DNA of 64,000 nt. Source: Macrostomum lignano. Lineage: Eukaryota. Below the pieces are notes generated by a model, which searched no databases, was not told the origin of the DNA, and saw only the letters and a program-made list of their open reading frames with translations. The position numbers and the translations under genes are program-made. Positions 1-64,000 of this stretch are shown here, piece after piece; within the stretch, counting starts at the first letter, position 1, and the number at the start of each line of letters is the position of its first letter. The DNA is taken from positions 1 to 64,000 of the forward strand of contig NIVC01001737.1 of assembly GCA_002269645.1 (NCBI GenBank), given 5' to 3'.

Positions 1-2678
1 CAGCGCCACGCCCCGTTTCTACAAGGCCCGGCCAGTACCTTACGCCCTGCGTGACAGCGTAGACAAGGAACTGCAGCGAATGGAGGCAGAGGGCGTCATC
101 ACTCCAATCACACTCCAGACACGGGCTCCGACTGGGCGGCGCCGATTGTTCCGGTCGTTAAGAAGGATGGCTCGGTGCGCATATGCGGAGACTACAAATG
201 CACCTTCAACCGCGTGGCCAAGCAGGAGCACTATCCATTGCCGAGGATCGAGGACCTGTTCGCACGGCTGGGCGGCGGCTACAAGTGGAGCAAGCTCGAC
301 CTGGCCAAGGCGTTTATGCAGCTGCCGATCTCCGAGGATAGCAAGCAGCTCCTCGTCGTCAACACCCAGCGAGGACTGTTTCAAGTCAACCGCTTGCCCT
401 TCGGCATCTGCTCGGCCAGCGCCATCTTCCAGCGCGTGCTCGACACCCTGGTGGGGCACCTCGACGGTGTTCAAGTCTACCAGGATAACATCTTGGTGAC
501 GGACTCTACATTGGCTGCGCACAAGGCCAACCTGATGCAAGTGCTGCACAAGCTGCAAGAGGCCGGTCTGCACATCAACGTGACCAAGTGCGCCTTCTTC
601 AGAGATTCGAACGACTACCTGGGTCACCGGATCGACCGTCACGGTTTGCGGCCACTCGCTGACAAGATCGAGGCCGTGCAGCGTGCGCCGGCGCCGACCG
701 ATGTGAGTCACGTGCGCTCCTACCTGGGCATGCTGACTCACTATGCAAAGTTCCTGCCCAACTTGGCGTCGTTGTAGCACCTCTCAACCACCTGCTTACC
801 AAGGGCGCAACTTGGAAATGGGGCGATCCCGAGGACCAGGCCTTCCGTGCTTCAAAGCAGCTGTTGCTGGACTCTGGTGCCCTGATGCACTTCAACCCGG
901 ACTTGCCTCTTCGGCTGGAGTGCGACGCGTCAGCATACGGCATTGGCGTCGTGCTCAGCCACCGCGTGAACGGCCAAGACCAAGCGATCGCTTTCGCCAG
1001 CAAGTCTCTGACCTCAGCCCAGCGCAATTACTCCCAGCTGGACAAGGAGGCGCTGGCAATCATCTACGGCGTGCAGCGCTTTCACCAATTTCTTTACGGT
1101 TGCCACTTCACCATCGTGACGGATCATCGGCCGCTCCTCGGACTGCTGGGCCCGGACAAGGAAATCCCGACGCGCGCTGCTGCCAGAATGCAGAGGTGGG
1201 CCATCTGACTATCGGGCTACCAGTACTCCATGGAGTTCCGGCCGACCGAGAAGCACGAAAACTGCGATTCCCTCTCCCGCCTGGCGCTCAAGGGCAACTT
1301 CGTCGAAGAAGCCGCGGTGCACTCGCTCACTCTAGAGGACGATTCGAGCGTCGCAGTGACTGCTGCTGCCATTGCCAAGGCAACTCAAGCCGACACGGCA
1401 CTGTCAAAGCTGCTGTGGGCCCTGCGGTCGGGAGCTGCCAGCTAACGACTTCCCGGACTTCGCCCATCGTCAAGCAGAGCTTTCAGTCGAAGCCGGTTGT
1501 GTGCTGATGGGATCTCGCGTCGTTATCCCGGACACCCTGCGCCAGTCGGTGCTGCGGGAGCTGCATCTGGCACATCCCGGTGCGAGCCGAATGAAGGCCC
1601 TCGCACGGAGCTTCGTCTGGTGGTCTGGGCTAGACAAGGAACTAGAGCAGCTCGGGAGAGAGTGCGACACCTGCAGAGCTCATCAGGCAGACCCAGCAAA
1701 GGCTCCAGTGCATCCCTGGCTGTTCCCCAACGAACCATGGAGCCGCCTACATGTCGACTTCGCCGGCCCAGTTAACGGTCGAATGTACATAGTCATTGTC
1801 GACGCCTACAGCAAATGGCCCGAAGTTCGCCTCATCAGCGACACGTCTGCTGGCGGGACCATCGGCATCTCCGTGACGTATTCTGCAACTTGGGCCTGCC
1901 AAGGATTCTCGTCTCCGACAACGGCCCCCAGTTCGCCTCTCGTGAGTTCGCTGACTTCATGCGTAGCAACGGGATCCGGCACGTGACTTCAGCGCCCTAC
2001 CACCCGGCCACCAACGGACAGGCCGAAAGATTCGTGCAGACGCTGAAATCTCACATCAGGAAGTCGGGTCACTCTGCGGAAGCCATGCAGCGCTTCCTGT
2101 TTGCCTACCGGATCACGCCGCATTCGAGCACCGGTGCCTCACCAAGCGAACTGCTATTCGGACGTCGCCTGCGATCCCGGCTGGACCTCCTGCGACCGTC
2201 CCTGGCTGAACAGATGCGACACCGTCAGAGTGCGAGCACCGACTCGACGCCCCGCCAAGCCCGGTCCTTCGAAGTTGGTGACACCGTGCGAGTGAAGACC
2301 TTCGGCAAGGATGCCGGCTGGCGGCCCGGCCTCGTCATGGCGGCGGGCAAGCGCAACTATGATGTCAAGGTCGGCGAGGGCATCGTCCAGCGCCACATCG
2401 ACCAACTCCTGCCAGAGCAGCGTCAGCAGCCTCCAGCAGTACCGGCTGTCGCGGCACCCGACCGAGTACCACCATCAATCTCCGAAACGACACCGCCGTC
2501 TGAGGTGGGCCCGGACAGCTCAACTTCGGAGACTTCGGCAGCGGCCCCGACAGCTGCTCTCGCTGGACCTGCTCCTGCTCCGATCACGGAAGTCGCCGGA
2601 CAGCAGGCCGGAGCAATGCGCCGATATCCAGAACGCATACGGCTCGCGCCTGCCAGGTTTCAGGCGGGCAGTGATTGA
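1..2678 (+). pseudogene. pol: Gypsy pol (RT, RNase H, integrase) broken by frameshifts and stops
   Basis: RT: WAAPIVPVVKKDGSVRICGDY, YPLPRIEDLF, LDLAKAFMQL, RLPFGI, YQDN. RNase H: ECDASAYGIGVVL, NYSQLDKEALAI, TDHRPL. Integrase: HLAHPG...CDTC zinc finger, WSRLHVDFAGP, VSDNGPQF, NGQAERFV. Frameshifts near 120, 775, 1440 and 1860; in-frame stop at 1206. Confidence 0.93.
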
Positions 2679-2749
2679 ACCTTGTGACAGACTTGACTCA
2701 GAAACAAATCTTGAATCACCATGCTTTTTTTCGAGTTTTGACTCCCTGT

Positions 2750-2970
2750 GGGGAGGAAGTGTCGTGTAGCTACCAGTATGTGCATGCACTCAGTACGAGT
2801 ATTGATTTGTATTTGTACTTTCCTATTATTTCTTTCTCTATTATTATCTACGCAAGCTTGGCACGTTAGGTTTGAGTTATTGCTATTTGAGTTATGGGCA
2901 AATTGTGTACGCTTAAATTATGTCATCACTCTCGCGCACGTAGCATCGCTTAACAATATAAATACAGACA
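2750..2970 (+). repeat. Polypurine tract (2750-2759) and putative 3' LTR (2760-2970)
   Basis: GGGGAGGAAG directly precedes TGTC at 2760; the segment ends AATATAAATACAGACA at 2970 (TGTC/GACA 4 bp terminal inverted repeat). The partner LTR is not in the window. Confidence 0.7.
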
Positions 2971-3038
2971 TCAGAGCTTTGATAGCTCTCTCGTAGTCTT
3001 CAACCACTTTAAACAAGCAGCATAGCTGATTTACCACA

Positions 3039-3515
3039 ATGACCACATAGTAGCCACTATGACCACATAGTAGCCACTATGACCACATAGTAGCCACTAT
3101 GATCAGATAGTAGCCACTGTGATCAGATAGTAGCCACTATGATCAGATAGTAGCCACTGTGATCAGATAGTAGCCACTATGACTAGATAGTAGCCACTAT
3201 GACCAGATAGTAGCCACTATGATCACATAGCAGCCACTATGACCACATAGTAGCCACTATGATCAGATAGTAGCCACTATGATCAGATAGTAGCCACTGT
3301 GATCAGATAGTAGCCACTATGATCAGATAGTAGCCACTATGACCAGCTAGTAGCCACTATGACCAGATAGTAGCCACTATAACCAGATAGTAGCCACTAT
3401 GATCAGATAGTAGCCACTATGACCAGATAGTAGCCACTATGACCAGATAGTAGCCACTATGACCAGATAGTAGCCACTATGACCAGATAGTAGCCACTAT
3501 GACCAGATAGTAGCC
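3039..3515. repeat. 20-bp minisatellite ATGA(C/T)CA(C/G)ATAGTAGCCACT
   Basis: Direct reading, about 24 units. Confidence 0.95.
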
Positions 3516-4251
3516 GCCTTATCTCATAGGATCTCTTATTCTATCTTAATTGACCCACTTTCAAGTCTGTGGTTTGCGTCAGCAGGTGCTGGGGGTGCTT
3601 ACTTAATTCCCTGAGCATATCGCGCTAGCCGTCTCACTTTATAATGTAAGTGTGGACAATGAGGCAGAACGAACTCTATAGTTCTAGTTCTCTACTCTGA
3701 CTGCAGCCATCATGCTTCATGCTGAAAACCCCAGCCGGATCTGGCAGACTACCTGACTGCCCCTCAGAACTGGGCCAATAATAACTTGAGGCGCACAGTC
3801 AAAGTTAGAGCTTCAATCTGCTGAAAAAGCGACCTGCAGAGAAAGACGCCATGTCAATAATGAACATTCAGATTTGTACTCAAGTTGACAGGGCTTTGCC
3901 AATTTACAAACGCGTACAATTTGGGCAAGTGTGCAATTAGCGGCTTATAAACTGATAAGTGAAGGAGTTGATAAACGAGTCAGCTGTTAGAAATTTGTCA
4001 TATGAAAACTTTTTTTGAGTTCTTTAAACGATTCCTTGCTTAAGAAACAGCACAACAGATGAGAGATCAGTTGGATTTTCTCAGCACCTGTTGCTCATCT
4101 GATCGATCGCGATTTACAGGCGACGACAACAGTCGGATCTACCATCGGCTGCCGGAGGAGGCTTGTCAAGACGGTGGCAACAAAAGGAAAGTCAAGACGA
4201 AAAGAAGAATTAAAAAGGTAATTTGGTTAAAATGTAAAAAGAGAAACAGAC

Positions 4252-4765
4252 GAGAGAAGAGTGACAGGGGAGAGAAGAGTGACAGGAGAGAGGAGAGTGA
4301 CAGGAGAGAGGAGAGTGACAAGGGAGAGAGGAGAGTGACAAGGGAGAGAAGAGTGACAGGAGAGAGGAGAGGGACAAGGCAGAGGAGAGTGACAGGAGAG
4401 AGGAGAGTGACAAGGGAGAGAAGAGTGACAGGAGAGAGGAGAGTGACAAGGGAGAGAAGAGTGACAGGAGAGAGGAGAGTGACAAGGGAGAGAAGAGTGA
4501 CAGGAGAGAGGAGAGTGACAGGAGAGAGGAGAGTGACAAAGGAGAGAAGAGTGACAGGAGAGAGGAGAGTGACAAGGGAGATAAGAGTGACAGGAGAGAG
4601 GAGAGGGACAAGGCAGAGGAGAGTGACAGGAGAGAGGAGAGTGACAAGGGAGAGAAGAGTGACAGGAGAGAGGAGAGTGACAAGGGAGAGAAGAGTGACA
4701 GGAGAGAGGAGAGTGACAAGGGAGAGAAGAGTGACACGAGAGAGGAGAGTGACACGAGAGAGAAG
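4252..4765. repeat. Purine-rich 18/36-bp minisatellite (GAGTGACAGGAGAGAGGA / GAGTGACAAGGGAGAGAA)
   Basis: Direct reading; source of spurious ORFs 4059-4861. Confidence 0.95.
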
Positions 4766-5304
4766 GGAGGTAGACGCATTAAAAGGTGAAGTGGGTGAAG
4801 TGAAACAAGAGAACAAGAAAACGCGATAACACCAACAGGATTCTTGGACTTCGATTATCAATTAGATATTATTATTTGTAGGTAATATTCAAAGGGTACT
4901 ACTTAGTAGTTTGTTTAGAATTTCGCAGAGTTCCGATTTTGCAATCGAAATTTTAATTTTCTTGACTAAATAACTCTTTTAGACCCGGCCATTCATTCGG
5001 TTAGCTAATGGAATTAACAACACCTGTTAAAAATTCCAGCTTCTAAAGAAGCCGAGCCTGTCAAAATTGTCTTCTTGGCTGTTGGCAATCAGCGAAGTTC
5101 TGCAAAGTGTACCGGAAGCGCTTCTAGTGACGGATCCGGTCTATGCGTTCGATCGCAGTCGATCTGCTAACTAAAATGAAGTTGTAACACTCTTGTACAG
5201 AGTCAAACACGTTATTTAGCTATCCAATGTGCAGGTAGCACGAGTACTGCTTTATTTGGTCGTCCAAAATTACTTTAACTTTTCAAGCGCTGTGTAACAT
5301 GCGA

Positions 5305-6531
5305 TATTAGCGACTCCTGACTTAGATGTTAGTGACTGCTGACATAGATATTAGCTACTCCTGACATAGATATTAGCGACTCCTGACTTAGATGTTAGTG
5401 ACTGCTGACATAGATATTAGCTACTCCTGACATAGATATTAGCTATTCCTGACATAGATATTAGCGACTCCTGACATAGATATTAGCTTCTCCTGACATA
5501 GATATTAGCGACTCCTGACATAGATATTAGCGACTCCTGACATAGATATTAGCGACTCCTGACATAGATATTAGCGACTCCTGACATAGATATTAGCTTC
5601 TCCTGACATAGATGTTAGTGACTGCTGACATAGATATTAGCTTCTCCTGACATAGATATTAGCGACTCCTGACTTAGATGTTAGTGACTGCTGACATAGA
5701 TATTAGCTACTCCTGACATAGATATTAGCTATTCCTGACATAGATATTAGCTTCTCCTGACATAGATATTAGCTTCTCCTCACATAGATATTAGCGACTC
5801 CTGACATAGATATTAGCTACTCCTGACATAGATATTAGCGACTCCTGACTTAGATGTTAGTGACTGCTGACATAGATATTAGCTACTCCTGACATAGATA
5901 TTAGCGACTCCTGACATAGATATTAGCTACTCCTGACATAGATATTAGCGACTCCTGACATAGATATTAGCTTCTCCTGACATAGATATTAGCTTCTCCT
6001 GACATAGATGCTAGTGACTGCTGACATAGATATTAGCGTCTCCGACATAGATATTAGCGACTCCTGACATAGATATTAGCTACTCCTGATATGGATATTA
6101 GCGACTCCTGACATAGATATTAGCGACTCCTGACATAGATATTAGCTTCTCCTGACACAGATATTAGCGACTCTTGACATAGATGTTAGCGAGTCATGAC
6201 ATGGATATTAGCGTCTCCTGACAGATATTAGCTACTCCTGACATAGATATTAGTTACTCCTGACATAGATGTTAGCTACTCCTGATATGGATATTAGCGA
6301 CTCCTGACATAGATATTAGCGACTCCTGACATAGATATTAGCTACTCCTGATATGGATATTAGCTTCTCCTGACACAGATATTAGCGACTCTTGACATAG
6401 ATGTTAGCGAGTCATGACATGGATATTAGCGTCTCCTGACATAGATATTAGCTACTCCTGACATAGATATTAGTTACTCCTGACATAGATGTTAGCGTCT
6501 CCTGACATGGATATTAGCTACTCCTGACATA
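5305..6531. repeat. 22-bp minisatellite GACATAGATATTAGCGACTCCT with variants
   Basis: Direct reading. Confidence 0.95.
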
Positions 6532-7004
6532 GTTCATGGTGCCCCTTGTCTCCCAGACACATCAAATTGCAGTGCATTATTAAAAAGATGTTTCATCGAA
6601 ATCAAATTTCGCCCTAATTCGAATTTGCCGCAATAATCCCGAGGATAAATGATTAATTTAAATTACATTTTTTCCTGTGTACGTGTAATGATATGGAAAA
6701 TCTATCGGGTTCTCGTGTCTGCGGATTTTATTTAATTATAGTAATCGAGGCCCCTTGAAACTGTATTAAATTATTGATAATTTTGCAGTGCGATACGAAA
6801 GAATTCCGCACTGTAACTATGGGGAACAAGGCGAATTCACTAATCCAATTTCAGTAGTTAATTTTTTGCCGACGTCTCAACTGAATTGTTGCATCTGGTA
6901 GAGGCTTGAGAATTTTTTCTCTTGCAGCTTGTACTATCATATCCGCGATCTCTCCGTTTCGGGCAAGAGTACTCCAGCATGCCTCAGCTCTCTTGGTTTT
7001 TCTA

Positions 7005-7810
7005 TCCTCTCCACTCCTCTCTCTTTTCCTCTCATCTTCTCTCCTCTCATCATCTCTCCTCTCATCATCTCTCCTCTCATCATCTCTCCTCCCATCTCAT
7101 CTCTCCTTTCCTCTCATCTTCTCTCCTCTCATCATCTCTCCTCTCATCATCTCTCCTCTCATCATCTCTCCTCCCATCTCATCTCTCCTTTCCTCTCGTC
7201 TTCTCTCCTCTCATCATCTCTCCTCTCATCATCTCTCCTCCCATCTCATCTTCTCTCCGCTCATCTTCTCTCCTCTCATCTCCACTCATCTCATCTCATC
7301 TCTCCTTTCCTCTCATCTTCTCTCCGCTCATCTTCTCTCCTCTCATCTTCTCTCCTCCCATCTCATCTCTCCTTTCCTCTCATCTTCTCTCCGCTCATCT
7401 TCTCTCCTCTCATCTCCACTCATCTCATCTCATCTCTCCTTTCCTCTCATCTTCTCTCCGCTCATCTTCTCTCCTCTCATCTTCTCTCCTCCCATCTCAT
7501 CTCTCCTTTCCTCTCATCTTCTCTCCGCTCATCTTCTCTCCTCTCATCTCCACTCATCTCATCTCATCTCTCCTTTCCTCTCATCTTCTCTCCGCTCATC
7601 TTCTCTCCTCTCATCTCCACTCATCTCATCTCATCTCTCCTTTCCTCTCATCTTCTCTCCGCTCATCTTCTCTCCTCTCATCTTCTCTCCGCTCATCTTC
7701 TCTCCTCTCATCATCTCTCCTCCCATCTCGTCTCTCCTTTCCCCTCATCTTCTCTCCACTCATCTTCTCTCATCTCATCGCATCTCATCGCATCTCATCT
7801 CCTCTTCTCA
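7005..7810. repeat. Pyrimidine-rich repeat (CTCTCCTCTCATCTT-like)
   Basis: Direct reading. Confidence 0.9.
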
Positions 7811-8384
7811 ATTTTCTTCTCATCTTAACCCCTTTTTGCAATATTTCTCAGTTAATTTCATATTATCTCATCTCGTCTCAGCTCATATCTTTTCACACCC
7901 TCTCGTCTCCTAACATCTCAACTCAACATCTCAACAGTGATTTATGCTATTTACAGCTGATCACACACAAAGAAGGACTAGAAATGAGCTGAAGATAATC
8001 GTTACAAATATTTGACCTCCCACACTGCTTTGTCTATTTAGTCAGCCATCGCATACCACACTGGCACGGTGGTCATGTAATATACAATCTATGAGCGTAA
8101 CCACGGCCACACAATTTAGTGCACACTATATTAATCTAATTAAAATGCGAGCACACACTTCCTGACACAGGATTGTCTCGGCTCTGTCTCATTAGGCATA
8201 AGAGAGATAGAGACCTACACCACAAGTAACTGGGTCTCTCATTTGAATATTATTTTAAGTTATTTATTTTCGTTAGGTTGAGTAAACAATTAACTGCACA
8301 CACTTTTTTTCGAACTTTTGCATTGGTTTCTTAGAGACTGAAATCGATGCGCTTCTTATTGAATTAGCCGCTCTGACGAACTTT

Positions 8385-9048
8385 ATCGCCTGTCTCTTCT
8401 CCCGCTGCCTGTCCTCTTTGCTTGTCTCTTCTCCCGCTGCTTGTCCTCTTTGCCTGTCTCTTCTCCCGCTGCCTGTCCTCTTTGCCTGTCTCTTCTCCCG
8501 TTGCTTGTCCTCTTTGCCTGTCTCTCCATCCGCTGCCTGTCCTCTATTGCCTGTCTCTTATCCCGCTGCCTGTCCTCTTTGCTTGTCTCTTCTCCCGCTG
8601 CTTGTCTTCTTTGCCTGTCTCTTATCCCGCTGCCTGTCCTCTTTGCTTGTCTCTTCTCCCGCTGCTTGTCCTCTTTGCCTGTCTCTTATCCCGCTGCCTG
8701 TCCTCTTTGCTTGTCTCTTCTCCCGCTGCTTGTCTTCTTTGCCTGTCTCTTCTCCCGCTGCCTGTCCTCTATCGCCTGTCTCTCCATCCGCTGCCTGTCC
8801 TCTATTGCCTGTCTCTCCATCCGCTGCCTGTCCTCTATTGCCTGTCTCTCCATCCGCTGCCTGTCCTCTATTGCCTGTCTCTTCTCCCGCTGCCTGTCCT
8901 CTATTGCCTGTCTCTCCATCCGCTGCCTGTCCTCTATTGCCTGTCTCTCCATCCGCTGCCTGTCCTCTATTGCCTGTCTCTCCATCCGCTGCCTGTCCTC
9001 TATTGCCTGTCTCTTCTCCCGCTGCCTGTCCTCTATTGCCTGTCTCTC
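8385..9048. repeat. About 33-bp minisatellite CCGCTGCCTGTCCTCTATTGCCTGTCTCTCCAT
   Basis: Direct reading. Confidence 0.92.
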
Positions 9049-9088
9049 CACCCCTGTCCCTCTGGTACAGCCAGTTTCTCCTCCACCC

Positions 9089-9388
9089 TCCAACCTGTCC
9101 TCCAACCTGTCCTCCAACCTGTCCTCCAACCTGTCCTCCAACCTGTCCTCCAACCTGTCCTCCAACCTGTCCTCCAACCTGTCCTCCAACCTGTCCTCCA
9201 ACCTGTCCTCCAACCTGTCCTCCAACCTGTCCTCCAACCTGTCCTCCAACCTGTCCTCCAACCTGTCCTCCAACCTGTCCTCCAACCTGTCCTCCAACCT
9301 GTCCTCCAACCTGTCCTCCAACCTGTCCTCCAACCTGTCCTCCAACCTGTCCTCCAACCTGTCCTCCAACCTGTCCTCCAACCTGTCC
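9089..9388. repeat. Perfect 12-bp repeat TCCAACCTGTCC, about 25 units
   Basis: Direct reading. Confidence 0.97.
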
Positions 9389-10204
9389 TTTTAACTGTGA
9401 CTTTCTTCAACTGAAAAATTCAGCGCTCCAGTCTGTTACACTCGGGAGCGGAATTATAGTCAGTGGAAAGGCAGCAACACAGCGACTTCTTGTACTTATA
9501 CACTGATCCTTACTCCTGATAACCTCCTTATGATAGCCCATACAGACCTGTTGGCTGCTGCACTTCTTCCTTCCACCCAGTTTGCGGAACAAACCGTGAA
9601 CGCCCCTGGACACAGAGAGGCTGACTCCCGGGAGGTAAGCATTATAATTATATCGACATCAAGGACTTACCCAACCTTCCGCTAAAATCTCCTTCTCCAT
9701 CGCTTCCCAAAAGTCTGGGCCAAAGTGCCAATTGGGTCAAGGTGTCTGTAACTGGGGCGCCATTGTGTCGGCCGTTAAACTTTCAAGGAGATTGCGAGAC
9801 AAAAACCTGGGAGTAGAGAAAATCCTTCGTAAGTAGTAATGCTTCTACAATAGGAGGCTGGTTAGCAGTGTACAATATCCGTAGGACACGGCCTTTTCTT
9901 GTATAAGTAAAGCTGAAACTAACCTGATTCAGTTGCTGATCCAGATTCTAGTGCTGGATCTCCTTGAAAAGAACAATCCGGAAAGCGCGCTGTTCTGCTG
10001 CCGACCCGTGTGGTCTCGGCCCGATAATCAAAGGTTATACGGGTTTGCAATTTTTCTACTGTAGTTCTCTGGCAGGGTGTTGCACCCTGTTGCTGCTTCT
10101 GTAAAATTACCAGTTCGCTTTCGTTCCGTCACGCCAGTGTCTAACTGATTTCTTCGGGGGCTAAGGAAGAAACTCATTGGCAAGAAGGAATCAATTTACG
10201 TATA

Positions 10205-11190
10205 TTTTCTATACATATCGGATTAAGAAGGGCCTAATTTATATTTCTATCGATACATATCGGATGAAGAATAATCTATTTTATAATTACTATCGATACA
10301 TATCGGATGAAGAATAATCTATTTTATAATTACTATCGATACATATCGGATGAAGAATATTCTATTTTATAATTACTATCGATACATATCGGATGAAGAA
10401 TAGTCTATTTTATATTTAATATCGATACATATCGGATGTAGAATAATCTAATTTATAATTACTATCGATACATATCGGATGAAGAATAGTCTATTTTATA
10501 TTTAATATCGATACATATCGGATGTAGAATAATCTAATTTATAATTACTATCGATACATATCGGATGAAGAATAATCTATTTTATAATTACTATCGATAC
10601 ATATCGGATGAAGAATAATCTATTTTATAAATACTATCGATACATATCGGATGAAGAATAATCTATTTTATAATTACTATCGATACATATCGGATGAAGA
10701 ATAGTCTATTTTATATTTAATATCGATACATATCGGATGAAGAATAGTCTATTTTATAATTACTATCGATACATATCGGATGAAGAATAATCTATTTTAT
10801 AATTACTATCGATACATATCGGATGAAGAATAATCTATTTTATAATTACTATCGATACATATAGGATGTAGAATAACCTATTTTATATTTACTATCGATA
10901 CATATAGGATGTAGAATAATCAATTTTATATTTACTATCGATACGTATCGGATGAAGAATAATCTATTTTATAATTACTATCGATACATATCGGATCTAG
11001 AAAAATCTATTTTATATTTACTATCGATACATATTGGATGTAGAATAACCTACTTTATATTTAATATCGATACATATCGGATGTAGAATAACCTATTTTA
11101 TATTTAATATCGATACATATTGGATGTAGAATAACCTATTTTATATTTACCATTGATACATATCGGATGAAGAAGGGCCTAATTTATATT
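10205..11190. repeat. AT-rich 43-bp minisatellite ATCGATACATATCGGATGAAGAATAATCTATTTTATAATTACT
   Basis: Direct reading. Confidence 0.95.
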
Positions 11191-11589
11191 CTACTTGTAT
11201 TTAGTCTCTATGCATACCGAGTGGTCAATTAAGCAAATTGAACCGTCCAAAACTTACTTTCCTGGGAGTGCGCTTGGCAAAAGCAATGTAGAAAACTTTC
11301 ATTAAGCAAAGCAACCGGGTTTCATTCTCAGAATGTAAAATTTTAACCCAAGAAAACTTTTTCTTCAAATCTGCTCAAAGCGCTTGAAGGGGTGGCAATT
11401 TAATTAACAAAAACGACAGAGAATCTTGAAGAAAAACTTTGCCCCACCCAGGGGAATTAGTGACTTCCCCCACCCAACAAAGGGGAACAAAAAGTTGAAG
11501 TATAGCTGTTGACAAAAGTGTTTTTTCCTGAAAGATCTGGCACTTTCGCTCAAAGAAATAATTAAGTCCCTCCCAGTTTTCTCATCTCC

Positions 11590-12345
11590 CCCTTCCATCT
11601 CTCCCATCTATCTCACTTCCATCTCACTCATCCCCTCATCTCTCCCATCTATCTCACTTCCATCTCACTCATCCCCTCATCTCTCCCATCTATCTCACTT
11701 CCATCTCACTCATCCCCTCATCTCTCCCATCTATCTCACTTCCATCTCACTCATCCCCTCATCTCTCTCATCTATCTCACTTCCATCTCACTCATCCCCT
11801 CATCTCTCCCATCTATCTCACTTCCATCTCACTCATCCCCTCATCTCTCCCATCTATCTCACTTCCATCTCACTCATCCCCTCATCTCTATCTCTCTCAT
11901 CTCTCTCATCTCACTTCCATCTCACTCATCCCCTCATCTCTATCTCTCTCATCTCTCTCATCTCACTTCCATCTCACTCATCCCCTCATCTCTATCTCTC
12001 TCATCTCTCTCATCTCACTTCCATCTCACTCATCCCCTCATCTCTATCTCTCTCATCTCTCTCATCTCTCTTCCATCTTGCTCATCTCCCCCTCATCTTC
12101 CTCTTATCTCCTTTTTATCTCTCATCTTCCATCATCTCTCTTATCTCCCTCTGATCTCTCTCTTATCTTTCTCATCTCTCATCTCCCCTTATCTATCTCA
12201 TCTCCCTCCTATCTCTCTTTTATTTCCCTTTCACCTCTCATCTCCCCCTCATCTCTCACATCTTCTCCTCATCTGTCTCATCTCCCTATCTCCCTCCTAT
12301 CTCTTTTTTATCTCCCTTTCATCTCTTATCTCTCATCCCCCTTCT
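11590..12345. repeat. 41-bp pyrimidine-rich minisatellite decaying into CT-rich low complexity
   Basis: CATCTCTCCCATCTATCTCACTTCCATCTCACTCATCCCCT units. Confidence 0.9.
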
Positions 12346-13615
12346 ATCTCTGCAATCGAAATTCCATCCAATACACTAACATCTGGTTAGTTCTCTGAAC
12401 TAACATGACAACCACTTGCATATTTTATTGACTCGGTGTTTTTCGAAGCATTCTAAGCATTTGCCTAAGAAGACGATAAACCACAAAAGTTATCGCCACC
12501 AGTCTCTCAAGGTCTTGAACAGCGCAAAGTAGCAGACCGCAGACGCGAACTGTATAAATTGCTGCGAGCACATTTGAAAGAGAATCATAAGAGGTCTGGT
12601 TTATGTCACGCTTGTTAGCTTTGACGAAATAATATAATATAGGAAACACAGCTTCACCCAGTTCAGACAGAACTAGATGTACATTACACACAGTTACGTG
12701 GTATTAGTCACGTGGTTGCGAATCGGTTTCGTTAACTGCCCGACTCTGCGAATTGCAATCATAATCCACAGATGCAAATTGTATTCAGATCTGCCTGTGC
12801 TTGCTTGTATATCTGTAATGCTCTAAGGATTGAATGGCGCTAAGATATCAGCCAATGCACTTAAGAAACATTGAAATTACGCGTATCTGGCCGAGGCCAA
12901 AGATCAAAGGGAAAGTTAAGATTATAGACCATGGCTTAAGGGGAGTTGCTGAGGTACCAATGCTCAATGTGCCGATATCTTTAGAATTCGTGCTTTAAAG
13001 CTTAAAACTACATCTTTAAAAAGCTCTCTGTGCACCCAAAATCCTACGAGTATATGCATAGATAGACAGCATAGTAGTTTTTGAAAATCATTTTGCCTCC
13101 CCAAAACGGGGGGCATAGATTGCTAGTCCAATATACCAAAATTATCGATATATTGCTGCGTCTCTCCACTGGAGTGTTTTAAGTGGCGCTCTTTTGCCCG
13201 CTCTCATCTTGTTTGCCCCGGGCAAACACAGAACAGTAAAGGATTTATTGAATACGAATAAAATGTATTTAGTCGATTATATTTGTCGCCAAAGTGAGAT
13301 TAACTCTCTTTTTATACATAGGAGGATATTAAAGTTTTATTCAGTATCAACACAAAGCTGACTTCCCGATAAAGACTAGGGAATTTGAGTTCCACACATT
13401 TGCTCTGCATCTTTGATAAAGAAGCCTTCCAAACTAGGGCATTGAGTCTGACTTCCGTGACTTCTGAGGGATCGAATGTTCTGCTGGTCTGGGGGCTTGG
13501 TCTGGGGATAAGATGGTAAGGGCTGACTTCGGATCCGCTTGTCGAGATTTGGCTTCCTGCCAAAGGCCGGCCTGGAATTGAATCTAGTGCAAAATCTCTA
13601 TCCAACTCTCTATTC

Positions 13616-14045
<430 letters not shown>

Positions 14046-14624
14046 TATTCACTAGAAATGATAAGCTAAGCAAAGGCGAGCCAACGCAAAGCTGTAACGT
14101 CAGTCTCCCATTCCCAAAGCTCTATATCGACAATCGTTAATCCAGTTCTTAAGGCCGAATCGGCACCCAAAGCCGACAAAGAGATGCAAATAGAGCAGAA
14201 AATAAGTTGGACTTGCTTAGCCAGTGCACTCCATTAGAGCAGTCAGAATGATTGAGCAAAGTTTGAGCACTTGAGTCGTTTCTCATGTCCCGCATTTGAT
14301 TTGCATGCAAAATTTAACGCGAACCGCAGCACAGCCGCTTCCAGCCCAGCCCTTTCATTGAAAAGAAGCAAAGTTCCAGAGGCTGCTAGAAGAAGGAGAG
14401 CTATTATTGATCGACTGTGAAATGACCGCTTTGCGCTATCATGATTAATAGCCTACTGGAGTTGACACATGAGAATAAATTTAGCGCAGTGCAAGTGCAA
14501 CAGCGTGGGGATGAGTTGATGCGAAAGGCAATAACTGTAATTTCGAATGGTTGAGATCAGACCAAGATTGTTCTGGAATTGCGATGTCTTGATGTGGCGC
14601 TGTATTGGGAGTAGCGCCATCTTG

Positions 14625-15120
14625 GAGAGGTGTGGCACTGTCTGGAAGAGGTGTGGCACTGTCTGGAGGAGGTGTGGCACTGTCTGGAAGAGGTGTGGCA
14701 CTGTCTGTAAGAGGTGTGGCACTGTCTAGAAGAGGTGTGGCACTGTCTAGAAGAGGTGTGGCACTGTCTAGAAGAGGTGTGGCACTGTCTAGAAGAGGTG
14801 TGGCACTGTCTAGAAGAGGTGTGGCACTGTCTAGAAGAGGTGTGGCACTGTCTAGAAGAGGTGTGGCACTGTCTAGAAGAGGTGTGGCACTGTCTAGAAG
14901 AGGTGTGGCACTGTCTAGAAGAGGTGTGGCACTGTCTAGAAGAGGTGTGGCACTGTCTGGAAGAGGTGTGGCACTGTCTGGAAGAGGTGTGGCACTGTCT
15001 AGAAGAGGTGTGGCACTGTCTAGAAGAGGTGTGGCACTGTCTAGAAGAGGTGTGGCACTGTCTAGAAGAGGTGTGGCACTGTCTAGAAGAGGTGTGGCAC
15101 TGTCTAACGAGTGTGGCACT
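14625..15120. repeat. 21-bp minisatellite GAAGAGGTGTGGCACTGTCTA
   Basis: Direct reading. Confidence 0.96.
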
Positions 15121-16894
15121 GCCTGGGTGTGGAACTGTCTGGGGGAGGGGAGTGGCTTGGTGGGGAAGGGTTGTGGCGCTGTCTTGCCCTATAGCCCACT
15201 CCCCCCTGATGACATCAAAGACTGCAAGACAATTAAAGTATTACTTATTGCTGGTCGATAGTATATTTTGTTTATTTTTTGTAACAGCAAGAGGCATTTC
15301 AGAAATGAATGACGCCAAAATTTGTTTACAAAGAGATCGACTGAGTGTACGACAATAGCCAAAAAAGTATTAAACCATGACGAGACGGACCAACACTAGC
15401 TGGGAGACAGTGAGCAGGGAAACTTAATGAATTATTAAGGAGGAGCCACAAGTGAGAGGTCAAATGAAAAATGAGATTACAGGACATCACCAACATACGG
15501 TAGGCATCGAACGGAAATGGACTAAAAAGCACGATAAGATAGAGAAATGTAAATGCTATAATTATTTGCAATTCAAAGAAACACAAGCGTACAAGTACGA
15601 TAAAGCAAGTGCTTACTATTATCAGGCAGATAAAAATGAATTGACTTCTAATTGATTTAAACTTTCAATTCGACCCAGTGCAGAACAGTTTTGTTCAAAT
15701 TTTATTGACAGAAAATTCAAGAATTTAATTAAAGTTCTTTTAATAGTACACAATTGGAACTATTTCAATCACTTTGTCTAAATTTTTATGACAAGGACTT
15801 AATTTTCAAATCTCAACTGCCTTCTCACTAGTTTGTTATAGCTTCGTTTCGTTGAAAACAATACGGATAATTTGAATATAAACATCGAGGTAGCTAGTAG
15901 TTGATGCCATTAACAGTTATATTACATTAGCAATTTTATATGGAAAATATTTTTGTGCAGACTTGTTTAAAGACGAGCAACTGCAATGCAATGATTGAAT
16001 GGGCTAACAATTGATGAAAAATGGTACACATTAGCGCAAGAAATACAAAAAACACTGATTCGTACAAATTGCCTACTGAGGTAACATGTTTCAGGCCTTA
16101 CCCATTGACGACTTGTAAACGCAATTTTACAAGTTAAAATAATTAAGAAAAGCGTAAATATAAAAAACGACGATATTTTGCAGCGCATTCACTGGCTGCC
16201 TGTCATAATAATGACAAAAATGTTGTGCTAATCTGTACACAGAAACTGAATGCGGTAGTTTAGAAAAAAAATAATATTCAGATCGAATAAGTCCGGTGCG
16301 AATGGCAATATGAGGCACTAGATGAAAATGGCGTGACAAAATAGCATAATTTGATTGACAAAGCAGTTATGCTTTTAATACTAAAACAGTATTTCCTGTC
16401 CATGGTTGAATTCTTGGACAAGAAAATTTACCGGATAGAATTTTAGGGACGAAAGCGTGAGACAGTGCTCGGACGAGCGAGCAATTTCGGAGATTTCAAC
16501 GAGAATTCAAATTCAGAGACTCTGGATTCTGGCGGTCGCTTTTCATAAAAGTACATTGAAGTAAGAGTGTCTGCGCAAGTTTTTGCCGCGGAATGATCCC
16601 GAATGATTTTTTAATTTGTTTTAGTACACTGCAATTTATTATTTAAAAAGCTGTGACCGCACGGCCCAATAGCAAAGCTACATCTAGAGACCTGCGATAC
16701 GCGGATGTATCCTCTGGTTTGGGAGAAATTTTCTCGACTTTTGGCATTGATTTTGTAAAAAATGGAGGCTTATCGCTGTTCCGCTTAAGGCTATACTTGC
16801 GATATGATTCACTGACTAGATTATGCGAGCCGCCTGTGACAGGAAAATAAAAACTATCAATATATATATATATAAAGCTTTCCCACACCATTTC

Positions 16895-17398
16895 TTAACG
16901 AACTGGTGGCCCACTTCGGTCAATCGGCAATTCGTTACACCTCAGATCGAAATAGAATGAGGGAAAGTCTGCGTACTTTTGTAGAAGCTGTTCGAAGTCG
17001 GCTCTGTTAACCAGACTTCGATGGCGAGCTGCGTGGCGGTGACGAAGTCGCCGCTGTCGCCTCTGTCGCCGCTGTCTGCGTCTTCGCACCCGGGAGGAAC
17101 TGCTTTGCCGCGGCTCAGTTTCCGCTGATGCCGGCTGCGATTTGAGCACCTTACCGGCTGTTCGCTTCTGCTTTAGCAACAGAATAAACTTAGCCGCGTC
17201 AACAGTCTCGAGCTGCTTGAGCTTGTCCTTGAAGTAAAACGATCGCATCTCATCTCCCAGTTCATTCACGGCCATATCTTGCTTCAGTGCTGACAAAACT
17301 TGCTTCTTGACGCGGCGCCACAGACGCGCCTCCTGAATTGTTCGCATCGAAGGCAACGATACGTTGAGCTCGGTGCGGAATAAGTTGAGCACTTTCGG
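16895..17398 (-). CDS. fgf: FGF-like gene, coding exon 4 (terminal; basic tail)
   Basis: Acceptor cccacag|CCG AAA GTG, phase 0, matching the donor after AAG at 17744. Open to TAA at 16895 (PKVLNLF...RVRRRRQRRQRRQRRLRHRH...GPPVR*). An AATAAA lies at 16640-16635 on the minus strand. Confidence 0.7.
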   Translation of the reverse strand, partial: PKVLNLFRTELNVSLPSMRTIQEARLWRRVKKQVLSALKQDMAVNELGDEMRSFYFKDKLKQLETVDAAKFILLLKQKRTAGKVLKSQPASAETEPRQSSSSRVRRRRQRRQRRQRRLRHRHAARHRSLVNRADFEQLLQKYADFPSFYFDLRCNELPIDRSGPPVR

Positions 17399-17743
17399 CT
17401 GTGGGATAACAAATACGGTGTAAATTATATTCTTTTAGACAAGGGTTCAGTTGTTTTGTACGAGACAGCAGATCGCCCACAGCCCCTAAGAAGTTTTATC
17501 CCCTGAGCAACTCACAAAGGGTGTACAATGGCCCTGACTTTTCATGGTCAGGCTTGTGGGTTGGCCTTCATAGGCGAGAATTGCGAATTCCCTGGCTCAA
17601 GCCCCAAATTAATATGAGCGCAATTAAAACCAGTGACTTTGGTTCTCAGCGAGATTTTAACTCAAAAGTAAACTAATGATTCCTTAGGATGAATTTTTTG
17701 TAATTTAACAATTGTATCTAGTCGTATAATCAAAGTTTCACAC

Positions 17744-18607
17744 CTTCCGTCCTCCTTCGAAACCTGCTCGAACGCCGAGTTTGTCGCGAAAGAACTTCCT
17801 CAAATTACGCTGGTGCCGACGGAATCTTCGCTTGTGAGCTCGGACTTGGCTGCGCTGGCGAACTTTCCGGCAGAGAAGGCGCGAACTCGAGCGTCTGGAC
17901 TGCAGGTTCATTACCAAGTCCGCCACGGCAGCCGACTGAAAGGTCACTGCCAACTCTTCTCGAACACAGCGCCCTCGGTTGTACAGAAAATGGTAGGTCA
18001 CCTCCCTCAGGTAGCCGTTCAATGCCTTTTCCCCAGCTGCAATATCTGCGGTGGACAGGCCGGCTTGCTGAGCGCGACGCTTCAAAGCACGTCTCAGCTG
18101 GCGGAGTTGGCGCAGCACGCCAGACAAACGACGGCTTCGGTGGTTGATGACGGACTGGATCAGCGACTTCGCTCGGTTGCAGTCTTCGGGCGCGAATTTT
18201 TCGTTGACATGCTTGATAGCGGCTTGTACGAGAGTACTGTTGGACAGTTTCACCGACTTGTCACCGATTTTTAATGCTGCCGAGTGAGAAGCCGATGGGC
18301 TCGGCACTGCCGGTTGCTCGTCCGGAAAGTCGCCCAGATTGAACGCCGGCCGGTAGGGAACGGCGTGGAATCGAACCCGGGCCCCGCCGCGTAGTCTGCC
18401 GCCGCGAGCCGCGTGAGCCGCATTGGGTTTAAAGCCCAGGTACCAGCGAGTTCGGGTGGAGTTGCCACTACCGGTCTCGGAGACGTCCGGGTAGAAGGCC
18501 TGGTAGAAACTGAACTGCTGGTGCGCCTGGTCCGTTTTGGGCAGCTGTCTGGGTAGAATGAGGCCACGCCAGAGGCAATCCTCGGGCAGTTTCCCGTCTT
18601 GTTTCAT
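17744..18607 (-). CDS. fgf: FGF-like gene, coding exon 3 (C-terminal half of the FGF core plus tail)
   Basis: Acceptor aatccag|ATG AAA; KLPEDCLW and RWYLGFKPN...GRLRGG resemble FGF8 KGKDCVF and WYMAFTRKGRPRKG; candidate donor AAG|gtgtga. Confidence 0.8.
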
Positions 18608-18761
18608 CTGGATTACACGAGGGTGGGATATTCTAGGTCAGAATAGTAGTTTTCTGATGTACGCTCGTAGGTTAGAGAAGTGATAACGATGTTCAAGACG
18701 TGAAGGACGATGGTGAGTGATGTACTTCACTACTAATAATCAGTTCAGCAGACTCTCTTAC

Positions 18762-18925
18762 CACAGTGTGCACAAATCCCTCCGAGTTCATACAGATGTA
18801 GCGCTGATTAAAGTAGCCACGGATCAAGAATTTATACTCGTTGGGCGCCGGCGGAAACAGGAAGTCGATAGGAAGTCGGAGCTTGTCGTGCGTAACCGGG
18901 TCCAGCACCATTTGGATTTCCAAAG
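18762..18925 (-). CDS. fgf: FGF-like gene, coding exon 2
   Basis: ttgcag|CT TTG...ACT GTG|gtaaga. (A)LEIQMV...FLIRGYFNQRYICMNSEGFVHTV matches the FGF motif IRG....YICMNxxGxL. The phase 1/phase 0 boundaries sit at the canonical FGF intron positions. Confidence 0.88.
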
Positions 18926-19869
18926 CTGCAAGTTAGAAGCGAATTGTGAAATCCGGAAATAAGGCTGGTAACACAAATGCTGGCATAATTATGAGAGCAG
19001 AAATTGCAAAAATCCAATAGATTGATTGATGACCCGGCAGGTAAGCGGCATTGCCTGCCCCTCTCAGACAACCGGCCCTAACCCTGGATTCGAAAGGTTC
19101 CACTACCCCACCTGGTGCAAAAATTGTGCCAAAAATCGGCAAAGACAGAAAAGAAGATGATAAAGGGTAGATAAAACCCCGGATCTGTTGCCTGGAGGAT
19201 TATACGAAGCGCCAGTGACATAAGGGGTGAAGTATTGCGCGATCTTTTGAAGCAACTGTACCTGAGGTTGCCTACTGCCTACCAACACTAGGGCCGAGTT
19301 GGAGGTAACGGCGGCAGGTAAAAGTAATAAATCCAAAGTTGGAGAACCGTGGATTCGGGCTTGGCTATTAGGCCCTGACCTCTCAGCTACAGTCGGTTTT
19401 TCCGCCCTTCAATTTAGCACGGGGGTTCTTGTTTAGGCGCCAGCAAAAGGTTGGGAAACCCGATCTCTTTCATGCTTCCGAAACAAAGAAAAATGGTTGC
19501 CAACTAATAGATTCTTTCTATTGACTTATAAGTTCTTCCAGTTTCCGTTTTTCAGTTCTCTCTATAGTAGTCATCCAACCATTTTTGCTGCCGCTGAAGA
19601 AAGTAAACCGCCCACGCTTTCTGTCACCTCTTCATCGGCTATTAGATTGACAGACAACGCAGACAGACACATCCTGTTGATGCTTCATCAGTAGCAGTTT
19701 CTGCTTTGTCTGCAATTTGCTTAGTTCCCGCCCACGCAGAATCAGCGGGATAGAGATGATGCGGGACCCACCTCAGAGCTGGCTGCTGCTAGGACAAAAC
19801 AACTAAGACTACTGCGCGTGGGCTCCAATAGTCTTTGTTACTCTGTTGTTTCTACGAGTTTTTCTTGTA

Positions 19870-22800
19870 GTTTTAGTCCTCAACTTCCCGCAGTTCCAGT
19901 TCCAGTCCTCTACTTCCCTCAGTTCCAGTCCTCAACTTCCCGCAGTTCCAGTTCCAGTCCTCAACTTCCCGCAGTTCCAGTCCTCAACTTCCCGCAGTTC
20001 CAGTCCTCAACTTCCCGCAGTTCCAGTTCCAGTCCTCTACTATCCTCAGTTCCAGTTCCAGTCCTCTACTATCCTCAGTTCCAGTCCTCTACTATCCTCA
20101 GTTCCAGTCCTCTACTATACTCAGTTCCAGTCCTCTACTTCCCTCAGTTCCAGTCCTCTACTATACTCAGTTCCAGTCCTCTACTTCCCTCAGTTCCAGT
20201 CCTCTACTTCCATCAGTTCCAGTCCTCTACTTCCCTCAGTTCCAGTCCTCTACTATCCTCAGTTCCAGTCTCCAACTTCCGTCAGTTCTAGTCCTCTACT
20301 TCCCTCGGTTCCAGTCCTCTACTATCCTCAGTTCCAGTCCTCTACTATCCTCAGTTCCAGTCCTCTACTATCCTCAGTTCCAGTCCCCAACTTCCGTCAG
20401 TTCCAGTCCTCAACTATCCTCAGTTCCAGTCCTCTACTATCCTCAGTTCCAGTCCTCTACTTCCCTCAGTTCCAGTCCTCTACTTCCCTCAGTTCCAGTC
20501 CTCTACTATCCTCAGTTCCAGTCCTCTACTATCCTCAGTTCCAGTCCTCTACTATACTCAGTTCCAGTCCTCTACTTCCCTCAGTTCCAGTCCTCTACTT
20601 CCCTCAGTTCCAGTCCTCTACTATCCTCAGTTCCAGTCCTCTACTATCCTCAGTTCCAGTCCTCTACTATACTCAGTTCCAGTCCTCTACTTCCCTCAGT
20701 TCCAGTCCTCTACTATCCTCAGTTCCAGTCCTCTACTATACTCAGTTCCAGTCCTCTACTTCCCTCAGTTCCAGTCCTCTACTATCCTCAGTTCCAGTCC
20801 TCAGTTCCTCAGTTCCAGTCCTCTACTATCCTCAGTTCCAGTCCTCTACTTCCCTCAGTTCCAGTCCTCTACTATCCTCAGTTCCAGTCCTCTACTTCCC
20901 TCAGTTCCAGTCCTCTACTATCCTCAGTTCCAGTCCTCTACTATCCTCAGTTTCAGTCCTCTACTATACTCAGTTCCAGTCCTCTACTATCCTCAGTTCC
21001 AGTCATCTACTATCCTCAGTTTCAGTCCTCTACTATCCTCAGTTCCAGTCCCCAACTTCCGTCAGTTCCAGTCCTCTACTATCCTCAGTTCCAGTCCCCA
21101 ACTTCCCTCAGTTCCAGTTCTACTATCCTCAGTTCCAGTCCTCTACTATACTCAGTTCCAGTCCTCTACTATACTCAGTTCCAGTCCTCTACTATCCTCA
21201 GTTCCAGTCTCCAACTTCCGTCAGTTCCAGTCCTCTACTATCCTCAGTTCCAGTCCCCAACTTCCGTCAGTTCCAATCCTCTACTATCCTCAGTTCCAGT
21301 CCCCAACTTCCCTCAGTTCCAGTTCTACTATCCTCAGTTCCAGTCCTCTACTATCCTCAGTTCCAGTCCTCTACTATACTCAGTTCCAGTCCTCTACTTC
21401 CCTCAGTTCCAGTCCTCTACTTCCCTCAGTTCCAGTCCTCTACTATCCTCAGTTCCAGTCCTCTACTATCCTCAGTTCCAGTCCTCTACTATACTCAGTT
21501 CCAGTCCTCTACTTCCCTCAGTTCCAGTCCTCTACTATCCTCAGTTCCAGTCCTCTACTATCCTCAGTTCTAGTCCACAACTTCCGTCAATTCCAGTCCT
21601 CTACTATCCTCAGTTCCAGTCCTCTACTTCCCTCAGTTCCAGTCCTCTACTATCCTCAGTTCCAGTCCTCAGTTCCTCAGTTCCAGTCCTCTACTATCCT
21701 CAGTTCCAGTCCTCTACTTCCCTCAGTTCCAGTCCTCTACTATACTCAGTTCCAGTCCTCTACTTCCCTCAGTTCCAGTCCTCTACTATCCTCAGTTCCA
21801 GTCCTCTACTATCCTCAGTTTCAGTCCTCTACTATACTCAGTTCCAGTCCTCTACTATCCTCAGTTCCAGTCCTCTACTATCCTCAGTTCCAGTCCTCTA
21901 CTATCCTTAGTTCCAGTCCTCTACTATACTCAGTTCCAGTCCTCTACTTCCCTCAGTTCCAGTCCTCTACTATACTCAGTTCCAGTCCTCTACTTCCCGC
22001 AGTTCCAGTCCTCTACTTCCATCAGTTCCAGTCCTCTACTTCCCTCAGTTCCAGTCCTCTACTATCCTCAGTTCCAGTCTCCAACTTCCGTCAGTTCTAG
22101 TCCTCTACTTCCCTCGGTTCCAGTCCTCTACTATCCTCAGTTCCAGTCCTCTACTATCCTCAGTTCCAGTCCTCTACTATCCTCAGTTCCAGTCCCCAAC
22201 TTCCGTCAGTTCCAGTCCTCAACTATCCTCAGTTCCAGTCCTCTACTATCCTCAGTTCCAGTCCTCTACTTCCCTCAGTTCCAGTCCTCTACTTCCCTCA
22301 GTTCCAGTCCTCTACTATCCTCAGTTCCAGTCCTCTACTATCCTCAGTTCCAGTCCTCTACTATACTCAGTTCCAGTCCTCTACTTCCCTCAGTTCCAGT
22401 CCTCTACTTCCCTCAGTTCCAGTCCTCTACTATCCTCAGTTCCAGTCCTCTACTATCCTCAGTTCCAGTCCTCTACTATACTCAGTTCCAGTCCTCTACT
22501 ATCCTCAGTTCCAGTCCTCTACTATCCTCAGTTCCAGTCCTCTACTATACTCAGTTCCAGTCCTCTACTTCCCTCAGTTCCAGTCCTCTACTATCCTCAG
22601 TTCCAGTCCTCAGTTCCTCAGTTCCAGTCCTCTACTTCCCTCAGTTCCAGTCCTCTACTATCCTCAGTTCCAGTCCTCTACTTCCCTCAGTTCCAGTCCT
22701 CTACTATCCTCAGTTCCAGTCCTCTACTTCCCTCAGTTCCAGTCCTCTACTATCCTCAGTTCCAGTCCTCTACTTCCCTCAGTTCCAGTCCTCTACTATC

Positions 22801-25800
22801 CTCAGTTCCAGTCCTCTACTATCCTCAGTTTCAGTCCTCTACTATACTCAGTTCCAGTCCTCTACTATCCTCAGTTCCAGTCATCTACTATCCTCAGTTT
22901 CAGTCCTCTACTATCCTCAGTTCCAGTCCCCAACTTCCGTCAGTTCCAGTCCTCTACTATCCTCAGTTCCAGTCCCCAACTTCCCTCAGTTCCAGTTCTA
23001 CTATCCTCAGTTCCAGTCCTCTACTATACTCAGTTCCAGTCCCCAACTTCCCTCAGTTCCAGTCCCCAACTTCCCTCAGTTCCAGTTCTACTATCCTCAG
23101 TTCTAGTCCACAACTTCCGTCAATTCCAGTCCTCTACTATCCTCAGTTCCAGTCCTCTACTTCCCTCAGTTCCAGTCCTCTACTATCCTCAGTTCCAGTC
23201 CTCAGTTCCTCAGTTCCAGTCCTCTACTATCCTCAGTTCCAGTCCTCTACTTCCCTCAGTTCCAGTCCTCTACTATCCTCAGTTCCAGTCCTCTACTATC
23301 CTCAGTTCCAGTCCTCTACTATCCTCAGTTCCAGTCCTCTACTATCCTCAGTTTCAGTCCTCTACTATACTCAGTTCCAGTCCTCTACTATCCTCAGTTC
23401 CAGTCCTCTACTATCCTCAGTTCCAGTCCTCTACTATCCTTAGTTCCAGTCCTCTACTATACTCAGTTCCAGTCCTCTACTTCCCTCAGTTCCAGTCCTC
23501 TACTATACTCAGTTCCAGTCCTCTACTTCCCTCAGTTCCAGTCCTCTACTTCCATCAGTTCCAGTCCTCTACTTCCCTCAGTTCCAGTCCTCTACTATCC
23601 TCAGTTCCAGTCTCCAACTTCCGTCAGTTCTAGTCCTCTACTTCCCTCGTTCCAGTCCTCTACTATCCTCAGTTCCAGTCCTCTACTATCCTCAGTTCCA
23701 GTCCTCTACTATCCTCAGTTCCAGTCCCCAACTTCCGTCAGTTCCAGTCCTCAACTATCCTCAGTTCCAGTCCTCTACTATCCTCAGTTCCAGTCCTCTA
23801 CTTCCCTCAGTTCCAGTCCTCTACTTCCCTCAGTTCCAGTCCTCTACTATCCTCAGTTCCAGTCCTCTACTATCCTCAGTTCCAGTCCTCTACTATACTC
23901 AGTTCCAGTCCTCTACTTCCCTCAGTTCCAGTCCTCTACTTCCCTCAGTTCCAGTCCTCTACTATCCTCAGTTCCAGTCCTCTACTATCCTCAGTTCCAG
24001 TCCTCTACTATACTCAGTTCCAGTCCTCTACTTCCCTCAGTTCCAGTCCTCTACTATCCTCAGTTCCAGTCCTCTACTATACTCAGTTCCAGTCCTCTAC
24101 TTCCCTCAGTTCCAGTCCTCTACTATCCTCAGTTCCAGTCCTCAGTTCCTCAGTTCCAGTCCTCTACTTCCCTCAGTTCCAGTCCTCTACTATCCTCAGT
24201 TCCAGTCCTCTACTTCCCTCAGTTCCAGTCCTCTACTATCCTCAGTTCCAGTCCTCTACTTCCCTCAGTTCCAGTCCTCTACTATCCTCAGTTCCAGTCC
24301 TCTACTTCCTCAGTTCCAGTCCTCTACTATCCTCAGTTCCAGTCCTCTACTATCCTCAGTTTCAGTCCTCTACTATACTCAGTTCCAGTCCTCTACTATC
24401 CTCAGTTCCAGTCATCTACTATCCTCAGTTTCAGTCCTCTACTATCCTCAGTTCCAGTCCCCAACTTCCGTCAGTTCCAGTCCTCTACTATCCTCAGTTC
24501 CAGTCCCCAACTTCCCTCAGTTCCAGTTCTACTATCCTCAGTTCCAGTCCTCTACTATACTCAGTTCCAGTCCCCAACTTCCCTCAGTTCCAGTCCCAAC
24601 TTCCCTCAGTTCCAGTTCTACTATCCTCAGTTCTAGTCCACAACTTCCGTCAATTCCAGTCCTCTACTATCCTCAGTTCCAGTCCTCTACTTCCCTCAGT
24701 TCCAGTCCTCTACTATCCTCAGTTCCAGTCCTCAGTTCCTCAGTTCCAGTCCTCTACTATCCTCAGTTCCAGTCCTCTACTTCCCTCAGTTCCAGTCCTC
24801 TACTATCCTCAGTTCCAGTCCTCTACTTCCCTCAGTTCCAGTCCTCTACTATCCTCAGTTCCAGTCCTCTACTATCCTCAGTTTCAGTCCTCTACTATAC
24901 TCAGTTCCAGTCCTCTACTATCCTCAGTTCCAGTCATCTACTATCCTCAGTTTCAGTCCTCTACTATCCTCAGTTCCAGTCCCCAACTTCCGTCAGTTCC
25001 AGTCCTCTACTATCCTCAGTTCCAGTCCCCAACTTCCCTCAGTTCCAGTTCTACTATCCTCAGTTCCAGTCCTCTACTATACTCAGTTCCAGTCCCCAAC
25101 TTCCCTCAGTTCCAGTCCCCAACTTCCCTCAGTTCCAGTTCTACTATCCTCAGTTCCAGTCCTCTACTATACTCAGTTCCAGTCCTCTACTATACTCAGT
25201 TCCAGTCCTCTACTATCCTCAGTTCCAGTCTCCAACTTCCGTCAGTTCCAGTCCTCTACTATCCTCAGTTCCAGTCCCCAACTTCCGTCAGTTCCAATCC
25301 TCTACTATCCTCAGTTCCAGTCCCCAACTTCCCTCAGTTCCAGTTCTACTATCCTCAGTTCCAGTCCTCTACTATCCTCAGTTCCAGTCCTCTACTATAC
25401 TCAGTTCCAGTCCTCTACTTCCCTCAGTTCCAGTCCTCTACTTCCCTCAGTTCCAGTCCTCTACTATCCTCAGTTCCAGTCCTCTACTATCCTCAGTTCC
25501 AGTCCTCTACTATACTCAGTTCCAGTCCTCTACTTCCCTCAGTTCCAGTCCTCTACTATCCTCAGTTCCAGTCCTCTACTATCCTCAGTTCCAGTCCTCT
25601 ACTATCCTCAGTTCCAGTCCTCTACTATCCTCAGTTCTAGTCCACAACTTCCGTCAATTCCAGTCCTCTACTATCCTCAGTTCCAGTCCTCTACTTCCCT
25701 CAGTTCCAGTCCTCTACTATCCTCAGTTCCAGTCCTCAGTTCCTCAGTTCCAGTCCTCTACTATCCTCAGTTCCAGTCCTCTACTTCCCTCAGTTCCAGT

Positions 25801-28800
25801 CCTCTACTATCCTCAGTTCCAGTCCTCTACTTCCCTCAGTTCCAGTCCTCTACTATCCTCAGTTCCAGTCCTCTACTATCCTCAGTTCAGTCCTCTACTA
25901 TACTCAGTTCCAGTCCTCTACTATCCTCAGTTCCAGTCCTCTACTATCCTCAGTTCCAGTCCTCTACTATCCTCAGTTCCAGTCCTCTACTATACTCAGT
26001 TCCAGTCCTCTACTTCCCTCAGTTCCAGTCCTCTACTATACTCAGTTCCAGTCCTCTACTTCCCTCAGTTCCAGTCCTCTACTTCCATCAGTTCCAGTCC
26101 TCTACTTCCTCAGTTCCAGTCCTCTACTATCCTCAGTTCCAGTCCTCTAACTTCCGTCAGTTCCAGTCCTCTACTTCCCTCAGTTCCAGTCCTCTACTAT
26201 CCTCAGTTCCAGTCCTCTACTATCCTCAGTTCCAGTCCTCTACTATCCTCAGTTCCAGTCCCTAACTTCCGTCAGTTCCAGTCCTCACTATCCTCAGTTC
26301 CAGTCCTCTACTATCCTCAGTTCCAGTCCTCTACTTCCCTCAGTTCCAGTCCTCTACTTCCCTCAGTTCCAGTCCTCTACTATCCTCAGTTCCAGTCCTC
26401 TACTATCCTCAGTTCCAGTCCTCTACTATACTCAGTTCCAGTCCTCTACTTCCCTCAGTTCCAGTCCTCTACTTCCCTCAGTTCCAGTCCTCTACTATCC
26501 TCAGTTCCAGTCCTCTACTATCCTCAGTTCCAGTCCTCTACTATACTCAGTTCCAGTCCTCTACTTCCTCAGTTCCAGTCCTCTACTATCCTCAGTTCCA
26601 GTCCTCTACTATCTCAGTTCCAGTCCTCTACTTCCCTCAGTTCCAGTCCTCTACTATCCTCAGTTCCAGTCCTCAGTTCCTCAGTTCCAGTCCTCTACTA
26701 TCCTCAGTTCCAGTCCTCTACTTCCCTCAGTTCCAGTCCTCTACTATCCTCAGTTCCAGTCCTCTACTATCCTCAGTTCCAGTCCTCTACTATCCTCAGT
26801 TCCAGTCCTCTACTATCCTCAGTTCCAGTCCTCTACTATACTCAGTTCCAGTCCTCTACTATCCTCAGTTCCAGTCATCTACTATCCTCAGTTTCAGTCC
26901 TCTACTATCCTCAGTTCCAGTCCCCAACTTCCGTCAGTTCCAGTTCTACTATCCTCAGTTCCAGTCCTCTACTATACTCAGTTCCAGTCCCCAACTTCCC
27001 TCAGTTCCAGTCCCCAACTTCCCTCAGTTCCAGTTCTACTATCCTCAGTTCTAGTCCACAACTTCCGTCAATTCCAGTCCTCTACTATCCTCAGTTCCAG
27101 TCCTCTACTTCCCTCAGTTCCAGTCCTCTACTATCCTCAGTTCCAGTCCTCAGTTCCTCAGTTCCAGTCCTCTACTATCCTCAGTTCCAGTCCTCTACTT
27201 CCCTCAGTTCCAGTCCTCTACTATCCTCAGTTCCAGTCCTCTACTTCCCTCAGTTCCAGTCCTCTACTATCCTCAGTTCCAGTCCTCTACTATCCTCAGT
27301 TCAGTCCTCTACTATACTCAGTTCCAGTCCTCTACTATCCTCAGTTCCAGTCATCTACTATCCTCAGTTTCAGTCCTCTACTATCCTCAGTTCCAGTCCC
27401 CAACTTCCGTCAGTTCCAGTCCTCTACTATCCTCAGTTCCAGTCCCCAACTTCCCTCAGTTCCAGTTCTACTATCCTCAGTTCCAGTCCTCTACTATACT
27501 CAGTTCCAGTCCCCAACTTCCCTCAGTTCCAGTCCCCAACTTCCCTCAGTTCCAGTTCTACTATCCTCAGTTCCAGTCCTCTACTATACTCAGTTCCAGT
27601 CCTCTACTATACTCAGTTCCAGTCCTCTACTATCCTCAGTTCCAGTCTCCAACTTCCGTCAGTTCCAGTCCTCTACTATCCTCAGTTCCAGTCCCCAACT
27701 TCCGTCAGTTCCAGTCCTCTACTATCCTCAGTTCCAGTCCCCAACTTCCCTCAGTTCCAGTTCTACTATCCTCAGTTCCAGTCCTCTACTATCCTCAGTT
27801 CCAGTCCTCTACTATACTCAGTTCCAGTCCTCTACTTCCCTCAGTTCCAGTCCTCTACTTCCCTCAGTTCCAGTCCTCTACTATCCTCAGTTCCAGTCCT
27901 CTACTATCCTCAGTTCCAGTCCTCTACTATACTCAGTTCCAGTCCTCTACTTCCCTCAGTTCCAGTCCTCTACTATCCTCAGTTCCAGTCCTCTACTTCC
28001 CTCAGTTCCAGTCCTCTACTATCCTCAGTTCCAGTCCTCAGTTCCTCAGTTCCAGTCCTCTACTATCCTCAGTTCCAGTCCTCTACTTCCCTCAGTTCCA
28101 GTCCTCTACTATCCTCAGTTCCAGTCCTCTACTTCCCTCAGTTCCAGTCCTCTACTATCCTCAGTTCCAGTCCTCTACTATCCTCAGTTTCAGTCCTCTA
28201 CTATACTCAGTTCCAGTCCTCTACTATCCTCAGTTCCAGTCATCTACTATCCTCAGTTTCAGTCCTCTACTATCCTCAGTTCCAGTCCCCAACTTCCGTC
28301 AGTTCCAGTCCTCTACTATCCTCAGTTCCAGTCCCCAACTTCCCTCAGTTCCAGTTCTACTATCCTCAGTTCCAGTCCTCTACTATACTCAGTTCCAGTC
28401 CCCAACTTCCCTCAGTTCCAGTCCCAACTTCCCTCAGTTCCAGTTCTACTATCCTCAGTTCCAGTCCTCTACTATACTCAGTTCCAGTCCTCTACTATAC
28501 TCAGTTCCAGTCCTCTACTATCCTCAGTTCCAGTCCCCAACTTCCCTCAGTTCCAGTTCTACTATCCTCAGTTCCAGTCCTCTACTATACTCAGTTCCAG
28601 TCCCCAACTTCCCTCAGTTCCAGTTCTACTATCCTCAGTTCCAGTCCTCTACTATACTCAGTTCCAGTCCTCTACTATCCTCAGTTCCAGTCCCCAACTT
28701 CCGTCAGTTCCAGTCCTCAACTATCCTCAGTTCCAGTCCTCTACTTCCCTCAGTTCCAGTCCTCTACTATCCTCAGTTCCAGTCCCCAACTTCCGTCAGT

Positions 28801-28805
28801 TCCAG
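19870..28805. repeat. 8.9-kb satellite, 23-bp monomer CAGTTCCAGTCCTCTACT(ATC/TCC/ATA)CT, with higher-order structure, inside FGF intron 1
   Basis: Direct reading; diagnostic variant blocks recur (see findings). Confidence 0.97.
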
Positions 28806-29309
28806 TGCCCTATTAACTTAGCTTTAATACTTATCGGTCAGCCTGTTTCGCCTATCGATCTTTCAATCCAATCATAGAATAAAATATAGCTAATTCTTTC
28901 GCCATAGTAATATTTTACCATTTCGAGTTATTATTACATGTACCAGTATAGCAGAAAAATTAAATAATTTGAGGGGGTGTGAAAGCGCGACGCTGTTTAG
29001 TCGGTGTTTCTTGAAGGCAGGCCAAAAAATTCGTCCCCAAGAAAATTCTTAGAAAGACAAACTGAGCAGCTGATTGAGCCGACTGAGAAGATAAGGTCTA
29101 TGTACAACTCGGAAGGTTAAAGTTTTACGAACTCAACCAGCAATCTCTACTGTACTTTCATTTATAAATTCCGGCGAGAAGTAACACACTGTAGCTCAAG
29201 GTTCGTCGTAGCCTTGCAAACATATTTTCATGAAACAAAACTGACTTGTACCTTAACTGTACATTGATCTGTTTTAATTATGATACAGTTTCTTACATAA
29301 TGCAGTTGG

Positions 29310-29865
29310 CAGAGAGGGTATAGAGGGTATGAAGGATATGGAGGTTATGGAAGATATGGAGGGTATGGAGGGTATGGAGGGTATTAGGATATAGAGGGTA
29401 TGGAGTGTATGGAGGGTATGGAGGGTATGGAGGGTATGGAGGGTATGGAGGGTATGGAGGGTATGGAGGGTATGGAGAGTATGGAGGGTATTAGGATATG
29501 GAGGGTAATTAGAATATGGAGGGTATGGAGTGTATGGAGGGTATGGAGGATATGGAGGGTATGGAGTGTATGGAGGGTATGGAGGGTATGGAGGGTATGG
29601 AGGGTATGGAGGGTATGGAGGGTATGGAGTGTATGGAGGGTATGGAGGGTATGGAGGGTATGGAGGGTATGGAGGGTATGGAGGGTATGGAGGGTATGGA
29701 GGGTATGGAGGGTATGAGGTATGGAGGATATGGAGGGTATGGAGGATATGGAGGGTATGGAGGGTATGGAGGTTATGGAGGGTATGGAGGGTATGGAGGG
29801 TATGGAGGTTATGGAGAGTATGGAGGATATGGAGGTATGGAGGGTATGGAGATTATGGAGGCTAT
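29310..29865. repeat. 9-bp repeat TATGGAGGG
   Basis: Direct reading. Confidence 0.95.
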
Positions 29866-30549
29866 GAGGCAGAGATTCATCATCAGGAAGAAGTGCAAAG
29901 AAACTAATTTAACCAAACGGGCGGCGAAATGTAAGAAAATGCAATTACATTTTTATCTCTTCGAATATCCGCGGTTATTACACTTTCACGCGCAGGATTA
30001 ACAGGATTTCGAGCCTGCGCTACACCGTGAGAATTCAGCCTGGAACTGGCCAATTAGCAGAGCAATTCAAGTGTGGCAACTGTCAGGTGACAATCTATTG
30101 TTAACCAGCTCCATCACCTCACTCGGCTCTTTGCAGACGCTGACAAAAATATAGAACCATAAAATGGCGATTACTAATAAACCGATAGTAAAGAGCTCAT
30201 TTTCTTGCAATCGTAAAATGATAAAACTATACAGGTAAGTCGTTACACTCCTAGTTTTGCAAAGGTTTTATTACAGCTGGTATTGTATTACACAGGTAGA
30301 ACTTGTGCCAATGAGTTGCAACCTGGCTTTTAATAGTCTGTAGTCTTGACGACGGTGCCAAATGAATTAGTCTGACAACACCTCAGATTTTGCTGCAGGT
30401 TTACAAGATGGACGCGAGAGGTGTTGGAGAGAGCAATTAAGTAGTAAAGAGTCTTCTTTAGGGTTCATTTGAGTTCTTGTGACTTGAGAAAAGATCCAGA
30501 CAGTTGCACTATGAACAGATTTAGATTCAGCAAGAGAGTCGGTGAAACT

Positions 30550-31180
30550 CTAGGGAGAATCTAGGGAGATCTAGGGAGAGAATCTAGGGTGAGAATCTAG
30601 GGAGAATCTAGGGAGAATCTAGGGTGAGTATCTAGGGAGAATCTAGGGTGAGAATTAGGAAGAATCTAGAGTAGATAATCAGGCAGAATCTAAGGAGAAT
30701 CTAGGGAGAGTCTAGGGTGAGAAGCAGGGAGAATCTAGGGTGAGAGTCAGGTAGGATCTAGGGTGAGAAGCAGGGAGAATCTAGGGTGAGAATCAGGGAG
30801 AATCTAGGGTGAGAATCAGGGAGAATCTAGGGTGAGAATCAAGTGTGAGAATTAGGGAGAATCTAGAGTAGATAATCAGGCAGAATCTAGGGTGAGAATC
30901 TAGGGAGATCTAGGGTGAGAAGCAGGGAGAATCTAGGGTGAGAGTCAGGTAGGATCTAGGGTGAGAAGCAGGGAGAATCTAGGGTGAGAATCAGGGAGAA
31001 TCTAGGGTGAGAATCAGGGAGAATCTAGGGTGAGAATCAAGGGTGAGAGTTAGGGAGAATCTAGAGTAGATAATCAGGCAGAATCTAGGGTGAGAATCTA
31101 GGGAGATCTAGGGTGAGAATCTAGGGTGAGAATCTAGGGAGAATCTAGGGTGAGAAGCAGGGAGAATCTAGGGTGAGAGT
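30550..31180. repeat. GAGAATCTAGGG(T)-based minisatellite
   Basis: Direct reading. Confidence 0.9.
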
Positions 31181-31905
31181 TCAGGATTAGAACCAGTGAG
31201 AGTCTGCAGTGATAATGATGAAAATATACATTACAGAGAAAGCCAGTCACTCAGACCACAGAAAAGATGTTTTCCACTTTAATAGAAATGGTCTAAAAAC
31301 AAGCAGTTTAGTGCTTGTTGGCGAACAAGTTGCTAAAAGTTGTTTTCCAGTGCCAAAGAAGCGTACAATGCATGTCAGAACTGGCCAAAGACGCTCTTCT
31401 GAACTCTCTCTCCACCCCTGCGTCACCCTACCCACCTGGCCGCTCAAACACTAGGCCTAAAATGAGCTGTTAGCATGCAACTTTAATTTTCTGCCCTTAC
31501 CTTGCTCGTCTCGCAGTCGCGCTAAGCCACCTTTCTAACTCTAAAGTAATAGCTCAGGATTGCCCCCTGGATTGCTAAATACATTAAGCGAAACAGAAAA
31601 TACTTTAACATAGAATTTTTCTGTTACTGTCTAAACTGAACAGAGCCTGCGAGTGTGGCGTGCGCGCCTTGTCGTTCTATTCATCCATAGCTGATATCAT
31701 AGGACCGCGGCCAGCCCCTCAATGAAGCTTATTGTCTCAACTGTCTGAAGAGGCCACTTGACTAGCTGGACCAGGCAGTATATTGCACAGCTGCTGGCTG
31801 CCTCTGTCTGTGCTTCTGCTTCTTTGGTCCGTCACTTCGACAGCAGCGCAGGCTGGTGCATGCTGGAACAGGGCTGATGAGGCACGCGTGCAGCTGCTTG
31901 CCCGC

Positions 31906-32245
<340 letters not shown>

Positions 32246-32957
32246 GTATCCAACCATCCAACTACAACAAAGTATCTGGCGATCGCCATGCAATTTCAGC
32301 TTTGTTCACCGCCGACTTTGTTCCTGTATTTGTTTTTTCTATTTTAAAACAACTCGTGCAGTCCTAATTGATGGGTGTCAAATTGATGCATGCACTTTCA
32401 CTGACTAGTATATCCATCTTTGTTGTCCAACGCGCATGTCAGATAAGATCGGGAGCCGATTTGTTCTGAACAGCCAGCCTGCCCTCTCTGCCCCGCATAT
32501 TGCTTTGGCACAGGCAATAAGGCCAAGTTGCTTCCACTTGGATCAGAGTAAAAAAATGCAAAAATTTTACGATCTTTTTAAACTAAGGTTCCAGTGCTGT
32601 TTTGCCAAAAATAAGAAATTCAATGCCTTTACAGCTTCCCAAGAGTTTTACCACACTCTCACTTGGCACTGTAATTGCGTAGAGGCGAGAGATGTAAACG
32701 TAGTGTGTGCGTCTGTGGCACAACCCGAAGTCTGTTGAACGCTACACTGGTTGAGAAACCCCCTCAGATGCACTTCTTCCGCTTGGCTCATGCGGCAGAA
32801 ATTTGATCTGCTTGAGCATTGCCGGTCTGCAGAGAGGAATCTGGGTCAGACAGGCTGCAATTATTGCTCCTAGGAAACCCGCCTCAATATGCCAGGATTG
32901 CCAGACGAATTCTGTGTTGCTACCGTCTAATGATTGTTGATAATATTAAGAGAGCTG

Positions 32958-33100
<143 letters not shown>

Positions 33101-35194
33101 GCAGTCTAGTACACAGCTGCACAACTCCTGGACCTCGAAAGGCGCAGAACTGTCAAAGTGTGCGCAGCAGTGATTACTGCGTTTGCTTTACGTGGCTGAA
33201 AATTGTCAGCAAAAACGTTTTTTTGTCCTTCGTTCGGGCGTCCCAAAAGAAGGACAGACAAGCTGGGAGAGACAAAGCGCGGCAGTCAAAAGTCCAACAA
33301 CTTTCTTTCAAGCTTGGCTGCTTGGCTGATAGACCAGAGCGCACAGACGGGGGCTGCAGAGAGAGTAGTTTTGAACTTTTCTATGCTTTAGTCGTTTTTT
33401 TGCGTTTTAACAAAAAAGAAGTGATTTTCATCACTTTGGCCAATACGGTGGGCGGGTCCGGGGATGGTCAGTTGGGCGTCTGTCGCTGACTTTTAAACCT
33501 CTGTTTGAGGTCAGCCTGTCTGGCTGGCTATCTGAATCCTCTCTGCTTGTGCGGCACAGTCCTAACTGAGCTTACTGAGACGATGAGTAGTTCGACTAAC
33601 TAGCGTGACACGAATTTGAATCCGAAAATAGCTCGTAGATAGATTTTCAAATTGTTTTAATTTTTCTAAGAATCGAGGTACAAAGATGCTAAGGTCGCAA
33701 ATTTTGAAACTTTCACAATACCAGGATTTCTCATAATCTCACCTTCTTGACTTCTGAACTGCATTTCGAGCAAAGATGATGCATCGATTCTCAAGTTGAT
33801 CTAGCTTATTTTGTAATTGTAAAGAATTTCTTTTTATTTTACCGTGAGGTGGGGTTTAACCATAAACAAAACTGTCTCAAAACTGCGGAGACACTGAAGA
33901 ACACTTTGGAACTCTCCAGTTGTTCCGACTTTTTGGTTGTCTGACTCATCTCTTAAGTTCGTCTGCCCTCGTTTCTTTTTGTTAACTATTTTTTCTCTGT
34001 CTAGATAAAATCAGACTCTCTTTTTTTGTCTTTCTATCCTCTCACTGGCTTCTGATTGGCTCTTCACTCTGACCTCCTTCCACAGTCGCGCTTCCACTCC
34101 TCTTTATCTGCGTACGACCCACCCCCTCTTTCTGCGTACGACCCACCCCTCCTTATCTGCTTACGAAACACTCCCTCGGCATCTCCTTATCTACGTACGA
34201 CCCACCCCCTCCTTATCTGCGTACGATTCGCACCATTAATTGATAAATTATTAAAGTTGTATGGGCCTTGTGCCCAGTCCCTAATATTATTTAATTTAAA
34301 TCCTAACTCTTACTCAAGCTAATTCAGTATAGCCAATTCACAACTTCGTCTGTTTTGTTATTTTTCTACACCGGTTTCCGGTAGCTTTTCTAAAAAAATA
34401 GCTTAACGATCCCAAGACGTCCATGACAGATTCAAGCTAACCAGTCATTCAAAGAAAACACCAATTGTCCTGTCAATAATTCTATAGTCTCAGCAGTAGC
34501 TTAACACACTCCCTCATTTAGTCCTGTATAGTATACTCGTACAATAATTTCTGCTTACTATGTGGGCGGTCAGCCCTAGCGGCACCAGATGACACCCTTT
34601 GTCTCTAGCTGGCTGGGTTCAAGACACGAATAAAGTACCGAAGACGAAACCCACTGTTCCACTTTTTGTACGGATGCGCGCATTTTTTGTCCTAGCAATG
34701 GCTACGGGTTTCAATGAACGGAGGTAAGTAAAACGATCAAAGGGAATTCGCCGCCCCTCCCCCGCGGCCCGCAGTCTCTATGTTGATGCGCTGTCCAGCG
34801 TCTGACCTCCAAGAAGCCCTCTAGTCAAACAGCAAGAGTGAGAGAGAGAGAGAGAGAGCCATATAAACAGGTCAAGGGATTTTCTAAACTTTTTTCTTCC
34901 AGTGTTTCTTTTTCATTTTTGCTTTGCTTTCTTTTGGAGATAAAAAAGGAAGGGCGAGTAAGGCTACTGGACTTTCTTCCCAACCTGAATGACTTTGTGG
35001 GGAACTGCATTTAGTGCAGTTTTTTGTGTTAGTAAGAAGCTAATAGCTGCTTTTTAAAGGTAGGATTCGTCACCTGCGCTAAATTAGAAAGCACTGGTTT
35101 TTTTTGAGGAATTCTTACGGTGGTTTGTTCAGTTAGGGTTTCTTTAAAACTCTAAGTACTGGCGGGTTTCTGGCCCTCCATTAGCTCTCTGTCA

Positions 35195-36325
35195 CCTTTC
35201 GATTAGCTTCCTGTCACTGTGCTATTAGCTTCCTGTCACTGTGCTATTAGCTTCCTGTCACTGTCCTATTAGCTTCCCGTTACTGTCCTATTAGCTTCCT
35301 GTCACTGTGCTATCAGCTTCCCGTTACTGTCCTATTAGCTTCCTGTCACTGTGCTATTAGCTTCCTGTCACTGTCTTATTAGCTTACTGTCACTGTCTTA
35401 TTAGCTTACTGTCACTGTCTTATTAGCTTACTGTCACTGTCTTATTAGCTTACTGTCACTGTCTTATTAGCTTTCTGTCACTGTCTTATTAGCTTACTGT
35501 CACTCTCTTATTAGCTTACTGTCACTGTCTTATTAGCTTACTGTCACTGTCTTATTAGCTTTCTGTCACTCTCCTATTAGCTTCCCGTTACTGTCCTATT
35601 AGTTTTCCGTTGCTGTCCTATTAGCTTCCCGTTATTGTCCTATTAGCTTCCTGTCACTCTCCTATTAGCTTCCCGTTACTGTCCTATTAGCTTCCCGTTG
35701 CTGTCCTATTAGCTTCCCGTTGCTGTCCTATTAGCTTCCCGTTGCTGTCCTATTAGCTTCCCGTTGCTGTCATATTAGCTTCCCGTTGCTGTCCTATTAG
35801 CTTCCCGTTGCTGTCCTATTAGCTTCCCGTTATTGTCCTATTAGCTTCCTGTCACTCTCCTATTAGCTTCCCGTTGCTGTCCTATTAGCTTCCCGTTGCT
35901 GTCCTATTAGCTTCCCGTTACTGTCCTATTAGCTTCCCGTTGCTGTCCTATTAGCTTCCCGTTGCTGTCCTATTAGCTTCCCGTTGCTGTCCTATTAGCT
36001 TCCCGTTGCTGTCCTATTAGCTTCCCGTTGCTGTCATATTAGCTTCCCGTTGCTGTCCTATTAGCTTCCCGTTACTGTCCTATTAGCTTCCCGTTGCTGT
36101 CCTATTAGCTTCCCGTTACTGTCCTATTAGCTTCCCGTTGCTGTCCTATTAGCTTCCTGTCACTGTCCTATTAGCTTCCCGTTGCTGTCCTATTAGCTTC
36201 CCGTTGCTGTCCTATTAGCTTCCCGTTACTGTCCTATTAGCTTCCTGTCACTGTGCTATTAGCTTTCTGTCACTGTTCTATTAGCTTTCTGTCGCTGTCC
36301 TATTAGCTTCCTGTCACTCTCCTAT
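35195..36325. repeat. 22-bp minisatellite TATTAGCTTCCCGTTGCTGTCC
   Basis: Direct reading. Confidence 0.95.
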
Positions 36326-36405
36326 CATCGGCTCCCATTACACGCACCCCAGTATAAGAACAAAGGAGTAGACAGTGATCACGGGGCGCACAAACAGAAG
36401 CTCAC

Positions 36406-36697
36406 CATTTCCAGGCACCGGATCCAGCCGAATGCTAGCAATTACTTCATTGCGACGATTGATCTCAAGCGTCAAACTTTTCCCCCTGATTGTCAGTTGA
36501 AGGATCTCCGCTCGACCAGTAGTGATCCCGATGGCCACCTCTGATGGACTCCGCCTGTACTTGGAGGCCGGCACTATGATCAATCGCTCCAGGCTAGCTT
36601 GAGTAGTAGTTGCTGGGGCTATCGGCTTAGCAACTAAACAACAATAATTAGTGGCTAAAGCCGCAACAAAAAGTGCGTACAGATTAATAGGAATCAT
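36406..36697 (-). CDS. fgf: FGF-like gene, putative coding exon 1 (signal peptide plus first beta strands)
   Basis: MIPINLYALFVAALATNYCCLVA is signal-peptide-like. RAEILQLTIRGKSLTLEINRRNEVIASIRLDPVPGN aligns by eye with FGF8 [32 protein letters not shown]. The strong donor AAT G|gtgagc is phase 1, matching the acceptor at 18925. Confidence 0.68.
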
Positions 36698-36731
36698 TTC
36701 GTAGATTTATGTATAAAGTTATTAGTAATTC

Positions 36732-36739
36732 TATTTATA
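36732..36739 (-). promoter_or_regulatory. Possible TATA box (TATAAATA) upstream of the FGF start codon
   Basis: About 35-40 nt 5' of the ATG; motif match only, in AT-rich DNA. Confidence 0.25.
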
Positions 36740-37424
36740 AGGAGAGTGGAATTAAACCTATAAAATTTCAATACGCTAAGGCAGTGCGCTAGTCTAGATT
36801 CAGTGGAGAGCAGCTTGTCGAGGCCGTTGGTCTGCCTGCTTTTAATAACCTTGCTGGGGTGGTGGCCGAGTCTCGGCCTCCCATTGGCTGTCTGAAATTC
36901 TCTACAAGCTCTCTTAACACTCGTGCAGTAAGCTACTAGCAGTAATAAAATTAACGGCTTAAGCCTAAAGCAAAGTATCATATATCCGCCCGAATATAGA
37001 GGATGATTCACGAAGACTAAGGGCTGGAGGGAGATGACGACAGAAGCTAAAATTGTATGGAGGGACAGATTGAAGTAGGCGACGGCTCTGGAATCCTTGC
37101 CTGCCTGCGGTCACCTAAAATTGGTTGGCAGGCAAAATAATTTTTTGACAACCTTTTTTATCCTATCCAGATTTGGCGATTCCACTTCTTTTCTGGCATG
37201 GGTGGTTTGCAGTTTGCATTTTTGTCTATGGCCCACTAGTCTGCGGCTTAAGGAAGTCAAAGAAGTTAATGACCATCGGTATGCTATGACAAGCACAGAT
37301 TCTATGTAATTCACCAGATGGGTCTCCAGCTTTCGCTAGTGTATTTAGCGGCCGTCCCCGAGGCCCCGAAAGCCCAGGGTTAGGGCCAGAGACACTGGCT
37401 GCTGCTAATGTCTTGAGAACACTC

Positions 37425-38220
37425 ACTCTCAGTCTCACTCACTCTCCCCTCACTCACTCTCCCCCATCACTCACTCTCCCCCATCACTCACTCTCCCCCT
37501 CACTCACTCTCCCCCTCACTCACTCTCCCCCTCACTCACTCTCCACCTAATTCACTCTCCCCCTCCCTCACTCTCCCATCACTCACTCTCCCCTCACTCA
37601 CTCTCCCCCATCACTCACTCTCCCCCTCACTCACTCTCCCCCATCACTCACTCTCCCCCTCACTCACTCTCCACCTAATTCACTCTCCCCCTCCCTCACT
37701 CTCTTATCACTCACTCTCCCCTCACTCACTCTCTTCTCACTCACTCTCCCCCATCACTCACTCTCCCCTCACTCACTCTCTTCTCACTCACTCTCCCCCA
37801 TCACTCACTCTCCCACTCACTCACTCTCTTCTCACTCACTCTCCTCTCACTCACTCTCCCCTCACTCACTCTCTTCTCACTCACTCTCCTCTCACTCACT
37901 CTCCACCTAATTCACTCTCCCCCTCCCTCACTCTCCCTATCAATCGCTCTCCCCTCACTCCCTCTACCCCTCACTCACCCTTTTCTCACTCACTTTCCCC
38001 CTCACTCACTCTCCCCCTCTCCCCCTCACTCACCCTTTTCTCACTCACTTTCCCCCTCACTCACTCTCGCCCTCCCTCACTCTCCCCTCACTCCCTCTCC
38101 CTCTCACTCCCTCTCCCTCTCACTCCCTCTCCCGCTCAGTCATTTTACCCTTCACTCACTCTCGCTATCAACCACTCAGTCACTCACTTCCTCGTTCACT
38201 CCTCTCACTCCCACCCTCCC
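37425..38220. repeat. TCACTCACTCTCCCC-type pyrimidine repeat
   Basis: Direct reading. Confidence 0.9.
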
Positions 38221-38689
38221 TCCCTTCTTCAGCTTTACCAATAAATATTCCTGTTGAGATTTTCTATTAAATTTCTATTAAAATTTCGCACCTCAAAATT
38301 TCTTTCGACCGTGCGTAGGTGTTTGAGCCAACGCTAATGATGCAGCCCTTTTCAGTACAGCTTATGCATGCAAATGCTTTCTTGCTCAGCAAAAAGATAT
38401 TATGATAAGATAAATACGAGTCGCACGTGCTCTTTAGCAACACAGGACCCACGCGTTACAACGGTATGTGGGTAACTCTTTCTGATTCCAAAATGCAGTC
38501 TTTTGATTCTTCAAATAAGTAATAATTGCATCACTGATTAGCGGATGTACCTGTAAGTACCTTATTGTTATCAATGAACACTTAAATTTAATGATTAAAT
38601 TGGTCATGTTTGACTCAAACCTAAGAGTCAGAAGATTATACAGTGATATAAATTTAAGGTCATTAACTAAACGGTCATAAATCAATCAT

Positions 38690-39030
38690 GAGCTGAGAGG
38701 TCATCATGAGCTGAGAGGTCATCATGAGCCAAAAGGTCACGAGGCAAAAGGTCATGAGCCAAAAGGTCATTAACCAGAAGGTCATGAGCCAAAAGGTCAT
38801 CAACCAAAAGGTCATGAGCCAAAAGGTCATTAACCAAAAGGTGATGAGCCAAAAGGTCATTAATCAAAAGGTCATTAACCAAAAGGTGATGAGCCAAAAG
38901 GTCATTAACCAAAAGGTCATGAGCCAAAAGGTGATGAGCCAAAAGGTCATTAATCAAAAGGTCATTAACCAAAAGGTCATGAGCCAAAAGGTCATGAGCC
39001 AAAAGGTCATGAGCCAAAAGGTCGTGAACC
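38690..39030. repeat. 15-bp minisatellite A(G/A)CCAAAAGGTCAT(G/T)
   Basis: Direct reading. Confidence 0.93.
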
Positions 39031-39750
39031 AATAGCTCAATAGAGATCATTAACACACCAGTCTTGCTGCTGTCAAAGAGAAAATCAGTCATAATGATTA
39101 GAGACGGTCATACAAGAATGTTTCTGTGCAAAAAAGCCGCAGATTTAGAGACGATCATCGGGCACGAATGACGCAGAGCTGCGTAGAAAAAATCTCAGTT
39201 TTGCCAAAGTTCGCTAGCACTCTTCAATTTTAAATGTCACAGTAATTATGAATAATATGTAATAATTTGTTAATCATATTATGTGTTTACAAATACACGA
39301 TATCGCCCCCCCGTGTGTTGTCAGTCAAAAAAATCTTACGCAGTTCAAAATTGCGGCCGGTCGAATAAGTCCGGATAAAAATAGAGCTAAGCTTATTATA
39401 AAAAGCCACAGCAGACCACACACGGAACATGGGATGCAAATAGCTGCATTCACGCATAATAAAGCCGTATCGTTTGACAGCAAAACGTCTGAACTTTTAC
39501 AGTTCTGGCTGGAGAAATTTCTAGAAAAAAAAGGTTCTCATGAGGCAGAGAAAATTGTGAAAAACCGCAGATGTTACGATCAATTTAATCATCACATTTC
39601 CTCTTCATACTACTTACAAGGGTGAATTTATTTTTTTAGTGAAAAACTTGCTTGCAAAAGCCCGAACCAGTTCCTTAGCCCACCCACCCCATAGATCTTA
39701 TATACACAGTATATATACACAGTATATAAGATCCATGACCCACCCTCTCC

Positions 39751-39906
39751 GCGGCTCCGAAAACACCGGGGTTAGGGCCATAGACACTGGCTATACTGCT
39801 AATGCTTGAGAGCAGCAGAAGCTGCAGTCTATGGTCAAAATCCCGGGGTTTTCGCGCTGCGGTCAGGCGGCTGGAGTGGCCCATCTACGTAATATAATCT
39901 GTGCTT
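39751..39906. mobile_element. Small degenerate palindromic (MITE-like) element; partial second copy at 37291-37420
   Basis: Imperfect 35-bp inverted arms 39751-39785 and 39827-39860 (CGAAAAC.CCGGG.TT....CCATAGAC); shared sequence GGGTTAGGGCCA.AGACACTGGCT...TGCTAATG.CTTGAGA at about 37375. Confidence 0.45.
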
Positions 39907-40672
39907 CTGACCCTGGGGGTCCATACCGTAAAGACTAATCTGCTGAATCATTGGTTCCACCTTAAAACGGCATAGTTAATATTTAATTTGACTCTGGCCC
40001 CATTAACCTCAAACCTTTTTGGACATTCACCTCAAAAGTTACGGCTAAATATGTGACGCATTTTGGTTGCCCCTCGGACGTTCCTTACCGGGCCTCGTGT
40101 CATTTCTAGTCAACCTCCAGTTCAGCCTTCTATAGCTCGTACTGTCAAGCCAGGGAACTCCGTTTCGAGTAATACCCCAATGAACTTCCTTCAGAAAATC
40201 TCGTCGAATATGTAACTAAATCAAATAAACATTTATTAACTGCTTATCAGCAAATTAATTAGTGAAGGCTCGCAATTAGAATTATTGCAATAGATTAAAA
40301 AAAAACTGACAAGTGCGACAGGTAAGCGGGAATAAAGCTCAGAGACAGACGTGAATAAAATATGGCCGCACAGATTTTCAATTTTTATTCTCAGTTACTT
40401 TGGTAATGTAAGTAGTCTGTAACGAGAATTGCTTTGAAAGTTCGAGAATTTCGTAACGTACAAAACAGGCGAATGTTACATGTATATTCCAAGAGCTATG
40501 CATAGCAGTTTTTGATGAGCTTTTTTCTATGGAGCCAGAGACAATACCCTTCATTGTTTTATGATATCAGTACGCACATACGTGCCGCTTGCACCACTAC
40601 ACTATTAGGACTTTTGTTATAGTATAAATAGTTAGTATAAGAAAACGGTTAGTGGGAATAAGACAACTGGGT

Positions 40673-40946
<274 letters not shown>

Positions 40947-40986
40947 GTTGATAGCAAGCAGTCAGATCCCCGAAGTCCCCAGTCGC

Positions 40987-43900
40987 TTATCGGCTCCCAC
41001 TGTCGCCGTCGGCGTCGCCGTCCTCATGGGCATCGCCGTCGCCGACATTCTCTGACGGCTGCCCTGTTGGCTTCGGCAGCTTCATCGGCGGCGGCTTCTG
41101 CGGCCTCGGCGTCACCGCCGCGTACTCGTCGCCGCCGAAGGAGTTGTTCGAACTGCGCCGGCTCGGCAGGCTGCCGCCCGCTCGTGAGCCGCTGCCGCCC
41201 GCGGCTTGGGCCGGCTCCATCTTCAAGTTGAGGGAGGGACGGGGTTCGGATTGGAAGAGGGGATGGAGATGCAAGTTAAATGTGAGATCTCACTGTTTCT
41301 CATATGATCTCATGGAATCTCACCGTAATCTCTCATGGAATCTCACCGTAATCTCTCCTGGAATCTTACCGTAATCTCTGCTGGAATCTTACCATAATCT
41401 CATGGAATCTCGCTGTAATCTCATGGAATCTCATCGGAATCTTCGACGGAATCTCACCGTAATCTCTCATGGAATCCCACCGGAATCTCATGGAATTTTA
41501 ACGGAGTCTCATGTAGTCTAGCCCTCTAAATCTTTTATTCTCTCCACACCGCATGGAACCTCAACACCTGTCGGGGATCTCATCTCCCTAACTCCCATTG
41601 CCATCTCACCGGGTCTGCTTCAATAGAATAGTCGTCATCGTCGAAGTTCTCAGCTTCGGATCTGCAATCAAACGAGTCGCTGTTGAAGTTAATTTCCATG
41701 GCTGCAAATTCGGGTTGCTCAAGCAGTACTCACACTATAAAGGTGCTGCAATCATAGGCGCCCTCGCCGCGTTGCCTGTCAAAGTCGCGAACAATCGATA
41801 GCATGTGCGATAGAGTCTGCGGGATTTGGGTTGAAGCGACGTGGGTTGTGTGAGAGTGAAATGGATGATTTGGGAGTTACATTGGTGATGTGAGAGTGAC
41901 ATGGATGATGTGAGAGTGACATAGGTGATGTGAAAGTGACATAGGTGATGTGAGAGTGACATGGGTGGTGTGAGAGTGACATGGATGATGTGAGAGCGAC
42001 ATGGGTAGTGTGAGAGTGACATGGGTGGTGTGAGAGGGACATGGATGATGTGAGAGTGACATGGGTGGTGTGAGAGGGACAAAGATGGTGTGAGAGTGAC
42101 ATGGGTGGTGTGAGATGAACATAGATGGTGTGAGAGTGACATGGGTGGTGTGAGAGTGACATGGGTGGTGTGAGAGGGACATAGATGGTGTGAGAGTGAC
42201 ATGGGTGGTGTGAGAGGGACATAGATGGTGTGAGAGTGACATGGGTGGTGAGAGTGACATGGGTGGTGTGAGAGTGACATGGGTAGTGTGAGAGGGACAT
42301 AGATGGTGTGAGAGTGACATGGGTGGTGTGAGAGGGACATAGATGGTGTGAGAGTGACATGAGTAGTGTGAGAGTGCCATGGGTGGTGTGAGAGTGACAT
42401 GGGTGGTGTGAGCGTGACGAAGGGTACTGCGACCAAATAATCTCTGTCAGAACGGAGGACACACCTCACTCTCAGCCTTCGCAATGTCACCCTGGATTTG
42501 AAACACGGAGCGCCACAATTTCGAGTAGAACTCCATGCGCCTGAAAAAATTGTTTGCTAATTTGCTGTCGTCATGAATATTAGAATAAAAATAAAAATAA
42601 CTATTGGCTCACGAGTTGTAGAACTTGGGCAATTCGTCTTGCAGCTTTCTCTGCACGATCCGGACCGAGGTGGCCTTCTCGTACGCCACGTTTTGCAACT
42701 GGAGTTTTCGAATTGACAGGCTTAGGAGTGACAGGACAAGAAATGAAGGCTGGGTGCTGTGTAGGGAGAGGGAGATTGGATAGAGATGTAGGGAGAGAAA
42801 AATTGGAGAGAGATGTAGGGAAAGGGAGATTGGATAGAGATGTAGGGAGAGAAAAATTGGAGAGAGATGTAGGGAAAGGGAGAATGGAGAGAGATGTAGG
42901 GACAGGGAGATTGGATAGAGATGTAGGGAAAGGGAGAATGGAGAGAGATGTAGGGACAGGGAGATTGGATAGAGATGTAGGGACAGGGAGATTGGATAGA
43001 GATGTAGGGAAAGGGAGAATGGAGAGAGATGTAGGGACAGGGAGATTGGATAGAGATGTAGGGAGAGGGAGATTGGAGAAAGATGTAGGGAGAGGGAGAT
43101 TGGAGAGAGATGTAGGGAGAAGGAGATTGGAGAGAGATGTAGAGAGAGGGAGATTGGAGAGAGATGTAGGGAGAAGGAGATTGGAGAGAGATGTAGGGAG
43201 AGGGAGATTGGAGAGAGACGTAGGGAGAAGGAGATTGGAGAGAGATGTAGGGAGAGGGAGATCGGAGAGAGATGTAGGGAGAAGGAGATTGGAGAGAGAT
43301 GTAGAGAGAGGGAGATTGGAGAGAGATGTAGGGAGAGGGAGATCGGAGAGAAATGTAGGGTGGAGATTGGAGAGAGATGTAGGGAGAAGCAGATTGGAGA
43401 GAGATGTAGGGAGAGGGAGATTGGAGAAAGATGTAGGGAGAGGGGGATCGGAGAGAAATGTAGGGTGGACATTGGAGAGAGATGTATTGTGGAGATTGGA
43501 GAAAGATGTAAGGAGTGGAATATCAGAGAGATGGAGCGCAAAGGAGATTGGAGAGATATGTAGAGACTAAGTGAGTTTTGTAGCCTCTGTACTTAATTAA
43601 AAGCGCAAAAACCTGCCACATACTACTATTCGACTACTCACGCGTCTCAGCTCGTCAGCATCGGCATTTTTTCTTCTCTGATAGGATTGCACTTTTCTGT
43701 CCGCTGACTTGCACTGCTTTGTCTTTTCAATGTAGTCCTTGATCTCTTTCTGAGAATGTTTTGGGCAATGGTCGGGGAGGAGTGGGGTTTATTCAGGCTA
43801 GGGGTAGAGAGTCGGGGAGGAGTGGGGTTTATTCAGGCTAGGGGTAGAGAGTCGGGGAGGAGTGGGGTTTATTTAGGCTAGGGGTAGAGAGTCCGGGAGG

Positions 43901-46004
43901 AGTGGGGTTTACCTAGGCTAGGGGTAGAGAGTCGGGGAGGAGTGGGGTTTATTTAGGCTAGGGGTAGAGAGTCGGGGAGGAGTGGGGTTTATTTAGGCTA
44001 GGGGTAGAGAGTCGGGGAGGAGTGGGGTTTATTTAGGCTAGGGGTAGAGAGTCGGGGAGGAGTGGGGTTTATTTAGGCTAGGGGTAGAGAGTCGGGGAGG
44101 AGTGGGGTTTATTTAGGCTAGGGGTAGAGAGTCGGGGAGGAGTGGGGTTTATTCAGGCTAGGGGTAGAGAGTCGGGGAGGAGTGGGGTTTATTCAGGCTA
44201 GGGGTAGAGAGTCGGGGAGGAGTGGGGTTTATTCAGGCTAGGGGTAGAGAGTCGGGGAGGAGTGGGGTTTATTTAGGCTAGGGGTAGAGAGTCCCTATTA
44301 CTTCAATAAACCGTAACTGTTAATCGCAGCTCACCTCATACGGGCCAAACTGATCCTTAAACACAATCGTCTCCTCAATCGGAATTGTCTCGAGGCTCTT
44401 TGCACCGTTTTGCCCAATATTTGTCAGAATCTGCAAATGATTTTGCAAAATTATCAAGAATTTTTATTCTATAAATGCACGTTTATGACAAAAAATAATT
44501 TTACCTCAAAGCTGCGTCTAAACTCTGACTTCTCAACCCAGTTGTCTTCATACAGGCTGTCCAACTCTGAGAAAAACTTCTGCTGAGATGTGATGAAGGC
44601 TGGAGACGAGATAAGTAAGTGTTAACTGGGGCTGCTTGCAATGAAACCCATTAAAAAGCACTACTATACTACTTCACACCTCCCCAAATCTCTACTCCTA
44701 GCCTAAATAAACCCCACTCCTCACCGACTCTCTACCCCTAGCCTGAATAAACCCCACTCCTCACCGACTCTCTACCCCTAGCCTAAATAAACCCCACTCC
44801 TCCCCGACTCTCTACCCCTAGCCTGAATAAACCCCACTCCTCCCCGACTCTCTACCCCTAGCCTGAATAAACCCCACTTCTACCCGACTCTCTACCCCTA
44901 GCCTAAATAAACCCCACTCCTCCCCGACTCTCTACCCCTAGCCTGAATAAACCCCACTCCTCCCCGACTCTCTACCCCTAGCCTGAATAAACCCCACTCC
45001 TCCCCGACTCTCTACCCCTAGCCTAAATAAACACCACTTTTTTTCAGAAAAGCTTAAGCCACACACTCAAGATATTCCTTCATTAAATTCGACATTAATT
45101 CCCAGGGAATATTCCTTCACTCACTTCTATAGGACTCCGTGTATTGTCGAAGAACTTTATACAGTCTATCCATCTTTTTCTGAAATGTAAGAATTAAAAT
45201 AAACTGATTCTATAAGCGCATAATTTATTCACTCATAAAATTACTTGTGAAATCATTCAGGAGCTCATGCATGAACTGATTCATTAAATCACTAATAAAC
45301 TCACTCAAAAACTTAATAAACTCATTCATGGCTGAAACCGACTCACTGATAAATTCACTCAAAAAACTCACCTTATAAGCACATCCATAAACTCACACGT
45401 AAACTCAATCATAAACACACTCTCAACTCATCTATAAACAAATTTATAAACACACGGATAAACTCATTCCTAAACTGACTCATAAACTCACTCATACGAG
45501 CGTAAACTCATTTATTAACACACCTATAAACTCACCAATAAACGCTCCCATTAACTCAGTCATAAACTCGTTTAAAAAACACACACATATAAACTCACAC
45601 ATAAACTATTCATAAACACACTCATAAAATCACCCATAAACTCACTCATAAACCCACTCATGAGCTCACCTTCAAATTCTTGAGCTTCTCATCGCTCGCC
45701 ATCACCGAGTCGGTCTCAGCCATGCCGCTCGAAGCCGAAGGTGAGAGGCCGCTGAAATTCTAAAACAAAAATTGGGTCGCGCGCAGCACAAGGCCAAGAA
45801 TTAGCAAGTCACTACCTCTTTAAAGCAATTAGCAGAGTCGCAAGAAGCCCCAGATAGAAACATCCAACTAAGCAGCAGTCGAAGTGAGTGTTGATGAAAA
45901 TCGAATGTCTAATAAAATTTAGCCAATTCAAATCCTATTTTAGAAAAAGCCGGTTTGATATAAATGCAGAGCCATAACTTTACCATCTTCCTGAGGGTTT
46001 CCAT
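40987..46004 (-). CDS. Amphiphysin/BIN-like BAR-domain protein, 11 coding exons, about 337 aa, no SH3
   Basis: Exons 46004-45984, 45759-45670, 45179-45125, 44599-44505, 44430-44335, 43749-43642, 42698-42613, 42540-42465, 41816-41734, 41679-41610, 41220-40987; all GT-AG with consistent phases (1014 nt). LQDELPKFYNSRMEFYSKLWRSV aligns with BIN1 [39 protein letters not shown]...SLYEDNW aligns with RLQKDLRTYLASVKAM...EVYEPDW. Confidence 0.82.
41290..41510. repeat. Degenerate GGAATCTCACCGTAATCTCTCAT repeat (BAR intron 10)
   Basis: Direct reading. Confidence 0.75.
41850..42412. repeat. 20-bp minisatellite GTGAGAGTGACATGGGTGGT (BAR intron 8)
   Basis: Direct reading. Confidence 0.95.
42765..43565. 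repeat. 27-bp purine-rich minisatellite GAGAGAGATGTAGGGAGAGGGAGATTG (BAR intron 6)
   Basis: Direct reading. Confidence 0.93.
43771..44293 (+). repeat. 40-bp minisatellite GGGGTAGAGAGTCGGGGAGGAGTGGGGTTTATT(C/T)AGGCTA, about 13 units (BAR intron 5)
   Basis: Direct reading. Confidence 0.97.
44690..45035 (-). repeat. Same 40-bp minisatellite in reverse orientation, about 8-9 units (BAR intron 3)
   Basis: TAGCCT(G/A)AATAAACCCCACTCCTCCCCGACTCTCTACCCC is the exact reverse complement of the 43771 unit. Confidence 0.97.
45250..45660. repeat. Degenerate ATAAACTCAC(TC) repeat (BAR intron 2)
   Basis: Direct reading. Confidence 0.75.
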
Positions 46005-46569
46005 GTTGCTGGCGGATACAGGAGGGCAGGAGCTGGTGGCAGGAAGGCCAGTGTGAAAGCCAGCGCCAATGCATGATTTATATACGGCACCCTGTGAACT
46101 AAAATCAGACAGAATACACGAGATCATTTCTTGCTTTAATGAAGGCCATGCGGGCTAAGATAATTAGTTGCCAATGAGATATGAGGCTGCGGACTAGGTT
46201 GCCCGCTGATAACTTCAGGCTCTGTTGCCAATGTACGGCAAACTGAACTCTACTGTAAACACTGCAGCCTGTGCTGATGCAGATAAGAAGCTGCCAGGAC
46301 TGCCTAGGTGTACAATAGTCCACTTTGCTGATACTGACTGCAGGGCGGATTGCAAGCCTCTATCAGGTATGCAATTCTTAGAGATTCAATAGGTGGGCAT
46401 GTCGGCCGCAAGCCGAACCAGACTGGATTTGTTTTGCTTTTTTTCTGCGCTGTGGCTGCTCCCTGGCTGCTGGATAGGCAGCTTTTTTACAGTATAGAAA
46501 ATTCTTTGCTGTCGCTGTGGCGAGTTGGTTCGCTTCATCCTCCTGTGAAACCCTGCGATCCCTTGCTGT

Positions 46570-47035
46570 CATCTCTGTGTCACCCCCTCCCCGTCTACCT
46601 CCCCCCTCAATCTCTCCGTCTCTCCCTCTCCCCGTCTACCTCTCCCCTCAATCTCTCCGTCTCTCCCTCTCCCCGTCTACCTCTCTTTCCGTTTCTCGCT
46701 CTCCGTCTCTCCCCCTCCCCGTCTGCCACCCCCTCCCCCTCTCCGTCTCTCACTCTCTGTCTCTCCCTCTCCCCGTCTACCCCCCCCCTCAATCTCTCCG
46801 TCTCTCCCTCTCCCCGTCTACCTCTCCCCTCAATCTCTCCGTCTCTCCCTCTCCCCGTCTACCTCTCCTTCCCCCTCTCCGTCTCTCCCTCGCCGTCTCT
46901 CCCTCTCCTTCTCTACCTCTCCGCCCCTGTCTCTGTCTTTCCCTCTCCGTTTCCGTCTTTCCATCTCCCTCTCTCCCTCTCCCTCTCCCTCTCTCCCTCT
47001 CCCTCTCCCTCTCTCTCTCCCTCTTCCTGTCCTCT
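46570..47035. repeat. CT-rich repeat / low complexity
   Basis: Direct reading. Confidence 0.85.
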
Positions 47036-47999
47036 TTCCTACTCCAGCCACTCTGATGCATTCGGTCAAAAACAAGTCAAGCCAAACAATTTTTCTAGCG
47101 CCCTTGGCAGACCTGCCTTTTTGGGTGGAGCTTGTGAACTATATTTTTTAAGTCGCAAACACCAAGACTAGTTGTAATGACGCACACAATATCGAATTAA
47201 AATCAACACAATACTTTTTAACAGAAGATACAAAAAACTGACGACAAAAGAGAATGCCTTGAGTAAAACTGTGAAAGAAATGTTTCAAAATGATCTTATA
47301 AAAAGAATTATTTGAACTTGCGCTTAACTACTACTCAATTACGGAATATATTACTATTAGTAGAGCATTAGATATACTTTTTAAGCTAATTTAATAGTAA
47401 ATCCTGAAATGCATGAGTAAAAAGTGTTCCCATGGTGATTCCATGGCTAATTAAAACTACTTAGAACAAAAATGGCAAGCAGAAAAACACAATTGGGAAA
47501 GTTTAAAGTAATCATACATGTGTAGTTAGTTGTAAAGCTACCAGAGCTTTACACTAAAGATATGACGATTCTAATGATAGAAAATACAAAAACACGAATT
47601 CTAACTTTAAGAAATTGCTTTTTAGAAAGGCAATTTTGACGACAGATATAGACTATTCTATTGCAATTTGCAAAGTTTCATTATTTGCTGATTTAACAAA
47701 ATTTTGCTGAAGGTTTTAACAGTCGAGAGTTCATTATTTATGCAACTTACTAACTCAGTAGTTTACTTTTTTAATATTTGGGCTATCGATTAATTCATTG
47801 AAAGAATTGAAAGTTAGAAAGAAGGTAATTGTTTATTAATTACATTCCTTAGATATTCAGAGTGGACATTTTCCTAAGAAATATAGCTAGTATCTAAGAT
47901 CTTTTATTAATAGGGAATTCGTCACAAATACTGTATACAGCTTGGACAATAAAATTGAAATTCCAAAAAATCCAGTCGGTATGCCATTCAATAAATTTA

Positions 48000-48410
48000 G
48001 AAATTCTAAGAAATCAAGCAGCTTTGCCATTCAAATAGGGAAATTCTATAAGAAATCAAGCAGCTTTGCCATTCATTAAATAGGGAAATTCTAAGAAACC
48101 AAGCAGCTTTGCCATTCATTAAATAGGGAAATTCTAAGAAACCAAGCAGCAATGCTATTTTAAATAAATAGGGAAATTCTAAGAAACCAAGCAGCTTTGC
48201 TATTTTAAATAAATAGGGAAATTCTAAGAAACCAAGCAGCAATGCTATTTTAAATAAATAGGGAAATTCTAAGAAACCAAGCAGCTTTGCCATTCATTAA
48301 ATAGGGAAATTCTAAGAAACCAAGCAGCAATGCTTTTTTAAATAAATAGGGAAATTCTAAGAAACCAGCAGCAATGCTATTCAATTAATAGGTAAATTCT
48401 AAGAAACCGT
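48000..48410. repeat. 43-45-bp minisatellite AAATAGGGAAATTCTAAGAAACCAAGCAGC+tail
   Basis: Direct reading, about 9 units. Confidence 0.92.
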
Positions 48411-48533
48411 ATGGCTTAAACTAAAAAAATACTTTTTTCTGTTATGTTTAAACTACTCCATGAACTCTCGACCGTCGTTTAAAAGTTCATTTCAAAACAG
48501 TGTTAATTATACGCTTAACCCTAATTAACATAA

Positions 48534-55227
<6,694 letters not shown>

Positions 55228-55300
55228 TGATAACGCGATTCAGTAAATATATCAGGAAGCTTGCAGAATCAAAGTCTGGCTCCAAATCCTTCAGATCGTA

Positions 55301-55310
55301 TTTTTATATA
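55301..55310 (-). promoter_or_regulatory. Candidate TATA box (TATATAAAAA) of the SLC6 gene
   Basis: About 75 nt upstream of the ATG, with GC-rich boxes just upstream (55335-55365); motif match only. Confidence 0.4.
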
Positions 55311-55879
55311 AGTCTGAGACCAAGGATTTACTCCGCGGAGGCGGGTGGGGGCGAGGGCGACGGCGAGGTAATATAGCCGGTTAGAAAGCGGCCAGTCGGA
55401 AGGTGAGGGGGAATTTCCATTCCAGTTCCCGTCCTGAGTCAGGGGAGGGGGGCTGGTTGTGGGAAATCCACAGATAGCCTAGATTCCTTAATGCTGACGT
55501 TGCACGCTGTTCCTACGTGATTCGGCAGATGAGCTGCGGGCGGGTTGTGAGATGGGGGGATCCGGTTGGGTCCGGTTTTAGCCGGCTAGGCTGGTCTCCC
55601 ATCCAACCCGACTCAAACCCCAAGGCTCCCTCAGTTCTCAATTGACGAATACGAGCTTAGCAAACGGTGGGATGTTGGGATGATTAAAGAGACGTGGCGC
55701 AGCTGTTATTGAGGCTATTCGAGAGTTAATAACTAGGACAACAAGGATGACAAGGTTAACAAAAATTTAGGCTGATGAAAATATTGCATCGGAGTAATAA
55801 ATTATTTTTTGAATATTTATCCATGCATATTTAACACTTTAGGTCTTTTGATACTTTTTCATGGTTTATGGCTCAAAGG

Positions 55880-56755
55880 TTTGCCAGCTGATGGGTTGTC
55901 GGTTGAGATGGTTGTCGGCTGAAGGGTTGTCGGTTAAGATGGTTGCAGTCAGCTGATGGGGTTGTCGGTTGAGATGGTTGTCGGTTAAGATGGTTGCAGT
56001 CAGCTGATGGGGTTGTCGGCTGATGAGTTGTCGATTGAGATGGTTGTCGGCTAATAAGTTGTCGGTTGAGATGGTTGTCGGCTAATGAGTTGTCGGTTGA
56101 GATGGTTGTCGGCTGATGAGTTGTCGGTTGAGATGGTTGTCGGCTAATGAGTTGTCGGTTGAGATGGTTGTCGGCTGATGAGTTGTCGGTTGAGATGGTT
56201 GTCGGCTGATGAGTTGTCGATTGAGATGGTTGTCGGCTAATAAGTTGTCGGTTGAGATGGTTGTCGGCTAATAAGTTGTCGGTTGAGATGGTTGTCGGCT
56301 GATGAGTTGTCGGTTGAGATGGTTGTCGGCTGATGAGTTGTCGGTTGAGATGGTTGTCGGCTGATGAGTTGTCGATTGAGATGGTTGTCCGCTGATGAGT
56401 TGTCGGTTGAGATGGTTGTCGGCTAATGAGTTGTCGGTTGAGATGGTTGTCGGCTGATGAGTTGTCGGTTGAGATGGTTGTCGGCTGATGAGTTGTCGGT
56501 TGAGATGGTTGTCGGCTGATGAGTTGTCGATTGAGATGGTTGTCCGCTGATGAGTTGTCGGTTGAGATGGTTGTCGGCTAATGAGTTGTCGGTTGAGATG
56601 GTTGTCGGCTAATGAGTTGTCGGTTGAGATGGTTGTCGGCTAATGAGTTGTCGGTTGAGATGGTTGTCGGCTAATGAGTTGTCGATTGAGATGGTTGCAT
56701 GGAGTCAGCTGATGGGGTTTTGGTTGTGATGGTTGTCAGCTGAAGGGGTTGTCAG
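55880..56755. repeat. 31-bp minisatellite GTTGTCGGTTGAGATGGTTGTCGGCT(G/A)ATGA
   Basis: Direct reading; a 16+15 dimer of a GTTGTCGG core. Confidence 0.95.
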
Positions 56756-57542
56756 CTGGTAAAAGTAAGGGATGTAAGCGTGTTGGGATATTGTGTACTG
56801 TTTGACTCCAGACTACTAAAGAAATTTTTTCTGATATTGTGTCTTCCCGCGGCTTTCCATTTCCCCTTTTTAAATCAATCTTCAAAAATCAATTTCCAGA
56901 CTGTGCAGAGCCGGACAGAAAAGTGATAAACAACACAGAGCTCTAAGTTATTGCTTCTAAAACTGTCTAGCTACGAGTACATGCTCTGCTACCTGCTATA
57001 GGCATCAATAATTTCGATTCTAAGCTCAAAACAATAAAGAAGCTGATTGAACGAATGAAGAATTATGAACTGACCATGAATCAGATAGTTTTTATCGACT
57101 CAAATTGATGATAGACTTGCCCTTGGTAATTACACATGATTACTCTTTTTGCAAACTCGCTGGCACGCCGGCCAGGGACTACTCTAAATAAAAGTTTAAA
57201 TTAAAATAGTCCCTTCGAGCACGCTATTTTCTACAGCAGTTATTTGTGATTGACTACAATTGACTAAGTATTTCTATGATTGTCGCGGTTCAAGTGATTT
57301 TATTTACGAGCGGTAGTATAATTTCAACAAATATCCTAATTGCAGATAAAATTCTGCTTTCACTAATAAATAATAATTAAGTAAATTCCAATAGTGTCAA
57401 ATAGTTTCCATTGAAATGTACTATTTTAACGCTAACTGGATAAAGAAGTGAGTCCAGCTTGTGAAAAACACAGACGTCAATTTCCCGAGCGATTCTGCTT
57501 GAAATTTCACTTAAAACTGGGTTATAGACTACTTAAAGTAAA

Positions 57543-57781
57543 CCTTTCACGTTCAATCTTGATCAAGGTCCACAGTTCTAAAAAAACTAGCGGAAAGTCA
57601 AATTCAGACTGGGGACAATTTTGTCTGTGGCTAAACCTTGCTTCAGTGGCAAAATTGACAGAATGTTTTGAGCTGGGGTTTGTTTTTATTGATTTTCCGT
57701 AAGCGTTGCCTGAATTGTCTGAATTGAATTTCCGCTAGTTATTTTAGAACTGGACTTTGATCAAAATTGAACGTGAAAAGG
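57543..57781. repeat. Older imperfect inverted repeat (about 66-bp arms), possible MITE relic
   Basis: 57543-57609 (CCTTTCACGTTCAAT...CTAGCGGAAA...TTCAGAC) vs 57717-57781 (GTCTGAA...TTTCCGCTAG...ATTGAACGTGAAAAGG). Confidence 0.6.
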
Positions 57782-57787
57782 TGTGTA

Positions 57788-58802
57788 CACCATTTTACCC
57801 TCGATTTTGAACAAGGAGAACTTCGAAACTGACAAACTCCTCTTCAATATTGACACTCTATGGTCGGGCACTCAAAATCTACAATCAATATTGACAGATC
57901 AAGCTTCAATTTTGACAAACTCTGGTTCAATTTTGACAATGAACGTTTAGTCAACTTCTCCTGGGAGAATTCGGTAACAAAGTAATCCAATGAAAGCCTG
58001 AACGGGGCTGAAGTGAGCTGTGCAAAATCAGCTTATTCTGACTTTGCTTTTTGGATCTACAAGTATTGATAAAATTTATTTTTCTCCATCCTTTACACAC
58101 AGACTAAAATAGCCTGACTGGTTGGGCTGCAAAGTCCGATTCTATTTTGACAGAGTTGCTTCAAAACTGACACTCTATGGTTTGTGTACCCAAAAAGTCC
58201 GCTACATACAAAAGATTCCCATACATGTACTCGTAGATACATGCAGCCAGTACCCTCTCCCAAATAGCAAGTACCCCCCCTTAAGAGAGAAATCTTAATA
58301 AAAATGGTCAAAATCTATTTTTTAAAATGTCTTAGTCAAAATCGATTGTAAACTGTTCAATATTGATTAGGAGTTGTCAAAAATGAAGCGGACTTTTTGG
58401 GTACACAAACCATAGAGTGTCAGTTTTGAAGCAACTCTGTCAAAATAGAATCGGACTTTGCAGCCCAACCAGTCAGGCTATTTTAGTCTGTGTGTAAAGG
58501 ATGGAGAAAAATAAATTTTATCAATACTTGTAGATCCAAAAAGCAAAGTCAGAATAAGCTGATTTTGCACAGCTCACTTCAGCCCCGTTCAGGCTTTCAT
58601 TGGATTACTTTGTTACCGAATTCTCCCAGGAGAAGTTGACTAAACGTTCATTGTCAAAATTGAACCAGAGTTTGTCAAAATTGAAGCTTGATCTGTCAAT
58701 ACTGATTGTAGATTTTGAGTGCCCGACCATAGAGTGTCAATATTGAAGAGGAGTTTGTCAGTTTCGAAGTTCTCCTTGTTCAAAATCGAGGGTAAAATGG
58801 TG
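57788..58802. mobile_element. Non-autonomous foldback DNA transposon, 416-bp terminal inverted repeats, TA target-site duplication
   Basis: Arms 57788-58203 and 58387-58802 are reverse complements (one mismatch seen: CAATATT vs CAATACT); 183-bp spacer; TA at 57786-57787 and 58803-58804; no transposase ORF. Confidence 0.9.
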
Positions 58803-59603
58803 TAGTTGCTTACAAGCAACAAGCAGAGTTTGATTTTTCGTGAGAAATACGACTCAAATGGGACGAATCGTTGTGAACTAGAATCTAATTGCTTTGCCAA
58901 CAAGTTCTCGTATTATTAGAAAACAACTGGAGTTAGACGTCGTGTAATTTCTTGGTCTATCTATAAAGCCTAAGGGTCTCAAAATGGAAGCGTGGCCGAT
59001 TTTTTCGCATGCAATGGCGGGTACAGCACGCCTGTGTAGCATGAGACAGACTAGGCCTACGAGCTAAGGTCTGCGATCCTACACACCTGCACCCCCTCTA
59101 TTCTGGTGCAGGAATGGCAGGAGAACTCTCTCCAAGCTGACTCGCAAGCCGACCCAGGGGTTCGCGCCCCGCATGTGTTCAAGGCAGCCCTAGGGCTGCT
59201 GGACTGACTGGGCTCCGGCGGCGGCAACCCATCCGTGGCCTTTTGGCCAAGTTGGGTACGGGCTCCGCCCGGAAGTGAACCTGTGCAGGTACCTCTGGCC
59301 ACGGCTCTGAGGAACAGGTACCACCCTCTGACCTTAACAGGGTATGCGGCCAGTCCGCAGGCTCCGGAGGCAGTCCTCCTGCTTCCCTCAAGGGCCCAGT
59401 GTAGTACCGTGCTGATGGTCCTTTGGTTCGGCCTCTGGTTTCTCCAAGCCGGGCTCTTAGCCGGGGAGTTTCTCGGTTGCTAGCGGTCGGGCCGGTACGG
59501 GCTTAAGCCACCCCCGGTCGCTGCCTCTTGGCCTGGCTGTTGGGTTTGGGGTTACGGCCCAGCGGCTTCTCACCTCTCATCCCCACTCGCCTTTCAGCGA
59601 CTC

Positions 59604-61057
59604 ATGGAGTATTCATTTACACCTAACACGACCGATGCTGCTGGAGCACCAACCGAGGTTGGCACCGCGGCTCAGCCGGACATTCGCAACACCGGAACCC
59701 CCGGTGCCTCTCAATCTGCCGCTGCCGCCGCTCAGGATAATACCGGAGTGGCTGGACAAGACAGCGGACCTCAGATTTCGAAAAAGAAGGCCCGTAGCAT
59801 TGCTCGGTACAAAGCCTTTCTCCAGCGCAAAGCAGAGGAACGGAGGAATGCGAAAGCCGCCCCTCCGGCCACCTCTGAGGAGGGTGCCGGTAACTCTGCG
59901 AACCCCGCGGAGGAGCCGACATCCGACAAGGGGGTGGACCCCGCGCGCCGGTCTGATGCGTCAGGTGCCGCCGAAGCTCCTGGTGCGGCTGGCCCCTACC
60001 GTGACCGGACCTCTGCCCGTGTGGAAGCTCCCACGGCTGTGGAGGGATCCAAAGCGGGGGGCGCTGGCCAAACCACAAAGCCGAAGCGAACCTACGCGGC
60101 TATGGCCAAGAGGCAGCCGGCCCTGGTTATCCAAGGCCAGGAGACGCCTCTTACGGCCGAACAGCTCCACCTTATCTGGCGCAGGTTGGACTCCCACCTG
60201 GTCAAGATGGCCTTGAGCGGCACCATCATTCGAGTCCAAAAGACGAAAGTCGAGGACCAAGCCCTCTATATCCAGCCCGCCGACAGCCAGTCAGGACAGC
60301 AGCTCGAAACTTCGACTGGGGTACGGAGCTGGAGAACCTGTTCATCTACAGGGAGGACGAGCGACCCCGGACACACCGGCACCGTGCCTGGATTCCGGCT
60401 CGCAGCTGCATCACCAAGGCCGACGAGCTGCGTCACCTGCTAGTGGCTTCCAACCCGGAGCTACCGGCCAATGGTGTCGTAGTTCACGAGACCATCTCCA
60501 AGCCGGGGAGACGGTTTCACGGCTATTCTTGGACTGTCGGATAGCTGGATGCTCCGCTACCCGGACATGTCCATCATCTCTGTCGGGCTGTTGCAGATTC
60601 AGCTCTTTAGCTTCGAGTCTGACGCCACCCGCCCACCGCCCCCGGAGAAGCGTAAGCGGGCAGTCGGGGGCTCTGCCGGGCGGAAACGCCCAGGAAAAGA
60701 AGCTCCCGGCCGTCACGACCCCTCCGAGGACGTGGACCCTGTCAGAGGGAAAGCCGCGAAAGCTGCAGCAACAGGCGACGTGGAAAGGGCCGGAAACCCG
60801 CCCGGAACACTATCCGCTCTGGTCTGACTCAGCGCGCGAAGCAGCTGCTGGACACCGCCAAGGCCCCCAACCGCAGCCACCCCCAGCCCAGTGTCACCAC
60901 TGTGACTCCCCCGGAAAACCGGGCCGAGAGCGAGAATGCCGCCCAGGTAGCGACATCGCCCTCGACCATGGAATCCATCCGGGAGGAGCCCATGGAGCTG
61001 GAGCCTGAAGCTATCGGCGAGGCAGAAGAGGCAGCTCTCCTGCACAACTCGCCTTGA
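59604..61057 (+). CDS. LINE ORF1, interrupted by apparent frameshifts (about 60310, 60505, 60830)
   Basis: ATG at 59604; low-complexity N-terminus, RTYAAMAKRQP, LLVASNPELP...GFTAILGLSDSW (resembles DUF4780-type ORF1 of LOA/R1-like elements, from recollection), acidic tail ending TGA at about 61057. Confidence 0.6.
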
Positions 61058-61097
61058 GCCGGCAGGAAGCTGCGCGGACCACTCGTGGAATCCCGGA

Positions 61098-64000
61098 GTG
61101 GACATCCTGCAGCTAAACCTGCACCACTGCATCGCGGCCTCGACCAACCTGATGCGGGTGGCAAACTTTGCGAAACCGGGCATCATCCTACTCCAGGAGC
61201 CCTGGACAAAGAAAGGTAAGATTCCGAATATTCCTGCTGGTTTTGACTGTTTTCAGGACCCTCAAAACCCCAGAGCAGCCATGTTCGTGTCTACCCATCT
61301 CAAAGCTTGGCACAGACCGGACCTCTCTGACAGAGATCTCTGTGTCATTCAGTCCAACCACATTATCACCAACCGCACGGTCATAATCGCCTCGATTTAT
61401 ATCCCTGGCGATGGCCCCGCGGTTCCACCCAACCTCACCTCCCTCGTGGACTACTGCTCTAACCGTAGGTTCGAGCTGCTGGTGGCGGGCGACATCAACG
61501 CTCACCACACCCACTGGGGCAGTAATTCTTCCAATAGCAGAGGCGAGGAACTCCTTGCTTACATCTGCACCACCAACACTGAGTTTTGCAACATTGGTGG
61601 AACCCCCACCTTTGACAACGGGCGATGGACGGAGGCCCTCGACGTTACCCTCGTCTCCCATGGCCTGGCTCCTTTAGTCAAGGACTGGGAAGTTTGGGAC
61701 GAAGAGGAGTCTCTGTCTGACCATCGCTTCGTTCGTTTTCGATTGCAATCCTCTTGCCCCAAGCCTCACATTCTGTGGAAAAGGAACGTCCGGAACACTG
61801 ACTGGACGGCTTTCACGGAAACCCTGAAATGCCAGACAGATCAGCTGACTACCGTCGCTCCAACCACCTGTCAGGAAGTGGATGACCTTGCAGACTTGCT
61901 CAGCAAGACCGTCCTGACAGCCCATGAGGCTTCCTGTCCTCTTAAAGCCTACAAAGGCAAAAAATCCGCCCCCTGGTGGCACCCGGCGCTCGGATCCCTC
62001 CGGCGCAAGGCAAAGTGCCTCCAACGGAAAGCTCGCAAGAGCAAGGACCCAGCTGACCTGGCCGCCTATCAAGAAGCGATCCGCGACTTTAAGCGTGAAA
62101 CCAGGAAAGCCAAGTCCGACAAATGGCGCCAATACTGCGCGGAGTTAGAAGGCACCCGCCCTACTTCGCGCGTAGTTAAGGCTCTCACCCTCGACAAAAT
62201 GTCAAAGCTCTCAGTTATTAAAAGACCGGACGGCCGGCTCGCTGAGAACCCTGGGGAATCGCTGGACATTATGCTCACCAGCTCTTTCCTACGTGCCGCA
62301 CCGCAGCTAGGCCCACCGGACCACTCTCCGGGCGGACAGATCCTGGCTTCGACCATCATTACCAGAGAGAGGACGGCTCGCGCCGCAAAATCCTTCTCTC
62401 CTTTCAAGTCCCCGGGTCCTGACAACATTTATCCTGCCTTCCTTCATGAGGCAGTTAAAAATGACAGGTTTCTCGGCCTCCTCTGCAACCTCTTCAAGGC
62501 CAGCATTACCCTCGGGTATGTGCCAAAAGCCTGGCAAGAGGCTACGGTAGTCTTCATACCCAAGCCAGGAAAGGGAGACTATCACTCCGCCAAAGCTTAC
62601 CGCCCTATCAGTCTGACGTCCTTCTTCCTCAAACTGATGGAACGGCTGGTGCTCTGGCGCCTTCTCCTCGTTGAGCTGAGGAACTCCCCGCTCTCCCCTA
62701 ATCAGCACGCCTTTCGTCCTGGACGTTCCATCGAAAGTGCGCTGCACGCCATTGTCGACAAGCTGGAGCGCGCCGTGCTTGGCAGTGGATACGCGCTGTC
62801 GCTTTTCCTCGACATTGATGGTGCTTTCAACAATGTGCTCTTTGAAGCCTTTAAGCGAGCCCTGGAATCCCGGGGCACGCACGAGCACCTCACCCGCTGG
62901 ATCATGTACATGGTCTCCCATCGTACTGCCACCTCGCACCTCCTGGGACACTCACGCTCCGTGGAAGTCCAGAAGGGCGGACCGCAAGGTGGAGTCCTCA
63001 GCCCGATCCTCTGGAACTTAGTCATGGACGAGCTGCTTTGCAGCCCGCATCCGGACCCTGTTCAGAAGGTCGGCTACGCGGACGATGTTACCGCCACTGT
63101 GGCTGGACCATCGCCCGCGGTCCTCAGGGACCTCCTTCAAGCCTTCATTCACCGTACCGAGCGCTGGGCACATAGCTGCGGCCTCAGGTTCTCTGAGTCT
63201 AAAACCGTGGCTATCATGTTCACCAGCCGCCGAAACTGGAGGATCGAACCGCTCTCCCTGTATGGCAAACCTGTTGCCATGGAGAAACAAACTAGATGTC
63301 TGGGCGTCACCCTCGACCACAGGTTGAGCTGGACCCCGCACGTCCAAACGAAAGCCCGCAAAGCTCTCGCGACTCTCGCGCAGATCCGCAGAGCTTTCGG
63401 TGCTACCTGGGGCCTCACCCCCCGCCGCCTCTGGTGGATTTACACTGCCATTGTTAGACCGGCCATCTCCTTCGCCGGCTTCATTTGGAACAGTGCCCTA
63501 GAGGTGAAAGGGGTTCTTGAGGTTTTAAATAGGGTGCAAGGCCGCGCTTGTCGAGCTATCATGAGCGCGGCTCCCTCTACGCCCTTCGCTGGCATGAACT
63601 CCTTCTTGGACATTCCCCCCTCGACCTCTTTGTTAGAGGGGAGGCAATGAAAACCACCCGTCGTCTGCTTGACGCGGGTGTCCAAATCCAGAAGCAGTTT
63701 GCCTTCAGAAAGCGGAACCTCCGGCCGCATGGCGACCTCAGCCTGCGAGACCTGGAAGCAGCGAGAGGCCTGCTGACCCTCTCGGACGGAATCCCGTCCA
63801 CGCTCTGCCCCCGGCTCAAATTCAAAACCAGCATTCCACCACGCCATGAAGCGAGAGACAACTGGAAACCCCATGAAATCCACTGCTTCACTGACGGGTC
63901 CCAAATCAACTCCGCCTCTGGATACGGCTACTGCATCGTGTCTGGAGGGAGAACTGTGGCGACCTTCTCCCAACACACCGGCACCTGCTCCACCGTCTTC
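61098..64000 (+). CDS. LINE ORF2: AP endonuclease, reverse transcriptase, and (after a frameshift at about 63620) the start of RNase H
   Basis: APE: LQLNLHH, LLQEPW, AGDINAHH, SDHR. RT: KSPGPD, YRPISLTS, QHAFRPGRS, FLDIDGAF, PQGGVLSP, YADD. After the frameshift: PLDLFVRGEA...HCFTDGSQ...GYGYC...STVF (RNase H N-terminus). Confidence 0.93.

What the first reader, a model, noticed from the sequence alone, without database searches (positions are those of the whole stretch)
16895..36697. Hidden, highly divergent FGF ligand gene split by a 17.5-kb satellite-filled intron
Four separated ORF fragments join into one secreted protein of about 607 aa. A signal-peptide exon (36697-36406, phase 1 donor) joins the YICMN exon (18925-18762), then the DCLW/WYLG exon and a terminal exon. 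Both cysteines typical of the FGF8/17/18 subfamily are present and the first two introns fall at canonical FGF positions (seen in sequence plus family knowledge). Linking exon 1 across 17.5 kb is inference. Invertebrate FGF ligands are often missed by similarity searches, so automated annotation could split or lose this gene.
Basis: partly seen in the sequence, partly recalled or inferred. Interest (0 to 1): 0.8.

Follow-up and report, generated by a model that had tools for sequence, protein, structure and literature searches.

The report
Divergent FGF-like gene in a flatworm
The four exons do join into a real, already annotated but unnamed 607-residue secreted protein of the flatworm Macrostomum lignano. 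Its N-terminal half is most likely a very divergent FGF8-like growth factor, which matters because flatworm FGF ligands have been hard to find.

Summary
Four minus-strand exons (36697-36406, 18925-18762, 18607-17744, 17398-16895) with GT/AG borders give 607 aa. This exact protein is already in GenBank as hypothetical protein BOX15_Mlig024534g2 (PAA64592.1) of Macrostomum lignano, so the gene is not hidden, only unnamed. The window is NIVC01001737.1:1-64000.

Intron 1 is 17,480 bp, 68% tandem arrays. That is the genomic background here, not a special feature.

FGF identity is probable (about 0.75) but below standard thresholds.
- Pfam FGF is the only family hit on the native sequence, at 12.5 bits against a cut-off of 24.
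- FGF8b is the only PDB hit (E 0.43).
- Exhaustive HMMER over 1.84 billion proteins finds no relative.
- With two lineage-specific loops removed, Pfam FGF reaches 30.3 bits. With three removed it reaches 33.3 bits, and 24 of 25 PDB hits are FGFs.
- A long-gap-tolerant profile alignment scores 37.6 bits against at most 26.5 in 2,500 shuffles.
- Intron 2 lies exactly where a fish fgf8 intron lies, in the same phase. Intron 1 shares the phase.
- Both FGF8-type cysteines and a signal-peptide-like N-terminus are present.

The fold test failed to decide (AlphaFold pLDDT 35 and 42). A conserved Glu in the C-x-F-x-E motif is Gly. Verdict: a new member of a known kind, of moderate interest.

The parts
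36406..36697 (-). Exon 1: start codon, hydrophobic signal-peptide-like N-terminus (aa 1-23), N-terminal extension, and putative strands beta1-beta3 of the FGF-like core (from about aa 64). Ends in phase 1 (first base of codon Ala98).
   Evidence: Identical in the second genomic copy. The CDS start of annotated gene BOX15_Mlig024534g2 is at this coordinate.
36732..36739 (-). TATAAATA motif 35-42 nt upstream of the ATG, preceded by a pyrimidine run and followed by AG. It could be a TATA box or a trans-splice acceptor. This was not resolved.
   Evidence: Read directly from the sequence. Its function is inference only.
18926..36405 (-). Intron 1, 17,480 bp, GT...AG, phase 1. About 68% of it is tandem arrays.
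   Evidence: The same intron is about 4.9 kb shorter in the second copy, which has different array copy numbers.
19897..28806 (.). 23-bp satellite (CAGTTCCAGTCCTCTACTATCCT), 389 copies, inside intron 1. Strongly strand-skewed in composition.
   Evidence: There are only about 115 copies in the paralogous or allelic locus L001.
35180..36325 (.). 22-bp minisatellite (52 copies) that starts about 80 bp downstream of the exon 1 donor, inside intron 1.
   Evidence: Also present, with 51 copies, in L001.
29314..33100 (.). Further arrays inside intron 1: 9-mer x62 (29314-29866), 23/46-mer (30550-31178), CTAT x86 (31906-32250), TAGA x36 (32958-33100).
18762..18925 (-). Exon 2, 164 nt (aa 98-152): putative beta4, a lineage-specific 19-20 aa insertion, beta5 (KFLIRG), beta6 (YICMN, 18800-18786, Cys142) and beta7. 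Ends in phase 0, exactly 8 codons after YICMN.
   Evidence: The fish fgf8 exon 2 is 107 nt with the same phases and ends 8 codons after YICMN. The best-scoring Pfam, PDB, BLASTP and hhalign segment lies here.
18356..18607 (-). 5' part of exon 3 (aa 153-236): the rest of the FGF-like core. It holds DCLW (Cys163, 18577-18575), two inserted loops (about aa 172-182 and 193-203), WYLGF (18445-18431), the Gly-rich basic segment ARGGRLRGG, and RFHAVP.
17744..18355 (-). Rest of exon 3 (aa 237-440): start of the long basic C-terminal tail. It includes a furin-like RSRR at aa 309-312 (18139-18128).
   Evidence: No Pfam family was found for the tail.
16895..17398 (-). Exon 4 (aa 441-607 plus TAA): end of the tail, with an arginine run RVRRRRQRRQRRQRRLRHRH.

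Best explanation
This is a transcribed, four-exon gene of the flatworm Macrostomum lignano. It is annotated as hypothetical protein BOX15_Mlig024534g2, with a near-identical second copy, BOX15_Mlig028597g1. It encodes a secreted precursor.

The N-terminal part, about aa 64-236, is a highly divergent member of the FGF family and is closest to the FGF8/17/18 type. It carries three lineage-specific loop insertions of 10-20 residues that break up the similarity. A 360-residue, very basic C-terminal tail follows it.

Proposed mechanism (inferred, not shown):
- The signal peptide directs the protein into the secretory pathway.
- The FGF-like core folds as a beta-trefoil.
- The basic glycine-box segment and the basic tail hold it on heparan sulfate.
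- The core activates a flatworm FGF receptor tyrosine kinase, or is captured by FGFR-like decoys.
- The tail may be removed at dibasic or furin-like sites, as reported for the long-tailed Drosophila FGF8-like ligands Pyramus and Thisbe (my own knowledge of the literature).

The satellite-rich 17.5-kb first intron is ordinary for this repeat-rich genome and has no demonstrated role.
For: Gene model:
- Canonical splice sites and an intact frame.
- Exact identity to an annotated CDS built from RNA evidence.
- Exon 2 cannot start a protein by itself.

Secretion: hydrophobic stretch at aa 4-23.

FGF homology, from unbiased searches on the native sequence:
- FGF (PF00167) is the only Pfam family returned out of 24,736: E 0.15 for the whole protein, E 0.025 for aa 98-173.
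- FGF8b (2FDB) is the only hit among 177,635 PDB sequences, E 0.43.

FGF homology, from targeted comparisons:
- BLASTP against FGF8b gives 31.2 bits, pairwise E 6e-6.
- hhalign against 20 FGF8/17 sequences gives P 1.5e-4, probability 52%.

Allowing for long loops:
- Removing only the two C-terminal loops raises Pfam FGF to 30.3 bits, E 4.6e-7 (cut-off 24).
- Removing three loops gives 33.3 bits over profile positions 14-106 of 124.
- The reversed sequence gives nothing. Permuting the segment order drops the score to 18 bits.
- With the three-loop construct, 24 of 25 PDB hits are FGFs: FGF8b best at E 0.002, then FGF7/1, 1, 18, 19, 21 and 13.
- A profile alignment with cheap long gaps scores 37.6 bits. 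Shuffles give 13-14 +/- 2, with a maximum of 26.5 in 2,500 global and local shuffles (Gumbel p 1e-7 to 2e-6). Unrelated real proteins give 11-20 bits.

Independent gene-structure evidence:
- In a real fish fgf8 gene the introns are phase 1 and phase 0, and the second lies 8 codons after YICMN.
- The flatworm gene has phase 1 and phase 0 introns, and the second also lies exactly 8 codons after YICMN.
- Exon 2 is 164 nt against 107 nt in the fish, a difference of 19 whole codons.

Cysteines: both cysteines invariant in FGF8/17 (C109, C127) align with Cys142 and Cys163.
Against: - On the unedited sequence the Pfam score (12.5 bits) is half the gathering threshold.
- Exhaustive phmmer of the core against 1.84 billion representative proteins found nothing outside M. 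lignano at E <= 0.001. There is therefore no ortholog series and no deep alignment.
- AlphaFold2 gave no confident fold. Single-sequence pLDDT was 35. With an FGF8 alignment it was 42, and only aa ~129-165 exceeded 70. Foldseek found nothing better than E 0.1.
- The PROSITE-type FGF signature (pattern recalled from memory) is not matched, while 117 of 120 FGF8/17 sequences match it.
- The Glu of C-x-F-x-E, invariant in the FGF8/17 set, is Gly here (DCLWRG).
- The N-terminal third of the trefoil (exon 1) contributes little score.
- The position of intron 1 relative to beta4 is ambiguous. Two alignments score 33.3 and 32.6 bits, and one of them puts the FGF8 intron 11 codons away.
- The loop deletions were chosen with FGF8 in mind. 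The shuffle test was built to correct for that freedom.
- Receptor binding, secretion and tail cleavage are all untested.
Confidence: 0.75

Rival explanations
1. It is an FGF-derived protein that no longer acts as a secreted receptor ligand. It might work inside the cell or in the nucleus, like vertebrate FGF11-14 or the nuclear pool of C. elegans LET-756 (my own knowledge). Alternatively it might be a matrix-bound protein with a new partner. The arginine-rich tail would then act as a nuclear or nucleolar targeting or nucleic-acid-binding segment.
For: - The Glu of C-x-F-x-E, invariant in FGF8/17, is replaced by Gly, and the FGF signature pattern is not matched.
- Three large loop insertions sit in the core.
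- The tail is 23% Lys+Arg and contains RVRRRRQRRQRRQRR.
- No orthologs were detected, which suggests fast evolution.
Against: - A clear hydrophobic N-terminus is followed by a small-residue cleavage context, which fits secretion.
- Both FGF8-type cysteines are kept.
- Long basic tails also occur in genuine secreted invertebrate FGFs such as Pyramus, Thisbe and Branchless (my own knowledge).
Confidence: 0.15
2. It is a lineage-specific secreted protein unrelated to FGFs. On this reading the YICMN...DC...WY.GF similarity and the intron match are coincidences, in a beta-rich protein.
For: - The native Pfam score is below threshold.
- There is no significant hit in 1.84 billion proteins.
- There is no confident trefoil model.
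- hhalign probability is only 52%.
Against: - FGF is the only family returned by Pfam and PDB, and FGF8b is top in both.
- The match is collinear across beta2-beta11 once the loops are allowed for, and is far outside every shuffle null.
- An intron lies at exactly the fgf8 codon boundary and phase. I estimate this at roughly 0.003 by chance for 2 introns in about 666 coding nt.
- Seven different FGF subfamilies hit the loop-deleted construct.
Confidence: 0.1
3. The model is a mis-join: exon 1 belongs to another transcript, and the real protein starts elsewhere, for example at Met103 in exon 2.
For: - Exons 1 and 2 are 17.5 kb apart across satellites.
- I saw no junction reads directly.
- Exon 1 adds little to the FGF score.
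Against: - Two independent loci carry the same four exons and are annotated with the same CDS from a transcript-guided pipeline.
- The phases fit.
- The exon 2 frame is closed 3 codons upstream of its acceptor, so it needs an upstream exon.
- Exon 1 supplies the signal peptide expected for an FGF8-type ligand.
Confidence: 0.03

Closest known systems
Vertebrate FGF8/17/18 subfamily (for example human FGF8b, PDB 2FDB)
   Same: - Best or only PDB hit.
- YICMN motif with the subfamily's cysteine, and a DC..F/W cysteine 18-21 residues later.
- WY(M/L)(A/G)F strand followed by a Gly-rich basic segment.
- Signal peptide.
- Phase 1 and phase 0 introns, the second at the identical codon boundary.
   Different: - About 25% identity over about 100 residues.
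- Three loop insertions of 10-20 aa.
- The Glu of C-x-F-x-E is Gly.
- Exon 2 is 57 nt longer.
- There is a 360-aa basic tail instead of a tail of about 40 aa.
- The native sequence fails the Pfam threshold.
Drosophila Pyramus and Thisbe (FGF8-like ligands of Heartless); also Branchless
   Same: The architecture is the same: a signal peptide, an N-terminal FGF core, then a very long C-terminal extension that in the fly proteins is cleaved off. This comparison rests on my own knowledge of the literature and was not tested here.
   Different: Cleavage of the flatworm tail is only suggested by RSRR-type sites.
Planarian Djfgf (Dugesia japonica; Auwal et al. 2020, cited in PMC8622657 and PMC8224027)
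   Same: It is the one flatworm FGF ligand gene the cited papers mention. It shows that flatworms can have endogenous FGF ligands.
   Different: The exhaustive search found no relative of the M. lignano core in any other flatworm at E <= 0.001. The two may therefore not be recognisably orthologous.

Membership tests
FGF (Pfam PF00167) | The native sequence scores above Pfam's gathering threshold (24 bits). | tested here: not met
   12.5 bits, E 0.15, aa 131-156 only. It is nevertheless the sole family listed.
FGF (Pfam PF00167) | A collinear match to most of the FGF profile once lineage-specific loops are allowed for. | tested here: met
   - 30.3 bits with two loops removed.
- 33.3 and 32.6 bits with three loops removed, covering profile positions 14-106 of 124.
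- The reversed control gives nothing, and the permuted control gives 18 bits.
- The gap-tolerant alignment scores 37.6 bits against a shuffle maximum of 26.5.
FGF (Pfam PF00167) | Beta-trefoil fold of 12 strands. | tested here: inconclusive
   AlphaFold2 pLDDT was 35 (single sequence) and 42 (with an FGF8 alignment, which is not independent). The models are beta-rich but not confident. The best Foldseek hits are FGF19, FGF21 and FGF1, at E 0.1-0.4 and TM <= 0.3.
FGF (Pfam PF00167) | Conserved intron positions and phases of FGF genes: phase 1 before beta4 and phase 0 after beta7. | tested here: met
   Intron 2 has the identical position (8 codons after YICMN) and phase 0 as fish fgf8. Intron 1 has the same phase 1. 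Its position agrees within 0-1 codon under one alignment and is 11 codons off under an equally scoring alternative.
FGF (PROSITE-type signature G-x-[LIM]-x-[STAGP]-x(6,7)-[DENA]-C-x-[FLM]-x-E-x(6)-Y, pattern recalled from memory) | A match to the signature, including the Glu of C-x-F-x-E. | tested here: not met
   There is no match in the flatworm protein, while 117 of 120 FGF8/17 sequences match. The flatworm sequence reads GFVHTVMKQDGKLPEDCLWRG.
Secreted (canonical) FGFs | A cleavable N-terminal signal peptide. | tested here: met
   The hydrophobic stretch at aa 4-23 has mean Kyte-Doolittle hydropathy of 1.5-2.1, with ALA|T and LVA|K as possible cleavage contexts. No SignalP run was available.
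FGF8/17/18 subfamily | The two subfamily cysteines (in YICMN and in DC.F). | tested here: met
   C109 and C127 are invariant in 20 FGF8/17 sequences. They align with Cys142 and Cys163.
FGF8/17/18 subfamily | Phylogenetic grouping with FGF8/17/18/24 rather than other FGF subfamilies. | not tested
   Only vertebrate FGF8/17 sequences could be retrieved. FGF8b is the best PDB hit, but the sequence is too divergent for a reliable tree.
FGF ligands (functional) | Binds and activates an FGF receptor tyrosine kinase, with heparan sulfate. | not testable with these tools
   This needs recombinant protein and receptor assays.

The most novel reading that the evidence does not exclude
This protein is the endogenous FGFR ligand, or one of them, of a basal flatworm. 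It would represent a fast-evolving flatworm FGF8-like lineage whose loop insertions hide it from HMM searches. Its sequence, especially after alignment across Macrostomum species, would then give a profile able to uncover the 'missing' FGF ligands of other flatworms. That includes parasitic species, where none has been found and host FGFs are thought to substitute (PMC6426264, PMC9257043).
Probability: 0.3. Interest if true: 0.7.

Novelty: new member of a known kind. Interest (0 to 1): 0.5.

Why it matters
Flatworms have FGF receptors and FGFR-like patterning genes such as nou-darake, but their ligands have been elusive. Published genome surveys reported no canonical FGF ligands in free-living, trematode or cestode genomes (PMC6426264). 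None is known in schistosomes (PMC9257043). The papers I read mention only one planarian gene, Djfgf (via PMC8622657).

A credible FGF-like ligand in M. lignano would be directly testable, because that species can be made transgenic (PMC5730564). It would give a functional name to two 'hypothetical protein' entries. It also shows a practical route for similar cases: allow for long loop insertions and use intron positions to recognise divergent signalling ligands.

It does not reveal a new kind of molecule. The long satellite-filled intron is not special in this genome.

Tried and rejected
- Whole-protein k-mer/HMMER search returned only the gene itself and a damaged older model.
- Exhaustive phmmer of the core against 1.84 billion representatives found no relatives outside M. 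lignano, so no alignment could be built for structure prediction.
- A third homolog search, with the loop-deleted construct, found nothing. Only 16 k-mer candidates were scored.
- Single-sequence AlphaFold2 was useless, at pLDDT 35.
- AlphaFold2 with a MAFFT alignment to FGF8/17 gave pLDDT 42. The Foldseek search on that model was not significant.
- A vertebrate-only FGF8/17 HMM scored lower (9.7 bits) than Pfam's general FGF model, because that profile is too narrow.
- dN/dS between the two genomic copies cannot be estimated: there are only 5 differences, 2 synonymous and 3 non-synonymous.
- I tried to decide between the two beta4 alignments, and so fix intron 1's exact homology, with Pfam scores. 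They tie at 33.3 and 32.6 bits.
- The Djfgf paper is not held. No paper mentions Mlig028597.
- An Rfam scan of the window found nothing.
- Rejected idea: that the intron's satellites mark something special. The whole 64-kb window carries more than 25 arrays.
Full report
**What is there.** On the minus strand, four segments join into an 1824-nt reading frame: 36697-36406, 18925-18762, 18607-17744 and 16895-17398. Every border has GT and AG, and the intron phases are 1, 0, 0. The product is 607 aa plus TAA. Exon 2 cannot be extended upstream, because a stop lies three codons before its acceptor. It therefore has to be spliced to something upstream.

**The gene is already annotated.** The spliced protein is, residue for residue, GenBank PAA64592.1 (UniProt A0A267EV29), 'hypothetical protein BOX15_Mlig024534g2' of the free-living flatworm Macrostomum lignano. 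It lies on contig NIVC01001737.1 with a gene range of 19,803 bp at the same coordinates as in the window. The window is therefore bases 1-64000 of that contig.

A second locus, NIVC01001181.1 (PAA71187.1, BOX15_Mlig028597g1), carries the same four exons. It has five nucleotide differences in the CDS (2 synonymous, 3 not) and flanks and introns that are 99-100% identical. This fits the known large-scale duplication in this assembly (PMC5730564).

That annotation was derived from genome-guided and de novo transcriptome assemblies. I did not see the reads myself.

So the gene is not hidden, split or lost. It is only unnamed. An older model (UniProt A0A1I8F4U7, 443 aa, 'FH2 domain-containing') alternates between stretches that match this protein and stretches that do not. 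I read that as the same gene with frameshifts.

**The intron.** Intron 1 (18926-36405) is 17,480 bp, and about 11.9 kb of it (68%) is tandem arrays. The arrays are:
- a 23-bp satellite of 389 copies (19897-28806);
- a 22-bp array next to the exon 1 donor (35180-36325);
- a 9-mer array, a 23/46-mer array and tetranucleotide runs.

In the second locus the 23-mer has about 115 copies and the tetranucleotide run about 283, which makes that intron about 4.9 kb shorter. The whole window carries more than 25 such arrays. I therefore read the satellite load as background for this genome, not as a property of the gene.

**Is it an FGF? Results on the native sequence.** Standard tests do not reach significance.
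- Pfam lists FGF (PF00167) as the only family, but at 12.5 bits against a gathering score of 24. The E-value is 0.15 and the match covers aa 131-156. For aa 98-173 alone it gives 15 bits, E 0.025.
- phmmer against all PDB sequences lists a single hit for the core, FGF8b (2FDB), at E 0.43. With the full-length protein it lists nothing.
- An exhaustive phmmer search of the core against 1.84 billion representative proteins finds only the gene itself.
- A direct BLASTP against FGF8b gives 31.2 bits, pairwise E 6e-6. A 22-residue gap splits IRGYFNQRYICMN...DC from WYLGF...G.
- hhalign against 20 vertebrate FGF8/17 sequences gives 52% probability, P 1.5e-4.

**Why the scores are low, and what happens when that is allowed for.** The alignments show three insertions relative to FGF8:
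- about 19-20 aa around beta4/beta5;
- about 10 aa between beta8 and beta9;
- about 10 aa between beta9 and beta10.

Removing only the last two raises Pfam FGF to 30.3 bits (E 4.6e-7), above the curated cut-off. Removing all three gives 33.3 bits over profile positions 14-106 of 124. As controls, the reversed construct hits nothing, and a construct with the same segments in permuted order drops to 18 bits. Collinearity therefore contributes to the score.

With the three-loop construct, phmmer against PDB returns 25 sequences at E <= 10, and 24 of them are FGFs. FGF8b is best at E 0.002, followed by an FGF7/1 chimera, FGF1, FGF18, FGF19, FGF21 and FGF13.

I chose the deletions with FGF8 in view, so I also ran a test that gives the null model the same freedom. 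It is a local profile alignment to an FGF8/17 HMM in which long insertions cost almost nothing.
- The native core scores 37.6 bits.
- 1,000 global shuffles give 13.4 +/- 2.0, with a maximum of 24.9.
- Shuffles confined to windows of 5, 10 or 20 residues give maxima of 22-26.5. Gumbel p lies between 8e-8 and 1.6e-6.
- The reversed sequence gives 14.3 bits.
- Unrelated real proteins from the window (LINE ORF2, integrase, an SLC6 exon) and the protein's own tail give 11-20 bits.
- The alignment covers aa 132-233, about beta5 to beta11.

**Independent evidence from gene structure.** I derived the exon structure of a real fish fgf8 gene (Onychostoma macrolepis, P0059, L002) by tblastn and exact reconstruction.

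| Feature | Fish fgf8 | M. lignano gene |
|---|---|---|
| First core intron | phase 1, in the Ala codon of ...GDAH\|A\|KLIVETD | phase 1, in the Ala codon of ...VPGN\|A\|LEIQMVLD |
| Exon 2 length | 107 nt | 164 nt (107 + 57, i.e. 19 whole codons) |
| Second core intron | phase 0, after YICMNRRGKLIGK | phase 0, after YICMNSEGFVHTV |

The second intron is thus at exactly the same codon boundary, eight residues after YICMN. With two introns in about 666 coding nucleotides of the core, I estimate the chance of an exact hit at about 0.003. This is largely independent of the residue similarity.

For the first intron only the phase is secure. HMMER and Pfam alignments put LEIQMVLD on beta4, so the intron agrees within 0-1 codon. 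MAFFT instead puts KLRLPIDF on beta4, which places the intron 11 codons upstream. The two alternatives score 33.3 and 32.6 bits.

**Other family features.**
- Both cysteines invariant in FGF8/17 (C109, C127) align with Cys142 and Cys163.
- The N-terminus (aa 4-23) is strongly hydrophobic, as expected of a signal peptide.
- Against membership: the PROSITE-type FGF signature (pattern recalled from memory) is not matched, while 117 of 120 FGF8/17 sequences match it.
- Also against: the Glu of C-x-F-x-E, invariant in the FGF8/17 set, is Gly here.

**Fold.** AlphaFold2 without an alignment gave pLDDT 35. With a MAFFT alignment to 32 FGF8/17 sequences, which is not an independent test, it gave pLDDT 42, and only aa ~129-165 exceeded 70. 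Foldseek on that model found nothing better than E 0.1. The top hits were FGF19, FGF21 and FGF1 at TM <= 0.3. Both models are beta-rich, but neither supports or refutes a trefoil.

**The tail.** Residues 246-607 are 23% Lys+Arg and match no Pfam family. They contain furin-like R-x-[KR]-R sites, the first being RSRR at aa 309-312, and an arginine run near the C-terminus. A signal peptide, an N-terminal FGF core and a long tail is the layout of the Drosophila FGF8-like ligands Pyramus and Thisbe. Their tails are reported to be cleaved (my own knowledge, not tested here).

**Conclusion.** I put about 0.75 on this being a genuine, highly divergent FGF-family protein of FGF8 type that is secreted. 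I give lower confidence, about half of that, to it still acting as a receptor ligand.

Rivals:
- an FGF-derived protein with a non-ligand role (0.15);
- an unrelated lineage-specific secreted protein (0.1);
- a mis-joined model (0.03).

**Context.** Published surveys state that canonical FGF ligands had not been identified in free-living flatworm, trematode or cestode genomes (PMC6426264). None is known in Schistosoma mansoni (PMC9257043). One planarian gene, Djfgf, was described in 2020 (cited in PMC8224027 and PMC8622657). A candidate in M. lignano, a species in which transgenesis has been established (PMC5730564), is therefore useful. It is a new member of a known family, not a new kind of system.

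Noticed in passing
window 1815-2678 (+): An ORF with an integrase core domain (Pfam rve, 41 bits). This is a retrotransposon pol fragment in the GC-rich first 2.7 kb of the window.
   Followed up: partly
window 61098-63650 (+): An 850-aa ORF with endonuclease (Exo_endo_phos_2) and reverse transcriptase (RVT_1, 111 bits) domains. This is a LINE-type non-LTR retrotransposon ORF2, apparently intact over this stretch.
   Followed up: partly
window 52975-53532 (-): A large exon of a sodium:neurotransmitter symporter (SLC6/SNF, 248 bits, profile positions 151-327 of 524). It belongs to a neighbouring gene on the same strand as the FGF-like gene. It is flanked by GTCT and AACT tetranucleotide arrays.
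   Followed up: partly
window 40987-46127 (-): The GenBank annotation places a 372-aa gene with no Pfam domain just upstream of the FGF-like gene. The interval is largely covered by minisatellites (20-mer at 41838-42418, 27-mer at 42760-43563, 40-mers at 43771-45038). The model may be a repeat-derived ORF on a transcribed repeat. The FGF-like gene's tag ends in 'g2', which I think, from memory of this assembly's gene naming, marks it as the second gene of a transcriptional unit. I did not check that reading or which gene is g1.
   Followed up: no
whole window; e.g. 3034-3515, 5303-6532, 10211-11174, 49055-51064, 55887-56697: More than 25 distinct mini- and microsatellite arrays lie in 64 kb. 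Many have extreme strand skew in composition (GC skew up to +/-0.63). They create long spurious ORFs in several frames, for example 49051-51162 (703 aa).
   Followed up: partly
window 19897-28806 vs L001 19284-21942; window 31906-33100 vs L001 13614-14744: The two near-identical copies of the locus are 99-100% identical in exons and unique intron sequence, but differ strongly in array copy number. The 23-mer has 389 against about 115 copies. The CTAT/ATCT run has about 122 against about 283 copies. Either the arrays turn over fast or the assembly collapsed them.
   Followed up: partly
protein P0002 (UniProt A0A1I8F4U7): An older 443-aa model alternates between stretches that match this protein and stretches that do not. 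I read it as the same gene with frameshifts. It is named 'FH2 domain-containing protein', which looks like a misannotation.
   Followed up: partly
window 17813-18274 (+): A 153-aa antisense ORF lies inside exon 3 of the FGF-like gene. It is most likely a by-product of the GC-rich coding sequence.
   Followed up: no
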